Shown: positions 1 to 64,000 of the stretch, one piece after another
Layout: every line of letters begins with the position of its first letter
How positions within the stretch are numbered: position 1 is the first letter of the stretch
IMG/VR virus record: IMGVR_UViG_3300033146_002768
Coordinates: 124,001 to 188,000 of that record
DNA length: 64,000 nt
Strand: one strand, 5' to 3'
Translations under genes and position numbers: made by a program
The notes under the pieces: generated by a model
Database searches by the model: none
The model's input: only the letters and a program-made list of their open reading frames with translations
Told to the model about the DNA's origin: nothing

Positions 1-35
1 TAATATGTTCCAAAAATTTAAAGGAGAAACTCATT

Positions 36-263
36 ATGAGTGAAAACATTAGCTCAATCGGAGCTACAGGAAAACATCCATTCTCAGAGATAACTGAGTG
101 TTGGAATTGTGAAACATTTATTGATAGGACTGTTGAAGAACCTGACGGTCCTTTCTATGGTTGTGTATGTCCTAAATGTAAAGAGTCTTTGAGAACTCAT
201 CCAGAGTATGGTGAAGGCAAAGAGAAAGACTTAGCACTGGAGGGATGGAAATGCTTACCATAA
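36..263 (+). CDS. small zinc-ribbon-like hypothetical protein
   Basis: CWNC...CPKC pairs; AAGGAG RBS upstream. Confidence 0.6.
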   Translation: MSENISSIGATGKHPFSEITECWNCETFIDRTVEEPDGPFYGCVCPKCKESLRTHPEYGEGKEKDLALEGWKCLP

Positions 264-452
264 ATTGTGGCAAATACATTTTACTTATAGAACATCCTGA
301 TAGAATACTATTGTTTATGATAGTATTCTTTATACTATTAGGATTAATATACTGGAGGACAACAAAATGAAACTAAGATACATATTTCTAATCTTTGTAG
401 TACTGGTTATCTTTATGCTCTTATGGGGTGAAGCAGATTTCACAACAGGAGT

Positions 453-827
453 ATGGTGGTTAAAATGAAAGACAATACTCAAGTAGCAACTCGACAAGAA
501 TTAATCAATTGGGTTAAGGATAAAGTAAAGGTTGAGTTGAGAAAAGAGATGGGGTTATCACCGACGGGTATTATGAGAACTCCGGTAGATAAAACAATAC
601 CTCATAAACTTGCTGAGGAAATATCAGCATTTTATAATACTCCTGAAAGAAGAGATAAGATTAAACAAGAGATAATACGTGGTGAGAATAAGAAGAAACA
701 ATCACGTAAGGTTAAACAAACTAAAAGGAGTGTTAACTCTGAAGCATCAGAGGCTATAAAGAATAATGCTAATTCAATTAAAGGATGGTCAACATTTGTT
801 TCTAATCAAAAACAAAAGAGGAGTTAA
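453..827 (+). CDS. basic hypothetical protein
   Basis: 124-aa ORF in a dense plus-strand gene run. Confidence 0.55.
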   Translation: MVVKMKDNTQVATRQELINWVKDKVKVELRKEMGLSPTGIMRTPVDKTIPHKLAEEISAFYNTPERRDKIKQEIIRGENKKKQSRKVKQTKRSVNSEASEAIKNNANSIKGWSTFVSNQKQKRS

Positions 828-1024
828 GTTATATGACTAATGTAAATATAATCAAAGAGAAAGAGAATGATCTAGTTGAATTAAAACTTAAGATTGAAAA
901 AACAAAAAAGACTCTTGACACTCTCAAATTCACGGAAGTTAGTTATGCCAAAGCATTAAAACAATTAGAATTAATATGTGAACATTTGGAGTTAGAGTAT
1001 AACACATTAAAGAAAGGTTAATGG

Positions 1025-1642
1025 ATGAAAGACTATCGAGTTAAGATAACAATTAAAAACAATAAGTTATTATCAGCTATTGAAGAACTTGGTTATACTT
1101 CAGTTATAAAATTCAGTGAAGTTGTAGGTATAAGTCCAGGTTCTATCTATGAGTTGTTAAACATGAAGAAGGGAGCGTATAGTTTAGCAACTAATAAACT
1201 AAGACCTGTTGTTGAATCATTGTGTTTATTCTTAGGTAAATCTATTGAGGATATATTTCCAGTAGATAATATAGATAAACCTTTAAAGACTAATCATGTT
1301 ATGTTAGAAATGGATAAACCTCAAGTAGGTCATTTATTAACTAATAGTGAATCCATTAATCCTTTAAAACTATTAGAGGATAAAGAACAACTTAATCTAA
1401 TAACTAAATGTTTAAATCAACTTGACCCAAGACATGCAGAGTGTATAAGATTAAGGTTTGGTTTAGGTTGTGAACCTCATACTTATAAAAGAATTGGAGA
1501 ACTAATTCCAAGAGATGAGAGGAGTTATAGAGGTGAAGGTGCTTTAACAACTGAAAGGACCAGACAAATAATGCTTACTGCTATGAGGAAGCTAAGATAT
1601 AAAGTCTATGTTGCTAATAATAAAGAAGGTCAACGTTATTAA
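1025..1642 (+). CDS. XRE-type HTH fused to a sigma-70 region 4-like domain
   Basis: N-terminal FSEVVGISPGSIYELL HTH; C-terminal LDPRHAECIRLRFGL...TYKRIGE...TERTRQIMLTAMRKLR matches the sigma-70 r4 pattern; no regions 2-3 seen. Confidence 0.7.
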   Translation: MKDYRVKITIKNNKLLSAIEELGYTSVIKFSEVVGISPGSIYELLNMKKGAYSLATNKLRPVVESLCLFLGKSIEDIFPVDNIDKPLKTNHVMLEMDKPQVGHLLTNSESINPLKLLEDKEQLNLITKCLNQLDPRHAECIRLRFGLGCEPHTYKRIGELIPRDERSYRGEGALTTERTRQIMLTAMRKLRYKVYVANNKEGQRY

Positions 1643-1835
1643 AGGAGTTTGTATGAAAGCCTCTAAGAAGAAAATAAAACAACAAACGAATCAATGGGGT
1701 AAAGAGTCTCTGGAAAGTAATGAGAGACTCTACTAAAAACTCTGTCAAGAATATAAGTAATGATGATAGAGATCTTAAAAACTTTGATGTTGACTTTGAT
1801 GAAAATGAAGAAAGTGCATGTTATTAAAAAGATAC

Positions 1836-1881
1836 AAAAAAAAAGGAGATGATAAATAGCTAATATCATCTCCTTTTTTTG
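1836..1881. terminator. bidirectional intrinsic terminator
   Basis: A-run + GGAGATGATA / TATCATCTCC + T-run between convergent genes. Confidence 0.8.
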
Positions 1882-1901
1882 TAATAATTTAATGACTTTT
1901 T

Positions 1902-4028
1902 TTAAATCAAGTCATTAGTTCTAACATACTCATAGTCATTAGATAATCTTTCAATCCCTTTCTTAGTATGATACTTTCTCTTATGAGGTATCACAGCTAA
2001 TTGAATAATTCTATTATTAACAATACAATCTTCAACATCATTATAATTAAATATCAAAGCAGCAGTATCGCCTTTGACAGGTTCAGCAACAACCAGTTCA
2101 TTAGTAGTAAGTCTCAGTCTTGAATCATAGACTTTACCAGACTTATAAACAATCTCAGCATTAACCTTGCCTTGTAATGCTCTAAGAGTTTTAACTCTTC
2201 TATCATAATAATCACTATCATGTCTTCCACCTACATTACCATTACCTTCTTCAGCTTTAAAAGGATTTAATACATGGATCATCTTCTCACTATATTCAAG
2301 TGGGACAATGATATCATATGTATTAAAGTTAAGCAAGTGTAATACTCTATCAATGGTTGTTTTATAACCAGGTTTCAAAGCATCTTTAATCTCTTGTCTA
2401 TCTAATGATGCTTGTTTAATCATATCTTCTCTTACTTTAATCGCTTGTTCCTTTTCCTTTTCTTCATCTATTGCCAATTGTTTTTGTTTCTCTTCATAGT
2501 GCATGATACCTTTCCTCTTTCTCCCCATATATAAAGAAAGATTATCCAAACCTTCAATTTGTTTTAACTCAAACAAATCAGTTATTCTATCTTGATCTAT
2601 TTTAATCAAGACTTGATTCATAGTATCTTCATCAACATAAAAAGAATAGAGAGTCTTCTCAACTTTTTTATAGAATTTCTTTTTTTCTTCTATTGAAAAT
2701 GCTATGTTGTAAGTATTAATTTTCTCATGATAAGCGGGATGTTTAAGTGCATTCATCCCAATCACTCGACAATGCTCTTCCAAAGTAGTTACATTAACAA
2801 AAACAGGCTTGCCTTGGAATGGATAATAAACCAACTTTTGTTCTTTTAGATATTCTCCTTTGGTATTCTCAATGTATGATATACCACATTTAGGAATACT
2901 TATATCCTGGTTAGTCTTATGTTGTTTATACAAATCATAAACATAACTTTTATCAAGATTATTAATAATGTCCTTATATCTTCTATTCAATCCAGGAAAT
3001 ATATTTACTCGATTCTTTTGAATTACATAATGTTTTTCAGCCAAATTTTGCATAAAGTCATAAAGATATTTACCTTCCATGTATGTCATAAGATTAATCA
3101 ATCGTTTAAGAACGATTAGATCAACACACATTATAATAGGAGGTCTATTAGTAAGAATAGATTCAAGAAAAAACATTTGAACCATGAACAACTCTTTATT
3201 TATCTTGGGTATATCTCTATGTCTGAAATATTTTATAGCCTTCTTAGAAGTAAATACTGCATGTTGCATTTCTGGTGAAGATATATCAACAACATTAATA
3301 TATCTAGAAGGTATATTATCCTCATTATGACCAACAACACCATACTTAGTTGACACTATAAGATTACAAGATAACTTAGATACTCTAGCATCATTAGGTA
3401 GTTTAAACGATTGAAATTGAGGAAGTTGAAAAAACTTGCCTTTATTATCACCCTCTTTCTTTCTACAATATAATTCATTATCATTAGGGTTATTGTATAA
3501 AGCTAACTTAACTCCTTTAATAAAGTCAAGTTTATATTTAGCTAAAGGGTTAATAAAACTAACATAATCATCATCACCTTTAATCTCTTTATTATAAAGA
3601 GCATCTATCTTCAAATGAGGATGTTGTTCTAATAGTAATTCAGATACTTCCTGATTGATATTATCAAAACCATTAAACTTTTTAAATGTTAACATTTCTT
3701 TTTGAATAGATTTCATCTCCTCTTTTGATATAGAGCTAGCAAATTTAATTATTATATCTATATCATGCTCCGACATATTTGACTTTTTAGTTAGAGCTAT
3801 CCTCCTTTCTTTATCAGTCATATTATGTGTTAATTTAATAATCTCAGCTAACATATCTTTAACTTCTGGAGTTGCTTTTTGAAATATCTTAAAAGCTTTA
3901 TTATTCATTACTTGTTTCATTCCAGAAACATTTGCTTTACTATAAACTTTACCATCTAGTTCATCAACTATTTTATTACCAGTTAATGGATTCATTAGTT
4001 TGTTTATTTTTATTTCTTTCATAACCAT
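1902..4028 (-). CDS. 708-aa hypothetical protein
   Basis: long ORF, GGAGG RBS, own copy of motif A; no recognised motif. Confidence 0.75.
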   Translation of the reverse strand: MVMKEIKINKLMNPLTGNKIVDELDGKVYSKANVSGMKQVMNNKAFKIFQKATPEVKDMLAEIIKLTHNMTDKERRIALTKKSNMSEHDIDIIIKFASSISKEEMKSIQKEMLTFKKFNGFDNINQEVSELLLEQHPHLKIDALYNKEIKGDDDYVSFINPLAKYKLDFIKGVKLALYNNPNDNELYCRKKEGDNKGKFFQLPQFQSFKLPNDARVSKLSCNLIVSTKYGVVGHNEDNIPSRYINVVDISSPEMQHAVFTSKKAIKYFRHRDIPKINKELFMVQMFFLESILTNRPPIIMCVDLIVLKRLINLMTYMEGKYLYDFMQNLAEKHYVIQKNRVNIFPGLNRRYKDIINNLDKSYVYDLYKQHKTNQDISIPKCGISYIENTKGEYLKEQKLVYYPFQGKPVFVNVTTLEEHCRVIGMNALKHPAYHEKINTYNIAFSIEEKKKFYKKVEKTLYSFYVDEDTMNQVLIKIDQDRITDLFELKQIEGLDNLSLYMGRKRKGIMHYEEKQKQLAIDEEKEKEQAIKVREDMIKQASLDRQEIKDALKPGYKTTIDRVLHLLNFNTYDIIVPLEYSEKMIHVLNPFKAEEGNGNVGGRHDSDYYDRRVKTLRALQGKVNAEIVYKSGKVYDSRLRLTTNELVVAEPVKGDTAALIFNYNDVEDCIVNNRIIQLAVIPHKRKYHTKKGIERLSNDYEYVRTNDLI

Positions 4029-4057
4029 AATTATTCCTCCCTTTACTTAATAAATTA

Positions 4058-4093
4058 ATAATCCTTTATACTATTACTCAGTAATATATATAG
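4058..4093 (-). promoter_or_regulatory. motif A (CTATATATATTA-N14-AAAGGATTAT)
   Basis: one of 5 complete copies; directly upstream of the 708-aa ORF. Confidence 0.7.
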
Positions 4094-4350
4094 TAGTAGT
4101 TACTATAAAGGATTGTCAATAAACCAAACAACTTAACTCAGTTCATTTCTCATTATACTTATTTATCAAGATGTCGGATATAGTTTTAAAAAAAGAAAGG
4201 ACTAGACACTAACTCACTATCAGTATATCATCTATTCGTATTAATCACATACAAGAAAACAACTAATCTAATAAGAAACATACTAATAACAATAAGATTT
4301 AAACTAAACATAATCAATATTCAATCCAATTATATTAAAAGAGTTATAAT

Positions 4351-4396
4351 TATTATTTAAAGAGTATTATTTAAAGAGTATTATTAATAAGAGTAT
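4351..4396 (+). repeat. 14-bp tandem repeat TATTATTTAAAGAG (2 exact + 1 degenerate)
   Basis: read directly in intergenic DNA. Confidence 0.7.
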
Positions 4397-4548
4397 AAGG
4401 TATTAAGGATATAATAACATAAGGTCATTATGATTTCAAGGGGGATGTTTATTGTAATAGTATGTATGAAGTATAGTTAGTGGGTTATAAGCAGGTTGTA
4501 AGTAAGTTGAATATAGATTATGTTTTCATTTGTATAGTAACTGAGCTG

Positions 4549-4651
4549 AGTATATGTATAGATGAGGGAAGTATATGTATAGATGATGGAAGTATATGTA
4601 TAGATGATGGAAGTATATGTATAGATGATGGAAGTAAGAGGAAGTATATGT
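4549..4651 (+). repeat. 21-bp tandem repeat AGTATATGTATAGATGA(T/G)GGA x4 plus a partial copy
   Basis: copies start at 4549, 4570, 4591 and 4612; no spacers. Confidence 0.9.
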
Positions 4652-4907
4652 CTTGAGTTCGTTTCTCAACGTCCATTTTATAGTTCTCACGGTCTAGTCC
4701 GAGTCCCAAATAAAATTCCGGACGCCATCCAACCAACAATCCATATTAATCTAAAACATTCTATGTTTGCCTATGCACAAACGTATAGATTAAACTACAT
4801 AATCCACTTAGAGTATTGCTATATGTATTAAACACAATCTATACATATTTATCCCTATCCAGCATGAAATATAATGACAAATAATTAATTCATTATAACT
4901 AAGTTTA

Positions 4908-4942
4908 CTATATATATTAAAGTTTATAAGATAAAGGATTAT
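4908..4942 (+). promoter_or_regulatory. motif A (N13)
   Basis: CTATATATATTA...AAAGGATTAT upstream of small plus-strand genes. Confidence 0.7.
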
Positions 4943-5609
4943 CACTAATATAAACTTATAATGTAAGGAGACTATTATAAATAAAACATACTTAACAGAT
5001 ACATTATCTGTTAAACTACATTTGACTAATGGGAAAATTGTATTGTGTAATATAAATATTTTTGGTTATGATAAACTATCATTATTTCTTGATAAAAATG
5101 ACAAAGATTTGCGTTGTCAGAATGCTTCATATGATAGCGGGGAAGCACAATTTATTATTGTACCAAGAAGGAATGTTTTGTTTTATGTACCAGTAGAAGA
5201 ATAACTTTATAAAATAAGGAGAATAATTATTATGGAAAAAATAATACTAACTGAAGAAGATAAAATGTTTATGAAAAAGAAAGAGGAAGAACTTATCAAA
5301 AAAGCTGATTTTTACAACATGGTATATTGTTTCACTAATATGAATTGTTGTGAAAAGTTTAAACAATGTATTAGTGAAATGCATGAGGATATGCAAAATG
5401 GAAATTTTTTCATTTAGGAGGTAATAATGAAATACATAACATTAAAAGATATATGTAGGAATGATTTTTATAGAGATAGGGTTACTGCTTTAATTTATTA
5501 AGAAGGAGAATCTTATGAGGAAGCCATATAAGAAGATGGATGGCTTGATAGTTTTTATATTATATGTAGCATATCAATCCATTTCTTTATAATATTTAAT
5601 ATGTAAGTG

Positions 5610-5664
5610 AATGAGTATAGGGGATATATGAGTATTAGTATATATCCCCCTACTCATTTTTTTT
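5610..5664. terminator. intrinsic terminator at a convergent junction
   Basis: AATGAGTA-TAGGGGATATAT / ATATATCCCCC-TACTCATT + T-run. Confidence 0.75.
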
Positions 5665-5666
5665 GT

Positions 5667-5948
5667 CTATTTTTTAATTGGGTTATTGACTAACTCGTAT
5701 ATATCCATTATCAATTTGTCATAATCAATGTTAGATGATTGTTTAGCCTTACCTCTACTCAGTATATAAGACACAACCCCTGCTATAGTCATGAGACTAC
5801 CTGAGATATTGTTTATATATGCTAGCATAGTATTAGACTCAAAGTTTGTTATGACACCAAAGAGTATAAGTAACCCAAAGAACGCTGAGCATATCATTGC
5901 CCAGAACTCTGTTGTCTTCCATCCTGGTTTAACATAGTTATTGTCCAT
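5667..5948 (-). CDS. holin-like small membrane protein
   Basis: KPGWKTTEFW start, two hydrophobic segments, basic tail. Confidence 0.5.
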   Translation of the reverse strand: MDNNYVKPGWKTTEFWAMICSAFFGLLILFGVITNFESNTMLAYINNISGSLMTIAGVVSYILSRGKAKQSSNIDYDKLIMDIYELVNNPIKK

Positions 5949-6831
5949 GATTTAATCCTTTTTATTGTTTAGATTTTATATTAGTATTAGTTAATGTATA
6001 TGTTTAAAATGGTGTCTGAGGGTGTCTGCGCTCAGAAAATCTTACTTGTAGGGGCGGTGATGGTTACTAGTGATCTAACTTCTTTATTTATCAAAGGGTA
6101 TGTTGGTTGTTATCTATCTCGGGATTGCTTTTTACTATCTCCCTCTTAGCTAAAACAAGGACAGCAACCCCGAGTTATATATTTTTTACAATTTTACCCC
6201 TATATAGGATTCCATTTCGTAATACTTTATTCCACTCTATATGTACCTGCTATATAAATACCGTTGCAAAAAAATAAAATACTCAAAAATTGACCTTTAC
6301 AAAAGGATTTAAAAGAGATACTAGTTTATATACTATTAAACTAGTCCATAAACTAAGAAAAATAGTTATAATCAAGCTAAACGTTCCAAAACTTATCATG
6401 CAGCCAATACCTATTCCAACTATAACAATACTAACTACCCAAAACAAAAACCAATAACAATCACTGTCGCTAACTTTTTTCTCCATAATCACACTTCCTC
6501 ATACAAACATTTAGATTTATTAATACAACGCAACCCAGGTAATACTCTTCCCCAACCATCAGTTACTATTTGATATTTACTATTAAGATAACCATAACCA
6601 AACTTAGGTCTTGAATTAGCTTTAGGTTTATCACTATTATCCCAACTAAAACCTACTCTTGAAATAGACTTAGATACATAGTCTACCATATCCTTATATT
6701 CAATTTCATATTTTTCATTAAGATCTTTCTTTAATTTTTTATTTATAAATTGACACATTTTATAAGATACTGCATTGAATTGCTTCTCGGTCATTCCCCC
6801 ACATAATCGCCATTCTCTTATTCTCCTTTTA

Positions 6832-7089
6832 TTATATACTCATCTTCCTCTGAAGTTTAAACTTTTTCTTTTTAGCAGTAATTAATGCTCTTTGAGCTTT
6901 TGATGAATTACCTTTAGTCTTTATATGATTGACTATTTTATTTATATGATTATCAAGCTTACTTAGTTTATGATTATTATCAGGTGGTAAACGAGAAGCT
7001 TTTATATCTTGTCTAATATTTGCTTGTTTAGAAGATACAGGCGCTCTCTTTTTTTCATTTAAATAATTTAAATATTTATCAACTCTCAT
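6832..7089 (-). CDS. small basic protein with N-terminal YLxxLNE leader
   Basis: MRVDKYLNYLNE then K/R-rich. Confidence 0.6.
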   Translation of the reverse strand: MRVDKYLNYLNEKKRAPVSSKQANIRQDIKASRLPPDNNHKLSKLDNHINKIVNHIKTKGNSSKAQRALITAKKKKFKLQRKMSI

Positions 7090-7349
7090 AAGATATGTCC
7101 TTTTTATTAATACTTTGTAACAATGATCTATAACACCATCTAGGTAAATAGTAAAATACTCCGCTAATAAGCATCCAGATTAATGTAAACCCTAAGCATA
7201 TAAATTCAAGTATAGCCATCATAAATGATAATAGACCAATCATAAAAGCTATACATAAAGGTATTATTATTATTAGTAATGATAGTAATTCACTTAATGT
7301 ATTCTCCTTTTTATATTATGTTACTTTTAATATAAATAGTTTCTATAAT

Positions 7350-7550
7350 CTATCTTTGTACTTTAGTTTGTTTTTGTATCATTGATGCATTCATTTTCTT
7401 TTTCTTCATAGCATCCATTTGTCTTTTTTTCATACGAGCTTTATTGATATCAGCTGCAAGACCTCGAGCAGTATTAATAGCAGATAGTCCTGTTTGTACA
7501 GCAGCTATCCCTATTTCATTTAAGCTTTTAATTATTTGTTTTTTGTCCAT
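7350..7550 (-). CDS. small basic protein with N-terminal LNE leader
   Basis: MDKKQIIKSLNE. Confidence 0.6.
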   Translation of the reverse strand: MDKKQIIKSLNEIGIAAVQTGLSAINTARGLAADINKARMKKRQMDAMKKKKMNASMIQKQTKVQR

Positions 7551-7562
7551 AACATAGTACTC

Positions 7563-7802
7563 CTAAATTTTATTTTTATGCTTAGTTTGTTTTGTAGAAG
7601 CTGCTGCTATTTTTAAATTTCTTTTCTTTTCTCGTCTAGCAGCCATTTTTGCTTTTTGTCTTTTTATATCTTCTGGTCCCATTCCCATAGTTGCTGCTCC
7701 TATAGAACCGATAAATTGAACTACTTTATTATTTCTAAATTTCTCTAATCTTTCGCCTTCCATAATTTTATTTATATCTTTAATAATTTTTAATTTATCC
7801 AT
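7563..7802 (-). CDS. small basic protein with N-terminal IME leader
   Basis: MDKLKIIKDINKIME; motif B upstream at 7832-7846. Confidence 0.6.
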   Translation of the reverse strand: MDKLKIIKDINKIMEGERLEKFRNNKVVQFIGSIGAATMGMGPEDIKRQKAKMAARREKKRNLKIAAASTKQTKHKNKI

Positions 7803-7925
7803 AACATTATCCTTATTTATATTTATTAATATTTATTAATATGTTCCAAAAAAATTTATATATAATTAGATGCATATAACTGCTCGATCGGGCTTAAAAA
7901 ATCGTATCCATTATAAGTATATTTA

Positions 7926-7959
7926 CTATATATATTATTTGGTAATAGTAAAGGATTAT
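7926..7959 (+). promoter_or_regulatory. motif A (N12)
   Basis: upstream of the 7988 ORF, followed by GGAG RBS. Confidence 0.75.
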
Positions 7960-7987
7960 TAATTTAATTTAATTGGAGATATAAATT

Positions 7988-8284
7988 ATGACAGAGAAAT
8001 GTACTAATCAAAATTGTGAATCTTTTTCTTTAGGTTGTGATAGAGAAATTGTTACTACCTGTGAAAATTGTGGAGAGTGTATGAACATTCCATACACTAA
8101 ACCTTGGACAGTACCTAATGATCATCTTGAAAAGAGTAAAGAATGCGATGGTCAGATTTGTCCTTCATGTTATCATATCAATTATTGTGATGAAGAGATT
8201 ATGACTGATGGTCGTAATGATGTTAAATTTAATGAAAGGTCATTTAACGACGAGTGGGAAGAAAACGGAATTCTCGATAAGTAA
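7988..8284 (+). CDS. Cys-rich zinc-binding hypothetical protein
   Basis: CENCGEC and CPSC motifs. Confidence 0.6.
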   Translation: MTEKCTNQNCESFSLGCDREIVTTCENCGECMNIPYTKPWTVPNDHLEKSKECDGQICPSCYHINYCDEEIMTDGRNDVKFNERSFNDEWEENGILDK

Positions 8285-8486
8285 AGGAGGATTAATGGAC
8301 ATTATTTTGATATATCTTTTTGGTTGTGTCATGGCTGCTTATAATGGATGGCAAATGGCTAATTGTCTTAATGAAAAAAGGTACTGGTTGGCAACTATGT
8401 TTGGTACACTTTTAGTTTTGATAGTGTATTTGAATAAAGATATTCCAACAAAATGTGGATGGTGGTAATAATTAAAAGGAGATAAT

Positions 8487-8900
8487 ATGAAAGAAGAAAC
8501 TAAAAAAATAAGTCGCAACATTGCAATTGATGTATTTGTTGCTATGGTAGGCATTTCAATTATAGGGATTTTCTTTGTTGAAGAAAGATCCTGGATTGCA
8601 AAATGGTGGATAAGTGTTGTTGGTATTGGATTTACTGGGTTTGTTATTTGGTTTCTGATTGGAACTTTTCTGAGTTGGAGATCTATCGGAGTTGTTGTGT
8701 TGGGTAAAGGGTATGGAATAGCAGCTTCAATTTTAGGTCTCGGAGGTGGTGTTGGAGGAGCAGCAATTTTTGGTTGTAGTTTAAATATGATTCTTAATCC
8801 AGATCAATATATCTGGAATGTTGGAGGTATTGTTGCAACTATTGTTATTGCTATATTTGTTAGCAATGGAACAAAAGCTGCTATTGATAAACATCAATAG
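8487..8900 (+). CDS. multi-pass membrane protein
   Basis: about four hydrophobic segments. Confidence 0.65.
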   Translation: MKEETKKISRNIAIDVFVAMVGISIIGIFFVEERSWIAKWWISVVGIGFTGFVIWFLIGTFLSWRSIGVVVLGKGYGIAASILGLGGGVGGAAIFGCSLNMILNPDQYIWNVGGIVATIVIAIFVSNGTKAAIDKHQ

Positions 8901-8912
8901 AAAAAAGTTATT

Positions 8913-8941
8913 AAAGAGTGTTTGTAAGGCACTCTTTTTTT
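8913..8941 (+). terminator. intrinsic terminator
   Basis: AAAGAGTG-loop-CACTCTTT + T-run. Confidence 0.7.
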
Positions 8942-9110
8942 GTTTATATTTTCTTTAAACCATTATTTCACATTCAGTTTCATCTATATATTTTTTTATA
9001 AATAAACCTAATCCAAATATAATAGCAGGAATAGATCCTGGTATTAATAATATTATAAGTAATGCTTTCATTAATGTTAATAGTATAATCATTTTATTTT
9101 CCTTTCTAAT

Positions 9111-9482
9111 TTATTTTATAAAATCATGTGGTGGCATTTTATCTAACTTGACATATTTAAGAGTTGATTTTTTCATATCTATTGCTTTCATTAGTCTATG
9201 ATATCCATCTAATAAAATATCTTTAGGACCAACTATAACAGGATATTTAAGTTGAGCATTTCTTATTCTTATTATATGATTCTTTAAATCAAAGTATGTA
9301 TTTAAAGTCCATTCTATTTTTGTATGAAGATCTATTTTATTTATAGATAGAGTTTTTACTGGAAACCCTTTAGTTGCATCAATTAAAGTTTGAACATACC
9401 ATACTTTATTACCTTCTACATAAGTATTTTTTATTTCTAATTTTTCATTTATATATAATTTATTTAAATTTAGTTTATTCAT
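9111..9482 (-). CDS. ParB/Srx N-terminal-like domain protein
   Basis: YPVIV...LLDGYHRL motif. Confidence 0.6.
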   Translation of the reverse strand: MNKLNLNKLYINEKLEIKNTYVEGNKVWYVQTLIDATKGFPVKTLSINKIDLHTKIEWTLNTYFDLKNHIIRIRNAQLKYPVIVGPKDILLDGYHRLMKAIDMKKSTLKYVKLDKMPPHDFIK

Positions 9483-9653
9483 TTCAATAACTCCCTTATT
9501 ATCCTATAACAAACTAGTCCTACAGTATATGTTCTAATTATAATATAATCCACAAAATTAAATATTATACGCATACACTTTACTATCACTGTTAAGCTGA
9601 ATATTATAATCATGACTCCTATGAGATAACTAACTAAGAAGTCAAACATTATA

Positions 9654-9917
9654 TTACCTTGGTCTATTATTCATAGCTCTTCTCATTTGATCACCTTTAA
9701 TTTTTTGATTATCCATAGCTTGTGATCTTTGTTCTGGAGTGCTGCTATTTGATGGTTTATTATTTCTAGAATCTTTAGATGCTGCTTTAATTCCAACATA
9801 TCCAACTAATAATGTTAAAGGAATTAATACACCTGCTGAGCTTTTCCAAACTTTTTTGACTTTATCCCAAATAGCGCCCTCATTTAATTTCATTAAATAA
9901 TTATCTAATATACTCAT
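9654..9917 (-). CDS. small protein with N-terminal YLxxLNE leader
   Basis: MSILDNYLMKLNEG; motif B variant at 9939-9952. Confidence 0.6.
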   Translation of the reverse strand: MSILDNYLMKLNEGAIWDKVKKVWKSSAGVLIPLTLLVGYVGIKAASKDSRNNKPSNSSTPEQRSQAMDNQKIKGDQMRRAMNNRPR

Positions 9918-9989
9918 AATTTTATTCCTTGTTTTTATTTTATATTTTGTTCTATATTTTTGGTTCCATTATAAAATTATGCCAACGGC

Positions 9990-10031
9990 AAAAAAGCAGA
10001 GTGATATATAATATTCACTCTGCTTTTTTTT
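9990..10031. terminator. intrinsic terminator (after the 10035-10487 gene)
   Basis: AAAAAAGCAGAGTGA / TCACTCTGCTTTTTT. Confidence 0.8.
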
Positions 10032-10034
10032 GTA

Positions 10035-10487
10035 TTAAAATTCTGATTCTGGTGCTTGTTCATCACCACTACTAGTATTAGTATCTGCTTGTTCCTCATT
10101 AGGTAATTCTGATTCTGGTGCTTGTTCATCACCACTACTAGTATTAGTATCTGCTTGTTCCTCATTAGGTAATTCAGATATTGTTCTAGCTATACCTCTT
10201 GGCGGAATTGTTCCGCTTAGTTGAGGAGATCTTAATCCAAGAGCTTGTCCTATTTCTGCACTACATTCTTCATCGCAGTCACAAGATTTTTCTTGATCCC
10301 AGTCGACGTCAAATTGTTCTTCCATTTGAGCGAGCATTGCTTTTTCTTTTTCATCACCATTAATATAATGATCAACTAAGAAATCAATAATATTTATATC
10401 AAGAAGTCTAATTCTTTCTTTTAGTCTCATCCATTTTCCTTTTTCATACCAGTCATTTACTAATTCTTTACTTAATTCCATGTTCAC
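10035..10487 (-). CDS. acidic hypothetical protein with a 22-aa C-terminal duplication
   Basis: ELPNEEQADTNTSSGDEQAPES x2. Confidence 0.7.
   Translation of the reverse strand: MNMELSKELVNDWYEKGKWMRLKERIRLLDINIIDFLVDHYINGDEKEKAMLAQMEEQFDVDWDQEKSCDCDEECSAEIGQALGLRSPQLSGTIPPRGIARTISELPNEEQADTNTSSGDEQAPESELPNEEQADTNTSSGDEQAPESEF
10039..10175. repeat. 66-bp exact tandem duplication
   Basis: copies start at 10039 and 10105. Confidence 0.9.
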
Positions 10488-10831
10488 TCCTTTTCACTTT
10501 ATTGTTTTTCTTTTTGAATAACGGTCATTTGTATTTAAATTATCTGACATACCACCGATAATATTTTGATATAATAATGTTAGAATTTTCCATATGATGT
10601 TAGTTAATGCAGCGACAACGGTTAGAAATGCCATAATAATAAATATTAAAATAAGATATATTATTAAAGAATCCATTACTAACCTCCTTGATATTTAATA
10701 AAAGTTACAAAAAAATTACCAAACCAAATACCACATGCTGTTGATATACTAAGCATAAAAATAAAATATATTATACCTCTCCAGTCCATAACTATCCTTT
10801 TTTATTATGTTCTTTTTGTATATTTTATTTT

Positions 10832-11348
10832 CTAAAAGTCATCAAAGTCTTTACTTTTTCTAATAATAGAACCAGTCTTTTGTTTTTGAGGTTCTGATTT
10901 AGTAGAAGTCTTACCACCACTAGAATTTGAACTTATTTTGGTTCCGCCCATTTTAAGACACTTAACAAATTTACCATGTCTAAATGAAGCTTGTCCACCG
11001 TTACCACATTTAGCTCTTACTATATCACCTTTAGCTGACATTTCTTCTCTACGTTTTTTAGACTTAGCTTTAAATCTTTTCATCATTGGACTATCTTCTT
11101 TCTTTTGTTTAGGTGCAACTTTTTTATCTTTATTTCTTAATGCTAATCCAGCAGCAAGACCAGCCCCACCAGCTATTATTTTACCTTTATGATCCCCAAA
11201 CTTTCTTAACAGCATCCCAAGTTTTACCTTCAATGATTTCTTCTTTCTTTTTCTTTTTCTTAACTCCATGTAATCCTTCTATACCAGGAAGTCCAGCAGC
11301 AGAAGAAACCATTTCATTTATTTTATTAATTATTTGAGAACGATCCAT
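10832..11348 (-). pseudogene. frameshifted small basic protein of the INE-leader family
   Basis: RBS-preceded ORF 11348-11187 (MDRSQIINKINE...WDAVKKVWGS*) joins the downstream frame (DHKGKIIAGG...) if one base of the G4 run at 11194-11197 is removed. Confidence 0.6.
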
Positions 11349-11368
11349 AATATATCTCCTAATAAGTA

Positions 11369-11382
11369 TTTATAATATGTTC
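11369..11382 (-). promoter_or_regulatory. motif B (GAACATATTATAAA)
   Basis: exact copy; extends into TATAAATA. Confidence 0.7.
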
Positions 11383-11400
11383 CATTTATCATCAAAGGAA

Positions 11401-11435
11401 CTATATATATTACAATACATAAGAGAAAGGATTAT
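11401..11435 (+). promoter_or_regulatory. motif A (N13)
   Basis: back-to-back with motif B. Confidence 0.7.
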
Positions 11436-11647
11436 TAATTTTAATTTAATGGAGTAAACTATGGATAAGGAGATTTGTGAACAATGTAAAAAGAAGGCAG
11501 ATGATAGAGGTCTTTTTACTTATGCTTTTATAAGCGAAGATCTTATTAAACCGATTGAAACTAAAGAAGTATGTTTTGATTGTCGAAAAAATCTAACAGA
11601 GTTTGATGAAATGAAAAAACAATATCAAAACAATTAAGGAGAATAAT

Positions 11648-11998
11648 ATGAAAGAACAACCATCATCAGCCCCATTTTTCGCTACGTTAGCATTTACATT
11701 TATGGTTGGATTAATTGCTGTATCATGGACTTCAACTAAACAAATAAGTCAATTAAAATATGAATCATTAATTGATAATAAAACAATCAATTCATTAACT
11801 AACGAGACTCATGAATTGAAGTCAAGAAGTCATTATTTTGAATCTCTTTTAAAAGAATCTAAAGGATCAAATGATACAATGATTGCTGATTTGATGAATT
11901 ATAAATCTCAAATTGAAAAGATGAAAGCTGAAATTGAAGAATATGAATCTGTTCAATTACAAAGTAATGAAGTTTTAAAGAAATTAATGTTGAATTAA
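11648..11998 (+). CDS. membrane-anchored coiled-coil protein
   Basis: N-terminal TM segment then heptad-rich region. Confidence 0.6.
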   Translation: MKEQPSSAPFFATLAFTFMVGLIAVSWTSTKQISQLKYESLIDNKTINSLTNETHELKSRSHYFESLLKESKGSNDTMIADLMNYKSQIEKMKAEIEEYESVQLQSNEVLKKLMLN

Positions 11999-12028
11999 AA
12001 TCTAAATAATTCAATAATTAAAGAGCAG

Positions 12029-12472
12029 TCAGAGTGCTCTTTTTTGTATCTTTTTAATAATTTTAGTAGTAGAAATCCCTTTAACAATCGGAATTCTTAT
12101 AGTTTTATCTTCTATTTTTTTAGGAGACCAGTCTGACCCTTTAACTAAAAAATCGGGTTTTATTTTTTCTATTAATTTTTTTGGTGTTTTTTCATTAAAA
12201 ATTACAACATGATCAACATATTTTAATGATGATAAAATTTCAGCTCTATGATCTTGATTAATAATAGGTCGTTTTTGACCTTTTATTTCTTTAATAGACG
12301 AGTCTGAGTTTAATCCAACAATTAAAAAATCGCCTAATTTTGATGCTTCTCGTAAACATTTTATATGACCTACATGTAAAATATCAAAACAACCATTCGT
12401 AAAAACTACTCTTCTATGAAATTGTCGATAAACTTCCATGACATATTCTATTTCATCTTGAGTATTTATCAT
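12029..12472 (-). CDS. rfaE2: D-glycero-beta-D-manno-heptose 1-phosphate adenylyltransferase-like cytidylyltransferase
   Basis: VFTNGCFDILHVGH, LIVGLNSDSS, KGQKRPI, KPDFLVKGSDW. Confidence 0.85.
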   Translation of the reverse strand: MINTQDEIEYVMEVYRQFHRRVVFTNGCFDILHVGHIKCLREASKLGDFLIVGLNSDSSIKEIKGQKRPIINQDHRAEILSSLKYVDHVVIFNEKTPKKLIEKIKPDFLVKGSDWSPKKIEDKTIRIPIVKGISTTKIIKKIQKRAL

Positions 12473-13164
12473 TTCATTCCTTTATAATCACCTAAAATTC
12501 CATTAAAATATTTTTTAATTTTAGGAACTATTGGGTATCCGAAGTGAGCTGACCAATGTTCAATATTAATATAAATAATATATCCTGCCCACCAAACTAT
12601 ACCGATATTAAAAATTCTTTCACCTACATCAATCCAATAATTCATAAATTTCTCCTTTTATAATTTGTTCTTTATATACAAAATAGTTTCTTATAATGCC
12701 TCAACGAGCTTAAATAGCGTTTAATGAGGTTTAATAAAGTTTCGTGATAAGGAGGTTACCTTTCAATAAACATTAAAAATACAAAAAAATAATGTTATAT
12801 TTAATATCTTATATTATTTTTTTCGTTGTTTTATTAATATGTCTTGATGGTTAACTCCTTCTCTACCATTTAAAAAAACCTTCTTAACTGATCTTGTTAT
12901 TACATTTCCTTCATTACGAATTTGTTGAACGATTATTAGATTGTCTTCTTCCGCTAATGAAATTATTCTTGCTAATTTTTCAGCGGATTGATTTTTTACA
13001 GTAAGTGTTTTAATTTTTCCATCAATAGTACTAGTATCAATAACATGAATATAAATCATATTAGCTCCTTTTCAATTCAGCAAAAATAATCATATAACAC
13101 AACACAATTGTTAAATAATATATATAGTTTTTTAATCTAAAATGGATAGAATTTTTTGGTCTAA

Positions 13165-13178
13165 TTTATAATATGTTC
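13165..13178 (-). promoter_or_regulatory. motif B
   Basis: exact copy. Confidence 0.65.
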
Positions 13179-13200
13179 GGATACATTATGGTTTAAATTA

Positions 13201-13234
13201 CTATATATATTATTGTGTAATAGTAAAGGATTAT
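13201..13234 (+). promoter_or_regulatory. motif A (N12)
   Basis: followed by GGAGG RBS and ATG. Confidence 0.75.
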
Positions 13235-13452
13235 CACTTTAATTTAATGGAGGTTATTATGGAAGATATGATAGTGAAGTTTATTCAAGATTATCAAATG
13301 TTGATAGTTGGTGTAATTGCCATTGTGGCTGTAGGATTAGGATTCTATCTTTATAAAAAATCTGGCTTGTATAGCAGAAAAGTCCCCCAAGACTTATATA
13401 AAGATATTAGGTAATCTAAATGTTTTTTATAATTTAAAAAAGGAGAATAGTT

Positions 13453-14316
13453 ATGATAGATACAAGTCAAATGAGACTTGACCCTACAGATCCTGATTCT
13501 TATAGAGCTTTATATGCAGCAGTAGATAAGAATTTTGCTGAGGCAATAACAACCGTTAATGAAACTGCTATAGAACATTATAACAGATTTGTTAAGTTCG
13601 AACAATCAGATGATGTAAAGCTTCATATTATTCATCCTCGACATGTTGATGATAGTCAACCAAAATTTAAAAAACGGAAAAATGTTTTTTATCAAGGAAA
13701 GTTGATTATTGCTCTTGCTGTAGATGATCATATGTTAGAAGAAATGGAACGACAAAACAATGAACCTTTAGAAGAATGGTTGGAAGTTATCAGAATGGTT
13801 ATTGAGGATAATATGTCATTTATTAAAAGAAAACGAGTTGCTGAATCTGATAAAGAACATCGGGTCAGAGTTAAACGGTTTCTAGGGCTTGAGTATGAAG
13901 TTATGGAAATGATTAATAATAAATCTCGACAAAATGCCCTTGATGAAGGAATTGAATATTATAATTCAGAAGCTTCTAAGGAAGCTGCTAAGGAAGGTGT
14001 AAGACAACATTTCAAAATAGAGGAAGAAAATAAAGAAAAAGCTTCCATACAATTAGATGTGGATAAACAAACTTATTCATATTTTATATGGGGAATAATA
14101 AGTGTTGTTGGTTTCTCATGTCTTATTTTGAATAGTTTAGGGTGGTTTCCCGTTTTTATACCATTGACGATATTTTCAACTTGTGTTATTCTTTGTTCAA
14201 TTATTGCTTTTTCAAAATCAGAAAAATCACATTTTGAGAAAATAAATAATAACAAAGCATATGAAGTTGGATTTAAAAATACCACAATGAAAATTGTTAA
14301 AGGAATTTTTAATTAA
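13453..14316 (+). CDS. hypothetical protein with two C-terminal TM helices
   Basis: hydrophobic hairpin near the C-terminus. Confidence 0.65.
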   Translation: MIDTSQMRLDPTDPDSYRALYAAVDKNFAEAITTVNETAIEHYNRFVKFEQSDDVKLHIIHPRHVDDSQPKFKKRKNVFYQGKLIIALAVDDHMLEEMERQNNEPLEEWLEVIRMVIEDNMSFIKRKRVAESDKEHRVRVKRFLGLEYEVMEMINNKSRQNALDEGIEYYNSEASKEAAKEGVRQHFKIEEENKEKASIQLDVDKQTYSYFIWGIISVVGFSCLILNSLGWFPVFIPLTIFSTCVILCSIIAFSKSEKSHFEKINNNKAYEVGFKNTTMKIVKGIFN

Positions 14317-14487
14317 GGAGATTGATATGAAACATGTTATAGTATTGGGTATGATTGGGATGTCTGCATTCTTTTTCTTTGGTGATGCTGAAGCGATAAC
14401 AAGTATGATGGCAACAGCATGTTGGACTGGGGGTTTAGCTGTAATGGTTATTGGATTGTTTAAAGCAATTCTTAACTAACAAGAATT

Positions 14488-14528
14488 AAAAAGGGGGTTG
14501 CAATATTATTATGCAACCCCTTTTTTTT
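14488..14528. terminator. bidirectional terminator ending the long minus-strand block
   Basis: AAAAAGGGGGTTGCA / TGCAACCCC + T-run at a convergent junction. Confidence 0.85.
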
Positions 14529-14535
14529 GTATAAA

Positions 14536-14778
14536 TTATCTTCTAGATGCTGTTCTGGTTCTTCCAGCATATTTTTTATGTACTTTTTTTCTATAATCTT
14601 TACATCTATCACAATATTTTTTCATCATTTTATATAATGGATCTCCACGCTTTCTAGCCATAGAAGTAGATAGTTGACCTTGAGCTCTTTTAATTTTTGT
14701 CTTTCGACTAATAGTAGCACGGGATCTTTGTTTTCGAGCTTCTTGTAACATATTTAAGTAATCATTTATATAACTCAT
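14536..14778 (-). CDS. highly basic small protein with YLxxLQE leader
   Basis: MSYINDYLNMLQE, R/K-rich. Confidence 0.65.
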   Translation of the reverse strand: MSYINDYLNMLQEARKQRSRATISRKTKIKRAQGQLSTSMARKRGDPLYKMMKKYCDRCKDYRKKVHKKYAGRTRTASRR

Positions 14779-15185
14779 TTTTATATTCCTTATACGTATT
14801 TATACATATTACAATTTAATGTTTTGTTTTGAAATTTTGCTGATCTATAACATAACGGAGTAAATTTAGTTAACCCAATAACTCCGCTGAATTTACAATT
14901 ATCGCAACTTATTTTAACTGATAACTCTCCATCTATATGAGATATTATTTGTATGTTATCAGATATAAATTCATCATCACCAAATATTAAAAGAGATGCA
15001 GATGAAGTAGATATAATAATATTAGCCTCTAAATGTTCAACATAACCATATTCAATAGTACCAAAAGATTCTGAGTTAATATAAACATTTGCTGTCAAAC
15101 TGGTTATTTCATGTATTTTTTCTAATGTAGAATTTATAGAAATAGTTGCATGATTATAACTAGTTAAACTTATATCAGCCATTTA

Positions 15186-15872
15186 TTAAACCTCTTTAAT
15201 TTTAAAGTCTTTTAGTTTATCATCATATTCTACATATGTATAATTATGAATCATGTCGCCACAATTTATATATGTACAATTGTCATGAGATGATATCTTA
15301 GGAAAATGAGTATGTCCCATTACAAGATAATTACATTTATGATTGTATGCATCAATAGCTTCTATTTCAACATCTTTAAGTAATTGAGCATAATAATCTT
15401 TATTTCTTTTACTAGATAAAGATTTACCAAATAACTTTCTAAAGAATGCTTTTAAATTAATACCAAAAATTCTTTCAGTAATCCAGTGAGGTACAAATAA
15501 TATTTTACCTAACCAAGAATATTTATTTACTAAATTATCAAATTGACACCCATGTATAATAAACACATCATCTAATAATAACTCACTGACAACTTTTGAA
15601 TATAAGAATGTTAATCTTAAATCTACGGCATCAGGATCATGATTACCTTCTATATAATAAACATCTTTTTGAGTAGATACATCATTTATAACATTTACTA
15701 TATCAGTATTTTTTCTAATTATATCATAAAAACAATCTTCCCAAATATCAAAAATATCACCATTCAAAACAATTCTATCATATTCTGAGCATTTAAGTAA
15801 TTTAATAACTTCATCTTTTTTATTAAATAAAGGACTACCTAAATGCAAATCTGAAAGAATTAATGTTTTCAT
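15186..15872 (-). CDS. calcineurin-like metallophosphoesterase (LpxH-like)
   Basis: SDLHLG, NGDIFD, GNHD, IIHG, MGHTH, YINCGD. Confidence 0.8.
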   Translation of the reverse strand: MKTLILSDLHLGSPLFNKKDEVIKLLKCSEYDRIVLNGDIFDIWEDCFYDIIRKNTDIVNVINDVSTQKDVYYIEGNHDPDAVDLRLTFLYSKVVSELLLDDVFIIHGCQFDNLVNKYSWLGKILFVPHWITERIFGINLKAFFRKLFGKSLSSKRNKDYYAQLLKDVEIEAIDAYNHKCNYLVMGHTHFPKISSHDNCTYINCGDMIHNYTYVEYDDKLKDFKIKEV

Positions 15873-16146
15873 TAGAACTCCTTAAATGGTTTATTTTTTT
15901 TACTTAAATGAATATGCCAATGAGTATCTGAATCGGAAATTGTATCGTCGATAAAAAGTCCTTTATGCTTTTCTTTAATAATTCTTAAAACTTCTTTTTT
16001 TTCATCAGTTGATATTTTATTTCTATGTTCTTTTAAAATAATCATTGGGACAAAATGTTTATTACATTTAACTCCAAAAAATCTTTCTGTTTCCCATAGT
16101 TTCCTTTTGACTTTACACATCTTACATTTTATTCGTGCCATTTCAC

Positions 16147-16491
16147 CTATAACCTTGATAGTTTAGTTTTCAGTTTATTGATCTCTTTAGTTAATTTAAC
16201 AACTTCTTTATTAATCTTACTTATACATTTTGGTATATTTGTTGACCATTTTTGACAAGTAGTTTTGAATTTTTTAACTTCGATTATTGTTTTTCGTAAT
16301 GCATTAATCTTATATTTTATGAAACATTTTTTTCTATCAACACCTAATTTTCCTAAACAGTGTTTAGCAATTTTTTTATGTTCCATATATTTTTTATAAA
16401 TTTTACTTGCTAAAATAATAACAGGAAGAACGACAAATTCATTTAACTCCTCAGTATTTTCTTGTAAGTAATCTAAATATCTATTTATCAT
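16147..16491 (-). CDS. basic protein with YLxxLQE leader
   Basis: MINRYLDYLQE. Confidence 0.6.
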   Translation of the reverse strand: MINRYLDYLQENTEELNEFVVLPVIILASKIYKKYMEHKKIAKHCLGKLGVDRKKCFIKYKINALRKTIIEVKKFKTTCQKWSTNIPKCISKINKEVVKLTKEINKLKTKLSRL

Positions 16492-16493
16492 AA

Positions 16494-17480
16494 TTAACTC
16501 TTATTATAATGTTCGTAAGGGTTTGGTTGATCTATTCCTAATAGTTTTCTTAAAGTTAATGAAATACCTTTATCTCCATCACCACCTAATTCAATAGCTT
16601 TGTCCATCATAATTTTTTGCATCTTAGGATTTTTCATTCCTACAGATTCCATTAACATGATAGGGTCATCTGGATTAGTATGTATAACTTCTTCAACCTT
16701 TCCTGTAGTTCTAGGTATTGAAGTTCTAGGTTTAGTTCCATTTTTTAATTGATTTACTTTATCCATTATATCAGCCATACCTGTACCAAATCTTCTTTCT
16801 GTAACAGGTTTAATTACTGGAGCAGCTTTAGGTTTAGATATAACCTTTTTTCCTTCTGTTAGACTTTTAACTCTTTTAACTAAAGAATTAACTTGTTTGA
16901 ATTTATTTTTTATTTTTTGCTCAACTAATTGTTGTCTTGTTAATGGAGATTGTTTAATATTTTTAGGTTTTAATTTAACCTCTTTAGATTCTGAAAGTGG
17001 TTCGGGATTTATAATTTCTTTTGGTTTTTGAGTTGTTACATATCCTCTTTCTTCAAGTTTTTCAAACAACATTTCTAATATTGCTTCTTTGTCTAAATTA
17101 TTAGACACTGGTTTGGAAGGTTTTAATTCAGCAACAATATCTTTTTTTCTATGTTTAGCTTCAACTCGTAAATTTTTAGCTTCAATTTTAACAGGGGTTG
17201 CTAATTCAAACTGTCCTCCCCACGGATTAATATAAAAACCATTTCCAAAAATATCTAGTTTACACTCTACTATATCACCATCTTTCATACCTCTTGCAAC
17301 TATTTCTTCTAAAGGAGGAACTTCTACAGATACTAAATCTTTTTGAATTTTAACAGGGATACCATACTCAACATCTTCGATTATAAATTTTAATGAACCC
17401 TCTAGTTCATCATAATTTACACCTTCGATAGAAACCTCAAATTGTAAGTTTCTAATCTCATCTGTATTTAGTTTTAACAT
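16494..17480 (-). CDS. hypothetical protein, possibly virion/head associated
   Basis: long ORF in the structural block; several L/V-x-E sites. Confidence 0.55.
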   Translation of the reverse strand: MLKLNTDEIRNLQFEVSIEGVNYDELEGSLKFIIEDVEYGIPVKIQKDLVSVEVPPLEEIVARGMKDGDIVECKLDIFGNGFYINPWGGQFELATPVKIEAKNLRVEAKHRKKDIVAELKPSKPVSNNLDKEAILEMLFEKLEERGYVTTQKPKEIINPEPLSESKEVKLKPKNIKQSPLTRQQLVEQKIKNKFKQVNSLVKRVKSLTEGKKVISKPKAAPVIKPVTERRFGTGMADIMDKVNQLKNGTKPRTSIPRTTGKVEEVIHTNPDDPIMLMESVGMKNPKMQKIMMDKAIELGGDGDKGISLTLRKLLGIDQPNPYEHYNKS

Positions 17481-17704
17481 AGTTTAATCCTTTTGGTCGA
17501 CAATTATTTTTACTGTCTTTACTTTAATATTATGTTCCGTTAATGGCTCTTTGCTAATTCCTTCTATATTTACATCAAGAACTCTTATTAATGGTTTTGG
17601 AACTTCATCTTCTCTTCTTGCCCATCCCGCTCCGCCACTTCCGTTCCCACCACCAACTTGAGTTGGATGAATAAAACCTTTAGTTACTAATGAAATTCCA
17701 GACA

Positions 17705-18220
17705 TTATAGTTTCTCCATTTTATAATCAATCATTTCAATATCGTTATAATTTGCAGTCATTACGTATGTTTCAATTATATTATTATCTGTCCCAACTGA
17801 AGTATTATCAGAGTATATTCTAACTCTTGATGATGTTAAATTATGATTAGAATCATATATAGTTTGGTCAACAGAAAAGTTCTCTTGAACTAAACCAAGA
17901 ACTTTTTGGAGCATTAATGCAATACTATCAAAATCATTTGAGAAAACCTGAATTGTATTAGATTTGCCCCAAGGAAAGTATACTGGATGATAAACTACAA
18001 GCATCCAAGTACCTACCTGATTCGGAGTAAATGAAATTCTATAATGTCCATAACCAAGTTCTATAAAGGTAGAAGATGTTGAATCAAAAACTTCACTGTC
18101 GGAAGGGTTAAATAAATGAGCACTAAACTCATCTAATGGAATATTATCTACTAGATTATTTGAAATATCTAATACTGAAAATTCCTCTTTAACAACTTCT
18201 GCTAGTTTGCCAAGAATCAT
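17705..18220 (-). CDS. putative virion structural protein
   Basis: ELGYGHYRISFTP..GTW beta-rich motif; tail-gene context. Confidence 0.45.
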   Translation of the reverse strand: MILGKLAEVVKEEFSVLDISNNLVDNIPLDEFSAHLFNPSDSEVFDSTSSTFIELGYGHYRISFTPNQVGTWMLVVYHPVYFPWGKSNTIQVFSNDFDSIALMLQKVLGLVQENFSVDQTIYDSNHNLTSSRVRIYSDNTSVGTDNNIIETYVMTANYNDIEMIDYKMEKL

Positions 18221-18222
18221 TA

Positions 18223-18792
18223 TTATTTTCCTTTTTGATAATTAATTGTAAACAAAGATTTATCTAAAGTTAAATAATCATCAGGCATTATATAGTTTTC
18301 TTTTTTTCTATTCATTTTAGGTTTATCAAAAAAGTAATCAATCACCTCTGTGCATGAAAATCTAGTTGAGTCACTAAAATCAAAACTAAAATCATATTCA
18401 ACGCCTTTAACATATAAATCTCTAGCCTTCTTTATTGCAGCCTTTGATATTTGTTCTTCATTACAATGGATGATTGCCACGTCATCACAGCGACAAAAGG
18501 TTAAGATATCTTGTTTATCTATTCCATCTCCTAACATATGAATAACTTTATTATTTCCCATATAGATTGCGGCATGCGTATAGTAACCAGGAATCATTAG
18601 ACCACTTAGATAATGATTATATCGTCTTAATAAAATATCTCCGGGTTGAATAATATTTATTATATCTCTTACATCTTCGCCTTTCATTTCATAAGCAGTA
18701 TGCCCAAACATAATAAATGAAGGGTATTTAAATACTTGAATATTTCCGAACCATTTAATAGCTGCTTTTTTAATTTTATAAAATACACTCAT
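18223..18792 (-). CDS. permuted papain-like amidase (YiiX/YebB-like NlpC/P60)
   Basis: QPGDILL, YTHAAIY, YDFSF, FSCTEVI (His before Cys). Confidence 0.8.
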   Translation of the reverse strand: MSVFYKIKKAAIKWFGNIQVFKYPSFIMFGHTAYEMKGEDVRDIINIIQPGDILLRRYNHYLSGLMIPGYYTHAAIYMGNNKVIHMLGDGIDKQDILTFCRCDDVAIIHCNEEQISKAAIKKARDLYVKGVEYDFSFDFSDSTRFSCTEVIDYFFDKPKMNRKKENYIMPDDYLTLDKSLFTINYQKGK

Positions 18793-18802
18793 ATTAAACT
18801 CC

Positions 18803-19768
18803 TTATACTGATTTTTCTCTATGTAAACACATTAAACAAGCAACTGCCCATTTATGGTCATCAACATTACTATTTGTATCAGCTATCATTTTCAATCTCA
18901 TACCATGACCTAATCTATCAGTATCAGATGAGTTTAAACAAATAAACCCACTTCCCAATAATGGCATATGATTTAAAAATCTTGAAAAAACAATTTCAAC
19001 TGAAAACATATTATAGTTTCCATTAGCGTATGGTGCTGGAGTTATATTTTCATATAACTTAGTTGTTGAATTATAATCAGCATTCCAAAATGCTGTAGGT
19101 GCTTCATTTAAATCATTATTAGGCATAAATATTAAACCATTATTTGGTTCAGTTATATCATCTACTAAATCAATTATGCCATCACCAGCTGCTGGTATAA
19201 CCATGTATCCACCATACAAATTATAATTAGTATTAGTACCAGAAACTATATTAGTAACTCTTGGTACAATTTCAACAGTTAATGAATCCATCTCACAATC
19301 TTTCCATGTCAAATAACCTTCATGTAACCAAGTTTCATTATTAACTATATTAAAATCAATATATTGTGATTCAGGATCACCTTCATTTAAATCATGTTGA
19401 ATATCAAATGGGATGCCGCCACCTACTGTATGAACATTTGAGGTATCATCACCTACTCCAGTCCACATTATTCTTAAACCTAATTTTCTAGATGTTTGAT
19501 GTACTCTTTGTTTTCCTGATATATCAGTAATAGCAGAAATAGTATGTTCTGTTATATGTCTAATACCATTTGATTTAGTTAAATCTTTATCACCATCATT
19601 AACAGTTAAGATATCTAAAGCAATTTTATTTACAACATTATCTGATTTTGCTAATTCTATATTATTACAAAAATCAATAGTATTAATAGATTCATCTGGA
19701 GGAATTGTTATTCCTAAATCATCAATAGTTACAATTGTGTTAGTATTATTTTTAAGATATATAGTCAT
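18803..19768 (-). CDS. putative tail/fibre protein with shared N-terminal module
   Basis: N-terminus paralogous to the 20105 and 22265 proteins. Confidence 0.55.
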   Translation of the reverse strand: MTIYLKNNTNTIVTIDDLGITIPPDESINTIDFCNNIELAKSDNVVNKIALDILTVNDGDKDLTKSNGIRHITEHTISAITDISGKQRVHQTSRKLGLRIMWTGVGDDTSNVHTVGGGIPFDIQHDLNEGDPESQYIDFNIVNNETWLHEGYLTWKDCEMDSLTVEIVPRVTNIVSGTNTNYNLYGGYMVIPAAGDGIIDLVDDITEPNNGLIFMPNNDLNEAPTAFWNADYNSTTKLYENITPAPYANGNYNMFSVEIVFSRFLNHMPLLGSGFICLNSSDTDRLGHGMRLKMIADTNSNVDDHKWAVACLMCLHREKSV

Positions 19769-19770
19769 TA

Positions 19771-20103
19771 TTACTCCTTACTATCATCAGTATCAATAGA
19801 ACCAGAATATGTATTCATAGTTTTTAACCATTCGTAGCTTTGAGAAATCATATTATTATCAACATTATTTAATATAGAAAGAGAAAAAAATAATGAGAAA
19901 TTAGGGTCAGTACATTTATAAATAAATTTAGCTACTTCAGGTTTTCCATCTAATCTTGCCTGTTGATCTTTAAATATATTTACTTCAATTTTTGCATAAC
20001 TATTATCACCAGCTTTATTATAAAATTTAAATGTTTCTATTTTAATATAAGCCTCAGATAAAATTATACCATTTTCCAATTCTATTTGTTTTATTAAAGC
20101 CAT
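19771..20103 (-). CDS. putative tail fibre assembly/accessory protein
   Basis: small ORF directly after a fibre gene. Confidence 0.4.
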   Translation of the reverse strand: MALIKQIELENGIILSEAYIKIETFKFYNKAGDNSYAKIEVNIFKDQQARLDGKPEVAKFIYKCTDPNFSLFFSLSILNNVDNNMISQSYEWLKTMNTYSGSIDTDDSKE

Positions 20104-20104
20104 T

Positions 20105-22261
20105 TTAATCCTCTCTTATTAATTCTAATATTAACCAACATTCGTCTGTTATTGAATATGCATTACCTGACGAACCTTCTCTTACATTCATTAATTCAAT
20201 ATATATTCCAGAATCTAAATGAATTATTGTTTCAATTGAATTAGTTGCTTTATCATCAGTACTATTTCTTGAATAAGCATAACAGCTAGTTAAAATTAAA
20301 TTATTACTTCCATTAGATCTTATATATGAATGAACATTTCTTCTATTTGATTCTCCATCATAATTTACAACATATGTTAGTTTATAATATCCACTTTTAG
20401 AAGTATATATTCTTGAATTATTTGTTGTTTTATTATGTGTAAAGATACTATCAACAATTTGTTGTTCATTAAAAGGTAATGCAACTGGCGTAGAATTATT
20501 TACATTTATAGAATTTGAATGATGATATACAGAACATAAATTTTTAGATGCAATATTAACATTTACTTTTGATCCAGAACTTGTATCAACTTCTACATCA
20601 CCTTCAAAGTTAATAATAGCAACATTAGTCATAATAGTACTATCATCTTTCTGTACTGTTACAAAATTTCCATCATCACCATCATTACCTTGTATACCTT
20701 GAGGTCCGCTTAAATTACCTATACTACTCCATGAACCAGATATTTTTTTAAATATTTCACCACTTGTTGTATTTAAATAATGATCATCGTTTTCATATAA
20801 ACCACTAGTTGGATCTATAGAACCTGAAAACCAACCATGACCATCATTCCCATCATTACCTGCAACACCAGTAAATTGTCCAAAATCATACCAAGAAGAA
20901 CCATCATACATTAATATATGTCCTGTCATATCTCCAGTAATACTAGATGGTAAATTCTGATTAGATCTATTATCATCAACAACTACTATAAAATAAACAT
21001 CAGATGAAGAAGCTCCAGAATTATCTTGTATATCAGTAACCTTAGCTTCATCTAAATCATTATATTCATCTATTGAAAATGATTCACCTCTTGGTCCTGT
21101 TGCACCAATTGAACCAGTATCACCTTTTGCTCCTTGAAGTTTTGTTATAGTTACATGCGATAATTCTATATGTGTATTTGAAGATTCACCTTTTACTTGA
21201 ACAGTAATAAAATCATTATCATTTTCTATATGAACTATTGTGTTATTATAAATTCCACCTTCATCACTTGAAGAAGGATCATTATATGAATAACTACCAT
21301 CAACTTCATCAATATTATTTATTAATATTTTAGTTTCAACTTTTCCATCATCAAGTACTAAATTATTTGTTACTAAATAATATCCACTTTCTTTACATAT
21401 AATTCTGTCATTATTAGAATTATCATGTTCTAAAATATTAGAATGACTTTCAATATCAGTATAAATATATGGAATATTAGACCATGATGTTCCAGTATAA
21501 ATATGATCATCAGATCTTATTTCAGCACCTGTTGATCCAGCTTCACCACTATCTCCTTTAACACCATCCATTTTAAATATATTTAAAACAAAATCTGCAT
21601 AAGCAGTTATTGGAGTAGAACCAGATGCTACTTGAAGTGTTATATAGTCACCATCATTTAAAGATATTGAAAGTGAAGTATCTTGTTGATGAGTTTCATT
21701 TTTATATAAATTTTGTAAAACATATGAACCATCTGCAATATAATCATCATTTACTCTTATTCTTGATAAACAATCTCTGGTAGCATTGAATGATCTAGCT
21801 GTGAATGAATAAGATATAAAATAAACACCATTCGATTTAATTAATATTCTATCTGTATTAGTATTATCATGCTCTATAACAATTGAATTATTTTCTAAAT
21901 TAGTTAAATTAAAAGTAACATCTTGCCAAGATGTGGATAAAGAAATATCAGTAGTTCTTCTAACTTGTATAGCAGATAAATCACTTCCTACACCTGACCC
22001 TCCACCATCTTCAAAGGAATCTTCATAAACAGTTTGATGATAAATATGTAACAAACTATTGGATTTTGATAAATCAGAAGTTCCATCATTAATAATAAAA
22101 GTATCATTATTAACTAAATCTTTTAAATCATTAGAACCACTTATATCTTCAAATTCAAAAAGTTCTGATAAAATTAATTGATCATTTCCAAGAACTTCAA
22201 TACCAAGGTCTTCTATAAAAATAGAAGACCCTGTAATATTTTTAACAATGACTGTTGCCAT
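20105..22261 (-). CDS. collagen-like fibre protein with repeated C1q/BclA-like beta domains
   Basis: GAKGDTGSIGATGPRGE and GPQGIQGNDGDDG triplets; three repeats of a DRI/SRI...G.Y.(I/V/L) module. Confidence 0.7.
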   Translation of the reverse strand: MATVIVKNITGSSIFIEDLGIEVLGNDQLILSELFEFEDISGSNDLKDLVNNDTFIINDGTSDLSKSNSLLHIYHQTVYEDSFEDGGGSGVGSDLSAIQVRRTTDISLSTSWQDVTFNLTNLENNSIVIEHDNTNTDRILIKSNGVYFISYSFTARSFNATRDCLSRIRVNDDYIADGSYVLQNLYKNETHQQDTSLSISLNDGDYITLQVASGSTPITAYADFVLNIFKMDGVKGDSGEAGSTGAEIRSDDHIYTGTSWSNIPYIYTDIESHSNILEHDNSNNDRIICKESGYYLVTNNLVLDDGKVETKILINNIDEVDGSYSYNDPSSSDEGGIYNNTIVHIENDNDFITVQVKGESSNTHIELSHVTITKLQGAKGDTGSIGATGPRGESFSIDEYNDLDEAKVTDIQDNSGASSSDVYFIVVVDDNRSNQNLPSSITGDMTGHILMYDGSSWYDFGQFTGVAGNDGNDGHGWFSGSIDPTSGLYENDDHYLNTTSGEIFKKISGSWSSIGNLSGPQGIQGNDGDDGNFVTVQKDDSTIMTNVAIINFEGDVEVDTSSGSKVNVNIASKNLCSVYHHSNSINVNNSTPVALPFNEQQIVDSIFTHNKTTNNSRIYTSKSGYYKLTYVVNYDGESNRRNVHSYIRSNGSNNLILTSCYAYSRNSTDDKATNSIETIIHLDSGIYIELMNVREGSSGNAYSITDECWLILELIRED

Positions 22262-22264
22262 TTA

Positions 22265-23707
22265 TTATAATCTCCATGCAATTTCAATAACAATAATTGG
22301 ATCATTAACTGCTGTTGTAGCACCAATTTGACATTGAATATAATCACCACTATTTAAATCAGTATTTTTAGAAATATCTTCATTACCTATTGCTGCGGTT
22401 ATAGTAAGATTTTCAATATTAGTTGCAGTATCATTTCTTCTAACATTAAATGTACATGTTCCAGAAGCATCTATTTGTCCAGCCATTGAAACAATAGTTG
22501 CTGCTCTTGCTAATCTAAGACCAGAATTATTTGAAACTAATCTAGAACCATAAAAACCTAAATATTGATTTCTTGAATTTCCTCTTCTACCGAATACTAA
22601 AAACTGTCTTTGAACAGATAGCCATTTTGATCTATTAGAATCATAAATACAAAGTATACCGTCTTTAATATCTAGTTGACCATCAGATAAACCTGTAGTT
22701 GGTAAATTAGATTTTGGAACAATCTCAAATGAAGCTCCAGTAGATGCGCCTCTATCAATTTTAACAGAACCATCTGTTGCATTAATAAGTCTACCAGCAC
22801 CAGCACCACCTTGATCATATGCACCATCTAATGTTGTATTTCCAATATCATCTTGTAAATCACCAATAGCTGTATCAATTGCATCAACCACATTTTCTAG
22901 ATCAGTTGGTGTTCCAGGTATATTAGCATATGTACCTTCAATATCTATTTCAGAACCATCATGTTTACTAGATCCACCATCAAAATGAGAAGCAAAATCA
23001 ACATCACCAATTTTAAACCATTTACTTGCTGTTGTATCATAAACATATTGTGCTGGATTTCCATCACCATCATCATTAACCATAACAGCATCATTATCAG
23101 TTGATACACCCTCATCTGTCCATGTTTCTGTTCCTAATGTAAATGTATGAATATCTTCTGTACCATCAGCTAAATTAATAACTTTTTTACCATCAGCTAT
23201 AGCACCAAGATCAACCCATGTTGTTCCATTATATTTATAAAGTTTATCTGGACTATCATCTGTATCAATACACATATCATCAGATACAGGAGTAGCAGGT
23301 TTACCAGAACCAATAGTAGTAACTCTTGCTAATACAGGAGACCCCCAATTTACAGATCCAAATGATGGAGCATTTACAACATTTGTCCAATCAACTTCTG
23401 CACCACTAGAAGGTGTTGTTAATTCAGATTTAGAATAATAATCAGTTTCAAGATCATATAAATTTTCTAAACTAAGAAATTTAACACCATTTGCTGGAGA
23501 TAAATAAGTTCCTGGATTTTCAGGATCATCAACTCTTAAATCAGCAGAAGCAACTAAAGCTCTAAGATCATCTGATCCAGCTATTTCTTCATAATCAAAT
23601 TGATTACTAAAAACAATTGAATCTCCATTAGCCATTTCTACACCAAGATCTTCAATTGTTTGAATTGATCCTGAATTATTATTTATTAAAACTGTCCACA
23701 TTGCCAT
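22265..23707 (-). CDS. putative tail fibre protein
   Basis: D/G/T-rich, YKYNGTTWV motifs, TLDGAYDQGGAGAGR. Confidence 0.65.
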   Translation of the reverse strand: MAMWTVLINNNSGSIQTIEDLGVEMANGDSIVFSNQFDYEEIAGSDDLRALVASADLRVDDPENPGTYLSPANGVKFLSLENLYDLETDYYSKSELTTPSSGAEVDWTNVVNAPSFGSVNWGSPVLARVTTIGSGKPATPVSDDMCIDTDDSPDKLYKYNGTTWVDLGAIADGKKVINLADGTEDIHTFTLGTETWTDEGVSTDNDAVMVNDDGDGNPAQYVYDTTASKWFKIGDVDFASHFDGGSSKHDGSEIDIEGTYANIPGTPTDLENVVDAIDTAIGDLQDDIGNTTLDGAYDQGGAGAGRLINATDGSVKIDRGASTGASFEIVPKSNLPTTGLSDGQLDIKDGILCIYDSNRSKWLSVQRQFLVFGRRGNSRNQYLGFYGSRLVSNNSGLRLARAATIVSMAGQIDASGTCTFNVRRNDTATNIENLTITAAIGNEDISKNTDLNSGDYIQCQIGATTAVNDPIIVIEIAWRL

Positions 23708-23729
23708 TTTTTAAATCCTCCTAATTAAA

Positions 23730-24200
23730 TTATCTACAAGCATATTCTATTAGTACTATTGGATAATCAACATTACCTGTTAATACTGATAAGAACAACT
23801 GTATATAATCACCTTTATTTATATCATAATTTAAATTATCTTCTATTATATTAGATCCACCAATTAAATTTACTGTATGTAAATTAGATGTTGAATTATT
23901 TATTCTTATATTGAATCTTGAATTTATAACAGTATTTTGTGTTTGTATTGAAATAGCCGTTATAGTAGAATTTCTTAAAACTTTATAACCATGTACATTT
24001 GAATTAATTTTACTAGTTAATCTTAGCCATCTTTTTCCAGTTATATTTTTATGGTTAATACCAAAAGATAAATTCTCTCTAGTTACACTAAGAGTTTTAC
24101 TTCTAGTACTATCTTCAAACAAAATAATTCCATCACTATTTTGTGTTAAATTAATACCAGTAGGAGAACTTGTATTTGGTCTTATAATATCTCTTAACAT
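23730..24200 (-). CDS. stand-alone paralog of the C-terminal domain of the 22265 protein
   Basis: DSTRSKTLSVTRE.LSFG vs DSNRSKWLSVQRQ.LVFG; GDYIQ in both. Confidence 0.6.
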   Translation of the reverse strand: MLRDIIRPNTSSPTGINLTQNSDGIILFEDSTRSKTLSVTRENLSFGINHKNITGKRWLRLTSKINSNVHGYKVLRNSTITAISIQTQNTVINSRFNIRINNSTSNLHTVNLIGGSNIIEDNLNYDINKGDYIQLFLSVLTGNVDYPIVLIEYACR

Positions 24201-24210
24201 TTATTATCCT

Positions 24211-25086
24211 TTATACAACATTTTTTAAAGCTTTTAAAGTAGTCTCATCTTTATCCAAAACATGTTTCCAATATGATCTAATTGAATCTATATCATCAGA
24301 TGCAGAAACTTTTCTATTGTAAGGAATCCCAATACTAAATGTATATATTTGTCCATTTCTAATTCTTGAATTAAACCATTTAACATTTATAGTAGACCCA
24401 GTTCTAGTTACAATTTTATTAGTTACTTCTCTTAAAAACTTTTGATATTTTTCAGTATCATTAACTACATTTTTATGAACTATATCTAGTTTAGTAATAT
24501 CTTTTTCTTTTAAGAATTGTTTCCAATTTAATCCAATCATATCTTCTTCTGAATTATATCCAAGATCTTTTCCTAATTTATAACTACATGATTTTACTTT
24601 CATATCATCATCAAGTATTAACATATAAATATTAGTATAATCAAAAAGTTCTTTTAAACTCAACTGAAGTTTTGTTTGTTCTATTTTATGTCGTTTATAA
24701 GCTTTGGAAACTTTTAATAAAACTTTAATTCTGTTTACTAATTTATCTGTATTGAAAGGTTTTAGAATAAAATCATAAGTATATTCATATTTTTCAAAAC
24801 ATTCATATTCATAGTTTTTTCCAGACATAAATAAATAAGGAATATTAAATTCATTTTTAAATAATTCATCGGCTATTTCATTTCCTTTTAATTCTGAATT
24901 TAATTCTATATCAATAATAAATAAATTAGCTTCTGTAATTGCTGAATGCATCATCATATCATTACAACGATTAAAACTATAAATATCTACATTGGGAATT
25001 TTTTTTTCTATCATCTCTTTCAACATAGTAGTTATTTCTTTATTGTCGTCTAATATAAATATTACTTGTTTTATAACATCACTCAT
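24211..25086 (-). CDS. response-regulator receiver + PAS domain protein
   Basis: ILDD, IIDIEL, FMSG, LKPF receiver residues; LGYNSEEDMIG PAS motif. Confidence 0.8.
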   Translation of the reverse strand: MSDVIKQVIFILDDNKEITTMLKEMIEKKIPNVDIYSFNRCNDMMMHSAITEANLFIIDIELNSELKGNEIADELFKNEFNIPYLFMSGKNYEYECFEKYEYTYDFILKPFNTDKLVNRIKVLLKVSKAYKRHKIEQTKLQLSLKELFDYTNIYMLILDDDMKVKSCSYKLGKDLGYNSEEDMIGLNWKQFLKEKDITKLDIVHKNVVNDTEKYQKFLREVTNKIVTRTGSTINVKWFNSRIRNGQIYTFSIGIPYNRKVSASDDIDSIRSYWKHVLDKDETTLKALKNVV

Positions 25087-25115
25087 GATATACTCCTAAT
25101 TTTTATTCACTATAT

Positions 25116-25538
25116 TTATGAAACTCCTATATATTTTGCAACCGCATCTATAATATCACTTTTTGACCACATTTGTTCTAGAGCAGCAATGAGAGTGATA
25201 ACAATAACTATTAGACCACCTGAGATTCCGATTAAATGATATCTTAATTTACTATGTTCTTTAACATTATTAATACGACTTTCAGTTATAGATTTACTAA
25301 TATCTGTAACTCCAGTATTACATAATGAATTATGATTAGTTAATGTTTTTATTAATGTTTCTAATTGTAAATTTACTTTTTGTTGTTCTACTGTAATATT
25401 CTTTAGATTATCAATTACTTTCTCTTGTTCTTTTACTAATACTTCCTGTCTATCATATAACTGAGTATTGTATTTGACATTATTCTCATAAGATTTCATC
25501 ATTAAGAATACATCTTCTTTACTTAAAAGTTCTGCCAT
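25116..25538 (-). CDS. coiled-coil protein with C-terminal TM (possible lysis accessory)
   Basis: adjacent to the M15 peptidase. Confidence 0.45.
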   Translation of the reverse strand: MAELLSKEDVFLMMKSYENNVKYNTQLYDRQEVLVKEQEKVIDNLKNITVEQQKVNLQLETLIKTLTNHNSLCNTGVTDISKSITESRINNVKEHSKLRYHLIGISGGLIVIVITLIAALEQMWSKSDIIDAVAKYIGVS

Positions 25539-25550
25539 GATAAAATTCCT

Positions 25551-26045
25551 TTATGATTGATCGTAAATGTTTAGTATATATGGCATAGAAACACTTGCAT
25601 AACTATGTCTTTTATCTTTAAGTTTTAATTTTCTAACATTTTTATTTAAACGATATGCAGCATGTACCCAACCACCAGGAAAATACTCAGCAATCAATTC
25701 TCGATAATCTAAGTTAGTATGAATCCATTTAATAATATCAACTAACCTAATGTTTGAACTAACCGGTTCAAAATCGAGAGCTTCACCTCTAGTATGATTT
25801 GATTTTGGCGAACTACCAATAGCTTGACATAATTCTACTGATCTAAACCCTGAAGTAATTCTTATCATACCAAATTTTTCTCTTACTGGTTGAATAATAT
25901 TTCCAGCGACTCTTTCAATGGATTGCCATTGTTGTTCATTAGGTATATTTCTGATACCTAATCTCATTGCAGTATCTGATTTTACAAATTCTCTATATTT
26001 AAAATTAGGTGCCATTGGAAGTTTTTTATTTAAATCGCGTAACAT
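25551..26045 (-). CDS. peptidase M15A, putative endolysin
   Basis: ITSGFRS, SNHTRGEALD, WVH zinc ligands. Confidence 0.85.
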   Translation of the reverse strand: MLRDLNKKLPMAPNFKYREFVKSDTAMRLGIRNIPNEQQWQSIERVAGNIIQPVREKFGMIRITSGFRSVELCQAIGSSPKSNHTRGEALDFEPVSSNIRLVDIIKWIHTNLDYRELIAEYFPGGWVHAAYRLNKNVRKLKLKDKRHSYASVSMPYILNIYDQS

Positions 26046-26265
26046 AATATATCTCCTTAATCTAAACTACACCCAACATCTTTACCTAGTTTTGTTATTG
26101 TATAATTTTCTGACGCAACATCGACATGAACTGGAGATATATGTTTTTTATATGTGTATAATGAACATACAAATTCCATTGGATCTGGAACAGGAATTCT
26201 ATGAAATAATACTTCGTCAGTTGATGTTATTTGAATTTTTAACATGATTTGTCTCCTTTAAAAAA

Positions 26266-27279
26266 TTATTTTTTTAACATTTCTTTGGTTACACTAAGAT
26301 CTTTAATCTCCCAGGCATCCCAACAGAAATCTTTAATATAGTTATAAGGTAAATATCCATACCCATCTTGTCCCCAATTAGTTCCCCAAGAATTTTTAAA
26401 TTTAAACATTCTTGTTTCTGGGTTCCATCCTACTAAACAAATAGCATGTCCACCATAACATTGATTAGGATCTTTTGGATATGGCACTACCCCATTATTT
26501 GTTGTATAAAATATTTCTAAATAACAACCAACACCAACAGGTAAAGGTCCATTATTTTTTAAAGAATTTATTATGTTTTCCGGAGTTTCAAGTCTTAAAT
26601 ATTCACCACCTAATGCCCATTTGGAAACTAGAGTTGCCCAACGTTTTGGTTCACCAACATATGATTCATTGTACGGCCAAGCATTTTCAACTGGAACTCC
26701 AACTGTATTTAAAATTTTCATTGCAAATCTAATTGAGGTGCCTTCTTCATTTGGCCAGTAATCAATATCTTTACATTTGTAATACATCCATTGTTCAGAT
26801 AGATCATAGTTTTTCTTTTTTCTTTTATATTTTTTACCTTTAGAAATTTCTTCTAAATGCTCTTGTTGTTCTTGCCATTCTTTCATAGCTACAACAGCAA
26901 ACCCAACACAAGACCCTAACGAACCTTGATTCTTTACTGGACTCATTTGTAAGGTATAATCAGTTGCATTAACATTAACAACTTCTCTTAAAATAGTTGA
27001 ATTTAACTTTGGTGATTTATGGTCTCTGTCATCTAAATTATCTTTTACATAATTTAATATAAACCCTTCTGGAATTGATAGAATCTCTTTTTGAAAATCA
27101 TCAGCTTGTTTCGCTGGATGTTTGGATATAATAGAATAATCTTTAATACCTAAAGCATCTAATTGTAAAGTTATATATTTTACTTGATTTTCAAAACATA
27201 TAAATTCAGTAGGGGTTCTTACTAATTTTTGATTAATAACTACTAAAAAACCAGCATCATTTATTTTTATTTGTATCAT
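26266..27279 (-). CDS. papain-family C1 cysteine protease
   Basis: NQGSLGSCVGF, GGHAICLVG, KNSWGTNWG. Confidence 0.9.
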   Translation of the reverse strand: MIQIKINDAGFLVVINQKLVRTPTEFICFENQVKYITLQLDALGIKDYSIISKHPAKQADDFQKEILSIPEGFILNYVKDNLDDRDHKSPKLNSTILREVVNVNATDYTLQMSPVKNQGSLGSCVGFAVVAMKEWQEQQEHLEEISKGKKYKRKKKNYDLSEQWMYYKCKDIDYWPNEEGTSIRFAMKILNTVGVPVENAWPYNESYVGEPKRWATLVSKWALGGEYLRLETPENIINSLKNNGPLPVGVGCYLEIFYTTNNGVVPYPKDPNQCYGGHAICLVGWNPETRMFKFKNSWGTNWGQDGYGYLPYNYIKDFCWDAWEIKDLSVTKEMLKK

Positions 27280-27656
27280 ATTATCACCTCTTATAAACGC
27301 TACTATTTATAAAATATTAATCTCTATATATACTTCCCTTATATGATATAGATTCGTAAAGCTTAGATAGTTTAGACCCAATATCATTTTTAGATTCTTT
27401 GGCATAACTACCAAGATTTCCTTCCAAAATATTTAACCTTTCTATAAAAGAATAAATATTATGGACTAAATTAATTTCAACTGGATCAGGATCTGGTTTA
27501 CTTTCTAGTTCTTGTACTAAAGAAATCAGATGTTCAAAGGCACCTTTTGTGCCTGTTTGGTGCAGTCCTTCCAGAAACATTTTAGCTTTGTTATGGGAAG
27601 CTGACATAATTCATAATCTCCTAATTAAATCTTTATTTGTAAAATAGTAGCAGCAT

Positions 27657-27669
27657 TTTATATTTGTTC
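27657..27669 (-). promoter_or_regulatory. motif B variant
   Basis: GAACAAATATAAA upstream of the 27607 gene. Confidence 0.5.
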
Positions 27670-27693
27670 TAAACTTTCGTTTATATTATACAC

Positions 27694-28524
27694 TCACTTT
27701 ATATCGTTTATTAATAAACCAAAGTTGTGAAAACATGCTTGACAAATGTTATTATTTTTTTCACAAGGAAATATATTATGTGTAAATAATATTTTTAAAA
27801 CTAATTTATGTAAAGGCGAAGAATCAATATCATTTGTATTACCAGCACAACAACGATATATTTTATTTTCAATTAAATCAAGCCTTGGTACTAATATAGA
27901 TGAATTACAAATTCTTTGTGATTTTTTAATTAAATCTTTATTTAAAATATTACTAAAATGTTTTATTTTATCTTTACTATTTGAATCGATATTTAAATTA
28001 ATAATTTCATATAATAATTTAATGTCACTTATAGTTAATATTAAATCTTTATCATTTCCCACATAAAATTTAATAGTAAAATTAATATGATCATTTGTTT
28101 TTATGAATGATTTTATATATTTTAAATTTTGTTTATGAACTATAATAATATAATCAATCGGAATATCATTATCTTTTATTACATTAATTTTTGTTGGTTC
28201 ATTTATTTCTGAAATTACATGGTATGAAATATTATTAATATATGATCTAAATATTTCATGATAATTATTTTCTAAAAATGTACCATTTGTTGCTATCTCA
28301 CAAGGATGATTTAATTCATTGAATATTTCTTGTAAATAATCTTTAGATAATAAACCTGGTTCACCTCCAGATAATGAGATTAATATATTAGGATTATATG
28401 TTTGAAGTAAATTAATATAGTTTTTAACTTTTTCAATTGGAGATGTTTTATTATCAACATTATCGCAATAGTTACATGACCAGTTACATTTATTTGTTAT
28501 TTTTAATACTACTGATTCTATCAT
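27694..28524 (-). CDS. radical SAM protein (twitch-like C-terminus)
   Basis: CNWSCNYC, SGGEPG, ATNG. Confidence 0.9.
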   Translation of the reverse strand: MIESVVLKITNKCNWSCNYCDNVDNKTSPIEKVKNYINLLQTYNPNILISLSGGEPGLLSKDYLQEIFNELNHPCEIATNGTFLENNYHEIFRSYINNISYHVISEINEPTKINVIKDNDIPIDYIIIVHKQNLKYIKSFIKTNDHINFTIKFYVGNDKDLILTISDIKLLYEIINLNIDSNSKDKIKHFSNILNKDLIKKSQRICNSSILVPRLDLIENKIYRCCAGNTNDIDSSPLHKLVLKILFTHNIFPCEKNNNICQACFHNFGLLINDIK

Positions 28525-29375
28525 ATTTTAGACCTACAATTCCATGCTCCATTGTAACATGAAGAGCATATTATATTAGTTTTATTTTTATGTGTAAACA
28601 AATCGTTTTTAATAAGTAATCTTAAATTTATTTTGTTAAATGTTATATTATCAATTGTATTAGAAAGTCCAGCACAACATCTAAATATCTTTTCTTTTAT
28701 TAAATCTAATCTAGGCATGTATGATATAGTATTGCAATATTCTTGAGCTTTAATAATATTATTATAATTATCTATATTACTAAAGTATTTTATTCTTTCT
28801 TTATAATCATCAATAATATTCATATCACATATACCTTCATAATATAAAGTTGCAATACGTGATTGTGTTAATACATAATTTTGATCTGCTCCAATATAAA
28901 ATCTCGGACTAAATTGTATATGACTATTTCTTTGAATGAATGGAATCACTTGGTTTATGTTTCTATTATGGATGACAAAAATATATTGTATTGGGAGATC
29001 AGTTTCTATATTATCATATATTGTATTGTCATCATTTATCTCAGGAGTTACATGATACCAAAATTCTTTTAGTTTCGATTTAAATAAGTTATGATAATCT
29101 TTTTCAAAAAATGTACCATTCGTTGCTATCTCACAAGGATTATTAATATGTTTAAATACTTGTTCTAAATACTTCTCAGATAACATACCTGGCTCACCAC
29201 CTGATAATGAAATTGTTATATATGGATTTAATGATTGTAATGAATTAATACATTCTATTAATTTATCAAGTTCTACATTTTGAGAATCAACATTATCACA
29301 ATATGAACAATCCCAATTACATTGATTTGTTACTTTTATTACCATAGTATTAATCATAAATTTTCTTGTCTCCAT
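28521..29375 (-). CDS. radical SAM protein, tandem paralog of 27694
   Basis: CNWDCSYC, SGGEPG. Confidence 0.9.
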   Translation of the reverse strand: METRKFMINTMVIKVTNQCNWDCSYCDNVDSQNVELDKLIECINSLQSLNPYITISLSGGEPGMLSEKYLEQVFKHINNPCEIATNGTFFEKDYHNLFKSKLKEFWYHVTPEINDDNTIYDNIETDLPIQYIFVIHNRNINQVIPFIQRNSHIQFSPRFYIGADQNYVLTQSRIATLYYEGICDMNIIDDYKERIKYFSNIDNYNNIIKAQEYCNTISYMPRLDLIKEKIFRCCAGLSNTIDNITFNKINLRLLIKNDLFTHKNKTNIICSSCYNGAWNCRSKI

Positions 29376-30376
29376 TCATAAATTTTTGTTAGTGTAATAG
29401 GATCAGCATTAGTAATATCCTTAGAGCTAACATCTTCATAACTATTACAGACTTTACAATGTTCATGATCAGATAAATTTAAATAAGCATTAGAACTATA
29501 TACTTCATCTAATTTCTGAATATTTAAATTTCCTATCTTTGTTTTAAAATATATATCACCAGAGCATCCACACCCTATCATAATACCTGTTGATGAAATA
29601 AAATTTTTAGTAAGAAAGTATTGACACATCTTAGGTCTTTCTTTAACATTAGCAGTTAATTTAAAATTTTCAGACTCTAATACTTCATTACTAATTAATG
29701 ATCTACGACTACAAAAATCATCTCTTGGAAATAACATAGAATTTGTCATTCGACTAATCTGAAATAATAACTTATAAGTTTCAGATGTTATTAGTAATTT
29801 ATGATGTATTTTTGTTTTTGTATAAATAGGAATGTTTAAGTTTATATTTATATTATTATCAATTAAATATTTTAAATTATTTTTGAAATTTAAATAAAAG
29901 GTTTTTGTACTTCTGGCAAACCTTTCAAATTCAGAAAAATGTAAACCATAACAACTAATGCCTAACCAACTTATTTTTTTTAATGACAAGAGTTTATCTA
30001 AATATTTATTATTATCAATTGTTAAATTTGTATAAAAATGATATCCATCAACATTGGGATGATTTTCTAATATATCTAATTTCTCAATAAATGTTTTATC
30101 TAAAAAAACTTCGCCATTCATTGGAGTTAATGAAAAATAAGTAAATCCAAAATCACAACATTGATTCAATATATCTTTAAACATATCAATTGACATACTC
30201 ATTGACTTCTCTGTTTTCTTTTCACCTCTTTCTTTTTGATTACAATGGATACAATTTAAATTACATATATTGATAGATTCGATTGCAATATAGTTATAAA
30301 ACATATTTCCATTTTTAGTAAATGATTTATATCTAATATTCTTTTCTATATTAGGAAATTTTGAGAATGTAATCAT
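29354..30376 (-). CDS. radical SAM protein (twitch/SPASM-like)
   Basis: CNLNCIHC, NGEVF, C-terminal C...CGC...IGNL...CKVC. Confidence 0.85.
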   Translation of the reverse strand: MITFSKFPNIEKNIRYKSFTKNGNMFYNYIAIESINICNLNCIHCNQKERGEKKTEKSMSMSIDMFKDILNQCCDFGFTYFSLTPMNGEVFLDKTFIEKLDILENHPNVDGYHFYTNLTIDNNKYLDKLLSLKKISWLGISCYGLHFSEFERFARSTKTFYLNFKNNLKYLIDNNININLNIPIYTKTKIHHKLLITSETYKLLFQISRMTNSMLFPRDDFCSRRSLISNEVLESENFKLTANVKERPKMCQYFLTKNFISSTGIMIGCGCSGDIYFKTKIGNLNIQKLDEVYSSNAYLNLSDHEHCKVCNSYEDVSSKDITNADPITLTKIYEWRQENL

Positions 30377-31920
30377 TAGTCTTCCTTGTAGTAAGTATTT
30401 TTATTTATTACTAATAAATCTATTTTATTATTATCTAACATTTCAAATGCATCTTCATACCAGTTAATAATTGTCTGTCCTTTTATATTAAAGCTTGTAT
30501 TTAATAAACAAGGGATACCAGTTCTTTCTTTGAATTTTTTTAATAACTTATATATAAAAATATTATCTTTTGTAATTGTTTGGATTCGTGTTGTATTGTC
30601 TATATGTTTAACTGCTTTAAAAAGATCAGTTTTATTATACCCCACAATATTCATATAAGGAAAATCTCCTTCTATATCAAAATATTTTGAAAGGTCATCT
30701 TTCAAAATCATAATACCAAACGGTCTAAATTCTTCTCTATGTTTTACTCTTTTATTTAAAATATCTTTCATTTCTTTATTTCTTGGATCACATATTATAG
30801 ATCTATTACCTAAAGATCTTGGTCCAATTTCTATTTCACCTTGAATTAAACCAACTATTTTTTTGTTAATTAATTCATCAATAAGTTTATCTAAGTTTAA
30901 TGGTTCATTAGGTTTATTTGAATTTCCATTTAATTCTGGGCCAGTTATTGGAATAGAAATTTTATTCTTATAACAATTTAGTGCAGCACCTAAACATTGT
31001 CCAACATCACTTGGATAAGGAGTAAAATGATAATGTTCAAACATACCAGATTTTATTAATTTATAATTTAACATAACATTCAAAAAAGAACCTCCGGATA
31101 AACATATGTTATTACTTAAGTATGAATATTTTTTAATTAAAAGAATAATCCTTTTAATCCATTCAACTTGAAATGTATAAGAAAAATCTTTTAAGTTTTT
31201 AACACGTTTAACAATATAAGTATCAACTATATCGATTATTCTTTTATTTATTTTATCACCCATTATAAAAGGATTACTATTTAATATTAAATTAATTATA
31301 TTTAAATATTTATCATTATATTTTCCATAAGAACAATATGCCATAAATTTACCAGCTACATGTCCCTTATGATTAATCCCTTCAACATATTCTGGATTTA
31401 TTTTTTCTAAAACTTTAAATGATACTTTGGAAAAATGATTACCTAAAGGAAATTCAATTTTATCAATTTCTTTAATATTATTATCTTTACCATGAAAAAT
31501 TCCACCATGATTAAATTCTATTGAACCATCACTTCCTCCGTCTAAACTAATAATTAAAGAATCATTAAAATTGCTTGTATAGTATGAACTAGCTCCATGA
31601 CATAAATGGTGAGAATAATATTTAACTTCTTTATATTTAATTTTTCCATTTAAAAAATATTTATCAAATAAATGTTTACTAAAAAATCTTTTTTCTTTTG
31701 CCATTAAATAATTTGGAGAAACACAAATATAATCAAAATCATTTTCTACTTCTATTATTTTTTCAATGAATTTATTTATTATATCTTCTGTCCAATGTTT
31801 AACTTCAAAGTATTTAATCTTAAAATATTTTTCTGCCTCAAAAAAATATTTGACTTTATTATCATTTATAATAACAAACCCACAATCATGAGGAACTAAA
31901 TGTACGCCTAATATTTTCAT
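30376..31920 (-). CDS. O-carbamoyltransferase (NodU/CmcH family)
   Basis: HHLCHGASS, SGGSFLNV, EIGPRSLGNRSI, KHREEFRPF, LNTSFN. Confidence 0.9.
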   Translation of the reverse strand: MKILGVHLVPHDCGFVIINDNKVKYFFEAEKYFKIKYFEVKHWTEDIINKFIEKIIEVENDFDYICVSPNYLMAKEKRFFSKHLFDKYFLNGKIKYKEVKYYSHHLCHGASSYYTSNFNDSLIISLDGGSDGSIEFNHGGIFHGKDNNIKEIDKIEFPLGNHFSKVSFKVLEKINPEYVEGINHKGHVAGKFMAYCSYGKYNDKYLNIINLILNSNPFIMGDKINKRIIDIVDTYIVKRVKNLKDFSYTFQVEWIKRIILLIKKYSYLSNNICLSGGSFLNVMLNYKLIKSGMFEHYHFTPYPSDVGQCLGAALNCYKNKISIPITGPELNGNSNKPNEPLNLDKLIDELINKKIVGLIQGEIEIGPRSLGNRSIICDPRNKEMKDILNKRVKHREEFRPFGIMILKDDLSKYFDIEGDFPYMNIVGYNKTDLFKAVKHIDNTTRIQTITKDNIFIYKLLKKFKERTGIPCLLNTSFNIKGQTIINWYEDAFEMLDNNKIDLLVINKNTYYKED

Positions 31921-32798
31921 ATATATCCTCGTTCTCTTATATTACACCAGTAACTATTAAAATATCTTAAACAATCATTACATCTTATACAACTCAAATC
32001 ATTAGCCGCAGAAGGGAATAAAATAAAATTCATCATCTTTAGCATATTACTTTCATTCAATTTAGCTCTATCAGAATATGTCCAACTAATAGGACATCTT
32101 AATATCTCTTCATTTACAAAATCAAGTGTGGGGTGTATTTGAGAATTACCACATGCTTGTCTATGTAATGATAATGTTTTTTCGCTTGAACTAAATGCTT
32201 TCTTTAACATATCAAAGGTATCAGGTAATACATTATCTAACTTATAAACAGAATCATATAATTCTTTAAACTGAGATCTAGTTATTATATAATCTAAATC
32301 TCCATCAAACTCTCCCTTTTGTAAAAATGGAATTAAGTTAAATTTCATTAAAGGATATCTCTGACATTTATTTAAAACATCTTTATAATTCTTTGCATGA
32401 ACTGGTTGAAATATTTGTATTTTTTCATCGCAAATATCATGTGGTATATCTTCCTTAACTTCTATATTAGGATGATACCCAACCCAATCAATTTTATCAT
32501 ACCATCTATCAAAATAACCTTTATCAATAAATAGTCCATTAGTGTTAACTCTTATTTTATGACAATCACATACTTCTTCAAATATGTATTCAAGAATATC
32601 AATATCAACTAATCCAGGTTCTCCGCCTGTTAATGTAAACACAGGAAATAGATCATCTCTACCATTAACCATTGGAAAATATTTTTCAATTAATGATTTA
32701 TTAGCTTGTTTTGGATTTACTAATTGTCCTATATCACAATAGAAGCAATCCTTATCACATTCTTCAGTTAGAAATAAAACTAGTCTATGAGCTTTCAT
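31917..32798 (-). CDS. radical SAM protein
   Basis: CDKDCFYC, TGGEPG, NTNG. Confidence 0.9.
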   Translation of the reverse strand: MKAHRLVLFLTEECDKDCFYCDIGQLVNPKQANKSLIEKYFPMVNGRDDLFPVFTLTGGEPGLVDIDILEYIFEEVCDCHKIRVNTNGLFIDKGYFDRWYDKIDWVGYHPNIEVKEDIPHDICDEKIQIFQPVHAKNYKDVLNKCQRYPLMKFNLIPFLQKGEFDGDLDYIITRSQFKELYDSVYKLDNVLPDTFDMLKKAFSSSEKTLSLHRQACGNSQIHPTLDFVNEEILRCPISWTYSDRAKLNESNMLKMMNFILFPSAANDLSCIRCNDCLRYFNSYWCNIRERGYI

Positions 32799-33765
32799 TT
32801 ATCCATCCTGGTATAAAATTAAATACTTTTATACACTTTTCTTTATTTGTTAATAAATCTAAATGACTCCAGAAAAATTTAGGTGTCGAATGTTCATATG
32901 CACAATGTTTTGAAGTGCATAAAATTTTATCTGTTTTATTTATTATATCTTTATATGAATAATCTAAATTATAATTTCTATTTCTTATACTAAAACAAGG
33001 ATTTATAGAACCATCAACTTCAATTAATAAACTTCTAGTATAGGCTAAACATATAAACCCTTTAAAATTTCTATTATAAATTCTTTTATGTTTTAAAATG
33101 TATTTATCATTTTTAAAATAAACACTCTTAATAAAATCAGTTCTTAATTCTACATCATCTTTTATATCAGGATCTATTTTAGTACTTTCATATAGATTAT
33201 CTCTAACAGTTTTATATACTAATAAAAAATCTGAATCATCCTTAAAAATATCTTTCATTTTATTATACTCTGAAATACATTCTTTTGATTCAATCATAAA
33301 TGCTAATTCTATTGGGATATTTAAATCTCTTAATTGTTTACATTTATATATAAACTTATTAAAATTAATAAATTTTTTATGATAACTAACATACATATTA
33401 AAATCTATATCATTCATTATATGAGCAAGTGTTTTATAAGTATGTAAATTAGCAGTAGCATTAGTTAGTAAACATAACGATGCTTTTTTAAATTTTAATA
33501 CAGAGGATAAATTTTTCATGAATGGTATAAAATAAGGATATATAGTAGGTTCACCACCTGTAATTAAAATATCTAATTCTATATTGTTATCAATATCTTC
33601 AATAAAATTTAAAAATTTATTAGTTATATCATAGTCGGTTTTAATTGAGTTATCTCTTATACCACAATAATCACATTTATAATTACAATTCAATGTAAGG
33701 TGATATGTTATTCTTAACTTTTTAGATTCTGCATCACCATAGTATATTAAATTATCAGTTCTCAC
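32785..33765 (-). CDS. radical SAM protein (twitch-like)
   Basis: CNYKCDYC, TGGEPT, DGSINPC. Confidence 0.9.
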   Translation of the reverse strand: MRTDNLIYYGDAESKKLRITYHLTLNCNYKCDYCGIRDNSIKTDYDITNKFLNFIEDIDNNIELDILITGGEPTIYPYFIPFMKNLSSVLKFKKASLCLLTNATANLHTYKTLAHIMNDIDFNMYVSYHKKFINFNKFIYKCKQLRDLNIPIELAFMIESKECISEYNKMKDIFKDDSDFLLVYKTVRDNLYESTKIDPDIKDDVELRTDFIKSVYFKNDKYILKHKRIYNRNFKGFICLAYTRSLLIEVDGSINPCFSIRNRNYNLDYSYKDIINKTDKILCTSKHCAYEHSTPKFFWSHLDLLTNKEKCIKVFNFIPGWINESS

Positions 33766-33775
33766 AATATCTTCC

Positions 33776-34495
33776 TTAATATAAATTTAGAATAGGTTTT
33801 TCTTTTTTATAATTTCCAAGAGCTTCTTTCCAAGTTTTAGATATATGATGTTTTGTTGTTATTACTTTATTCTTTTTAGAGTTATCTAATATGCCACAAA
33901 ATTTACATATCTTTTTTTTCTGTTGTAATATAGTTGATTGATTAATATCTTTCATTCTTTTAATTCCTATATCAAATCCAAATACTCTATCAATTGTTGC
34001 AGCAACTCCACAAACATAAAATCCATATCTATTAAATCCTAGTCCACAATCAATTTCATTTATACATATTTCTTTATAATTATTTTTGATTTTAGAATAT
34101 TCATCGTTATCAACAGGCGCTTCAAAGAAATTAAAAAAAGGATCGGGTCCTAATTTCTTATTAGTATTTTCTAAAATAATATTTTTAGAACGATGTAATA
34201 TATTTAATCTACTTGATTCTTTTACTCCATTTGTTATAACTGTAATATTTGAAGATGTATCGTTTAACATTGTTATGATATATATTAAATCATTTCTCAA
34301 TGTAGGTTCGCCACCCAATAAATTTATATTAGTCCATTTAAAATTTAAATCATACGTTTCAATAACAAACTTCTCTAATTGTTTTATTGACATCTCTTCA
34401 TCACTCGGAGCTAAATCTTTACTACATGCTCTATTACAATTAAAGCAAGATAAATTACATTTTATTAATAATTCTATTTCAATATTAGTTAACAT
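33776..34495 (-). CDS. radical SAM protein
   Basis: CNLSCFNC, GGEPT, ITNG. Confidence 0.85.
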   Translation of the reverse strand: MLTNIEIELLIKCNLSCFNCNRACSKDLAPSDEEMSIKQLEKFVIETYDLNFKWTNINLLGGEPTLRNDLIYIITMLNDTSSNITVITNGVKESSRLNILHRSKNIILENTNKKLGPDPFFNFFEAPVDNDEYSKIKNNYKEICINEIDCGLGFNRYGFYVCGVAATIDRVFGFDIGIKRMKDINQSTILQQKKKICKFCGILDNSKKNKVITTKHHISKTWKEALGNYKKEKPILNLY

Positions 34496-34498
34496 TAT

Positions 34499-35299
34499 TT
34501 ATACCTTTATATTATTAATAAAATGAAAGCAGGTGTTACATACATCACTATTATCAAATTTTATTTTTAACATGTCATTTAAATTATTGATTGTTAAATC
34601 TATACTTGCTGAATTTGTATGACTACAAACACATTTTTTAATTTTACCATAAACTAAATCTATAGAAAAATCATTACTTTTCTCTCGACAAATTTTTCGA
34701 TATTTTTCTTGTTTATTCCATATCATTAAAATTTTAAAAAATAAGTTTTTAGAATAAATAGTCGCATTTTTATTTTTTATAATTTTATAAATAGTTTGAT
34801 AATCATCATGATTCAATTCAAATTTAGATTGTTTTAATTTAGAATCATATGGAGATATTTCAAAAGTTATATCTTTATATCTATTTAAAAAATCATCTAA
34901 CAAATAAATATTTTGTTTATGAACTGGAAAATGATAATTTATATTTTTAATATCATATGGATTAAATTCTTCATTTATTTCAGATACTGGATGACACATT
35001 ATAGTGTTGATGTATTCTTTATATTTCTTATAATATCTTTGAATAAATAATCCATTTGTATTAACATGTATATTTTTAGTTTGTAATATTTCAAATATAT
35101 AATCTAAAATAGTTTCACTTAATAATCCTATTTCTCCACCAGTTAAAACAACTTTATCTATACTAGATTTATCTCTAATAATTGGTAGGTATTTTTTTAA
35201 ATATATTAACGGAGGTTTATTGCGTTTCTTTAAATTTCCTATATCACAATATTTACATTTTCTATTACATTGTTCAGTTAAGAAAAGTGTTAGTTTCAT
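34499..35299 (-). CDS. radical SAM protein, paralog of 31917
   Basis: LFLTEQCNRKCKYCDIG, TGGEIG. Confidence 0.9.
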   Translation of the reverse strand: MKLTLFLTEQCNRKCKYCDIGNLKKRNKPPLIYLKKYLPIIRDKSSIDKVVLTGGEIGLLSETILDYIFEILQTKNIHVNTNGLFIQRYYKKYKEYINTIMCHPVSEINEEFNPYDIKNINYHFPVHKQNIYLLDDFLNRYKDITFEISPYDSKLKQSKFELNHDDYQTIYKIIKNKNATIYSKNLFFKILMIWNKQEKYRKICREKSNDFSIDLVYGKIKKCVCSHTNSASIDLTINNLNDMLKIKFDNSDVCNTCFHFINNIKV

Positions 35300-35946
35300 A
35301 ATAAATTTACCTTTTTCATTTCATCATATATTACATTTGCCCAATAATAATGACCTTCTTCAAGAGGATGATCCCACGGTGCCTTTGGAAATTTTCTTAA
35401 TCTATAAAACATATCACAATTTTTTTTATTAAAATCTAAGTAAAATTTTAAATTAATATTCTTCATAAAAATATTATCATCTTCTATATTATTAGATAAA
35501 GCATTAAAGAAAAAATATTTTATATTTCTAGACTTTAAAAATTCTTGAAATAAAAATAATTTATAACTAAATTCAATATCGGTAGTTTTTTTATCATATA
35601 TATATTTATAAAATGATTTAGCTTTTAATTTAATTATTGAATCATTGGTACTTGTTTCATGAGAGTTATGAAGTATTTGTTTAAATTTACCTTTATACAT
35701 TATTTCAAATCTATCTGGGTTTGACCAACCAATTATAATAATTAATTTTTTAGGATTATTATTTAAAATCCATTCAGTTGTTGTTCTTATTATTCTATTA
35801 TTACTACTCCCAGATTTAGCATCATTCAATATTATTGTATTTATTTTTTTTGATAAAATACCTGGCCAGCAAAATTTTTCTCTATGAAGATTTTCTTCTT
35901 TTAATTCTTCACCATAAGTAAAACTACAACCATTAACATATATCAT
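35296..35946 (-). CDS. SGNH/GDSL-like hydrolase or acyltransferase
   Basis: NGCSFTYG, AKSGSSN, DHPLEEGH. Confidence 0.7.
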   Translation of the reverse strand: MIYVNGCSFTYGEELKEENLHREKFCWPGILSKKINTIILNDAKSGSSNNRIIRTTTEWILNNNPKKLIIIIGWSNPDRFEIMYKGKFKQILHNSHETSTNDSIIKLKAKSFYKYIYDKKTTDIEFSYKLFLFQEFLKSRNIKYFFFNALSNNIEDDNIFMKNINLKFYLDFNKKNCDMFYRLRKFPKAPWDHPLEEGHYYWANVIYDEMKKVNLL

Positions 35947-35957
35947 TATTAAATTCC

Positions 35958-36062
35958 TTATTTATAAATAAATGGATCTTTTTTTTTAGATTTTCTTTTT
36001 TTAATTATATATTTAATTTCTAAAATAAAGTCTATCCATAATTCTATTATTTTTTTAATCAT
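35958..36062 (-). CDS. 34-aa carbamoyltransferase-associated peptide (not in ORF track)
   Basis: MIKKIIELWIDFILEIKYIIKKRKSKKKDPFIYK; start overlaps the upstream gene end. Confidence 0.6.
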   Translation of the reverse strand: MIKKIIELWIDFILEIKYIIKKRKSKKKDPFIYK

Positions 36063-37512
36063 GATTAAATACCTTTATATTGTGGTCTATTCCAAATTGG
36101 ATTGCATCCGATGAATTATTTACTAATGGTTGTCCTTTAACATTTAAACTAGTATTTAATAACATTGGGCATCCAGTCTTTTTATAAAATTCATTTATTA
36201 AATTCCAATAACCAGGACTTTCTTTTTTATTAACTGTATGAACTCTTGATGTATTATCAACATGAACTATAGCAGGAAATTTATCAGGATACTTACATGT
36301 CATTACATATTGCATGTAAGGACTTTTAGAAATAATCATATTAAAATATTCAGCGGCATATTCCTCTAATATAGATGGTGAAAAAGGTCGAAACTTTTGA
36401 CGATGTTTAATGTCGTTAATTTTATCTTTTATATTATTCCCACGAGGATCAGCTAATAAAGATCTATTACCAAATGCTCTTGGTCCAAATTCTGCTCGAC
36501 CATTTGCAACTCCAACAATATTACCTTTTAACAATTCTTCTAATAAAGATTTAACTGGATAATCACCTTTAATATTATGACCAAGATAAGGTCCTTTCCA
36601 ATTTAATCTTCCATTAATTAATGAAGCGGCTCCTATAGAAGACCCCGAATCACCTGGATTAGGCATTATCCAAATGTCATTAAAATATTTAGGTATTAAT
36701 CTATTAGCTAAACAATTTAAAGCAACTCCGCCACAATAAACTAAATTTTTTGAATTAGATATATGTTTAGATTGTTTAATAATATTTTCAATTACTTCTT
36801 CTGTAACTTGTTGAATTGAAGCTGCTATATCTTTTAGATAAGCTCCTTGTAGATAATCATTTGGAATTCCTTTATGACAATTTATTTTAAGTTTAAAAAA
36901 TTTATCTTTAATAAAATCCTTTTTAATTTTATCAGCATAAGATGGATACCCCCAACCAGCCATTCCCATTAAAATATATTCATCTTCATTTGGTTTTAAA
37001 CCACATCGTTGAGAAAATGCTGAATATAATATTCCTAATGAATGAGGATAATTAACTTTTTTCAATAATTTTAAATCATCTTTATTTCCTTCCCATATAC
37101 TTAAAGTAGACCATTCACCAATAGAATCTATACAAACAATAACAGCATTATCAAATGGAGAAGTAAAATAACTTGCAGCAGCATGACATTTATGATGATC
37201 CAAATATTTAATTGGAGTTTTAGGAAAATCAAATTGTTTAAAATAATTATGAAATATATTTTTAGTTTGAAATACTTCATTATATTGACCAGCAAATAAC
37301 TGTCTTGTTTTCTTTAAATATGGTTTTTCATAAAAAGCTATAACATCAGGAGTACCAAATCTTAAAGATTCATTTAATATTTCTTGGTTTAAATATAGAT
37401 CATTTTTTATACCAGAATATCGTTCTGAATGAGCAGCAAATAATATTTCATTGTCGTCTATTAATGCAATTGATGCATCATGACTTAGTGCATTTATTCC
37501 TAATACTTTCAT
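36055..37512 (-). CDS. O-carbamoyltransferase (NodU/CmcH family)
   Basis: SHDAS, HHKCHAA, GGVALNC, EFGPRAFGNRS, LNTSLN. Confidence 0.92.
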   Translation of the reverse strand: MKVLGINALSHDASIALIDDNEILFAAHSERYSGIKNDLYLNQEILNESLRFGTPDVIAFYEKPYLKKTRQLFAGQYNEVFQTKNIFHNYFKQFDFPKTPIKYLDHHKCHAAASYFTSPFDNAVIVCIDSIGEWSTLSIWEGNKDDLKLLKKVNYPHSLGILYSAFSQRCGLKPNEDEYILMGMAGWGYPSYADKIKKDFIKDKFFKLKINCHKGIPNDYLQGAYLKDIAASIQQVTEEVIENIIKQSKHISNSKNLVYCGGVALNCLANRLIPKYFNDIWIMPNPGDSGSSIGAASLINGRLNWKGPYLGHNIKGDYPVKSLLEELLKGNIVGVANGRAEFGPRAFGNRSLLADPRGNNIKDKINDIKHRQKFRPFSPSILEEYAAEYFNMIISKSPYMQYVMTCKYPDKFPAIVHVDNTSRVHTVNKKESPGYWNLINEFYKKTGCPMLLNTSLNVKGQPLVNNSSDAIQFGIDHNIKVFNHD

Positions 37513-38432
37513 AATATATCCATTATTAATTCATGTTCATTATAAACTAATTTATCGAGTATATCTTCTTGAGATAAATTTATGATTTGTTCTTTGTTAT
37601 CATCAATGTTAAACAGTTTTAAATAGTAATGGAGTCCATCATTAAACGTTTTATTTTTTGGAGAGTAATATACAGGTTTATTTAAATAACAAAACTCAAA
37701 TATTAACTTACCTATATTCTCCACAAAAATTCCTGTACATACTTCGATCCATCTTTGATATATGTATGAATTACAACCATGAGGTAATAACTTATCATTA
37801 CTAATATTTAAATGAGTTAAGTCACACCAGCTTATAATTTTTTGTTCATTAAAATAACTTTTGAATGTCCCCATATGTGCTTGTTTATTTTCATTTATAT
37901 CTCTACTAGTAACTAAATCTTTATCAATACTAGTTAATGACTTTTCAATATGATTTAATCTATTAATACTAAATTTATGATAATGAATAATAAACTTATC
38001 TACATATTGTTCGAATCGTTTATTGCTTGGGTTACCTAGAAGTGTTATTTGATCACAAAATATATGATTCTTAATATCAAACATATCATCAATATAATTA
38101 TTATGATATGAAATATATAATTGAGAAGTATCTAATAATATTAAGTGGTTACAATATATTTTAAAATTTGTCTTCTTTAAAAATCTTAATGTATTTGTTG
38201 TTGTGATAATAGTATCCGATCTCACTTCATCAGTTACTAATCTATCAACAAATTTTTGTGGAGAATCTTGAAGATTCTTTTTAATTTGATTCATCAATGA
38301 TTTAAAATCTGTGTTATATAATTTTAATACAAATTCTACATTAATCTGTTTTCTTAAACATAAATATAAATCTATAATTGTAGTATCAGATCCAGATATA
38401 GATCCTTTAAAAAATTCAAATATAGTTATCAT
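37509..38432 (-). CDS. divergent GT-B glycosyltransferase-like protein
   Basis: ENIGKLIFE resembles the GT4 E-x7-E motif; paralog of 38429. Confidence 0.45.
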   Translation of the reverse strand: MITIFEFFKGSISGSDTTIIDLYLCLRKQINVEFVLKLYNTDFKSLMNQIKKNLQDSPQKFVDRLVTDEVRSDTIITTTNTLRFLKKTNFKIYCNHLILLDTSQLYISYHNNYIDDMFDIKNHIFCDQITLLGNPSNKRFEQYVDKFIIHYHKFSINRLNHIEKSLTSIDKDLVTSRDINENKQAHMGTFKSYFNEQKIISWCDLTHLNISNDKLLPHGCNSYIYQRWIEVCTGIFVENIGKLIFEFCYLNKPVYYSPKNKTFNDGLHYYLKLFNIDDNKEQIINLSQEDILDKLVYNEHELIMDIL

Positions 38433-39319
38433 AATAACTCCAATATAAAATCATCATTATTATATACCAGTTTTTGTTCTATATCATATGGAGATATATT
38501 TAAAGATTGATCTATTGAGTCATCAATATTAAATAAACTTAAGTAATGATGAAGTCCGTCATCAATGGATTTATTCTTACATGAATAATAAACAAATTTA
38601 TTAAAATATAGAAATTCAAAAATTAACTTCCCAATATTTTCTATAAAAACATTTGGTTGTATTTCATACCATCGTTGATATAAGAATGATGAACACCCGT
38701 GAGGATATGTAGTATAACTATTTTTTAAATGACTAAAATCATAATTATTTATACTCTTATTATATTTATTAAAATATTTTTTAAATTGAACAACATGACA
38801 ATAATCTTCTTCATCAAAATTTAATTTAGTTGTTAATGATTTACTAATAGGAGTAAACTTATCCATTATATATTCTAATCGGTCACTGCTAAATTTATGA
38901 TAATATTCAACAAAATCAATATCTTCAAATAAATCATTACTAGGATTTCCAAAGAAAATTATTTTGTTAGCATAAATATTCTCCATAGGAAATTCTTTAT
39001 AATTCATAACACCTGCTGAATCTAGAATGATTAATTTATCGCAATATAATTTAATATCAGTTTGAGTTAATGTATAGAAATTAGTTATAATAGTATTTGT
39101 ATTATCAATTCTACTTTTTACAAATTCATTTATTATTCCTAAATGAGATTCACAAAAATTTTTATGAAAGTCATCTAATAAATTTCTAAAGTCATTTGGT
39201 GTTGATAGTTTATATGCCAACTTCACATCAAACTTATCTCTAAGAAAGAAGTATAAATCTATCATAGAAGTATTAGTTCCATTAATACCTCCAGAGTATA
39301 AATCAAATATTGTAATCAT
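38429..39319 (-). CDS. divergent GT-B glycosyltransferase-like protein
   Basis: N-terminal SGGING loop, ENIGKLIFE. Confidence 0.45.
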   Translation of the reverse strand: MITIFDLYSGGINGTNTSMIDLYFFLRDKFDVKLAYKLSTPNDFRNLLDDFHKNFCESHLGIINEFVKSRIDNTNTIITNFYTLTQTDIKLYCDKLIILDSAGVMNYKEFPMENIYANKIIFFGNPSNDLFEDIDFVEYYHKFSSDRLEYIMDKFTPISKSLTTKLNFDEEDYCHVVQFKKYFNKYNKSINNYDFSHLKNSYTTYPHGCSSFLYQRWYEIQPNVFIENIGKLIFEFLYFNKFVYYSCKNKSIDDGLHHYLSLFNIDDSIDQSLNISPYDIEQKLVYNNDDFILELL

Positions 39320-39888
39320 AATAACACCTCAATATCTATTCTTTCTCCACCTTGAAATTCAGTAATTCCAAAATTAGTTTCTAATATACCTTTATAAAAT
39401 CTATCAGAAACATTATATGGAAAAGTAAATATACTTGGAGATATTTGTAAATGTTTTTCAAATTCTTTAAACATTTTCTCTGAATCATTATTTATATATT
39501 CGCATTTGTATCTTAAATTATTTATTAATCTAAGGTCTGTATGACTGTGACTATGTCCACTTATAATAGTATTGTCTAAAGAATTAATAAATTTTATCTG
39601 ACTCCAATTCATATAATTTTCATAGTTTCCTGATTTAGCTTTTAACATAGCATCTTGACAAGTTATAAAGTCCCAACTTTGTGGTTCGCCTGTTGAGTTA
39701 ACTACCCCTGTAGGTATATTAAAAATAAGTGTAGTATCTAAATCATATAAATCAGGAAGAAATAAATATTGAGTCATTAATGCATCATCAAAACTAAGAA
39801 TATAATCCTCTAAAGACAAACATAAATATTCTTCTTTAAATTCATGTATCATTAATACTGGTTTATCTATATTCTTTTTTGTATACAT
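39316..39888 (-). CDS. polysaccharide deacetylase (NodB/CE4-like)
   Basis: LSFDDA, GHSHSH, FTFPY. Confidence 0.8.
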   Translation of the reverse strand: MYTKKNIDKPVLMIHEFKEEYLCLSLEDYILSFDDALMTQYLFLPDLYDLDTTLIFNIPTGVVNSTGEPQSWDFITCQDAMLKAKSGNYENYMNWSQIKFINSLDNTIISGHSHSHTDLRLINNLRYKCEYINNDSEKMFKEFEKHLQISPSIFTFPYNVSDRFYKGILETNFGITEFQGGERIDIEVLL

Positions 39889-40435
39889 ACCATAACCCCG
39901 ATTTATTTCCTTGATCTAAAAAAATTTTATTATAATTAATAAATAAACTATTTAATGTTTTAATTATATCTTTTGGATTTTTTAATCCAATCGGTCCACA
40001 TATTATAGACTCTTTAGATTTTAATTTTGGTTTACTTAATATCAATAATTTAGATAATCTTTTAAAATCATAAAATGAATCAACCATAATTAAATCTATA
40101 CTCTTATCACTAAAATTATTTATTGAGTTTAATACATCATCTTTTATTGTTTTTACATATTTATTAATTTTATATTTTTTGATATTTTTTTTCAAAGTAT
40201 TTTTCATATTATATTCATCTATATCTATACAATAAACTTCTAATTTCTTATAAATAATATATGGAGATATACTACAAATTGATCTACCTTTATAATTGCC
40301 ACATTCTACTAATGTTGAATTATCTGGGATCAAATCTAATAGCGCCCAATATCCTAATACTGATGTATAATCAAACCACCCTTCTGGCAATCCTTCATAT
40401 AATATTTTTGGATATATATTGCGAGCTTGAATCAT
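39863..40435 (-). CDS. class I SAM-dependent methyltransferase
   Basis: LVECGNYKGRS, YCIDI, SIDLIMVD. Confidence 0.75.
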   Translation of the reverse strand: MIQARNIYPKILYEGLPEGWFDYTSVLGYWALLDLIPDNSTLVECGNYKGRSICSISPYIIYKKLEVYCIDIDEYNMKNTLKKNIKKYKINKYVKTIKDDVLNSINNFSDKSIDLIMVDSFYDFKRLSKLLILSKPKLKSKESIICGPIGLKNPKDIIKTLNSLFINYNKIFLDQGNKSGLWYVYKKEYR

Positions 40436-41256
40436 ATAAATTGCCTCACTATTTCATCGTCTTTATTTAAGTATCTATTTTTTAATCCGTTCATATTTAA
40501 ATCAATATTTCTATAATAACTTCCATCCTTCCATATCGGTATATTATTATAGATTATATTTTTTTCATAAAAATAAGATTCATGCATTAATCTTGGTCTT
40601 GGATCCCACCATTTAGCTGCATGGTAATACCAAAAAATATCAAACAATTCAAATAAATTATTTTTATGTTTATGAGTTTTAAATATACATTGTTTTTTAG
40701 AAATTCCCCATTCTTTTAAAAAACTATAATCATCGCTTTCAGGAGAATGTATAAAAAATTTATCGTCAGATTTTCTTAATGGTTTATATCTATCAAATAA
40801 AAATTTCATATTATATTGAAAATCTTTATAAACGAATGGCATTTCCCCATAATAATTTACACAACCTTCTGGATATAAATTTTTATTAATTAAATACTTT
40901 TTATCCTCAGTATGTAAATCTGATAAAATAAAAATTTTTGATTTATTATCTTTGATATTAATAAGACCTTGAACTGCATTTATAGTTCCATAATCTAAAA
41001 TTAACAATTTATTGAATTTAAATTTTAATAGATCTTTTTTCTTTATAGAAATAATGTTAATCTCCCAATCTAAATCATCTAAGTAATATCTTTCTTTAAT
41101 AATACTAATGAGTTCTTTTTGAAAAATTGAATTATAATTAATAATTAATAATTTAAAATCTTTATTAAATTCTAAAATACTTAAATAATATTCAACAAGA
41201 TCTATTACGGCACCATGTATATTATTTATATAATTATTAAATAAAATAGCATTCAT
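40432..41256 (-). CDS. divergent GT-B-like protein
   Basis: DPRPRLMHE resembles D/E-x7-E; cluster context. Confidence 0.4.
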   Translation of the reverse strand: MNAILFNNYINNIHGAVIDLVEYYLSILEFNKDFKLLIINYNSIFQKELISIIKERYYLDDLDWEINIISIKKKDLLKFKFNKLLILDYGTINAVQGLINIKDNKSKIFILSDLHTEDKKYLINKNLYPEGCVNYYGEMPFVYKDFQYNMKFLFDRYKPLRKSDDKFFIHSPESDDYSFLKEWGISKKQCIFKTHKHKNNLFELFDIFWYYHAAKWWDPRPRLMHESYFYEKNIIYNNIPIWKDGSYYRNIDLNMNGLKNRYLNKDDEIVRQFI

Positions 41257-41274
41257 TATAGTTCCTTATATTCT

Positions 41275-42174
41275 TCATAATACTTCTCCCTCAATCCAAT
41301 CTGAGAAATATTTATATTTAGTTCTATCTAAAATATGTTCAAAATTATTATCAAATACTTTTAAAAAGAATTTTTTAAAAACCTTACTACTAAAAATTGT
41401 ATTTATATTATCTAATTTATAATCTAATATTAATTTATTGTGATGTCTTGTAACTTCACATATATCATCAATACCATCTTTATGATTTCTGCCAAAAACT
41501 TCAGGACAAATAATTTGACAATCGGACTGGATAGCTTCTATTAAAGTATGAGGAAATGGGTCTTGGAATTGTTTTGATTTAGGATAAATATAATGAGTTA
41601 CTTTTTTAAAAAACTCAATATTATTAAAGGTATGAGTATATTGTTTAATATGCTTATTAGAAATGTTTAAAGAACCGATATTATTTCCCATAGTATAAAT
41701 ATTAACATCTTGTTTTATATCTTTTAAAATATCAGTTATACATTTAAAACTATCTGGCGTTAACCAGTTTCTTATATAGAATCCAACACAAGGAATGTTA
41801 GATGAATTTTTTTTATTTATTTTAAAATCTGTTATGAAAGGAATGTAATGTTTTATTTTTCTTGCTGACGTATAGTAAAAACCATTATTACATGTATCAT
41901 ATAAAATAGAATGATCTCTAGAATACATTAAATAATTTAAGTTTCTTAAACTAATTATATTCAATGGAAATGAATAATTAGAAGCATCTTGTGTATTAAA
42001 TATAATTCTTTGATATTGCTCATTCAATTCTCTTAAATGAGCAATATCTCGAATTTGTTTACAATGAATAGTATCTATATAATCACTATGTTCTTCAGCT
42101 AATCTTTGAGATGCAGTAAATGCTCCTCTTTTTAAATTGTCGTACTTCACGGATATAACTAAATATTTTTTCAT
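41275..42174 (-). CDS. GT4-like glycosyltransferase
   Basis: YIYPKS..QDPFPHTLIEAIQSDCQII; N-terminal RGAFTASQRLAE. Confidence 0.6.
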   Translation of the reverse strand: MKKYLVISVKYDNLKRGAFTASQRLAEEHSDYIDTIHCKQIRDIAHLRELNEQYQRIIFNTQDASNYSFPLNIISLRNLNYLMYSRDHSILYDTCNNGFYYTSARKIKHYIPFITDFKINKKNSSNIPCVGFYIRNWLTPDSFKCITDILKDIKQDVNIYTMGNNIGSLNISNKHIKQYTHTFNNIEFFKKVTHYIYPKSKQFQDPFPHTLIEAIQSDCQIICPEVFGRNHKDGIDDICEVTRHHNKLILDYKLDNINTIFSSKVFKKFFLKVFDNNFEHILDRTKYKYFSDWIEGEVL

Positions 42175-42198
42175 TTATATTCTGGTGAAACCTTCTTT

Positions 42199-42792
42199 TT
42201 AATTAAATGCTGAATAGAATGTAGCTAACCTTGCTTCAATATCTTCAACAGTTGTTAGTAATATAACTTCATCTGAGAAAATTTTGTAAATATCATAAGT
42301 TGATTTTCTCTCATCTAATTTATCTCTAAGATCTAAATAAATATCTAAAGCATCAATTATTGCTTGATCCCCTGCATTTATTATTTCAAGATATTTAGCT
42401 TCTCTATTTTCATCAGTAATTACATAACCAAGATCAATCAATCTATTATTTATAATAGTAAATCCATAAAAATCAAACATTGAAAGACTACCAACTCTGT
42501 TTGATGTAAATTGTCTAGCTTGATTTCTTGCACCAAGAGCTGCTGCAACAATTGCATCTTCTGCTGCCTGAATTATTAGATCACCTTCGACTAATGGATT
42601 GATTAAATTTTTAGCAAAGAATACTGATTGATTAGCTTCTAAAGAAGTTTCAATTGCGTTATAGCATTCAATTGATGAAATTTCATATAGTCTAACTCCG
42701 CCAAATTCAAAGATAGTTTCTTCATCCCCTTGAAATACAGATACTATTTGGTAATTAACACCAACATCATTAATACCAGCTATAAGTTTCAT
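42199..42792 (-). CDS. acidic hypothetical protein, first gene after an internal motif B
   Basis: GGAGG RBS; composition like the structural genes. Confidence 0.6.
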   Translation of the reverse strand: MKLIAGINDVGVNYQIVSVFQGDEETIFEFGGVRLYEISSIECYNAIETSLEANQSVFFAKNLINPLVEGDLIIQAAEDAIVAAALGARNQARQFTSNRVGSLSMFDFYGFTIINNRLIDLGYVITDENREAKYLEIINAGDQAIIDALDIYLDLRDKLDERKSTYDIYKIFSDEVILLTTVEDIEARLATFYSAFN

Positions 42793-42878
42793 AACTACGC
42801 CTCCGTTTATTATTTTTAGAATTAATTTGATTATTTAAATGAATTTTTTTACATTAGTTAATAACTAACACTTTCTTA

Positions 42879-42893
42879 TTTATAAATATGTTC
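42879..42893 (-). promoter_or_regulatory. motif B variant (internal promoter candidate)
   Basis: GAACATATTTATAAATA in the main intergenic gap of the cluster. Confidence 0.65.
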
Positions 42894-42919
42894 TATATTT
42901 TTTAATAATCTAACCTTAA

Positions 42920-44032
42920 TTATTTTCTATCAAAAACTCCATTTATTTTTCCCCAAATAGGAGACAAACCTTCATGATATGATTCTTTTGGATTTGACAT
43001 TCTCCATTTATAAAGAGGACCGCTTACACAATGAGTCTCTGTTGAATTATTTAAATATTTTGTATTAACAACCATACTTCCATATTTAATCGCTTCTTCA
43101 ACAATTGTAGTTCTCCACATAGGTAATATGGCTGTTACTATATTACCTGTATCAGGATTATCTGTTTTATCAAATCTTAAAATTGATAAACACTGTTGAT
43201 GAAATCTAGCATTATCTAAATAATAACTTTTATCTAAATCTCTTGATTTACAAATAAATTTTATTAATTGAGATAACATTGGAAAATATGTTCCATGCAA
43301 CTGATCTGAAATTCCTCTATACCTAATTTCTTGAGGTTTATATTCTCTACATACTTTATCAAGTTTTAACATTGGCTCTGTAGTATCACAACTTAATAAT
43401 ACTCCATAAGAATATTCTTGATTAGGTTTTAAAGTTATAATATTTTCAGTTATATCTCTAATGTATTTAGGATCAGTTTCACTATCTACACTTAACGCCC
43501 AATTAACTTGATTACTATCTGGAAATTTATTTATATAAGTATGATCTAATAATTTAATACCATTAGTATAAATATGTATTTTATTATTTGTATTTTCACA
43601 AATCCAATGAACTAATTTATCAAGATCTTTAAACATAGTTGGTTCTCCACCAACCATTCTAATCACTGGATGATATCCATCATAATGATATTCTTTATAT
43701 GGTCTTGAACCATAACCTCTTAGATCATTAGGAACAAATTCTTTTATATTACTTATAAAATCTTCAAGGGTATTGTTACCAGGATGTTTAACAATCAAAT
43801 CTTTTTCATAACAATATTTACAATTTTTATTACAATCATTTGTCATATGAAAAAATGATGTGAAGTAACCTCCTGCTGTTTCTTCGGGATGAAATTGTTT
43901 TTCCCAAATACTAAAATCTTCTTCTAATAATACTTTATCATCTTCTGATACTAACCATACTCCATTCATATCATAAACAATTTTCTTTTCTATTATATCT
44001 CTAAATTTATTTAAACCATGTATATTAGTCAT
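42920..44032 (-). CDS. radical SAM protein
   Basis: CNKNCKYC, VGGEPT, YTNG. Confidence 0.9.
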   Translation of the reverse strand: MTNIHGLNKFRDIIEKKIVYDMNGVWLVSEDDKVLLEEDFSIWEKQFHPEETAGGYFTSFFHMTNDCNKNCKYCYEKDLIVKHPGNNTLEDFISNIKEFVPNDLRGYGSRPYKEYHYDGYHPVIRMVGGEPTMFKDLDKLVHWICENTNNKIHIYTNGIKLLDHTYINKFPDSNQVNWALSVDSETDPKYIRDITENIITLKPNQEYSYGVLLSCDTTEPMLKLDKVCREYKPQEIRYRGISDQLHGTYFPMLSQLIKFICKSRDLDKSYYLDNARFHQQCLSILRFDKTDNPDTGNIVTAILPMWRTTIVEEAIKYGSMVVNTKYLNNSTETHCVSGPLYKWRMSNPKESYHEGLSPIWGKINGVFDRK

Positions 44033-45062
44033 TACTAATTTCTCCTGTATGAAAATTCTGATTATAATAATATGTTATTGGACATATATCATAAATACTA
44101 TTTTTAATATTATCTATTAAATATCGTTGAATTAAAAACAACTTAGACTGGTATATATCGTCTATGCTGGTGTATAATTCTGGATCTATATTAAGGTCAT
44201 CATTAAATTTATATGGCGCAAAAAACGGACATTGGACTATTGTATTGTTATAAGTATAGATAGCCTTTAATGGAAATCTATGACAACCATTAACATGATA
44301 AGATACATCAACATTATCTAATTTTATAATATCTTGAAATTCAGAGTATGTTTTTTGTATTGTATTAAAATTATTACAAGGGTTTTCTAATTCTTCATAA
44401 TCCTTTAATAATTGCAAGACATAAGTTAAATTTAATGGTTTATACTTTTCCATTATATATAATAATTCATCTCTATTTTTTATTACAGTATTAGCTATAA
44501 CTTTAATTCCTATGTCTTGTAATCGTTTTATATTTTTATAATGCTCTTCAAAGAAACCTTTATCAAAATGATAGTAATCTATTGAAGTATAAAAAGTAAA
44601 TTCCTTACCAACAGCATCACATATATCTTTACATAAAATAAAAAACATTAAATTATTTCCAATGTTTTTTAAGTTAGAATTAATTCTAAAACTTAATTTC
44701 ATTTTATGTCTTGTATAAATATTTAAACAACGATCTAAAAATTTTAATAAATCATTTGCTGGCAATAAGGTTAACTCACCACAATTGAAATGAAGTTTTA
44801 AAGAATCATGACCGTCATTTTTAAATTCAATTAAATACTTTTCTAAAAAAATATAAAATTTTTCATAATCAAATTCTTCATCTTGATTTAAATATTCTTT
44901 GAAGCAACAATGTTCGCAATTCATATTACATTTACTAGTTAAATTCACCCCAAGGTTAGGAGTGAATTTAACTATATTATTTTCTTGTAATATAATTTTA
45001 TTACACCAACTTTGAAAATCATTGCTATTCTCTATATGTCTAAACAATTCTTTTATATGCAT
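44025..45062 (-). CDS. radical SAM protein
   Basis: CNMNCEHC, NCGE, TSID.YH. Confidence 0.85.
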   Translation of the reverse strand: MHIKELFRHIENSNDFQSWCNKIILQENNIVKFTPNLGVNLTSKCNMNCEHCCFKEYLNQDEEFDYEKFYIFLEKYLIEFKNDGHDSLKLHFNCGELTLLPANDLLKFLDRCLNIYTRHKMKLSFRINSNLKNIGNNLMFFILCKDICDAVGKEFTFYTSIDYYHFDKGFFEEHYKNIKRLQDIGIKVIANTVIKNRDELLYIMEKYKPLNLTYVLQLLKDYEELENPCNNFNTIQKTYSEFQDIIKLDNVDVSYHVNGCHRFPLKAIYTYNNTIVQCPFFAPYKFNDDLNIDPELYTSIDDIYQSKLFLIQRYLIDNIKNSIYDICPITYYYNQNFHTGEISND

Positions 45063-45069
45063 ATGTTTC

Positions 45070-45630
45070 CTATAGATATTCTATATCATATTTTAATCTA
45101 ATATCACTTTTAGCTGAATAGTTACAGTTACATGTGCAAGCATAATTACAATTACATGTACAAGCATAATTACATTGACATGTACATGCATAATTACATT
45201 GACATGTACATGCATAATTACAATTACATGTACAAGAATAATTACAATCACAAACACATATTGCTTCTATAACATTAACTCTATCTCTCATTGCATTATA
45301 TTGTTGAGCTTCAATTTCATCATCTGTACCAGTATCAGTATCAGCTAAATATGACGGCCATGTCCATGCAGTAGCAGCATTGATGCCATCACGAAGTCTT
45401 CTAACATGTAAACTACTAGCATTAGTTGCAGTAGTAACAGCACCTGGATCTGCTGGCCAGCTAGCACTTCTTCTTGTTAATTCTGCAGCAATAGCTGTTC
45501 TTAATTCATTATGATAAATAGCTTTAATTGAGTTAGTTGTTAATGGATCGTCGCTCCAAGTAGTAGGAGTTATACCTGGTATATACCCTCCATGTGCTGG
45601 GCAACTATTTGTGTGTCCTCCGCAAGCCAT
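45070..45630 (-). CDS. Cys-repeat protein 2, putative radical SAM substrate
   Basis: six C-x-C-x-C-N-Y-x repeats, then SDIRLKYDIEYL. Confidence 0.85.
   Translation of the reverse strand: MACGGHTNSCPAHGGYIPGITPTTWSDDPLTTNSIKAIYHNELRTAIAAELTRRSASWPADPGAVTTATNASSLHVRRLRDGINAATAWTWPSYLADTDTGTDDEIEAQQYNAMRDRVNVIEAICVCDCNYSCTCNCNYACTCQCNYACTCQCNYACTCNCNYACTCNCNYSAKSDIRLKYDIEYL
45115..45258 (-). repeat. 24-bp coding repeat x6 (CxCxCNYx)
   Basis: read directly. Confidence 0.9.
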
Positions 45631-45642
45631 AGTATTATCTCC

Positions 45643-46218
45643 TTATTTAGTGCCTGAATAGTTACAATCACATGTACATGAATAATTACAATTACATGTG
45701 CAATAGTTACAATTACAAGTACAATAGTTACAATTACAAGTACAAGCATAATTACAATCACAAGTACAATTATAATTACATTGACATGTACAAGCATAAT
45801 TACAATCACAAACACATTCAGTTTCCATTGTATTGACTTGCGATCTAATAGCATTATATTGATCTACTTGAATTAGATCTCCAACTTCTGTATCTGGATC
45901 GTCTAAATAAGATGGCCATGTCCATGCTTTAGCAGCATTTACTCCATTTCTTAATTGTCTTACATGATTACTTTCAATTATATTTGTAGTAGCTACTGTT
46001 CCTGGGTCAGTTGGCCAACTTTGACTACGTCTAATTAATTCATCATCAATAGCATTTCTAAGTTCGTTATGATGTGTTGTTATAAACTTAGTAGATGTGG
46101 TTAACGGTTGTGTAGTCCACACAGTAGGAGATTCTGGGTATATTCCCTGAACATTAGATAGACAAGTGTTACTATGGTCTTCGCATGAAGATGGTGTTGT
46201 ATGTCCTGTACATGCCAT
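45643..46218 (-). CDS. Cys-repeat protein 1, putative radical SAM substrate
   Basis: seven CxCxCNY(x) repeats; N-terminal ~130 aa paralogous to the 45070 protein (HNELR.AI..EL.RR, AWTWPSYL). Confidence 0.85.
   Translation of the reverse strand: MACTGHTTPSSCEDHSNTCLSNVQGIYPESPTVWTTQPLTTSTKFITTHHNELRNAIDDELIRRSQSWPTDPGTVATTNIIESNHVRQLRNGVNAAKAWTWPSYLDDPDTEVGDLIQVDQYNAIRSQVNTMETECVCDCNYACTCQCNYNCTCDCNYACTCNCNYCTCNCNYCTCNCNYSCTCDCNYSGTK
45655..45816 (-). repeat. 21/24-bp coding repeat x7
   Basis: read directly. Confidence 0.9.
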
Positions 46219-46221
46219 AAT

Positions 46222-47370
46222 TTATCCTCCGTTTTGTTGCAATAATTTTCTTATCGCAAAAACTATTTTTCCATTTATTTTATAAAAATTGCATAATCTT
46301 GGTTGTGTAGTATAATCTCTCCATTTCTCAAAATAGTCTTTCTTTTCACTTCGGTCAAATTTAACCGGATTACATCTTAAACAAAATGTCGCTAAGCAAT
46401 TTTTACATTCCTCAGGTTCCCAACCAAAATTATTATTATGTAACTTATTAGTTATATCTAAATTTGTTATAAAGGATTCATTTTTAATATCAATAATTAA
46501 ATGTTCACCTTTTTTATCATCGTACATACTTCCATGACATTTGAAAATATTACCATCCCAATTAACACAAACCATATCTCGACCTGCGCAACATAAAGCT
46601 TTATTAGGATTAAACCAACTAAAGAAGAATTTATTATTTGTTTTGAAAAATTCTATTTCTTCCTTAGCAATTTTAATTAAAGACTCATTCAGTTCTTTAT
46701 TGAATACTTCTATTTCTTTATTATTATATTTTTCTAAGTTATAATAATCTATTGTTGGAAAATAATTATCACTTCTAAAGAAATTATTTTCAGGCATTTC
46801 TTTATAAAGATTTAATACATCTTCTCTTGCTTCAGGAAGATATTTAAATGCTTCAGGTGATATAGTAGATTTTATAACTGATGGTATTTTTCTTTTCCAT
46901 AAGTCTTTAATAACATTTCTTATTTTAGTACCAGTTAATTTATTCTTTTTAGTTTTTCTAAAGATATCATGAACTGGCATACCATCATATGATACTTGAA
47001 CACAAAACTTTGGATGACCAAACAAAGATTTATTTTTAGATTCTTCAAATATATCCATATAACGATCTAATAAATATCCATTGCTATAAATAAAAAACTT
47101 TACTCTATCATCTGTTTTAAAAGCAGTGTATATTTTTCTAATTGCTTTTTCATTAAGAGTAGGTTCCCCACCCCAAAATCCAATATTAAGTAAATCATAA
47201 TTCTTTTTAAAGAAATCAGAATTTAAAAGTTGATTCATTTTTATAATAAACAATTCATGATCTTTAAATTCTTTATGTTCAAAAAATTCATGTTCAAAAC
47301 AATAGGTACAATTGAAATTACAATTTGCTGTAACCGTTAAGTCGATATTATATATTCTTATATTTTGCAT
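46222..47370 (-). CDS. radical SAM/SPASM peptide-maturase-like protein
   Basis: CNFNCTYC, FWGGEPTLN, VSYDG, CCAG...DGNIFKC...CKNC...CLRC...C. Confidence 0.9.
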   Translation of the reverse strand: MQNIRIYNIDLTVTANCNFNCTYCFEHEFFEHKEFKDHELFIIKMNQLLNSDFFKKNYDLLNIGFWGGEPTLNEKAIRKIYTAFKTDDRVKFFIYSNGYLLDRYMDIFEESKNKSLFGHPKFCVQVSYDGMPVHDIFRKTKKNKLTGTKIRNVIKDLWKRKIPSVIKSTISPEAFKYLPEAREDVLNLYKEMPENNFFRSDNYFPTIDYYNLEKYNNKEIEVFNKELNESLIKIAKEEIEFFKTNNKFFFSWFNPNKALCCAGRDMVCVNWDGNIFKCHGSMYDDKKGEHLIIDIKNESFITNLDITNKLHNNNFGWEPEECKNCLATFCLRCNPVKFDRSEKKDYFEKWRDYTTQPRLCNFYKINGKIVFAIRKLLQQNGG

Positions 47371-47380
47371 TATTCACCTT

Positions 47381-48376
47381 TTAGAATTGTCTAAATTCAT
47401 GCTTTGTTTCTTTTTCATCATATGTAATTCCTGTTGTAGGAGATAAATATGAATTACCTATAAAATTATCTTTTTCACATATTCTGCATATATCACATAC
47501 ATGTCCACAAATAGGAATTTTATATCTTTCAAAAATAGATTTTAAATATGGAAGATTTTTTTCTTTAATTGTTTTGCCTACATGTGATTGTTTTAAAGTA
47601 TCATCAAGTTCTTGATAAGCATATCCAATAGTAATCCTACTTAAATAATCACTATTAAATTTTTCTAATATATAAATAGTATCGTCAATTACTTTATCAT
47701 AATTACCAGAATGAACTGTATAACTAATTTTAAAAGGAATTTTATATTTAGATAATGTTTTAATAGATTCTTCAACTATATCTTTACTATTAGTTCCATC
47801 TGGAAATTTTCTTTTGAATTGTCCAGAACCATCATAACTTATTTCCAAATTAAAACTTATATTATAGTGTTTACCATATTCTATTAAACTTTTTAAAGCA
47901 TTTAATTTGATAGAATTAAATAAGGTAGCATTAGTTATTAAACTTAATCCAAATCCTTTTGCTTTACCTTGAGAAACTAATTCTATTGTTTTAGCTATTG
48001 TATATTGTATTAAATCAAATTTTAAAAAGGGTTCTCCGCCCATAATAACAATAGTTGATATACAGTCTTTTTCTCTTACGCAAATTTCATTTAAAAAATC
48101 ATCAATCATTTTAGGAGTACAATTAGCTTGATCTTCAAGACCATTCTTACTACTAGATTCATAGCAATATGTACATCTTAAATTACAATCAGTATTTAAA
48201 TAAATAACATTAGTTCTTTGACTATTATTCATTTTAATTTTATTTGTTGGCAGATTGATACAAGTGTCAAATTCACAAGAGTTACATTCACCATTACATT
48301 TTTGAGATTCATTCTTTGATAATATATCACTCATATCATTAAAGAATGAATCTATATGTTTATCTATTTGATACAT
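47381..48376 (-). CDS. radical SAM protein with extra N- and C-terminal Cys clusters
   Basis: CNLRCTYC, MGGEPF, ISYDG; CNGECNSCEFDTC; CGHVCDICRIC. Confidence 0.9.
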   Translation of the reverse strand: MYQIDKHIDSFFNDMSDILSKNESQKCNGECNSCEFDTCINLPTNKIKMNNSQRTNVIYLNTDCNLRCTYCYESSSKNGLEDQANCTPKMIDDFLNEICVREKDCISTIVIMGGEPFLKFDLIQYTIAKTIELVSQGKAKGFGLSLITNATLFNSIKLNALKSLIEYGKHYNISFNLEISYDGSGQFKRKFPDGTNSKDIVEESIKTLSKYKIPFKISYTVHSGNYDKVIDDTIYILEKFNSDYLSRITIGYAYQELDDTLKQSHVGKTIKEKNLPYLKSIFERYKIPICGHVCDICRICEKDNFIGNSYLSPTTGITYDEKETKHEFRQF

Positions 48377-48804
48377 TAGTTTCCAATACTTTGTCTAATT
48401 TTATCTACTAAAGATGTAATTTCATCATCAATGTTTTCTTGTACTATTGGCGGTGTAGTTCCATCTGGAATATTTGAATGTCCATGACAATTAAATGCCG
48501 GGTCTTCATTGTTTTCTATATTAGTAACTGGACGTTTAAATAATTCTGAGGCTTCTTGAACAGGGTGATTAGAAACTGGGTGTTTAAATAGTTCTGAGGA
48601 TTCTTGAATAGGTTGACTAAAAATTTCTGGTTCATTACATTTACAATTGTCATCTTCTAATAATTTCAATACTTTATCACTTAATTGCAAAGCTTCAAAA
48701 CTAACTTCATCATTAATTTCTTTCATTGCATGTGTGATTTTTAAAAGACCTTTAGCACAATTAAAAATAATTTCATTTTGTTCTGGTGTATTATTACAAC
48801 TCAT
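48376..48804 (-). CDS. accessory protein of the maturase operon
   Basis: between two rSAM genes; internal QE(S/A)SELFK(H/R)PV repeat. Confidence 0.6.
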   Translation of the reverse strand: MSCNNTPEQNEIIFNCAKGLLKITHAMKEINDEVSFEALQLSDKVLKLLEDDNCKCNEPEIFSQPIQESSELFKHPVSNHPVQEASELFKRPVTNIENNEDPAFNCHGHSNIPDGTTPPIVQENIDDEITSLVDKIRQSIGN

Positions 48805-48819
48805 TTTCGTTTCTCCTTC

Positions 48820-49935
48820 TTAACCTACATTTTTTATTGAATTAATTAATGTTTCTTTAAACATTTTATTTTCTTTTAGTTCTTTGGTAATTCTCATTGT
48901 ATTTTTATAAGTAATTTTTAATATCTTACATAAATTATCAATCGGTTCTGCATACTCTTCTGGTGATGATGAATTTTTTAATTGACTATTCATACACCCA
49001 CCATTACAGTATTTATATAATTCACATTCTAAACATTTTTTAAATGTCTTAGGATTTATTAGATTTGGATTTCTAAGTAATTGAATTTCTTTAGTAAATT
49101 CTTGATTAAATGAATTTCCTATTTTCTTTTCTTTACAGCTACCAAATCTTGCACATGGATATATATCTCCATTAGGCATAAACCCAGCTCCACCAGTTCC
49201 AGCAAAACAACCAAAAGGTCTTTTACCAAAACTCTTACCAAATAAAAGGTCTAAAGTATATAGTTGAAAGAATCCAACATTAGCATTAATGCCTTCGTTA
49301 TAATATTTGATTACTTGGTTAGCTAATAAATGACATTCAATTTCATAATTAGCAACATCATAATCTGTCCATATATCATCTCGAACTAATGTAAAATCAG
49401 GGTTGTTGACATTTAATTCTTCAACAAACCATTTAAAATTATCAACCATTGTAGGAACACAATCAGGTGATACCATTACTTTACACCCACCACCACGTCC
49501 AAAGAAATATGATTTTAATGGTTCAGTTAAATATAAATCTAAACTAGAACCACCATGTTTCAATTTACGATTTTTTTCATTCCACAATCCATCAAATGAT
49601 AAAGACAATGCAATCTGATTATCATCAATGTATTGTCTTTTATAATCATCTTGTAATACTAAACCATTTGTCATTGCTATAATAAATTTACAATGAGAAT
49701 CATTTTTTAAAATTGGAATTATATATTCAATAAGCTCCCAATTTAATAATGGTTCACCACCAAACAATGCAGCAGTATATTCATGTTGTCCATAAAAGTC
49801 CATTATCTTTGGGAGCATCTTAAAATGTTTATCAAATATTTCGTTTGTCATATTATTCGGTTGTTGATTAATATAACAATATTCACAAGCTAAATTACAA
49901 TCTTCAGTCGTTACTATCTGAAATTCAAATCCCAT
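48820..49935 (-). CDS. radical SAM/SPASM peptide-maturase-like protein
   Basis: CNLACEYC, FGGEPLLN, LSFDG, CFAG...GDIYPC...CLEC...CNGGC...C. Confidence 0.92.
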   Translation of the reverse strand: MGFEFQIVTTEDCNLACEYCYINQQPNNMTNEIFDKHFKMLPKIMDFYGQHEYTAALFGGEPLLNWELIEYIIPILKNDSHCKFIIAMTNGLVLQDDYKRQYIDDNQIALSLSFDGLWNEKNRKLKHGGSSLDLYLTEPLKSYFFGRGGGCKVMVSPDCVPTMVDNFKWFVEELNVNNPDFTLVRDDIWTDYDVANYEIECHLLANQVIKYYNEGINANVGFFQLYTLDLLFGKSFGKRPFGCFAGTGGAGFMPNGDIYPCARFGSCKEKKIGNSFNQEFTKEIQLLRNPNLINPKTFKKCLECELYKYCNGGCMNSQLKNSSSPEEYAEPIDNLCKILKITYKNTMRITKELKENKMFKETLINSIKNVG

Positions 49936-49945
49936 TATATTTCCT

Positions 49946-50470
49946 TTATTTCACGAATCCTAATACTAATTTTTCATCTGGATTATCATTAGTTTCTAAT
50001 GCAATAGCCACTTTAAATATATGTTCTAATACATTAGTTGCTGATCTTAAACAACCATTACCTGCAGAAATAAGAATATCTTTTTTATAAACTGGTCCGA
50101 TTGTTCTAACTGGAACTCTACCAACTAAACCAACAACTGCTCCATCTTCCATTTTTGTATTCATTTCGAAACCAGGTGCTTTAGAAATAATACCAACTAC
50201 AAATTCAGATGCATCTTTATCACAAATCTCTGCATCAAATTCACTATCAGATATTTCCATTACTGTCCCAATAGGAAGAGAAATATCTGGATTAACAGAA
50301 TATCTCTCAGCAAGGTCACCGTAATATGCTCCAGTTGTATCACCTTGAAATGTAGCACAAAAAATATTATTAAATCTATCAGTTAGACCGCTACCTATAT
50401 TGTATGCTCCATTGCCAACATCAGTAGTAGTTTCATCTTTACCAATTTTTTGTCTTATTTTATAATTCAT
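49946..50470 (-). CDS. fibre-associated intramolecular-chaperone-like (peptidase G2-like) domain protein
   Basis: YGDLAERY, GTVMEI, VVGIISKAPG, GLVGRVPVR. Confidence 0.65.
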   Translation of the reverse strand: MNYKIRQKIGKDETTTDVGNGAYNIGSGLTDRFNNIFCATFQGDTTGAYYGDLAERYSVNPDISLPIGTVMEISDSEFDAEICDKDASEFVVGIISKAPGFEMNTKMEDGAVVGLVGRVPVRTIGPVYKKDILISAGNGCLRSATNVLEHIFKVAIALETNDNPDEKLVLGFVK

Positions 50471-50481
50471 AATATATCTCC

Positions 50482-51306
50482 TTATACCTCAATCCAAACG
50501 TTACCAGCAGAATAAGGTGCTAAAGAAACAACGTCAAATTGATTAGCTAAAGTAACAGTTGTATTTCCTTCAATAGTATCACTACCTTGTCTTTGAACAG
50601 TTACAGTGTTGGCATCAGAAGAAAGTTTCATTATTCTAATAACTCTATCTGATGTAGATGCTAAAGGTAATTCAACTATAGTGTTTCCAGCAGCAGTACT
50701 TACAACTACAGTATCATCTTCTGATGTAGCGGTATATGTTCCACCGCCAGTAACCTCAGAATAAACTACAGATGTTCCTGCTCCACCACCACCAGCTGTT
50801 GATGTTCCAATGCTTGGATTTTCTGGATCATAATTAAATACTGCATCAACTTGTTCAACTCCACCTGGAGCACTTACTTCTATAGCACCAAGGAAAAGGT
50901 GTGTACCTGGATTATAAACAGATGCTCTTTGTGAAGGTTTAATAATCTTAACAGATGCTTCTGGTGGAGGAGATATCTTTGCATATTCATAATGAAGGAC
51001 TAGATAATAATATCCAACCTCATTCCAAACACCACCTGCTCCATCTACATAAAAATCGACATCTGTCATATCAACATTAATGTTTTCAATTTCAATTAAT
51101 ACATCATCCATTATTGCTTTGCCAGCATTTGCTCTTGAAGTAGTATTGTTAACTATTTCTACAGTTATAGGAGATGGCATTAATAATACATTTGCACCAT
51201 CTGATATAATTCTAGTAAGTTTATTTACTACATCTGAGTTGTAGCTTGAATAAGGATCAACACTTCTGACTTGTGTAGGAATTGGGTTCCCCATAATTTC
51301 CTCCAA
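50482..51306 (-). CDS. putative baseplate/tail fibre structural protein
   Basis: C-terminal VELP...TVTV...DTIEG...W module typical of fibre/baseplate proteins. Confidence 0.55.
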   Translation of the reverse strand: MEEIMGNPIPTQVRSVDPYSSYNSDVVNKLTRIISDGANVLLMPSPITVEIVNNTTSRANAGKAIMDDVLIEIENINVDMTDVDFYVDGAGGVWNEVGYYYLVLHYEYAKISPPPEASVKIIKPSQRASVYNPGTHLFLGAIEVSAPGGVEQVDAVFNYDPENPSIGTSTAGGGGAGTSVVYSEVTGGGTYTATSEDDTVVVSTAAGNTIVELPLASTSDRVIRIMKLSSDANTVTVQRQGSDTIEGNTTVTLANQFDVVSLAPYSAGNVWIEV

Positions 51307-51380
51307 TTTATTTTACTTTCTAAGTGAACTTTAATCTTATGAGTTTCTAAAGTGGCAAAAACCACTAAAATCGACAAATA

Positions 51381-51394
51381 TTTATAATATGTTC
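51381..51394 (-). promoter_or_regulatory. motif B
   Basis: exact copy at the head of the fibre/rSAM operon. Confidence 0.7.
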
Positions 51395-51490
51395 TATTTC
51401 AATTTACATGCTAGATTTATATTTTAATAGTATGATTCTATATATATTAATAAACATAATATAACACAAAGCAATTGTACCGACGGAATA

Positions 51491-51533
51491 TTTGGGATAA
51501 TGCAAGGTGTTTGACATCTTACATTATCCCAAA
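51491..51533. other. 20-bp imperfect inverted repeat (stem-loop)
   Basis: TTTGGGATAATGCAAGGTGT-TTG-ACATCTTACATTATCCCAAA. Confidence 0.75.
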
Positions 51534-51582
51534 AGTAACATCATCCGTATTTAGTAAATTGTGCAAAATAACTGATTAGTAA

Positions 51583-51596
51583 TTTATAATATGTTC
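51583..51596 (-). promoter_or_regulatory. motif B
   Basis: exact copy. Confidence 0.65.
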
Positions 51597-51612
51597 TATA
51601 TGTTTGGTTAAC

Positions 51613-52236
51613 TTAGTCACTTATTATATCAGTGTCCTCAAATACATCTTGAACAGTAGGATAGTGTTTATCTACTGTTACAATTATCCAGCCATCATCT
51701 TTTAATTTTTGATTTTTATGTGGATCAGGAAATGGATCTTCATTATGCCAAAAAGAATTAGGAAAGTCAAATGCTACTTTCTTAATAGGGTCAGCCATAT
51801 CAGTAATATATTTCCATAATAATGCATCATCATGAAAATGTCTTTTCTCTATACTATAATTATTTTCTAAGTAAGGATAAGCATCATGAAGGAATGTTAG
51901 AATATCAGCTTTATTTTTTGATACTCCTTCTAAGTTTATATGTGAAAACTTATCATTCAATAAAGGATTATCAATATCTATTTCTTCATCTAATGGTTCA
52001 GATGGTATTCCTTCTGTATCTTGAAATAGAATACTATCTTTGAATTTATATCTTGTCGCTTGATATTGTGTGCTAGATATAGGACAATCTGGATACTTTA
52101 ATTTATACTCAGCGAAGGTCATTCCATCATGTTTCTTTTTTAAATGTTTAGGTGTTATAAGTCTGAATGCTTCGCCACACTCTTGGCATATAACTTTACC
52201 ATTTATACCTTTAGGATATTGCAACTCAATAGTCAT
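51613..52236 (-). CDS. zinc-finger protein with a possible endonuclease-like C-terminus
   Basis: VICQECG...HLKKKH.MTFAEYK; C-terminal D...FWH...GW.I pattern. Confidence 0.5.
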   Translation of the reverse strand: MTIELQYPKGINGKVICQECGEAFRLITPKHLKKKHDGMTFAEYKLKYPDCPISSTQYQATRYKFKDSILFQDTEGIPSEPLDEEIDIDNPLLNDKFSHINLEGVSKNKADILTFLHDAYPYLENNYSIEKRHFHDDALLWKYITDMADPIKKVAFDFPNSFWHNEDPFPDPHKNQKLKDDGWIIVTVDKHYPTVQDVFEDTDIISD

Positions 52237-52355
52237 TAATTTTCCCCTTAATCAAATCATTACATTTATTTAATTATATGTTCTATATTTGGAACATTAT
52301 TACATATAAAAGAACAAATCTAAAATATAAACATATAATATATAAGGAGTTTAAA

Positions 52356-52898
52356 TTGAATACTTTTTTCACATCAGATCAACATTTTGAACACAGAGCT
52401 ATTATAGATCATTGTCAACGACCATTTGTTAGTACCAAACATATGAAAAACATTATTAAAAAATGTTGGAATAGAGTTGTTAAAGAAGAAGATAAGGTAT
52501 ATGTGGTTGGAGATTTTTCTTTACAATCTCCAAAATTAAGACAAATATTTAAACAAATTTTAGACAATCTAAATGGAAGAAAAATATTAGTTGTTGGCAA
52601 TCATGAAGTTGATAAAATATTCTTTTATGCTGGAGATCATGGAATAGGATTTGAACAAGTAGTATATCCTTATTTAGAAGTTGAGGAATTTGTGCTTTGT
52701 CATGATCCAACATTATCAATAGTATTGCCTGATAGACCTTTCATAGTTGGTCATGTTCATCAAATGTGGCATACATTAAGAAATTGTTATAATGTCGGAG
52801 TTGATGTAAATGACTTCACTCCAGTTTCAATTGAAACTATAAGAGAACATTTTAGAAACAATACAGACATTAAAGTGGAGGCAAAAATTGAAACTTGA
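52356..52898 (+). CDS. calcineurin-like metallophosphoesterase (TTG start)
   Basis: TSDQHF.H, VGDF, GNHE, CH.P, GHVH, NVGVD; AAGGAG before TTG at 52356. Confidence 0.85.
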   Translation: MNTFFTSDQHFEHRAIIDHCQRPFVSTKHMKNIIKKCWNRVVKEEDKVYVVGDFSLQSPKLRQIFKQILDNLNGRKILVVGNHEVDKIFFYAGDHGIGFEQVVYPYLEVEEFVLCHDPTLSIVLPDRPFIVGHVHQMWHTLRNCYNVGVDVNDFTPVSIETIREHFRNNTDIKVEAKIET

Positions 52899-53265
52899 AT
52901 TGAAACAAAAGTTAGTAGATAACTATCCTGAAATAATTGATAATGTAGATCATATTATTTATTGTGGAGATGGATGGTACTGGTTGATTGATCACATTTG
53001 TGATTGTATTCAAAGTTATCTTGATAACAATCCACAGGAGCAAATTAAAGCTTTACAAATTAAATCAAAATTTGGTGAGTTAAGTTTTTATATAAATAGT
53101 AAGAATGAAATTGTAAAAGGAATGATCTGGTTTGCTTCATTTTTATCAAGTCATATGTGTGAGAATTGTGGAACAAGAAAAGATGTATCCAGAGCTAAAG
53201 GTAATTGGGTTATATACTTATGTCCATCATGTCAAATTATAAGGGAGAAATTAAAAAATGAATGA
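52888..53265 (+). CDS. phage-type hypothetical protein with zinc ribbon
   Basis: GDGW, QIKSKFGEL, CENCG...CPSC. Confidence 0.65.
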   Translation: MKLELKQKLVDNYPEIIDNVDHIIYCGDGWYWLIDHICDCIQSYLDNNPQEQIKALQIKSKFGELSFYINSKNEIVKGMIWFASFLSSHMCENCGTRKDVSRAKGNWVIYLCPSCQIIREKLKNE

Positions 53266-53746
53266 TTCAAAAACTATTGATTCATTTTCAGGCGAGTATG
53301 ATTGGCTAAGTAATTTTTATCCAGTTAGTATTTACTATAAAGGATTATACTGGCAAACATCTGAACATGCTTATCAAGCTTCTAAAACAATGATTCCTGG
53401 TGAAATGGATTGGGTTAGAAATTGTAGAACGCCAGGTCAAGCTAAACGAATGGCATCAAAGAAAAAAGGAAAGATTACTTTAAGACCTGGTTGGGATTCT
53501 ATGAGATATGATGTTATGGTTGAAGTACTTAGAGAGAAATTTAAAAATCCTACTCTTTGGGAAAAACTTTGTTTAACTTTTGGGAAAGTTTTAATTGAAG
53601 GTAATCAATGGCATGATAATTATTGGGGTAATTGTTACTGTCCAGAGTGTGAAAATATAGAAGGATTGAATATGTTAGGTATGGCTTTAACACAAGTTAG
53701 GGGTGAACTATTTGGTTCAAATGTAAAGAATAAATATGAAACGTAA
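53258..53746 (+). CDS. NADAR (YbiA-like) family protein
   Basis: WLSNFY, TSEHAYQASK, KF.NP.L, WHDNYWG, G.NMLG.AL. Confidence 0.9.
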   Translation: MNDSKTIDSFSGEYDWLSNFYPVSIYYKGLYWQTSEHAYQASKTMIPGEMDWVRNCRTPGQAKRMASKKKGKITLRPGWDSMRYDVMVEVLREKFKNPTLWEKLCLTFGKVLIEGNQWHDNYWGNCYCPECENIEGLNMLGMALTQVRGELFGSNVKNKYET

Positions 53747-53915
53747 AGTGGACTTTGTAACTAATAGTTCATCGTGTAGTTATATACTTGGGGTTACAAT
53801 AAAACAAGTATGTAAAAAATATAAACCTGACTGTATAGTTTTTGCAATATGTACACAACCATGCAAAGGAGCTATAAAATATGCTAGAGACCATGGAGAG
53901 GAAATAGGATTATGA
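53736..53915 (+). CDS. 59-aa FVTNSSS-motif protein (not in ORF track)
   Basis: MKRKVDFVTNSSSCSY...; overlaps both neighbouring genes. Confidence 0.7.
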   Translation: MKRKVDFVTNSSSCSYILGVTIKQVCKKYKPDCIVFAICTQPCKGAIKYARDHGEEIGL

Positions 53916-54742
53916 AAGTTTTATATGCAACCGACCTACATGGTCAAACAAATAAGTTCGAAGCAGTATTAAAAGTTATTGATAACCATGATATTTTAAT
54001 TCTTGGAGCTGACATACTCCCAAAAGGTGAAGGAGCTACAGAAAAAAAGATACAAGATTTTATGCACAATTATCTTTTTAATTTCTTTCTAACAGTTAAA
54101 ATTCCTATTATTATAGATTTTGGAAATGATGATTGGGTAATGTATTATAAAAATTTCAAAAAAGTTATTGATATATTTCCTAATGTTCATATATCTCATT
54201 TAAATGAGATTAAAATAGATGAGTATATCTTTATAGGAATGCATTATGTTCCTGATTATCCATTTGGTATTAAAGACTGGTGTAGAATTGATGGTCCGAA
54301 AATATGTGACGATATTCAATTCGGTGCTCCTTATACTTCAGAGAGTGGTGAGATTAAAATGATTAATGGATTGAGAAAATACTTTCTTGAGAAAAAATCA
54401 ATCTATGATGTATTGAATAGTCTTTCAAAACCAACTGATAAAACAGTTTATTTAATTCATTCACCGCCAAAGTTTTCAGGGTTGGATGTTTGTTTTAGAT
54501 CAGGTCCAGTTGGATCAAATGATGTATTTAAATGGATAGAAAAAGAACAACCGTTCTTAACTCTTCATGGTCATATACATGAAAGTTATGAAATGACAAA
54601 TACAGCAATAACAAACATCGGTAAGTCTATTTGTATTAATCCTGGTCAAAAAGGAGGATATGGTTTCACTAATTTTGTATGGTGTGAATTTGATTTGGAT
54701 GATGTTCAAGAAACATTCATAAGAAAGGAAATAAAAGAATGA
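53912..54742 (+). CDS. metallophosphoesterase
   Basis: TDLHG, GADI, GNDD, HSPP, HGHIHE, NPG. Confidence 0.85.
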   Translation: MKVLYATDLHGQTNKFEAVLKVIDNHDILILGADILPKGEGATEKKIQDFMHNYLFNFFLTVKIPIIIDFGNDDWVMYYKNFKKVIDIFPNVHISHLNEIKIDEYIFIGMHYVPDYPFGIKDWCRIDGPKICDDIQFGAPYTSESGEIKMINGLRKYFLEKKSIYDVLNSLSKPTDKTVYLIHSPPKFSGLDVCFRSGPVGSNDVFKWIEKEQPFLTLHGHIHESYEMTNTAITNIGKSICINPGQKGGYGFTNFVWCEFDLDDVQETFIRKEIKE

Positions 54743-55886
54743 ATAAAATGTATTTAGTATTAGGTGACTGGTCAGATGATGGTCATGGTAAGTCTGAGAA
54801 GGTTTTAGTTGAAGTTAATAAAACAGTTGAAGAAGTTCAGAATGCTTATAAAGATTCTTGTAAATTGACTGGTATTTCTTTTAATGGAAATGAAGATTAT
54901 ACTGAAACTGGAAGACATTGGGAAATAGCTAACAAATATAGAATCGCAGTTGAATATGAAGATTATAAACTATCCGATGCAGTTCTTGAAGTATTAGAAA
55001 AGTTTAAATGCCCAAAAGAAATAATTGAAAATTACAATGAAGAAGCATATGAAGGAAATTATATTCCTTTATGGTTTTGGTTTATTGGACTTTATCTTCC
55101 AGATCTTGATTACAAAATAATTAAAGAGGGTGATGGAATACCTTGTATAAATGGTTATTGGGATAAAAATTTGAATGTGGGGTTTGGATACGGATTATAT
55201 CAATAAAGGAGAAAGGATGGATAAAGATAAAGTACAAAAGATTATAGATTTTTATAACCAAGATGATGTTATAATAATGTATCTTTTAAGAAATGATGAT
55301 TACCAAGGTTTGATCGAGGTTGATATCGAAGAAGATGATAGCGGAGATGAACCTATATTTCTTTCACGATCCTCTCACCCAAGAGCTAAAGAATATAATT
55401 ATTTACATGAATGTAATATAGAAGATTTTAGATTTTATAAAAGAGTTGATCTTGAAGGAGATTAAATGCATTCTAGAGTGAGAGGAGTTAATTGTAAACA
55501 ACAACAATTGTTAATGTTAAAACCAGGTATGTTACATTCTCATGCTGTTAGAATAAGAACCCATCGAGGTGAATCTATTTGGTCTTTATTGAAAAATTAT
55601 ATTAATAAAATAGACATTAATACTATATTCAATAGAACTGAATTGTTGTCGTGTGTATATGTTCATGAAGTTGTTATAGGCGGAATAACTGCATGCCAAA
55701 CTACAGTTGATCAATATAAAAGATATTTAGTATTAGCTGAGATAGTAGAATCAGCAGGTTGGGGTAAATATAAAAAACTTAAAAACATACCCGAACATTT
55801 ATCAATAAAAAAATTACAAAAACATGTATATAATTACGACTGGAGAAGTTGGTTTATATTAATAGAAGATTTATAAAGGAGAAAAA

Positions 55887-57722
55887 ATGGCTACACAAAG
55901 AACAGCGGAAGCAATTCAGTTAGAGAATGAAGTTAAAACTCATGATCAAGCATACTGGGTTAAAAACAAACCTCTTGTTAATGATGATATTTATGATCAG
56001 ATTGTCAGGAGACTTTTAAAAATCGAACCGGATAATGTATACCTTAATAAACCAAAAGCTCCAAAGGTTGATTCCCAAGGTAAGGTAACTCATTCAATCC
56101 CTATGTTAAGTCTTGATAAAGAATATGACTTTGATGGTATTCTAAAATTCTGTAAAAGAGTATGTAGAAGTTTGGATGAAAAACTTAAAGTAATGTTTAA
56201 GTTTGATGGAGTATCTGGTCAACTTATGTTTGATATTCTTGCCTCAAGAGGTGACGGTGATATCGGAGAAGACATTACACATAAACTTCCTTTTATGAAT
56301 ATTCTTACAAAAGGAGATCCAAACTTTGTACGAGGAGAAATTCTTTTCACCAAATCAAAGTTTAAAGAGATCAAAGGTGTCGTTACCAGAAAGAATGGTG
56401 AAGATTATAAGAATGAAAGAAACGCCGTTGGTGGTGTATTGAGTCGGGATGATATGGAACCTGTTCAAGTCCTTACCTTTGTTGACTTTGAATATATTTG
56501 CAAAGAGTTTACTCATGCTGAAATTATTGAACTTGGTGCTTATGGATGGCAAGGTATTGTTGAAGAAGCAAAGGAATCAAATTTTCCAACTGATGGACTT
56601 GTTATAAAAGTTGCTGATGAAGAATATGCAAAAACTCTCGGTGAAACAAGACATCATTCAAAATCTGCTACTGCATTTAAATTTGCTAATCCTGGTGCCT
56701 GGTCTGTATTAAGAAGTGTTTTATTCAGTCCTGGTAAACATGATATAACTCCAGTTGGTAAGATTGATCCTGTTGAAATAACAGGTGTATCAGTTGCTAG
56801 TCCATCTCTCCATAACTGGAAAAATATTCTTGACCGTGATTTACAAATTGGAGATGAGATTTGGGTTGAAAGAGCAGGTGATGTTATACCTTATATTTCA
56901 GCATCTAAACCAGGTAAAGAAAGAACTCCAATTGAGATACCTCCATGTCCTGTATGTGGTGGAGATGTTGCATATGTAGACCCTCAGTTGGTTTGTGTTA
57001 ATGATGATTGCCCGGGTAAACTCTTAAATAAATTATCTGATGCAGTTATTAGAATTGGGATTGACCGTCTTGGTAAACCCACTATTCAAAAGATGATTGA
57101 TACACATAACATTGAAAACTTGGTTGATATATTCTCATTATCAATGGATGATCTTTTAAAGATGGAAAGATTTGGAAAAACATCTGCTGCTAATCTTTAT
57201 AATGAAATTGATAAGGTTAGACAAGGTGGAGCATATGAATGGCAGTTCCTTGCATGTTTAAATATTCAAGGAATCGGAAGAAGTTTAAGTAAAGATCTTT
57301 TGGTTGATAGATCAATTTCTGATCTTGCTAAAATGACTGACGATATGTTAACTAAACTTCCAAATATTGGGGATGAGCGAGCTCATGTTTTAATTGAAGG
57401 AATTAGAAATAACTGGGAGTATCTCAAAATATTAAATCAGATAATTCCTTTAAAAGTTGCTGAGGTTAAAGAAGATATTAATGAAGATGCTATAAAGATT
57501 TGTTTCACTGGTCGATTCCCTGAAAATAAAAAAGTTTATTATGATCTCTTAGAAGAGAAAGGTGGATATGATATTATGAATAAAGTTACAACTCTTACTG
57601 AAGTTTTAGTTGTTGCTGATCCATCTAAGGAATCAAATAAAACAAAATCAGCAAAGAAGAAAGGGATTAAAATTATTGGGATTGATGAATTGTTTGGAGG
57701 TGTAGATATTGGATCAGCTTAG
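55887..57722 (+). CDS. ligA: NAD-dependent DNA ligase
   Basis: PMLSLDK, KFDG, SRGDG..GEDIT, TDGLVIK, AFKF, zinc finger, HhH, BRCT. Confidence 0.95.
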   Translation: MATQRTAEAIQLENEVKTHDQAYWVKNKPLVNDDIYDQIVRRLLKIEPDNVYLNKPKAPKVDSQGKVTHSIPMLSLDKEYDFDGILKFCKRVCRSLDEKLKVMFKFDGVSGQLMFDILASRGDGDIGEDITHKLPFMNILTKGDPNFVRGEILFTKSKFKEIKGVVTRKNGEDYKNERNAVGGVLSRDDMEPVQVLTFVDFEYICKEFTHAEIIELGAYGWQGIVEEAKESNFPTDGLVIKVADEEYAKTLGETRHHSKSATAFKFANPGAWSVLRSVLFSPGKHDITPVGKIDPVEITGVSVASPSLHNWKNILDRDLQIGDEIWVERAGDVIPYISASKPGKERTPIEIPPCPVCGGDVAYVDPQLVCVNDDCPGKLLNKLSDAVIRIGIDRLGKPTIQKMIDTHNIENLVDIFSLSMDDLLKMERFGKTSAANLYNEIDKVRQGGAYEWQFLACLNIQGIGRSLSKDLLVDRSISDLAKMTDDMLTKLPNIGDERAHVLIEGIRNNWEYLKILNQIIPLKVAEVKEDINEDAIKICFTGRFPENKKVYYDLLEEKGGYDIMNKVTTLTEVLVVADPSKESNKTKSAKKKGIKIIGIDELFGGVDIGSA

Positions 57723-57874
57723 GAGGAATTAAGTGGATAGTATAATTATTACTTGGAATCAAATAGCTATAGCTATGACAGTAAGCTATTTGTTAGGATT
57801 ATCAACTTTCTATATTTCATGGAAATGGATTGATAGAAAAATTAAAAATAGAGTTAATTAAAGGAGAGTAAAAA

Positions 57875-58699
57875 ATGGACGTTAGATTACTAGTTATTGA
57901 TGCACAAGTAGATTTTTGTGAACCAGGTGATGTTGATAAAGGAATACCACCAGGAGCACTTTATGTTACTGGAGCAGAAGATGATTGTGAAAGAACTGCT
58001 TTAATGATTGATAGACTTGGTAAACGGATCAATATGATTTATGCTACATATGATAGCCATAGTCAATTTCAGATTTTTCATCCTATGTTCTGGATGCGAA
58101 AAGATGGACAGTCAGTTAATCCGTTTGATCTTATTACATATGCTGATATTGAGTCCGGTGATATCAGTCCGGTGAATCCTGCTTTAAGAGACTGGTGTTT
58201 GTTTTATACTAAATCTCTTGAAGATGGTGGAAGATATCCTCTTGTAATTTGGCCATACCATTGTCTAATTGGAACACCTGGCTGGAACATGAATAAACAA
58301 ATTATGGCTTCTATCCATCAGTGGGAAAGAGATACTTATCGTATCTACAAACCGATTACCAAAGGATCCAACTTTAAAACTGAACATTATTCAGCAGTTA
58401 AAGCTGAGGTTGAAGTACCTGAAGATGTTACAACTCAGTTGAATGATAAAGGTCTTATTAAACCTTTGGAACAAGCAGATGTTATTGCAATTTGTGGTCA
58501 GGCGCGTAGTCATTGTGTTGCTAATACTGTTCGTGATATTATGGCAAACTTTTCCGATCCTTCTTATATCAAGAAGCTTTATATTCTTGAAGATGCAATG
58601 TCTGATGTTGCTACGTTTGAACATCTCGGTGATACCTTCTTTGAAGATTTTTTGAAGGCTGGCGGAAATATTACAACAACAAAGAAATTTCTTGTATAG
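57875..58699 (+). CDS. pncA: nicotinamidase/isochorismatase family protein
   Basis: VIDAQVDFC, GALYV, D.H, WPYHC, SHCV. Confidence 0.8.
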   Translation: MDVRLLVIDAQVDFCEPGDVDKGIPPGALYVTGAEDDCERTALMIDRLGKRINMIYATYDSHSQFQIFHPMFWMRKDGQSVNPFDLITYADIESGDISPVNPALRDWCLFYTKSLEDGGRYPLVIWPYHCLIGTPGWNMNKQIMASIHQWERDTYRIYKPITKGSNFKTEHYSAVKAEVEVPEDVTTQLNDKGLIKPLEQADVIAICGQARSHCVANTVRDIMANFSDPSYIKKLYILEDAMSDVATFEHLGDTFFEDFLKAGGNITTTKKFLV

Positions 58700-58708
58700 G
58701 AGAAAAAA

Positions 58709-59446
58709 ATGGAATTTGAAATACCTGAAAATACTGCGTTTACTTTTTCTGGAGATGACCCAGAAGATATTAAAGATCCTTCTGATGAATATACACTGGT
58801 TTCAATTGCAGAAGATGTAAGTCCTTCAACCAGTGGTGTAAGACAATTGATGTGTGATGGAAAAAAGATTGTTAACCAGGCATGTAAGAAAAATCCAAGA
58901 GTTGATAAATTGATGATTCATTACACAAAGTTTGGATCCAGCATTGAAGAAGATCATGGATTTAAACCAGTTTCTGAAATTGATGAAAATGATTATCAAC
59001 CTTCCATGACTATCGGTGGATCAACTTGTCTTTATGATGCTACATATAATTCTCTTGCAGCACTTCAAAGATATGCAGAGATCCTTGATAAATCTGATAT
59101 CGGTTGTAATGGTATTGCTTTTGTTTATACTGACGGGATGGATAATGCTTCAACCCTTGGTCCTCAGTCAATTGTTGATAAACTTGAGGAAATCAAAATG
59201 AAGGAAATCATGGAATCCGTGAAAATTATTGTTATTGGATTTTATGATTCAAATGCATCTTATGCTGCAGAGATTAAACAATATCTTGAAGACTTTGTAC
59301 ATGATATTGGGCTTGATCAATTTGTTGATATTGGAAGTTTGACTCCAGCTCAGGCAGCCAAAACATTTGGATTTGTCAGTCAATCAATCTCTTCTCAAAG
59401 TCAACATCTTGGTACAGGCGGTCCTTCACAGAACCTAACATTTTAA
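58709..59446 (+). CDS. vWA domain protein (TerY-like)
   Basis: DVSPS MIDAS, GGSTCLYDA, TDGMDNAS. Confidence 0.8.
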   Translation: MEFEIPENTAFTFSGDDPEDIKDPSDEYTLVSIAEDVSPSTSGVRQLMCDGKKIVNQACKKNPRVDKLMIHYTKFGSSIEEDHGFKPVSEIDENDYQPSMTIGGSTCLYDATYNSLAALQRYAEILDKSDIGCNGIAFVYTDGMDNASTLGPQSIVDKLEEIKMKEIMESVKIIVIGFYDSNASYAAEIKQYLEDFVHDIGLDQFVDIGSLTPAQAAKTFGFVSQSISSQSQHLGTGGPSQNLTF

Positions 59447-59455
59447 TTAAACATT

Positions 59456-59491
59456 TGGGGAGTCTTAGAGGATTAGAGACTCCCCATTTTT
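59456..59491 (+). terminator. intrinsic terminator
   Basis: TGGGGAGTCT / AGACTCCCCA + T-run. Confidence 0.75.
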
Positions 59492-59942
59492 CCGGAGGTA
59501 GAAATGAAAATAATTGTTAAAAAACCGATTCCAACAAAAGAACTCCCAACTGATACATATCAAATTCATATTAAAAGTATGCATGGCGATGCTGATGCAT
59601 ATACCGAGCAAACAAGATTACTTTCAACTATTGATGATGTCATTCAGTATATTAAATTCTTATCAACTGTTTGGACAATGACTGGTGATGAATATAATGA
59701 TAGTGAAGTTAGAAAAGCAGTAAAGGAATCCGCAGAAGAATTGGACATACCTGGACATGGTGAAGATATGTGGATGGATTTAGTTGATTTTGATCAGACA
59801 CGTAATAGCTCATATGCTGCTGTAGATGAAATTTGGGTAACTTACTTTAATAGTCGTGGTGTGGAATTTACTGTTGAAATAGAACTTGGTGATAAAGTTC
59901 ATGATAAGATATGTGATTATAAATATAAGGAATATTTTAAAA

Positions 59943-60827
59943 ATGAACATTGATACTTTTTTAAAAATAGGACATAGTCATACTATATGTCAGGATTATA
60001 TCTTGTCTGGTGATGACCCTTGTCCTTATATCATTCTCGCTGATGGTTGTTCACAAGCAAAGGATAGTGATATAGGAGCAAGGATTTTATGTCATTCAGC
60101 TTTAGAAGTTTTAACAACAATTCAAAGTTATATGGCTTCTGTTGATCCTGTTGAATTAGGTCAATGGATTATTAATCGAGCTATGAATGTTAAAAAATAT
60201 TTTCATACTAAAGTTGATTGTCTTGATGCGACTTTGATTATAGCATATCAATTTAATAAAGATTATTATGTTTATATGTATGGAGATGGAGTAATATATA
60301 CTATTGATCACGATGGTAATAGTAGAGCATACAGAAGATATTACAAACCAAATGCTCCAGCGTATCTTAGATATAGAGTTGCTGGTTATGGTAATTACAA
60401 AAACTCTAATATTGCTTCATTTATGGAAATATCTGGAATATGTGATCAAGTTGAAGATGATATTATGACTCCATACTTCCATAAGTTTTATAAAGGTGAT
60501 GTGAAAGATTTAATGATAGCAAGTGATGGTGTTGAATCGTTTGTGTATAAAGAGAAAGTTAGATATAAAACTCTTTATTTTGAATTATTGAAAGCAATGA
60601 AAGATAGTAATCCTCATTTGATTAGTGGAGTTGATATTCCAAATATTTATAGACCCGACACTTTGGAAATGGATTATCAAAAAGTTATAAGTGACATGTC
60701 AACTTTCAAATTGACTAAAGGTACCTTCTTAAGTAGACGAGTAAAGAAGGTTATGAGAAATTATCTAAAAGAAGGTTTTATAAATGATGATGACCTTTCG
60801 ATAGGTTGTTTTCATGAGGAAAATTAA
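59943..60827 (+). CDS. PP2C-like phosphatase
   Basis: GHSH..CQD, ADGCS, GDG, ASDG, DDLS; likely ATG at 59943. Confidence 0.85.
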   Translation: MNIDTFLKIGHSHTICQDYILSGDDPCPYIILADGCSQAKDSDIGARILCHSALEVLTTIQSYMASVDPVELGQWIINRAMNVKKYFHTKVDCLDATLIIAYQFNKDYYVYMYGDGVIYTIDHDGNSRAYRRYYKPNAPAYLRYRVAGYGNYKNSNIASFMEISGICDQVEDDIMTPYFHKFYKGDVKDLMIASDGVESFVYKEKVRYKTLYFELLKAMKDSNPHLISGVDIPNIYRPDTLEMDYQKVISDMSTFKLTKGTFLSRRVKKVMRNYLKEGFINDDDLSIGCFHEEN

Positions 60828-61174
60828 ATGCAGTATAATATCAATATTAGTTATCAAACTGGTAGTAGTTTTCATACTGAAGAATGTGAGGAACTCATAG
60901 AACGTGACTGGAAAGATGTTGATAAAGTAAAAGAATGTTTACAACGAATACAAAATCATTATGAATTTTATCAAAAATATAGTAATATGTATTCAAAACC
61001 AAAAGTTAAAATTCCAAAAGGTGTTGTATGGGACGAGGATTATAAACAAATTTCATTAGAATTAATAGATGATAATGGAAAACCTTTTCGATATTCAAAT
61101 TTTTGGACTGGATATTTTGAAAAACTTCATATTGCTGAAATTATAATATCGGATAAAGGAATGAGGTATGAACC

Positions 61175-62890
61175 ATGAAATATTCTATAAAAGGAAAACC
61201 AGATGTTAAACTTGTTGGTAACGATTTTGTAACATCAGGTGGAGAAGCTAAGATATTTAGAAGGAACAATATTATATATAAAATATATCATACTCCTTCT
61301 GAGATGATTCCTGACGCCAAAATATATGAACTCCAAGAGATAACCGAACCTAATGTATTAATCCCTAAAGAAATAATAACTGACGTTAAGGGGGTTAGGG
61401 TAGGGTTTACAATGGATTTCGTTGATAACGTTACCCCTTTATGTAAACTATTTACAAACGCGTTTATAAACCAAAATAACGTGTCCAATGATACAATCGT
61501 TGCTTTAGTTGCTGGGATGCAAGAAACAATTTTAAAGATTCATGAAACCAAATCCAAGTGTATTCAAGTGGATGGTAATGAATTAAATTATCTTGTAAGT
61601 GAAAGAGATTTTAAAAAATGTTATTTCATTGATGTAAATTCTTACCAAACTAAATCATTTCCTGCCACCGTTATAATGCCTTCCATTCGTGACTGGTCAT
61701 CAAAAGTATTTAATGAATTAACTGACTGGTTTTCATTTGCTATAATTGCATGTCAATTGTTTGTCGGGACTCATCCGTATAAAGGAAAACACCCTGACTT
61801 TAAAAGACATGATATGATAAATAGAATGAAAGCAAATGTTTCTATATTTAATCAATTTGTCACGACACCAAAGTCTGTTAGAAATTATGACAGAATACCA
61901 GTAAAGTATATGGACTGGTTCCTTGATTTGTTTGAAAAAGGTAAACGGTTATTGCCTCCAAAAGATTATGGAGAATGGAACTCTAAGGTGAGTTATATAG
62001 TAGTAACATCAACTGATAACTTTGTTATTGAAGAGATCAATACTCATATAGCATATGATGAAGCTATTATTGCTCATACTAATATAAATGGAAACCCAAT
62101 AACTAGAACTAAAAAATCTATTTATGCTGGGTCTCAGAAACACAGAGTGGGTACTAATGTTGATGTAGTCCATACACCAACTTCAATGTGTCCTGTAGTA
62201 GTTAAAATAGAACATGATATGCTTCATATTTTATCTTTAGATCCAACAAAAAATGTTGATTTAGGATCTCAGATATCTGCTGAAAAAATCATGATTGTTG
62301 ATGATACTATTTATCTTAAATCAGAAGGTAATTTAGTAGAGATGAGATTTATGGATGGAACACATCTCTCTCAAATTTTATTAATTACAAAAACAGTTTG
62401 GTCTATATCTGAAAAATCATCTCAATTATTTAAAAATATAATAGTTGAAGATTTATTAGGATCGAAGCATGTTTCTATTCCATTACCAAATAAAGCTCAG
62501 AGTCAACTTATAAGAAAACGAGTTGTTGAGCTTGATGATTATAAAGTGTTGGATGGAAAATATAGACAAGATGTTGCAATATTTTCTGTGTTCAATCAAA
62601 CATCTTTGGAATATAAATTGTTGGTATTAACTGGTATTACAACTAATCAGTATAATGTTAGAATCATAAATACTGTAGATTCAAATGCAGTTAACTTTGT
62701 TACACTTGACAATGGTATTGTTATTTTAATTTATGATGATCAGATGGAAATCTTTAGTAATAAGCCATCATCTACAAAAGTTAAAATAATAAAAGATAAA
62801 GAATTAAATTCTGATATGACTCTTTGTAAACGAGGAGTATCAACAAGATTCTTTAGTGGTACTAAACTTTATAGTATCGGAATGAAATAA
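61175..62890 (+). CDS. protein kinase-like protein (TerY-P kinase type)
   Basis: SGGEAKI, YKIYH, DGNELN, FIDVNSYQ, TDWFSFA, HPYKG. Confidence 0.8.
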   Translation: MKYSIKGKPDVKLVGNDFVTSGGEAKIFRRNNIIYKIYHTPSEMIPDAKIYELQEITEPNVLIPKEIITDVKGVRVGFTMDFVDNVTPLCKLFTNAFINQNNVSNDTIVALVAGMQETILKIHETKSKCIQVDGNELNYLVSERDFKKCYFIDVNSYQTKSFPATVIMPSIRDWSSKVFNELTDWFSFAIIACQLFVGTHPYKGKHPDFKRHDMINRMKANVSIFNQFVTTPKSVRNYDRIPVKYMDWFLDLFEKGKRLLPPKDYGEWNSKVSYIVVTSTDNFVIEEINTHIAYDEAIIAHTNINGNPITRTKKSIYAGSQKHRVGTNVDVVHTPTSMCPVVVKIEHDMLHILSLDPTKNVDLGSQISAEKIMIVDDTIYLKSEGNLVEMRFMDGTHLSQILLITKTVWSISEKSSQLFKNIIVEDLLGSKHVSIPLPNKAQSQLIRKRVVELDDYKVLDGKYRQDVAIFSVFNQTSLEYKLLVLTGITTNQYNVRIINTVDSNAVNFVTLDNGIVILIYDDQMEIFSNKPSSTKVKIIKDKELNSDMTLCKRGVSTRFFSGTKLYSIGMK

Positions 62891-62969
62891 ATGAAAGTTA
62901 TGGATCATTGAAGAAATTCTGATACAGATGAAACTAAAAAAATTAAGAACTTGAAAAAGGAGAAAAAGA

Positions 62970-63314
62970 ATGATAACATTTATGTTAGGTGTTTTAGGAA
63001 GTGTGATGTTTTGGTGTATATTTATTCCGATTGATTTTGTTATTGCCATGATGGTTTTAAAGAATATATTTCCAAATGCTTTAAGACCTTTTACAGAAAA
63101 TAAAAGAGTATATAATTCTTGTTGGGGAGCAAATTGTGATTCATATTTATTTGCTGCTCTTATGGTATTAGTATATACATTATTTTGGTATATAATTATT
63201 GTAGGGTTTATATTTTATAAACTTTGTTGTTTCATTTTCCCAGCATTTAAAACTCTTTTTATAAAATTAATAAAAGCAATTCCTGTTATTACAATTAATA
63301 AAGTGGAGGAGTAA
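62970..63314 (+). CDS. membrane protein
   Basis: hydrophobic segments. Confidence 0.55.
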   Translation: MITFMLGVLGSVMFWCIFIPIDFVIAMMVLKNIFPNALRPFTENKRVYNSCWGANCDSYLFAALMVLVYTLFWYIIIVGFIFYKLCCFIFPAFKTLFIKLIKAIPVITINKVEE

Positions 63315-63319
63315 GAAGA

Positions 63320-64000
63320 ATGATTAAATCATTATGTGATACCGACCTGTATAAATTTACAATGATGCAGGTCGTATTTGAAAAGTATACTTCTGCTCAT
63401 GTTCGTTATGATTTTAAATGTAGAAGTGGTAATATTCTGGAAAATCTTGGTAATAATAAATTTAGATTTATAGTTGATGTAACTAAGGCTATACATGAGT
63501 TATGTGAATTAAAATTCATAAAAGAAGAATTAGAATATTTTGAAAAGATTAGATTTTTCAAACCAAACTTTATTGAATTTCTTAGAACATTTCAACTCAA
63601 TGAAAATTATATTAGAATCAATGAAGAGAATGATGATTTAAGTATTATCATTGAAGGACCTTGGATTTCAACAATTCTTTTTGAGGTTCCAATTCTTGCA
63701 ATTGTAAGTGAAACATATCATAAATATCATGATACAGTTGCTACTGCATTGATAACAGGTCAAGAAAAATTTAAAGAAAAAATACAATATCTTGATAATC
63801 ATATTCATAGAGATTCTGATTTGAGAATTAATGACCTTGGAACCAGAAGAAGATTTTCATATGATCATCAGTTGGAAATATTGAGAAATGCATGTCATAG
63901 TAGATATATTAAAGGAACATCAAATGTTCACTTTGCAATGAAACTTGGTTTAACTCCAGTTGGTACTATGGCTCATGAGTATATTTGTGCACATCAACAA
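63320..64000 (+). CDS. pncB: nicotinate phosphoribosyltransferase, truncated by the window edge (not in ORF track)
   Basis: SLCDTDLYKFTMMQ, LFEVPILA, DLGTRRRFS, GTSNV, GTMAHEY. Confidence 0.92.
   Translation, partial: MIKSLCDTDLYKFTMMQVVFEKYTSAHVRYDFKCRSGNILENLGNNKFRFIVDVTKAIHELCELKFIKEELEYFEKIRFFKPNFIEFLRTFQLNENYIRINEENDDLSIIIEGPWISTILFEVPILAIVSETYHKYHDTVATALITGQEKFKEKIQYLDNHIHRDSDLRINDLGTRRRFSYDHQLEILRNACHSRYIKGTSNVHFAMKLGLTPVGTMAHEYICAHQQ

What the first reader, a model, noticed from the sequence alone, without database searches (positions are those of the whole stretch)
6832..16491. Dispersed small basic proteins sharing a capsid-targeting-like leader
Seen: otherwise dissimilar minus-strand proteins start MRVDKYLNYLNE (7089), MDKKQIIKSLNE (7550), MDKLKIIKDINKIME (7802), MSILDNYLMKLNE (9917), MDRSQIINKINE (11348), MSYINDYLNMLQE (14778) and MINRYLDYLQE (16491). 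The ParB-like protein (9482) starts MNKLNLNKLYINE. Several lie right behind motif B. Established: T4 internal proteins carry a ~10-aa capsid targeting sequence removed by the gp21 protease after L/I-x-E, and IPI* inhibits a restriction enzyme. Inference: this is a set of packaged, injected proteins that may include anti-defence factors.
Basis: partly seen in the sequence, partly recalled or inferred. Interest (0 to 1): 0.7.

Follow-up and report, generated by a model that had tools for sequence, protein, structure and literature searches.

The report
Capsid-targeting leaders on basic phage proteins
A group of small, very basic proteins in an uncultured jumbo phage share a short N-terminal tag that most likely directs them into the phage head and is then cut off by the head protease, as in phage T4; the tag could therefore flag packaged proteins from sequence alone.

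Summary
The shared leader is real and not chance. The window lies in a 207-kb fragment of an uncultured jumbo phage that has a gp23-like capsid protein and a gp21-like (S77) prohead protease.

- **Enrichment:** the motif [DNE]-x-Y-L-x-x-[LI]-x-E is about 40 times more frequent at N-termini than inside proteins (p=1e-6 here; 8e-17 with two relatives).
- **Members:** 9654 comes just below. The three 'MDKxQII..NE' proteins are a weaker variant. The ParB-like protein is not a member.
- **Portability:** the leader sits on unrelated protein bodies, including an acidic scaffold-like protein.
- **Cleavage junction:** in the 80-aa cargo family, 124 distant homologues with N-terminal extensions of 9-770 aa keep a [LI]-x-E|[AVSG] junction at a fixed distance from the basic core, and 24 others start about there.
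- **Virion link:** the phiR1-37 homologue g168 is annotated as a virion protein. The phiR1-37 capsid protein matures after L-Q-E, at a site conserved here.
- **Regulation:** three leader genes share a promoter-like motif with the capsid gene.

Best reading: T4-style capsid-targeting propeptides on internal head proteins. Packaging and cleavage are inferred; injection and anti-defence are untested.

The parts
6832..7089 (-). 85-aa protein. Y-type leader MRVDKYLNYLNE (codons at 7054-7089), then a 73-aa body with net charge +18 and no Glu. No homologue found in the relatives' genomes searched locally.
   Evidence: (matrix score 22.8, above all internal positions).
7350..7550 (-). 66-aa protein with the I-type leader variant MDKKQIIKSLNE and a basic tail. 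Second gene of a two-gene unit with 7563-7802.
   Evidence: (paralogue of 7563-7802 and of the 5' part of 11348).
7563..7802 (-). 79-aa protein with the I-type leader variant MDKLKIIKDINKIME and a basic tail. Orphan in 5.8 billion proteins.
7833..7848 (-). Promoter-like motif B (GGAACATATTAATAAA), 45 nt upstream of the 7802 start.
   Evidence: 19 copies in the genome against 0.55 in shuffles, 18 of them within 150 nt upstream of a gene start, including the capsid gene.
9654..9917 (-). 87-aa protein with Y-type leader MSILDNYLMKLNE followed by a G-x-x-W junction, a hydrophobic Gly/Ala-rich segment and a basic tail. Paralogue of the gene directly after the prohead protease.
   Evidence: (E 5e-5 to the head-module paralogue).
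9940..9954 (-). Promoter-like motif B (AGAACAAAATATAAA), 36 nt upstream of the 9917 start.
10832..11348 (-). One gene split in this assembly into 11187-11348 and 10832-11269. It has the I-type leader MDRSQIINKINE, a second I-I-E|G-x-x-W junction and a long basic body. It is intact (212 aa) in relative G001, where the leader is Y-type.
11370..11384 (-). Promoter-like motif B (GGAACATATTATAAA), 35 nt upstream of the 11348 start.
14536..14778 (-). 80-aa protein with Y-type leader MSYINDYLNMLQE, then a conserved, very basic (39% K+R, no Glu) helical core. It belongs to a widespread family whose phiR1-37 member g168 is annotated as a virion protein.
16147..16491 (-). 114-aa protein with Y-type leader MINRYLDYLQE, a second L-N-E site, a short hydrophobic helix and a basic C-terminal domain. 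That domain is shared with proteins of 116-299 aa in relatives; several of the closest carry the leader.

Best explanation
The leader is a capsid-targeting propeptide of the T4 kind. Its core, Y-L-x-x-[LI]-x-E, forms a short N-terminal helix. The proteins carrying it are made together with the head genes. The helix brings them into the assembling prohead core. The S77 (gp21-like) prohead protease then cuts after the Glu of [LI]-x-E. This releases small, extremely basic mature proteins that stay with the packaged DNA as internal head proteins. They most likely neutralise or organise the DNA, and leave the head with it at infection.

Shown here:
- the motif is N-terminus-specific and portable;
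- the protease and a gp23-like capsid protein are present;
- an [LI]-x-E junction is conserved in front of one cargo family, whose phiR1-37 homologue is annotated as a virion protein.

Inferred: targeting, cleavage of these particular proteins, retention in the head, and ejection.
For: 1. **Specificity.** The motif is 37-46 times enriched at N-termini. A matrix trained only on relatives separates five N-termini of this genome from all 59,288 internal positions. The same procedure finds 7, 5 and 2 such N-termini in relatives G001, G003 and G005.

2. **Portability.**
- The leader sits on at least four unrelated bodies in this genome.
- In relatives it sits on DUF5661 (E 6e-15), and on weak P-loop-like and crotonase/ClpP-like matches.
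- It also sits on a 302-aa protein with net charge -67 and 16 h-x-E sites, next to the head module. There Y7, L11 and K12 are invariant, and L10 and E13 nearly so, in 15 orthologues.
- A 106-aa basic leader protein is encoded directly after the protease gene.

3. **Protease and its specificity.**
- Peptidase_S77 matches at E 1.5e-12 and the head-maturation-protease PHROG at 5e-27.
- The GenBank record of phiR1-37, the nearest cultured phage by capsid protein, gives the mature capsid N-terminus as Ser87, that is after M-L-Q-E.
- The matching N-L-L-E|N-S-M is conserved in the clade's capsid proteins (one has L-M-E).

4. **Conserved junction in the 80-aa family.**
- E13 is nearly invariant in 38 sequences.
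- Among 124 cluster representatives with N-terminal extensions of 9-770 aa, Glu sits exactly 7 residues before the core in 60% of them. Most neighbouring positions have 1-15%, the highest 29%.
- At that Glu, P3 is L/I/V/M/F in 84%, against 33% for other Glu in the same extensions. P1' is A/V/S/G in 70%.
- 24 representatives have no extension and start within a few residues of the core.

5. **Virion link.** The family profile hits phiR1-37 g168 (E 3e-9; hhalign probability 94%). g168 is annotated 'virion structural protein', and its basic domain follows V-L-T-E|A.

6. **Same register as the T4 signal.** In MKTYQEFIAE, residues 4 and 7 matter for targeting and residues 8 and 10 for processing (PMC9026906). 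Here Y is at -6, Y/L/H/F often at -3, L/I at -2 and E at 0.

7. **Structure.** An AlphaFold2 model (pLDDT 90) puts the leader in its own helix (residues 2-14), followed by a non-helical linker and then the helical core.

8. **Co-regulation.** Motif B lies upstream of 7802, 9917 and 11348, the capsid gene, the acidic protein, and genes resembling tail or virion proteins. It lies upstream of 9 of 25 leader genes in three genomes, against about 5% of all genes.

9. **Composition.** The mature parts are 20-39% Lys+Arg. Three of them have no Glu at all.
Against: - There is no experimental datum for this phage. It is uncultured and the contig is about 66% complete.
- The protease-substrate complex prediction gave no answer.
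- The small proteins have no detectable similarity to the T4 internal proteins or to any solved structure.
- Several cargo proteins carry a hydrophobic segment after the leader, which the T4 internal proteins as I recall them do not have. This could mean a membrane role.
- Some relatives have D, K or R in place of the final Glu, so cleavage may not be universal.
- Only part of the leader genes have motif B directly upstream.
- The h-x-E depletion in the mature parts is not significant on its own.
Confidence: 0.65

Rival explanations
1. The leader proteins are prohead core or scaffold accessories, like T4 gp67 and gp68. They use the leader to co-assemble with the acidic scaffold-like protein, and are then degraded or expelled. 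They are not retained with the DNA and not injected.
For: The same leader is on the acidic scaffold-like protein, and a leader gene lies between the protease and capsid genes. A feature-based atlas search lists a T4 gp68 'prohead core protein' cluster among distant neighbours, which is a lead only.
Against: Except for 16147-16491, the mature parts have no h-x-E site (about 2 expected by chance) and very little Glu, so they should survive the protease intact. The acidic protein has 16 such sites. The extreme positive charge fits DNA binding. The phiR1-37 homologue is annotated as a protein of finished virions.
Confidence: 0.15
2. The shared N-terminus is an amphipathic helix with a role unrelated to the capsid. 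These would be small membrane-active or regulatory proteins, for example in lysis, superinfection exclusion or DNA-entry channels.
For: Hydrophobic or Gly/Ala-rich segments follow the leader in 9654, 11348/10832 and 16147 and in several relatives. The neighbourhood is full of small membrane-protein ORFs.
Against: - The leader is also on a soluble, highly acidic head-module protein and on the hydrophilic 80-aa family.
- It ends in the protease motif, with a junction conserved over extensions of 9-770 aa.
- Three leader genes share a promoter motif with the capsid gene.
- The family has a homologue annotated as a virion protein.
Confidence: 0.1
3. The conservation is at the nucleotide level: a translation-initiation or regulatory RNA element that happens to overlap the first codons.
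For: The genome is AT-rich and several of these genes share upstream motifs.
Against: Among orthologues the amino-acid pattern is kept while the residues, and so the codons, change, and leader length varies from 9 to 19 aa. The pattern persists in G003 at 37% GC against 29% here. In long-extension homologues the junction lies far from the start codon.
Confidence: 0.03
4. It is chance similarity in a Lys/Asn/Ile/Leu/Glu-rich proteome.
For: The loose pattern [LI]-x-E is no commoner at N-termini than inside proteins (ratio 1.1). The exact heptapeptide YLNYLNE occurs mostly internally in unrelated viral proteins elsewhere in IMG/VR.
Against: Fisher p=1.4e-6 in this genome and 7.6e-17 over three genomes. 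A matrix trained on relatives separates the N-termini completely from internal positions.
Confidence: 0.02

Closest known systems
Phage T4 capsid targeting sequence (CTS) of the internal proteins IPI, IPII, IPIII and Alt, removed by the gp21 prohead protease
   Same: - A 10-19-aa N-terminal propeptide ending in [LI]-x-E.
- The propeptide is shared by otherwise unrelated proteins, and similar N-termini occur on scaffold and vertex proteins.
- A gp21-family protease and a gp23-family capsid protein are present.
- The cargo is small and basic.
- The cargo genes are dispersed in a variable region.
- The key positions are in the same register: Y at -6, I/L at -2, E at 0 (PMC3012670).
   Different: - The consensus differs: [DNE]-x-Y-L-x-x-L-x-E against MKTYQEFIAE.
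- The T4 signal scores only 3-8 bits on this clade's matrix.
- The cargo bodies show no homology to the T4 internal proteins.
- The cargo is far more basic (net +10 to +26 in 54-103 aa, against +2 to +9 in T4), and several members have a hydrophobic segment.
- The host phage is a jumbo phage whose capsid protein is only about 25% identical to T4-like ones.
- Nothing has been tested experimentally.
Yersinia phage phiR1-37 virion protein g168 and capsid maturation at Ser87
   Same: The g168 C-terminal basic domain is homologous to the 80-aa protein 14536-14778 and is preceded by L-T-E|A. The capsid protein matures after L-Q-E at a site conserved in this clade.
   Different: g168 has a 79-aa acidic extension with five h-x-E sites instead of a 13-aa Y-L-x-x-L-x-E leader. 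No Y-type leader was seen in the phiR1-37 head-region proteins inspected. Cleavage of g168 itself could not be checked because the 2012 proteome paper is not held.
Propeptides of head and ejection proteins in phiKZ-like giant phages (phiKZ, 201phi2-1, SPN3US)
   Same: A diverged gp21-like protease cuts after Glu in many head proteins, including abundant DNA-associated internal proteins (PMC9026906; PMC10052503).
   Different: The motif there is S/A-x-E or A-x-E, not L/I-x-E. Most propeptides are long (111-254 aa), and no short shared targeting motif has been defined. Their role is stated to be unresolved.
Adenovirus core protein precursors (pVII, pX/mu)
   Same: Very basic DNA-condensing proteins made with propeptides that the viral protease removes inside the capsid (my own knowledge). 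An Adeno_VII cluster appeared among distant feature neighbours, which is a lead only.
   Different: The virus lineage and protease family are unrelated, and there is no sequence relationship. This is an analogy only.

Membership tests
T4-type CTS / internal-protein system | A gp21-family (Peptidase_S77) prohead protease is encoded by the phage | tested here: met
   PF03420 at E 1.5e-12, over the cut-off, at genome 197435-198091. phrog_207 head maturation protease at E 5e-27.
T4-type CTS / internal-protein system | A gp23-family major capsid protein that matures after [LI]-x-E | tested here: met
   PF07068 at E 2e-34. The phiR1-37 homologue is annotated with a mature N-terminus at Ser87, after M-L-Q-E. 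The aligned N-L-L-E|N-S is conserved across the clade. Cleavage in this phage itself is inferred.
T4-type CTS / internal-protein system | A short (10-19 aa) N-terminal leader ending in [LI]-x-E | tested here: met
   Leaders of 11-15 aa ending L-N-E, L-Q-E, I-N-E or I-M-E.
T4-type CTS / internal-protein system | The same leader on otherwise unrelated proteins (a portable signal) | tested here: met
   At least four unrelated bodies in this genome, and more in relatives, including proteins with enzyme-like family matches.
T4-type CTS / internal-protein system | Leader sequence similar to the T4 CTS (MKTYQEFIAE), with the targeting and processing residues in the same register | tested here: inconclusive
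   Y at -6, I/L at -2 and E at 0 coincide. The T4 IPII and IPIII leaders score 8.0 and 3.0 bits on the clade matrix (0.02-0.1% tail), while IPI, gp22, gp24 and Alt score below zero.
T4-type CTS / internal-protein system | Cargo homologous to T4 IPI, IPII, IPIII or Alt | tested here: not met
   No PHROG or Pfam match to internal proteins. The 80-aa family profile finds nothing in the T4 genome.
T4-type CTS / internal-protein system | Proteins physically present in virions with the leader removed | not testable with these tools
   Indirect evidence only: the homologue g168 is annotated as a phiR1-37 virion protein, and the junction is conserved.
T4-type CTS / internal-protein system | Expression together with the head genes | tested here: inconclusive
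   Promoter-like motif B is shared with the capsid gene and with genes resembling tail or virion proteins. No expression data exist, and only one distantly matching sequencing run was found.
T4-type CTS / internal-protein system | Ejection into the host and anti-restriction or anti-defence activity | not testable with these tools
   No similarity to any named family. PADLOC and anti-defence libraries were not informative for proteins of this size, and PADLOC was not run.
   No Pfam family at E<=0.01, only phrog_17560 of unknown function. A D-G-Y-H-R motif is visible in the sequence but was not tested further.

The most novel reading that the evidence does not exclude
The Y-L-x-x-L-x-E leader is a clade-wide, freely transferable 'load into the capsid' tag. 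On this reading, this jumbo-phage lineage uses it to package a fast-turning-over set of cargo: orphan basic proteins, proteins with a hydrophobic helix and, in relatives, proteins with enzyme-like family matches. Some of that cargo would be injected counter-defence or host-takeover factors. The injected proteome of uncultured phages could then be read from sequence, and the tag could be used to load foreign proteins.
Probability: 0.3. Interest if true: 0.75.

Novelty: new member of a known kind. Interest (0 to 1): 0.55.

Why it matters
Which proteins a phage carries inside its head and delivers with its DNA is hard to predict, yet such proteins include first-strike counter-defence factors such as T4 IPI*. 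For giant phages the role of head-protein propeptides is stated to be unresolved (PMC10052503).

Here a short motif that can be scored, together with the protease cut site, marks candidate packaged proteins in an uncultured jumbo-phage lineage. It also links them to a widespread family of basic proteins that has one homologue annotated as a virion protein.

If this is confirmed, three things follow. The T4 targeting principle would extend to a lineage with only about 25% capsid-protein identity. There would be a sequence rule for finding injected cargo in metagenomes. And there would be a candidate tag for loading proteins into large capsids.

Tried and rejected
- **T4 late promoter.** TATAAATA lies upstream of only 13 of 258 genes and occurs 104 times in this AT-rich genome, so it is not specific. 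I replaced it with the longer motif B.
- **Complex prediction.** The prohead protease with the 80-aa protein gave 'no answer' (score 0.00). This is evidence neither for nor against.
- **Fold searches.** The 80-aa model found nothing significant in PDB. In BFVD it found only uncharacterised myovirus proteins, plus a 159-aa entry the same length as phiR1-37 g168.
- **Family searches.** Pfam and PHROGs gave only weak hits for the small proteins. The best was phrog_26909 'virion structural protein' at E 0.0055 for 14536-14778.
- **Large-database searches.** The 106-aa head-module paralogue found only itself and one 58%-identical fragment. 7563-7802 found only itself. Both are fast-evolving or orphan.
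- **tblastn.** The 80-aa protein against cultured phages found nothing. The profile search was needed.
- **Scaffold homology.** The acidic protein compared with T4 gp22 and phiR1-37 g129 gave no significant similarity, so 'scaffold-like' rests on composition and position only.
- **Heptapeptide scan of IMG/VR.** YLNYLNE (AT-rich codons) gave 32 hits, mostly internal in unrelated proteins. Only two were true N-terminal hits on basic proteins. This is a useful control but no gain in breadth.
- **Lost-Glu compensation.** Testing whether a lost Glu is compensated by a nearby h-x-E was too noisy because of spurious ORFs.
- **Read-level check of the frameshift near 11203.** Only one marine-sediment run holds 7% of the words, so this was not done.
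- **phiR1-37 proteome paper.** Not held in the library.
- **Pfam PF26830 (T4 gp68).** Not in the local library.

Full report
**Context**

The window is bases 124,001-188,000 of a single 207,111-bp IMG/VR viral contig with 29% G+C. CheckV estimates it to be 66% complete.

The genome encodes a gp23-family major capsid protein (PF07068, E 2e-34, genome 194789-196240, minus strand). It also encodes a gp21-family prohead protease (PF03420, E 1.5e-12; phrog_207, E 5e-27; genome 197435-198091) and a portal protein.

The capsid protein is only 23-26% identical to those of cultured phages. The best match is the jumbo Yersinia phage phiR1-37. Twenty-seven related IMG/VR loci were found. They include two complete genomes of 277 and 312 kb with terminal repeats. 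This is therefore an uncultured jumbo-phage lineage in the T4/phiR1-37 capsid superfamily.

All eight quoted N-termini are present. Good ribosome-binding sites lie in front of all the ATGs except that of 16491, where the site is weak.

The loose pattern [LI]-x-E is not enriched at N-termini (ratio 1.1). The fuller pattern is.
- Y[LIM]xx[LIM][NQHRKS]E begins within the first 13 residues six times in this genome, against three times in 61,352 internal positions (p=1.4e-6).
- With relatives G001 and G003 the counts are 17 against 6 (p=7.6e-17).

I trained a position matrix only on leaders from relatives and applied it to this genome. It places five N-termini above the maximum of all 59,288 internal positions, and a sixth at the 5e-5 tail.
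- The other two lie outside the window, in and beside the head module. One is a 106-aa basic protein encoded directly after the protease. The other is a 302-aa protein of net charge -67.

The three proteins beginning MDK/MDR..QII..[LI]NE (7350, 7563, 11348) score weakly. They are tied to the main type because the G001 orthologue of the 11348 gene carries a Y-type leader.

The ParB-like protein does not fit the matrix and has no ParB Pfam match. I exclude it.

ORF 11187-11348 is the front part of a gene that continues in 10832-11269 after a one-base indel in a G-run. The G001 orthologue is a single 212-aa ORF.

'Otherwise dissimilar' is half right. There are three small paralogue groups and two proteins that share only the leader with the others.

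**The leader is a portable module**

In relatives the same N-terminus is attached to:
- a DUF5661 protein (E 6e-15);
- proteins with weak P-loop-like and crotonase/ClpP-like matches;
- several unrelated basic proteins.

In 15 orthologues of the acidic protein, the most conserved stretch of the N-terminus is the leader itself. Y7, L11 and K12 are invariant, and L10 and E13 nearly so. That protein has 16 h-x-E sites and an extreme negative charge, as expected of a scaffold that is degraded. It shows no detectable homology to T4 gp22 or phiR1-37 g129.

The protease's own N-terminus keeps two h-x-E sites. The capsid protein starts M-K-E-L-L-x-E.

**Evidence for cleavage after [LI]-x-E**

The GenBank record of phiR1-37 states that its capsid protein matures at Ser87. 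The preceding residues are M-L-Q-E. The aligned sequence N-L-L-E|N-S-M is conserved in the capsid proteins of this clade; one has L-M-E.

The strongest evidence comes from the 80-aa protein 14536-14778.
- Its family is conserved, and in relatives the gene lies inside the head module. This genome has a second copy next to the portal gene.
- A profile search of 1.84 billion cluster representatives found 206 members. I analysed 148 of them, and 124 have an N-terminal extension of 9 to about 770 residues.
- In 60% of those 124, a Glu lies exactly seven residues before the conserved basic core. Most neighbouring positions have 1-15% Glu, the highest 29%.
- At the last Glu before the core, P3 is Leu in 60% and hydrophobic in 84%. 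For other Glu residues in the same extensions the hydrophobic figure is 33%. P1' is A, V, S or G in 70%.
- Twenty-four members have no extension and begin within a few residues of the core.

This is what a conserved maturation site in front of a mature domain should look like. It matches the T4 gp21 motif L/I-x-E (PMC9026906).

**Link to virions**

The family profile finds one gene in phiR1-37, g168 (E 3e-9; hhalign probability 94%). g168 is annotated 'virion structural protein / phage structural protein'. Its basic domain follows a 79-aa acidic extension that ends V-L-T-E|A.

**Comparison with the T4 signal**

In T4 IPIII (MKTYQEFIAE), residues 4 and 7 matter for targeting and residues 8 and 10 for processing. 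Asp at position 10 blocks cutting but not targeting (PMC9026906).

Counted from the Glu, these are positions -6, -3, -2 and 0. In this clade:
- position -6 is Tyr in 38 of 42 leaders (the training pattern allowed only Y or F there);
- position -3 is often Y, L, H or F;
- position -2 is L or I in 41 of 42.

The T4 IPII and IPIII leaders score 8.0 and 3.0 bits on the clade matrix. This is a resemblance in logic, not proof of common descent. Some clade members have D, K or R at position 0, often with another h-x-E a few residues on. That is compatible with targeting and cutting being separable.

**Structure and composition**

An AlphaFold2 model of the 80-aa protein (pLDDT 90) has the leader as a separate helix (residues 2-14). 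A non-helical linker (15-24) follows, and then a three-helix basic core.

The mature parts of the window's proteins are 20-39% Lys+Arg with net charge +10 to +26. Three contain no Glu at all. Several have a Gly/Ala-rich or hydrophobic segment directly after the leader. I cannot explain this feature. It keeps a membrane-related role open.

**Regulation**

It has 19 copies against 0.55 in shuffles, and 18 of them lie 26-144 nt upstream of a gene start.

It precedes:
- 7802, 9917 and 11348;
- the capsid gene, the acidic protein and a small head-module gene;
- genes matching tail or virion-protein PHROGs.

Over three genomes it precedes 9 of 25 leader genes, against about 5% of all genes. None of the Y-type leaders lies in the roughly 95-kb plus-strand half of the contig. 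That half looks replicative, but I did not annotate it. A different motif (motif A) precedes the interleaved plus-strand genes. These points argue against the refuting condition 'equally frequent in early genes'. No expression data exist.

**Verdict**

The interpretation of a T4-style capsid-targeting propeptide removed by the prohead protease is well supported by comparative evidence. It remains an inference for this phage.

The most economical role for the mature proteins is DNA-associated internal head proteins that leave the head with the genome. Anti-defence activity is possible, since three of the window's proteins found no homologue in the searches run, in line with the fast turnover of the T-even internal-protein loci (PMC3012670). 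It is wholly untested.

The kind of system is known from T4. What is new is its presence, with its own consensus and cargo, in a distant uncultured jumbo-phage lineage, together with the conserved junction in a widespread basic-protein family.

Noticed in passing
window 25500-51300, minus strand: A long operon of biosynthetic enzymes rather than structural genes. It includes two Nol-like carbamoyltransferases (30376-31920, 36055-37512; E about 1e-105) and at least three radical-SAM proteins (42920-44032, 46222-47370, 48820-49935). G+C is only 21-26%. It may be a glycan or DNA-hypermodification pathway.
   Followed up: no
window 24211-25086, minus strand: A phage-encoded protein with a response-regulator receiver domain (E 2e-9) and a weak PAS-like region.
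   Followed up: no
window 10832-11348, minus strand, near 11203: A gene split by a one-base indel in a GGGG run. It is intact in relative G001 (212 aa). It could be an assembly error, a pseudogene or a frameshift site. No reads were available to decide.
   Followed up: partly
window 4094, 4908, 7926, 11401, 13201: A second promoter-like motif ('motif A'): CTATATATATTA, then 9-12 nt, then AAGGATTAT. Four of the five copies lie 46-65 nt upstream of gene starts: three small plus-strand genes (Cys-rich and membrane proteins) and 1902-4028. All five are in this 10-kb region, interleaved with the motif-B genes.
   Followed up: partly
window 4549-4636 and 10039-10179: A 21-bp tandem repeat with 4.2 copies in an intergenic region, and a 66-bp tandem duplication that repeats 22 codons at the C-terminus of ORF 10035-10487.
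   Followed up: no
genome 192969-193751, plus strand (L073:4969-5751), outside the window: A 260-aa protein with motif B 35 nt upstream and a leader-like N-terminus (H-Y-L-Q-Y-L-E, then S-L-N-E). Its multi-pass membrane C-terminal part has E-E-x-x-x-R and H-x-x-x-N motifs that resemble CPBP-type intramembrane proteases. It has no PHROG match.
   Followed up: partly
genome 193811-194638, minus strand (L073:5811-6638): An HNH/homing-endonuclease-like gene directly downstream of the capsid gene, also preceded by motif B.
   Followed up: no
protein family of window 14536-14778 (P0070, P0076, P0083 and 21 others): Twenty-four cluster representatives of the basic-core family lack any N-terminal extension and start within a few residues of the core. 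Some lineages therefore seem to make the 'mature' form directly.
   Followed up: partly
It lies in one gene string with the leader gene 9654-9917 and two tiny membrane-protein ORFs.
   Followed up: partly
window 12029-12472, 15186-15872, 18223-18792, 55887-57722: - 12029-12472: cytidylyltransferase-like protein, judged by eye from the sequence.
- 15186-15872: calcineurin-like metallophosphatase.
- 18223-18792: Peptidase_C92/NlpC-P60-like protein.
- 55887-57722: NAD-dependent DNA ligase.
   Followed up: no

Follow-up and report, generated by a model that had tools for sequence, protein, structure and literature searches.

Why should a phage operon pair two proteins ending in arrays of Cys-x-Cys-x-Cys-Asn-Tyr units with a battery of radical-SAM (rSAM) enzymes, and is the product a released peptide or a part of the virion? 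To address this question, we first re-examined the locus in the 64,000-nucleotide stretch of viral DNA analysed here (the window), and then compared it with about 60 related viral loci. The initial annotation had described five rSAM genes, two of them with SPASM-type cysteine patterns, around two tandem paralogs of 191 and 186 aa at 42920-49935, and this description proved to be correct. All ORFs lie on the minus strand and are tightly packed, with gaps of 3-15 nt or small overlaps from 49935 down to 42920. Protein A (45643-46218, 191 aa) has 7 C.C.CNY units and 24 Cys, protein B (45070-45630, 186 aa) has 6 units and 20 Cys, and the two are 58% identical over their full length. At the DNA level, the units appear as 24/21-bp tandem arrays at 45656-45811 and 45118-45252. 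No other Cys-dense ORF exists in the 64 kb. On the other hand, the window holds at least 12 rSAM-type genes rather than five. Chance is excluded by the 606 homologs identified at E<=1e-3, so that the family has at least 606 unannotated members, and by the strongly conserved identity at every position of the unit, C-T-C-[NDQ]-C-N-Y-[ASPG or absent].

The locus turned out to be one instance of a module that recurs in dozens of viral contigs. Its first gene (49946-50470, minus strand) encodes a 174-aa tail-fibre-tip-like protein that hits PHROG phrog_19602 ("tail fiber protein") at 3e-7; its homologs, often the C-terminus of 400-1100-aa fibre proteins, lie just upstream of the rSAM genes in 31 of 57 related loci. 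It is followed by rS5 (48820-49935), a 371-aa rSAM/SPASM enzyme without an N-terminal RiPP recognition element (RRE). In addition to Pfam Radical_SAM and SPASM hits, rS5 passes the SPASM model TIGR04085 (45.6 bits, cut-off 27), and its best named family is PapB (1e-40, 140 bits against a cut-off of 340). The best solved structure is 5WGG, that of CteB, with residues 104-418 aligned to 10-316; rS5 aligns to CteB only from residue 104 onward, in line with the lack of an RRE. The CxxxCxxC motif and the seven SPASM cysteines are 100% conserved in 17 orthologs, and orthologs are found in 49 of 57 loci. Next comes u142 (48376-48804), a small acidic protein; an ORF of about 100-180 aa sits at this position in nearly all loci, but the sequences are related only within sub-groups, and searches against curated families (Pfam, NCBIfam and PHROG) returned no hit. 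The rSAM enzyme rS4 (47381-48376, 331 aa) has a C-terminal CX3CX2CX2C motif (Pfam Radical_SAM 2e-15, phrog_19488 3.6e-32); its rSAM cysteines 64/68/71 are 100% and cysteines 290/294/297/300 are 94% conserved, and it is present in 43 of 57 loci. The rSAM/SPASM enzyme rS3 (46222-47370, 382 aa) is the gene most tightly linked to the Cys-repeat protein, lying immediately upstream of it in most loci. It hits Pfam Radical_SAM at 9e-10 and PapB at 7e-23, below cut-off, and in 23 orthologs its rSAM triad is 96% and all seven SPASM-pattern cysteines are 100% conserved.

Two further enzymes appear to be accessory to this clade, since outside the window's own contig homologs of either were seen only in a close relative (locus L048). 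One is rS2 (44025-45062, 345 aa), a divergent rSAM-like protein with a CNMNCEHC motif and only weak hits (PHROG rSAM family phrog_1802 at 1e-7; the best NCBIfam hit, YydG, at 7.5e-5). The other is rS1 (42920-44032, 370 aa), with a Pfam Radical_SAM hit of 5.6e-10 and a best NCBIfam hit to a viperin-like family at 4.7e-13, far below cut-off. The module is closed by d197 (42199-42792, minus strand), a conserved 197-aa partner found directly downstream of the Cys-repeat protein, or of a split chaperone ORF discussed below, in 42 of 57 loci. It matches phrog_25260, a family of unknown function. Its AF2 model (pLDDT 91.5) has a beta-sheet N-domain and a helical C-domain, and neither a fold nor a sequence match was found in the PDB.

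The initial annotation had interpreted this arrangement as a RiPP-like system in which the N-terminal part serves as a leader and the repeats as cores to be cross-linked, an interpretation that our analysis supports only in part. Supported is the functional pairing of the Cys-repeat proteins with the rSAM/SPASM genes, since synteny holds in both directions. Starting from the substrate, the order tail-fibre tip, rS5, small ORF, (rS4), rS3, Cys-repeat protein, (split S74) and d197 recurs in about 20 distinct lineages. Starting from rS3, it recurs in 57 loci, of which 45 have an ORF combining the N-terminal domain with the Cys repeat and 9 have another Cys-rich ORF. Moreover, among 50,697 isolate phage records, the repeat, the rS3 orthologs (2e-62) and the rS5 orthologs occur in the same 15 Campylobacter Firehammervirus records. 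The occurrence of the repeat without rSAM neighbours, which would have spoken against the pairing had it been common, was observed in three lineages, where no rSAM gene is found within 10 kb. Also supported are the viral setting next to tail-fibre genes and the nature of the nearest enzyme families, PapB, SCIFF/CteB and the CXXX-repeat family, which are thioether-forming peptide maturases.

The leader-plus-core part of the interpretation, however, needs revision. The N-terminal parts of protein A (aa 1-134, 45817-46218) and protein B (aa 1-124, 45259-45630) both represent the N-terminal domain of the family, which is predicted to be a folded three-helix domain rather than a leader peptide. In the AF2 model of protein B, helices 37-53, 73-86 and 108-122 have pLDDT >95 (95-98 over the domain). 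The domain is built from three IKAxHxxELR-type motifs, and the same module occurs in about 1,450 other protein clusters, including large surface proteins with RHS repeats, although fold searches returned no match. The repeats themselves occupy aa 135-187 of protein A (7 units, 45658-45816) and aa 125-171 of protein B (6 units, 45118-45258), where AF2 gives no confident structure (pLDDT below 50 in protein B). Protein A ends in SGTK, whereas protein B carries a tail, SDIRLKYDIEYL (45073-45108), equal to the first 12 residues of a Peptidase_S74 intramolecular chaperone, including the Ser...Lys dyad positions. Such a tail (SDxxLKxxI) is present in 90 of 120 family members. In a few relatives that carry the whole domain, position 1 of the Pfam S74 profile is the Ser right after the last CNY, so that the repeats end exactly at the self-cleavage serine. 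Many members keep only the 12 residues, and in at least 8 lineages S74 positions 13-73 are encoded as a separate downstream ORF; no such ORF exists in the window. In phage proteins, the S74 domain folds the upstream triple beta-helix into a trimer and then cleaves itself off before the Ser, using a Ser-Lys dyad (PMC8326128).

Taken together, these observations suggest that the two Cys-repeat proteins are substrates of the co-encoded rSAM/SPASM enzymes and that the product is a structural appendage of the virion rather than a diffusible peptide; chemical cross-linking of a virion fibre protein by such enzymes has not been described for a virus. The virion role is further supported by the detection of the homolog from Campylobacter phage IBB_35 (gene 3-9, 60.3 kDa) in the virion proteome (PMC3322345, supplement). 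However, this evidence rests on a single proteome, with 2.6% coverage, of a distant 534-aa homolog that shares only the pre-repeat helix and the repeats. In addition, the family is essentially confined to viruses, and in the loci without rSAM genes the repeat protein directly follows 1,500-2,000-aa collagen-like fibre proteins. We propose the following course of events. The module would be co-transcribed with tail-fibre genes, and each substrate would fold its N-terminal domain, which probably serves as the docking handle for enzymes that lack an RRE and later as the virion attachment part. In this view, rS3 and rS5, each with an rSAM cluster plus two SPASM auxiliary clusters, and rS4 would modify the three cysteines of each C-T-C-[NDQ]-C-N-Y unit. 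The most likely product is a C-S thioether (ranthionine or sactionine type) to the conserved Thr, Asn/Asp/Gln or Tyr positions, which would allow up to 21 and 18 links in the two proteins. The 7-8-residue units would form the stalk of a trimeric beta-helix-type fibre, resulting in a thin, covalently stapled fibre resistant to reduction and proteases.

Co-transcription is inferred from gene packing, and the fold of the N-terminal domain is predicted. The docking and attachment roles, the cross-linking reaction and the fibre architecture are all inferred. Apart from the SPASM model TIGR04085, all NCBIfam hits are far below the curated cut-offs, so the reaction type is extrapolated from the nearest enzyme families only, whereas trimer and beta-helix are inferred only from the S74 link and the 7-8-residue period. 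It should also be kept in mind that protein A has no S74 tail, that the window lacks the S74 remainder and that neither the N-terminal domain nor d197 has recognisable structural homologs. We place the probability of the complete reading at roughly 0.48. Of its components, the substrate-enzyme relation is likely, the virion structural role is somewhat more probable than not, and thioether chemistry is only slightly favored.

Among the alternatives, all of which we consider unlikely, the one that survives best is that the enzymes do act on the repeat protein but do not make thioethers, performing instead Cys-to-formylglycine oxidation as in anaerobic sulfatase maturases, epimerisation, C-C cyclophane formation at Tyr, or methylation. 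Indeed, rS3 and rS5 align full-length to the anaerobic sulfatase maturase family (TIGR03942, 5e-11 and 1e-17) and also hit cyclophane-forming families, rS2 weakly hits the YydG epimerase, and Tyr and Asn of the unit are as conserved as Cys. However, these hits are weaker than those to PapB, SCIFF and CXXX, and three invariant Cys per 7-8 residues is the hallmark of thioether substrates such as CrpA, SCIFF and CXXX (PMC13692751). Somewhat less likely is the classical RiPP of the initial annotation, in which the cross-linked core would be cut off and released at lysis as a bioactive peptide, for example an antimicrobial or a signal. The enzymes are closest to RiPP maturases, a Cys-rich C-terminal "core" after a conserved N-terminal part mimics the precursor logic, and two or more tandem paralogous precursors, as in two of the related loci (L067 and L092) with up to four, are typical of RiPP clusters. 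Nonetheless, no gene of the conserved module hit a protease, exporter or immunity family, the enzymes have no RRE, the predicted folded N-terminal domain also occurs in large surface proteins, and the only processing motif is an S74 chaperone at the C-terminal end, while a homolog is found in virions and the constant neighbours are tail-fibre genes. The weakest alternative is that the cysteines are not enzymatically modified but bind metal ions or Fe-S clusters inside a trimeric fibre, like the His-x-His iron sites of T4 fibres, or oxidise to disulfides after lysis, with the rSAM genes acting on something else: although CxC motifs are typical metal ligands, an extra N-terminal Cys/His motif, MACxGHxNxCxxH, is conserved, three lineages carry the repeat with no rSAM gene within 10 kb and the window has 7 further rSAM genes with no Cys-rich partner, so that not every rSAM gene here needs this substrate, this possibility is countered by the near-obligate adjacency and perfect phyletic match of rS3/rS5 with the repeat, by the absence of hits to metallothionein or any other metal-binding family in the Pfam search and by the strong conservation of the non-Cys positions T, N and Y.

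The statement of the initial annotation that the locus matches no recognised system is too strong. True relatives are Campylobacter phage CP220 gp140 (CPT_0180) and IBB_35 gene 3-9, which carry (CNYCTCD)x6 preceded by the same helix, in genomes that also encode the rS3 and rS5 orthologs. The repeat was noted in CP220 in 2010 as a 21-bp in-gene repeat without being linked to the rSAM genes, of which the genus is known to have 11-12 and for which metabolic roles were proposed (PMC2853527). The protein is, however, 534 aa long, with a different 280-aa N-terminal region and a long extra Cys-containing C-terminus, and the genes are dispersed rather than in one operon. Phage tailspikes and tail fibres with a C-terminal S74 chaperone (endosialidase K1F, T5 pb1), and also MyRF, share the SDxRLK Ser-Lys motif directly after a repetitive stalk, and in those proteins the chaperone folds an upstream triple beta-helix trimer (PMC8326128, PMC4690869). 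Full domains are present in family members P0088, P0098, P0106 and P0113, but in most members the domain is cut to 12 residues and in some of those the rest is a separate gene; we found no description of a split S74 chaperone. Here, moreover, the stalk is Cys-based and linked to rSAM enzymes.

On the enzyme side, the ranthipeptide and SCIFF systems (PapA/PapB and CteA/CteB, PDB 5WGG) provide the best-scoring named families and solved structure for rS5, rS3 and rS4, sharing the rSAM core plus a seven-Cys SPASM domain and Cys-to-side-chain thioether formation on Cys-rich substrates. However, the scores are far below the equivalog cut-offs, the substrates there are short peptides of about 40-50 aa with leaders, and CteB uses an N-terminal RRE that is absent here. 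The CXXX-repeat peptide system (TIGR04115, TIGR04119, TIGR04117) likewise pairs a repetitive Cys substrate with a dedicated rSAM/SPASM maturase; rS5 hits TIGR04115 (2e-19) and TIGR04119 (4e-11), below cut-off, and some relatives of the N-terminal domain carry CxxxC-type repeats, but the repeat here is CxCxCNY(x), and the CXXX system is bacterial with uncharacterised chemistry. In QhpC/QhpD (quinohemoprotein amine dehydrogenase gamma subunit), an rSAM/SPASM enzyme installs Cys-Asp/Glu thioethers in a protein that stays part of a larger assembly (as summarised in PMC13692751), and TIGR03906 hits rS3, rS4 and rS5 at 1e-12 to 1e-17. QhpC, though, has only three links, is not repetitive, has a leader read by an RRE and is an enzyme subunit, not a fibre. 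The closest published analog is CrpA/CrpC of Methanococcus voltae (PMC13692751, 2026), in which a Cys-rich repeat protein of more than 100 aa, with a conserved N-terminal part and a C-terminal repeat region predicted to be beta-helical, is encoded next to an rSAM/SPASM enzyme that installs ranthionine thioethers, paralogous substrates also being present. CrpC belongs to TIGR04463, where the window enzymes score 37-42 bits against a cut-off of 525, and has an RRE, while CrpA has a 17-residue repeat with CxxQ/D motifs. That system is cellular (archaeal) with no link to a virion, whereas the phage system has three conserved enzymes, an S74 chaperone motif and tail-fibre neighbours.

The minus strand between 51306 and 42199 carries a tightly packed gene row consisting of two tail-fibre-like genes (50482-51306 and 49946-50470), the radical-SAM (rSAM) gene rS5 (48820-49935), a gene for a 142-aa acidic protein (48376-48804), rS4 (47381-48376), rS3 (46222-47370), Cys-repeat protein A (45643-46218, 191 aa), Cys-repeat protein B (45070-45630, 186 aa), rS2 (44025-45062), rS1 (42920-44032) and a gene for a 197-aa protein, here called d197 (42199-42792). 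Proteins A and B are 58% identical and carry 7 and 6 C.C.CNY units, respectively, encoded by 21/24-bp arrays. The initial annotation, which had described five rSAM genes around two Cys-repeat paralogs and SPASM-type Cys patterns in two of the enzymes, is accurate as an observation. A scan for promoters and terminators was no better than shuffled sequence, and no tRNA was found in the window. No other Cys-dense ORF exists in the window, but it holds at least 12 rSAM-type genes rather than five. Seven further ones, one of them with a SPASM hit, lie on the minus strand at 27.7-35.3 kb, in an island covering 27694-35299 and 36055-40435, interleaved with two Nol-like carbamoyltransferases, a DUF6071 protein and a methyltransferase. 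Relatives (loci L033 and L034-36) show the same rSAM-rich island, followed by sugar-nucleotide enzymes. A peptidase (26266-27279, minus strand; phrog_16701, 1e-22) and a 718-aa tail-fibre-like protein (20105-22261, minus strand; phrog_3904) lie further down the same strand, so that fibre genes flank the whole rSAM island. On the opposite-strand block, which starts near 52.3 kb, where the GC skew flips sign, there is an NAD-dependent DNA ligase with adenylation, OB, HhH and BRCT domains (55887-57722, plus strand).

Four of the five enzymes in the row pass the Pfam cut-off for the radical SAM superfamily (PF04055) and the CxxxCxxC triad is conserved in orthologs, whereas the fifth, rS2, has the motif but only weak profile hits. 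To find out whether rS5 and rS3 possess a SPASM domain (TIGR04085/PF13186), we looked for its seven-Cys pattern, CX9-15GX4C ... CX2CX5CX3C ... C, which binds two auxiliary 4Fe-4S clusters. rS5 scores 45.6 bits on TIGR04085 against a cut-off of 27, and in both rS5 and rS3 seven cysteines in the SPASM pattern are 100% conserved among orthologs. However, rS3 has CX2CX4CX2C (Cys 322/325/330/333) instead of the canonical CX2CX5CX3C, and its assignment rests on the motif only. rS4 has a conserved C-terminal CX3CX2CX2C instead.

As for more specific assignments, rS5, rS3 and rS4 score best against the ranthipeptide maturase PapB (NF047865), followed by SCIFF, nif11-like, CXXX-repeat, QhpD-type, sulfatase-maturase and cyclophane families, but all scores are far below the curated cut-offs. 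Against PapB, with a cut-off of 340 bits, they are 139.9 bits (rS5), 81.3 bits (rS3) and 63.9 bits (rS4). Against the SCIFF maturase (TIGR03974, cut-off 425 bits) and the CrpC family (TIGR04463, cut-off 525 bits), rS5 scores 91.6 and 41.7 bits and rS3 scores 39.5 and 37.2 bits, with the alignments starting at profile positions of about 85-104, so the N-terminal RRE region is absent. The same is seen with the best solved structure for rS5, 5WGG (CteB; 6e-19), which aligns from residue 104. Scores against the CXXX-repeat maturase system (TIGR04115 and TIGR04119, cut-offs 350 and 150 bits) are 70.2 and 42.7 bits, and the target repeat is CxCxCNY(x), not CXXX. The enzymes represent new rSAM/SPASM families of the peptide-maturase type, their reaction being inferred from sequence alone. 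The d197 protein is modeled confidently (pLDDT 91.5), but a Foldseek search with this model against the PDB gave no match at E<=1e-3.

Protein A has 606 homologs at E<=1e-3 in a collection of 5.8 billion proteins, and none of those listed has a functional name. Across the best 120 of them the unit is C-T-C-[N/D/Q]-C-N-Y followed by A/S/P/G or nothing, is 7 or 8 residues long and occurs 3 to 16 times per protein. The three Cys define the unit, but each of the other core positions also has a strongly dominant residue or residue class. A scan of the contigs of 185,579 species genomes found only three short contigs from metagenome-assembled genomes (MAGs), L038, L039 (Thermoplasmata MAG) and L040 (Erysipelotrichaceae MAG), which carry the complete phage module and are probably viral contigs binned into MAGs. 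Therefore, the family is essentially viral; the window itself comes from a 207-kb IMG/VR contig. A tblastn search of isolate phages with protein A found nothing, probably because of the low-complexity filter and the divergent N-domain, although blastn and PHROG did detect the repeat of Campylobacter phage CP220. A profile search of the PDB with the family alignment returned only spurious hits to Myc and G-beta.

To address the linkage between the repeat proteins and the enzymes, we collected loci starting from either side. Starting from the substrate, we obtained 31 viral loci in about 21 lineages, of which seventeen or eighteen show the same order: tail-fibre tip, rS5, small ORF, (rS4), rS3, Cys-repeat, d197. 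In one lineage the small ORF after the rS5 homolog (L013:1947-2231) looks like an acyl carrier protein (a DSM motif) rather than the usual acidic protein. Starting from rS3, for which a 19-sequence alignment was too divergent for the locus search but a closer 8-sequence set worked, we obtained 57 viral loci; 49 of these have rS5, 43 have rS4, 42 have d197, 45 have an N-domain+Cys ORF and 9 have another Cys-rich ORF. Several loci that first looked empty carry a variant tail, CxCNSDCx4CxCx3CGCNY, directly downstream of rS3. A sister family (L055, L058, L060, L062, L065, L087, L093 and L100, about 7.5 kb into each rS3-centred locus) has the same N-domain, synteny and S74 tail, but carries this single Cys-knot-like tail instead of tandem repeats. 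An NCBIfam search with variant Cys-rich relatives gave only sub-threshold hits, the best being TIGR04117 at 3.7e-4. In L067 and L092 (about 9.5-12 kb), three to four tandem Cys-rich paralogs follow the rSAM genes, against two in the window. rS1 and rS2 are accessory; outside the window's own contig they recur only in the close relative L048.

Among 50,697 isolate phage records, the repeat, rS3 orthologs (2e-62) and rS5 orthologs (1e-62) occur in exactly the same 15 records, all of them Campylobacter Firehammervirus (the CP220 group). In CP220-type phages the rS3 ortholog is gp136, the rS5 ortholog is gp023 and the repeat protein is gp140. The linkage is not without exceptions, as three lineages carry the repeat with no rSAM gene within 10 kb; there it directly follows collagen-like fibre proteins of 1,500-2,000 aa or sits among tail-fibre genes. 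A UDP-glucose/GDP-mannose dehydrogenase-like gene recurs beside the rSAM genes in distant members (L034-36:73-887, L100:8280-9518 and, in CP220, L098:2666-3436), whereas no homolog was detected among the ORFs of the window. We also considered the tail-fibre tip protein as the rSAM target and rejected it, because in Campylobacter phages an rS3 ortholog lies about 2 kb from the repeat gene, and no tip-gene homolog was detected in the roughly 9-10 kb either side of the repeat gene or near the rS5 ortholog.

The N-terminal part of the repeat proteins is predicted by AF2 to be a three-helix domain at residues 20-125 with pLDDT 95-98, whereas in the monomer model the repeats are below 50. The domain consists of three copies of a motif resembling [FW]TDxPLxxGxxIKAxHIxELRxAIN. 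A profile of it finds 1,457 cluster representatives, many without Cys repeats, including some proteins of 700-2,000 aa with RHS repeats, Ig-like domains and similar, but Foldseek searches of the PDB and BFVD with the domain model returned no match at E<=1e-3. It appears to be a modular domain, predicted to be folded, rather than a leader peptide. The extreme N-terminus (46180-46218 in protein A and 45592-45630 in protein B) has a conserved Cys/His motif, MACxGHxNxCxxHxGY, which some relatives (L003, L006, L010 and L033) repeat in tandem and which could be a metal site or a further modification site.

At the C-terminal end, 90 of the 120 homologs finish in SDxxLKxxI, and 86 of those stop within three residues after it. 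Four family members (P0088, P0098, P0106 and P0113) carry a complete Peptidase_S74 domain (PF13884), whose Pfam profile position 1 is the Ser directly after the last CNY. In at least 8 lineages a separate ORF of about 90-100 aa matches S74 positions 13-73, which is exactly the part missing after the 12-residue tail. In seven of these it lies just downstream of the repeat gene (L005:10624-10905, L020:10492-10788, L026:10566-10841, L029:10568-10879, L033:10704-10994, L038:2378-2677 and L040:10732-11016), and in L004 (5529-5798) it lies 5 kb away, just before d197. We searched the two pieces separately, considered programmed read-through or frameshifting that would join them and rejected it, since the two ORFs are in different relative frames in different lineages, each downstream ORF has its own start codon and in L004 the two lie 5 kb apart; this is a split gene and not recoding, and it appears to represent a trans-acting form of an 'intramolecular' chaperone. 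In the window, no complete domain is present: protein B keeps only the first 12 residues (SDIRLKYDIEYL), protein A keeps none, the remainder ORF is absent, and rS2 and rS1 occupy its slot. In phage proteins the S74 domain folds the upstream triple beta-helix into a trimer and then cleaves itself off before the Ser, using a Ser-Lys dyad spaced as in SDxRLK (PMC8326128; PMC4690869). The Campylobacter phage homolog has the same pre-repeat helix and (CNYCTCD)x6, and this distant homolog was listed in the IBB_35 virion proteome (gene 3-9, 60.3 kDa) at a coverage of only 2.6%.

The most economical reading of these data is a protein-level, RiPP-like maturation of a virion fibre. In this view, three cysteines per 7-8-residue unit would be processed by two SPASM enzymes and one further rSAM enzyme, thioethers to the conserved Thr, Asn/Asp/Gln or Tyr would be the most likely product, and the stalk would trimerise as S74-dependent fibres do. 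In a thioether cross-link of the sactipeptide/ranthipeptide type, Cys S is linked to the C-alpha or C-beta/gamma of an acceptor residue, with a change of -2 Da per link and loss of the free thiol. Our analysis establishes the gene content, the conservation, the co-occurrence, the S74 junction, the model of the N-domain and the reported virion detection of one homolog. Everything beyond that is inference, to which we assign rough probabilities of about 0.8 for the substrate-enzyme relation, about 0.6 for the structural role and about 0.55 for thioether chemistry; the trimeric beta-helix is likewise inferred, from the S74 link (PMC8326128) and the 7-8-residue period. The interpretation in the initial annotation, namely a RiPP-like system with cross-linked core repeats behind a large leader domain, is only partly supported. 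Of the alternatives, a different Cys, Tyr or Asn chemistry survives best, although we regard it as unlikely. A released RiPP, which would have a leader peptide recognised by the enzymes, commonly via an RRE, and removed by a protease to release a small product, also seems unlikely; in our searches no gene of the module hit a protease or transporter family, no RRE was present and the N-terminal part is predicted to be a folded domain. Metal binding or disulfides without enzymatic modification are about as unlikely; neither repeat protein had any Pfam or NCBIfam hit at E<=0.01, to metallothionein, another metal-binding Cys-rich family or otherwise.

It is tempting to go further and propose, tentatively and with the odds rather against it, that many uncultured phages and Campylobacter Firehammervirus build a virion fibre whose stalk is a trimeric Cys-ladder covalently stapled by dozens of enzyme-installed thioether bonds. 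RiPP-type radical chemistry would then be used to manufacture part of a virus particle, and it may have partly replaced the S74 folding chaperone, which is split or reduced to 12 residues in most members. If true, this would be, as far as our searches show, the first case of rSAM/SPASM cross-linking applied to a structural protein of a virus. It would offer a role for at least two of the 11-12 rSAM genes of CP220-type Campylobacter phages, which have been attributed to host metabolism since 2010. It would also define at least 600 proteins and at least two new rSAM/SPASM enzyme families for enzymology, and supply a natural design for short, hyper-cross-linked protein rods. The split Peptidase_S74 chaperone, for its part, is of independent interest for the folding of trimeric fibres.

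Our full-text searches, which covered open-access papers only, found no description of rSAM-modified phage structural proteins or of a split S74 chaperone. The Campylobacter phage papers of 2010 and 2012 noted both the 21-bp repeat and the many rSAM genes, but did not connect them. The closest published system is CrpA/CrpC of Methanococcus voltae, in which an rSAM/SPASM enzyme puts ranthionine links into a Cys-repeat protein (PMC13692751), a paper that does not mention phages. The present reading, if correct, would extend this very recent finding that SPASM enzymes modify whole proteins to a system with a readable biological output, namely virion stability and infectivity. The pairing of an rSAM/SPASM enzyme with a Cys-rich substrate is thus already known, whereas the inferred setting in a virion fibre, the enzyme families and the repeat itself are new.

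What the first reader, a model, noticed from the sequence alone, without database searches (positions are those of the whole stretch)
45070..51306. The Cys-repeat substrates look like virion fibre parts, not secreted peptides
Seen: protein 45070 ends ...CNYSAK-SDIRLKYDIEYL, matching the SD.RLK..I autocleavage motif that opens peptidase S74 tail-fibre chaperone domains, but it stops right there. The N-terminal domain has W..DPL...IKA.(Y/H)HNELR.AI repeats like those of phage fibre proteins. The operon starts with a fibre/baseplate-like gene (50482) and a stand-alone DLAERY chaperone-like gene (49946), behind motif B. No signal peptide or exporter gene is apparent. Inference: these are trimeric fibre tips whose repeats are enzymatically stapled, i.e. 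RiPP chemistry on a virion protein, possibly with the chaperone supplied in trans.
Basis: partly seen in the sequence, partly recalled or inferred. Interest (0 to 1): 0.85.

Follow-up and report, generated by a model that had tools for sequence, protein, structure and literature searches.

The report
Radical-SAM-linked Cys-repeat phage fibre, split chaperone
Two small cysteine-repeat proteins of a 207-kb phage look like virion fibre proteins: one ends in the first 12 residues of a fibre-folding, self-cutting chaperone domain whose remainder is a separate gene in related phages, and they sit among radical-SAM enzymes that probably cross-link the repeats.

Summary
Protein A (45630-45070, minus strand) ends in CNYSAK-SDIRLKYDIEYL, and no signal peptide or exporter gene was found.

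The tail is conserved. Of the 120 listed homologues, 91 end in exactly 12 residues, S-D-x-R-L-K-x-x-I-x-Y-hydrophobic. Three continue past the SD motif, two into a Pfam-confirmed Peptidase_S74 domain starting at that Ser.

In 7 independent relatives a gene after the repeat protein (directly after it in 6) encodes an 87-96 aa protein matching S74 positions 15-54. S74 is therefore naturally split, and this fragment occurs only where the tail is present (7/12 vs 0/12 loci).

The 174-aa DLAERY protein belongs to the Peptidase_G2 chaperone family and has the phi29 gp12 fold.

Order across most of about 26 independent viral loci: G2 – rSAM1 – small protein – rSAM2 – rSAM3 – Cys-repeat – (S74 rest) – two conserved unknowns.

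Campylobacter phage IBB_35 gene 3-9 carries the same repeat, lies near an rSAM3 orthologue, and was detected in purified virions.

Not shown:
- any cross-link;
- trimer formation;
- cleavage of the tail;
- a fibre-like nature for gene 50482.

The window holds no S74 remainder.

This is a new variant of known kinds and has not been described in the literature I could search.

The parts
50485..51294 (-). First gene of the operon (270 aa from the ATG at 51294). A conserved unknown, found only in the closest relatives (L007, L014).
   Evidence: No hit in Pfam, PHROG, NCBIfam, PDB or isolated phages. A fibre or baseplate nature is not shown.
51371..51598 (-). Two exact copies of TAGAACATATTATAAAT (51380-51396 and 51582-51598) upstream of the operon. 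Read on into the following base, each contains a T4-late-promoter-like TATAAATA.
   Evidence: 17 matches at up to 3 mismatches against 5.2 expected. A promoter role is inferred, not shown.
49946..50470 (-). Stand-alone Peptidase_G2-type intramolecular-chaperone (beta-tulip) domain protein, 174 aa, with the GDLAERY motif.
   Evidence: 10 of 14 family members hit PF11962. The AlphaFold2 core has pLDDT above 90, and the top Foldseek hits are phi29 gp12 entries 3suc and 3gqh. The same domain forms the C-terminus of an 854-aa tail-fibre protein in L003 and of CP220 gp036.
48820..49935 (-). rSAM1: radical SAM/SPASM enzyme, PapB-like.
   Evidence: NF047865 E 1.1e-40; TIGR04085 SPASM 45.6 bits; PF04055. 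Orthologues are present in most related loci, and it is 37% identical to CP220 gp023.
48376..48804 (-). Small acidic protein (142 aa) with a conserved N-terminal helical region, found between rSAM1 and rSAM2 in many loci.
   Evidence: Function unknown; it may be a substrate-presenting partner (inference).
47381..48376 (-). rSAM2: radical SAM enzyme.
   Evidence: PF04055 E 2e-15; conserved synteny.
46222..47370 (-). rSAM3: radical SAM/SPASM-like enzyme, directly upstream of the repeat gene in most loci.
   Evidence: It is 34% identical over its full length to CP220 gp136, which lies 2.2 kb from the repeat protein gp140.
45643..46218 (-). Cys-repeat protein B (191 aa): Cys/His N-terminus, three-helix domain, seven repeat units (45655-45816), no SD tail.
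   Evidence: (P0017).
45070..45630 (-). Cys-repeat protein A (186 aa): Cys/His motif (45583-45630), three-helix domain (45259-45582), six octads (45115-45258), then the tail.
45073..45108 (-). 12-residue tail SDIRLKYDIEYL. This is the catalytic loop of a Peptidase_S74 domain (Ser and Lys five residues apart), cut off from the rest of the domain.
   Evidence: In T5 pb1, Ser1264 and Lys1269 are the corresponding residues and 1265-1276 form the loop (PMC4690869).
44025..45062 (-). Lineage-specific radical SAM-like enzyme (CNMNCEHC motif). It and the next gene fill the gap between the repeat gene and the F197 gene, where relatives carry the S74 remainder.
   Evidence: No close homologue in the other loci.
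42920..44032 (-). Second lineage-specific radical SAM enzyme.
   Evidence: PF04055 E 5.6e-10.
42202..42792 (-). F197: conserved 197-aa protein that follows the repeat gene or the S74 remainder in most loci.
   Evidence: (phrog_25260). Its IBB_35 homologue, gene 2-36, was not detected in virions.
41275..42174 (-). F299: conserved 299-aa protein that follows F197 in several loci.
   Evidence: No family hit.

Best explanation
Proteins A and B are small structural, fibre-like proteins of a T4-like or jumbo phage. They are not secreted peptides.

Each has four parts: a short Cys/His N-terminus, a compact three-helix domain made of three related units, a rod-forming run of C-[T/V]-C-[N/D/Q]-C-N-Y-(A/S) heptads or octads, and, in A, a 12-residue C-terminal tail.

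Shown:
- The tail is homologous to the first 12-14 positions of the Peptidase_S74 intramolecular chaperone. This stretch is the loop that carries the scissile Ser and its Lys partner.
- Relatives encode the rest of the domain (hairpin plus coiled coil) as a separate 87-96 aa protein. In 6 of 7 loci that gene lies directly downstream; in L016 it is 5 kb downstream.
- A few relatives still have the fused form.

Inferred mechanism:
1. The free S74 fragment docks on three tails and rebuilds a trimeric chaperone.
2. That sets the register of the repeat rod, probably a triple beta-helix. This is what S74 domains fold, and the 7-8 residue period fits.
3. The Ser-Lys pair then cuts the tail off, leaving a mature end close to ...CNY.
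4. Before or during folding, the three conserved radical SAM/SPASM enzymes, whose best match is to thioether-forming peptide and protein maturases, cross-link repeat cysteines to the invariant Asn/Asp/Gln or Tyr side chains. The result would be a covalently stapled rod.

The stand-alone G2-type domain is either a second trans-acting folding aid or a trimeric base.

In this window the S74 remainder is absent. It is either encoded elsewhere, or replaced, or the tail now serves as a docking peptide.
For: - Tail conservation.
- Fused forms: Pfam S74 model positions 1-54 start at the Ser in P0103, and positions 1-49 in P0113.
- Split forms: fragments from L003, L004 and L005 match model positions 15/16/18 to 53/54 above the Pfam cut-off, and match the extreme C-termini of more than 20 PHROG tail-fibre families.
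- Coupling of fragment and tail: 7/12 loci with the tail against 0/12 without, Fisher p = 0.0046.
- Specificity: among about 150 generic viral S74 loci, only the Cys-repeat ones are split.
- The split falls at the loop/hairpin boundary seen in T5 pb1 (PMC4690869).
- G2 membership and phi29 gp12 fold.
- The same G2 domain ends an 854-aa tail-fibre protein in L003 and the virion protein IBB_35 2-11.
- Conserved gene order across most of about 26 independent loci.
- rSAM1 is PapB-like with a SPASM domain.
- Virion detection of the repeat-bearing IBB_35 gene 3-9, with an rSAM3 orthologue 2.2 kb away in CP220.
- No signal peptide or exporter.
- Late-promoter-like motif upstream of the operon.
Against: - No chemical modification, trimer or cleavage has been observed.
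- The repeat region is modelled at low confidence as a monomer, pLDDT about 45.
- The virion evidence is a single study with 2.6% coverage, on a distant relative with a different N-terminal domain, and the alignment rests partly on a low-complexity repeat.
- The window lacks the S74 remainder, and motif scans did not find one on its contig.
- Some repeat genes (L005, L028, L032-L035) have no radical SAM gene within 8-10 kb.
- These phages carry about 12 radical SAM genes mixed with sugar-pathway genes, so some linkage could be incidental.
- The rSAM scores are far below the curated equivalog cut-offs.
- The N-terminal domain has no significant structural match to known fibres.
Confidence: 0.55

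Rival explanations
1. The cysteine repeats are a metal-binding or disulfide-based structural element of a fibre, comparable to the His-x-His iron sites in the T4 long-fibre tip. The neighbouring radical SAM enzymes act on something else, such as sugars, nucleotides or DNA. The S74 part of the story stays the same.
For: - The radical SAM genes are very numerous, 12 in the window, and are interleaved with carbamoyltransferases, a methyltransferase and, in relatives, KDO, UDP-sugar and glycosyltransferase genes.
- Some repeat genes have no radical SAM neighbour.
- C-x-C-x-C places three thiols on one face of a beta strand, and the N-terminus has a C-x2-H-x3-C-x2-H pattern.
Against: - rSAM3 sits directly upstream of the repeat gene in most loci, and rSAM1-3 travel with it across very divergent phages.
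- rSAM1 and rSAM3 best match SPASM enzymes that act on peptides and proteins (PapB, SCIFF, QhpD, anSME), not small-molecule enzymes.
- The invariant Asn/Asp/Gln and Asn-Tyr positions are the acceptor types used by thioether-forming enzymes (the acceptor chemistry is from general knowledge).
Confidence: 0.2
2. A phage-encoded RiPP-like product. The 125-residue N-terminal domain is an oversized leader (as in Nif11 or NHLP leaders), the repeats are the core peptide, and the product acts inside or outside the host, for example in metal capture, antagonism or takeover. It would not be part of the virion.
For: - Several SPASM maturases lie next to a repeat-rich substrate, with paralogous substrates in tandem. 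L007 has three, one of which lacks the helical domain.
- No family or structure hit ties the N-terminal domain to fibres.
Against: - No leader peptidase, transporter or signal peptide was found.
- The C-terminus is an S74 element, a domain otherwise matched here only at the ends of tail-fibre or spike families.
- Fused full S74 forms exist.
- The module sits next to G2-type fibre domains and, in L003, next to an 854-aa tail fibre.
- A repeat-bearing relative was detected in virions.
Confidence: 0.12
3. The repeat proteins are non-virion assembly scaffolds or decoys. The SD tail is a relic of a decayed S74 domain with no present function in this phage.
For: The window lacks the S74 remainder. 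Protein B and about a fifth of homologues have no tail at all.
Against: A relic would not keep an exact 12-residue length with invariant Ser, Asp and Lys across 89 clusters. It would also not stay identical between the window protein and its 75%-identical relative in L005, which does have the partner gene.
Confidence: 0.08

Closest known systems
C-terminal intramolecular chaperone of phage K1F endosialidase and T5 pb1 (MEROPS/Pfam Peptidase_S74, PF13884)
   Same: The tail matches the start of the domain, with the scissile Ser and a Lys five residues on. Fused homologues carry the whole domain. The domain is known to fold trimeric beta-helical fibres and then cut itself off.
   Different: Here the domain is split between two genes at the loop/hairpin junction, and in this window the second part is missing. 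I found no description of a natural split.
phi29 gp12 pre-neck appendage autochaperone (Peptidase_G2, PF11962; PDB 3suc, 3gqh)
   Same: The 174-aa protein belongs to this sequence family through its close relatives and has the same fold.
   Different: It is a stand-alone protein, not the C-terminal end of a long fibre. The same fold also occurs in trimeric capsid cement and decoration proteins, so its role is open.
Ranthipeptide and related thioether maturases (PapB/freyrasin Cys-X3-Asp repeats, SCIFF, NxxC systems)
   Same: The best family match for rSAM1-3 is here. The substrate also has short tandem Cys-plus-Asn/Asp motifs.
   Different: Scores are far below the equivalog cut-offs. The substrate is a 186-aa protein with a folded domain and an S74 tail. 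No leader protease or exporter is present, and the chemistry is untested.
QhpD/QhpC (quinohemoprotein amine dehydrogenase gamma subunit) and anaerobic sulfatase maturase
   Same: Both are precedents, from general knowledge, for SPASM enzymes modifying a subunit of a protein complex rather than a secreted peptide. TIGR03906 and TIGR03942 are among the hits.
   Different: They are unrelated substrates that are neither viral nor repetitive.
Campylobacter phage CP220 gp140 / CPt10_1891 / IBB_35 gene 3-9 (Firehammervirus)
   Same: It has seven CNYCTC[D/N] heptads preceded by a homologous helix. An rSAM3 orthologue is 2.2 kb away and an rSAM1 orthologue is in the genome. The protein was detected in virions.
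   Different: It is 534 aa, with a different N-terminal domain, a long Cys-rich C-terminal region and no SD tail. Published work noted only a 21-bp intragenic repeat and the many radical SAM genes (PMC2853527).
T4 fibre assembly aids acting in trans (gp57A, gp38) and the His-x-His iron sites of the gp37 tip
   Same: These offer a trans-acting folding helper for a trimeric fibre, and a periodic metal- or thiol-type motif along the fibre axis (general knowledge, analogy only).
   Different: There is no sequence relationship, and neither was tested here.

Membership tests
Peptidase_S74 (PF13884) intramolecular chaperone | N-terminal S-D-x-x-x-K loop carrying the scissile Ser and the Lys partner | tested here: met
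   The tail is SDIRLKYDIEYL. S1, D2 and K6 are invariant in 89 tails. In the fused homologue P0103, Pfam model position 1 aligns to this Ser. T5 pb1 Ser1264/Lys1269 have the same spacing.
Peptidase_S74 (PF13884) intramolecular chaperone | Remainder of the domain (hairpin plus coiled coil, model positions about 15-58) on the same polypeptide | tested here: not met
   Protein A stops after residue 12 of the domain. No remainder is found in the window. Relatives encode it as a separate 87-96 aa protein.
Peptidase_S74 (PF13884) intramolecular chaperone | Autocleavage before the Ser once the trimer has folded | not testable with these tools
   This needs expression and mass spectrometry.
Peptidase_G2 (PF11962) intramolecular chaperone domain (gene 49946) | Match to the family profile | tested here: inconclusive
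   The window protein itself gives no hit at E up to 0.1. However, 10 of 14 aligned relatives do (best 1.8e-10), including one that is 57% identical to it.
Peptidase_G2 (PF11962) intramolecular chaperone domain (gene 49946) | Fold of the phi29 gp12 C-terminal fragment | tested here: met
   Foldseek hits 3suc (E 9.4e-5) and 3gqh (E 3.1e-4), both at probability 1.0. Residues 50-174 have pLDDT of 86 or more.
Peptidase_G2 (PF11962) intramolecular chaperone domain (gene 49946) | Located at the C-terminus of a long fibre or spike and released by cleavage | tested here: not met
   It is a stand-alone 174-aa ORF. The fused arrangement exists in the L003 854-aa protein and in CP220 gp036.
Radical SAM/SPASM peptide-protein maturases (PapB-like) | CxxxCxxC radical SAM core | tested here: met
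   PF04055 hits. The motif is present in all 12 candidates.
Radical SAM/SPASM peptide-protein maturases (PapB-like) | C-terminal SPASM auxiliary-cluster domain | tested here: met
   For rSAM1, TIGR04085 scores 45.6 bits against a cut-off of 27, and PF13186 scores 21.3 against 21.5. rSAM3 aligns to PapB over model positions 4-308 and has 9 Cys in its last 130 residues.
Radical SAM/SPASM peptide-protein maturases (PapB-like) | Score above the curated equivalog cut-off, meaning the same enzyme as PapB | tested here: not met
   139.9 bits against a cut-off of 340. It is related to PapB but is not an orthologue.
Radical SAM/SPASM peptide-protein maturases (PapB-like) | Thioether or other cross-link installed on the neighbouring substrate | not testable with these tools
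   The only evidence is conserved gene order.
RiPP biosynthetic cluster | Leader peptidase and/or exporter, with a short precursor that is released | tested here: not met
   No such families were found from 27.7 to 51.3 kb. The substrate is 186-191 aa with a confidently folded domain. The papain-like peptidase at 26266-27279 lies about 18 kb away.
Phage tail fibre or virion structural protein | Presence in purified virions | tested here: inconclusive
   This was not testable for the window phage. The distant repeat-bearing relative IBB_35 gene 3-9 is in the published virion list at 2.6% coverage.

The most novel reading that the evidence does not exclude
This would be the first case of radical-SAM (RiPP-type) cross-linking applied to a virion structural protein, giving a covalently stapled cysteine-repeat fibre rod. 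The rod would be folded by the first known naturally split S74 autoprotease-chaperone, in which a 12-residue catalytic loop on the fibre is completed in trans by a free 90-residue subunit. The system is widespread in large uncultured phages and present in cultured Campylobacter phages.
Probability: 0.4. Interest if true: 0.9.

Novelty: new variant of a known kind. Interest (0 to 1): 0.8.

Why it matters
- **For radical SAM chemistry.** If the repeats are cross-linked, the reach of peptide-modifying radical SAM enzymes extends from secreted natural products to virus particles.
- **For an old puzzle.** It would offer an explanation for at least some of the 11-12 radical SAM genes in CP220-type Campylobacter phages, noted in 2010 and never explained.
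- **For protein engineering.** The split S74 is a natural two-piece version of a widely used fibre-folding and self-cleaving module. It could serve as a trans-acting trimerisation and cleavage tag.
- **For testing.** The system exists in cultured phages, and its parts are small enough for heterologous expression, so every step can be tested directly.

Tried and rejected
- **Isolated-phage searches.** Megablast of 42-52 kb and tblastn of protein B and of the first operon gene against isolated phages found nothing. The low-complexity filter hides the repeats.
- **PDB sequence searches.** Single sequences and profiles for A, the 174-aa, the 270-aa and the F197 proteins gave only chance hits.
- **Foldseek on the protein A model.** Nothing better than E = 0.1 in PDB or BFVD.
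- **HMMER with the N-terminal domain alone against 1.84 billion representatives.** Only 41 clusters came back, almost all of the same family. The unit is therefore not a common fibre motif, although one three-unit protein sits next to a Collar/Gp10_C gene.
- **Hunt for the S74 remainder of this phage.**
  - tblastn and a custom HMM on the window found nothing.
  - A word-indexed protein search found only the query itself.
  - A metagenome scan returned only one split-type fragment plus ordinary fused S74 proteins, none from this phage.
  - Three IMG/VR scans did not hit the window's contig.
  - A search for an L005-like ribonucleotide-reductase locus found no repeat gene there.
  - All of these are limited by the motifs used, so absence is not proven.
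- **First operon gene against the L003 382-aa gene.** No similarity.
- **CP220 genes beside the rSAM1 orthologue.** They are not Cys-repeat proteins.
- **Literature searches.** The repeat string, phage radical SAM with fibres, and split S74 gave no prior description.
- **Programmed read-through or frameshift joining the tail to the fragment.** I considered this and rejected it. The fragment has its own ATG 7-22 nt after the stop in L003, L004 and L005, and in L016 it lies 5 kb away.

Full report
**What is in the window**

The window is AT-rich, about 21-34% G+C. It corresponds to bases 124,004-188,003 of a 207,111-bp IMG/VR viral contig, IMGVR_UViG_3300033146_002768.

A long minus-strand gene run starts after a 300-nt intergenic region. 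That region holds two exact copies of TAGAACATATTATAAAT; read on into the following base, each contains a T4-late-like TATAAATA.

The genes, in order:
- a 270-aa unknown (true start at the ATG at 51294);
- a 174-aa protein (49946-50470);
- radical SAM enzyme rSAM1 (48820-49935);
- a 142-aa acidic protein;
- rSAM2 (47381-48376);
- rSAM3 (46222-47370);
- Cys-repeat protein B (45643-46218);
- Cys-repeat protein A (45070-45630);
- two further radical SAM enzymes (44025-45062 and 42920-44032);
- conserved unknowns of 197 and 299 aa.

Seven more radical SAM genes, two carbamoyltransferases, a methyltransferase and a papain-like peptidase follow, down to 26 kb. In total there are 12 genes with a CxxxCxxC motif.

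**Checking the observation**

- Protein A ends CNYSAK-SDIRLKYDIEYL.
- A has six octads and B has seven units of C-x-C-x-C-N-Y-(x).
- The N-terminal half has three related units, which AlphaFold2 models with pLDDT 95-98 as three helices. The repeat rod is not modelled as a monomer.
- Neither protein has a hydrophobic N-terminus.
- No exporter or leader peptidase was found.

**The protein family**

A word-indexed search found 329 homologues of 150-300 aa, all from metagenomes.

Nearly all share one architecture: a Cys/His start (MACxGHxNxCPxHxGY, sometimes expanded into many C-x-x-H units), the three-helix domain, 3-16 repeat units, and a short C-terminus.

Across 628 units the consensus is C-[T/V]-C-[N/D/Q]-C-N-Y-(A/S). 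Position 4 is N, D or Q in about 94% of units, position 6 is N in about 92%, and position 7 is Y in about 95%.

No Pfam or NCBIfam model covers the family. PHROG 26958, of unknown function, matches only the repeats.

**The tail is a piece of S74, and S74 is split**

The tail is conserved. Of 120 listed homologues, 91 end in an SD tail, and 89 of those are exactly 12 residues long. Ser1, Asp2 and Lys6 are invariant, and Leu5, Ile9 and Tyr11 are nearly so.

Fused forms exist. Three homologues continue past the SD motif. In P0103 and P0113 the Pfam Peptidase_S74 model aligns from its position 1 at that Ser.

Split forms exist.
- In L003, L004 and L005 the gene 7-22 nt downstream encodes an 87-96 aa protein. 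L005's repeat protein is 75% identical to protein A and has an identical tail.
- That small protein matches S74 model positions 15-18 to 53-54 above the Pfam cut-off.
- It also matches the extreme C-termini of more than 20 PHROG tail-fibre families.

The fragment tracks the tail. I ran custom HMMs over 37 loci, about 26 of them independent. The fragment is present in 7 of 12 loci whose repeat protein has the tail, and in none of 12 without it (Fisher p = 0.0046). Two further loci are fused.

The split is specific to this family. Among about 150 unrelated viral S74 loci, the only split ones belong to it.

The break point makes structural sense. In T5 pb1 the scissile Ser1264 and Lys1269 lie in a loop (residues 1265-1276) that winds round the trimer, and the first hairpin starts at 1277 (PMC4690869). 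The natural split therefore falls at the loop/hairpin junction, and both catalytic residues stay on the fibre protein.

**What the window lacks**

No S74 remainder is present in the 64 kb. In the gap between the repeat gene and F197 where relatives carry it, there are two lineage-specific radical SAM genes.

In L016 the fragment lies 5 kb downstream, after a KDO-sugar cassette and directly before the F197 homologue. L007 has the same cassette and ends just where the fragment would be expected.

Motif scans of IMG/VR did not hit the window's own contig. This is not proof of absence.

**The DLAERY gene**

Ten of 14 relatives of the 174-aa protein match Peptidase_G2 (PF11962). The window copy itself falls below threshold.

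Its AlphaFold2 core (pLDDT above 90) matches phi29 gp12 and its C-terminal autochaperone fragment best (E about 1e-4, probability 1.0). It also matches trimeric capsid cement and decoration proteins of the same fold.

The same domain forms the C-terminus of:
- an 854-aa tail-fibre protein two genes upstream in L003;
- CP220 gp036, which sits next to the gp25-like baseplate wedge gene;
- a PA5oct virion protein.

**Linkage to radical SAM enzymes**

The gene order is kept in most loci: G2 – rSAM1 – small protein – rSAM2 – rSAM3 – Cys-repeat – (S74 rest) – F197 – F299. rSAM3 sits directly before the repeat gene.

rSAM1 is most similar to the ranthipeptide maturase PapB (E 1e-40) and has a SPASM domain. 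Other hits are SCIFF, QhpD, anSME and CXXX-repeat maturases. All are far below the equivalog cut-offs.

A minority of repeat genes (L005, L028, L032-L035) have no radical SAM neighbour within 8-10 kb.

**Evidence from cultured phages**

Campylobacter phages of the genus Firehammervirus (CP220, CPt10, CP21, IBB_35) carry orthologues of rSAM1 (37% identity) and rSAM3 (34% identity, E 6e-75).

They also carry a 534-aa protein, CP220 gp140, with seven CNYCTC[D/N] heptads preceded by a helix alignable to helix 3 of protein A. The rSAM3 orthologue lies 2.2 kb from it.

Timms et al. 2010 recorded the 11-12 radical SAM genes and the 21-bp intragenic repeat without linking them (PMC2853527).

In the IBB_35 virion proteome (PMC3322345, Table S2):
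- Gene 3-9 (60,318 Da) is listed. I identified it as the gp140 homologue by position and by a computed mass of 60,317 Da. Coverage is only 2.6%.
- Gene 2-11, which carries the G2-like domain, is listed at 14% coverage.
- The F197 homologue, gene 2-36, is not listed.

**The N-terminal domain**

Foldseek finds nothing significant.

An exhaustive HMMER search with residues 1-124 finds only 41 clusters. A few of them are proteins made of tandem FTDDPL..G..IKAVH..ELR units with no known family. One of these sits beside a Collar/Gp10_C tail protein.

**Interpretation**

The best-supported reading has three parts.
1. The repeat proteins are small fibre-like structural proteins.
2. Their rod is folded from the C-terminus by a two-piece S74 chaperone.
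3. Their repeats are probably cross-linked by the dedicated SPASM enzymes.

Shown:
- homology of the tail to S74;
- the existence of fused and split forms;
- coupling between the tail and the fragment;
- G2 family membership and fold;
- conserved gene order;
- the absence of export signals.

Inferred:
- trimer formation;
- a triple beta-helix;
- tail cleavage;
- any cross-link and its chemistry;
- the position in the virion.

The main rival keeps the fibre reading but makes the cysteines metal or disulfide sites and the enzymes unrelated. A secreted or intracellular RiPP, and a decayed relic, are less likely.

**Novelty**

I found no description of this repeat family, of its link to radical SAM enzymes, or of a split S74 in the searchable literature.

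All the building blocks are known kinds. The combination and the split are new.

Noticed in passing
window 27694-49935: There are twelve genes with a CxxxCxxC radical SAM motif within 22 kb, mixed with two carbamoyltransferases (30376-31920 and 36055-37512), a methyltransferase (39863-40435) and a DUF6071 gene. This mirrors the unexplained 11-12 radical SAM genes of Campylobacter phages CP220 and CPt10.
   Followed up: partly
window 51380-51396 and 51582-51598 (minus strand); near-copies at 11368 and 13164: TAGAACATATTATAAAT occurs as an exact duplicate about 200 nt apart upstream of the operon. It contains a T4-late-promoter-like TATAAATA. The IBB_35 paper also remarks on duplicated promoters.
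   Followed up: partly
L007 10001-12127: The closest syntenic relative has three tandem repeat-protein paralogues (239, 146 and 307 aa), all with the SD tail. The 146-aa one lacks the three-helix domain entirely. This may hint at mixed trimers or modular exchange.
   Followed up: no
L016 572-5526 and L007 12191-17596: A KDO-type sugar cassette lies between the repeat gene and the S74 fragment. It holds a KDO8P-synthase-like gene, a SPASM radical SAM gene, a transaldolase and a CMP-KDO-synthetase-like gene. Glycosylation of the fibre or of the host surface is possible.
   Followed up: no
P0111, P0116, P0135 (homologues): Variant architectures exist. In two of them the Cys/His motif sits at the C-terminus, after the repeats. 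The third has three helical units followed by C-H-S-D type repeats instead of CNY repeats.
   Followed up: no
window 26266-27279: A papain-family (Peptidase_C1) cysteine protease gene lies at the downstream end of the radical SAM cluster, next to an endolysin-like gene (25551-26045).
   Followed up: no
window 51613-52236: This 207-aa protein has an N-terminal Cys-rich zinc-ribbon-like start and no family hit. It is conserved at the same position in L007 (206 aa), just upstream of the operon.
   Followed up: no
window 20105-22261: A 718-aa protein with weak PHROG tail-fibre matches (phrog_3904, phrog_819) is the only other fibre-like gene seen on this strand downstream of the cluster.
   Followed up: no
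L005 8215-10865: In a contig from the same sample, a repeat protein 75% identical to protein A sits with its S74 fragment right after a ribonucleotide reductase gene, with no radical SAM gene within 10 kb. The repeat gene and fragment therefore move as a unit, independently of the enzymes.
   Followed up: partly
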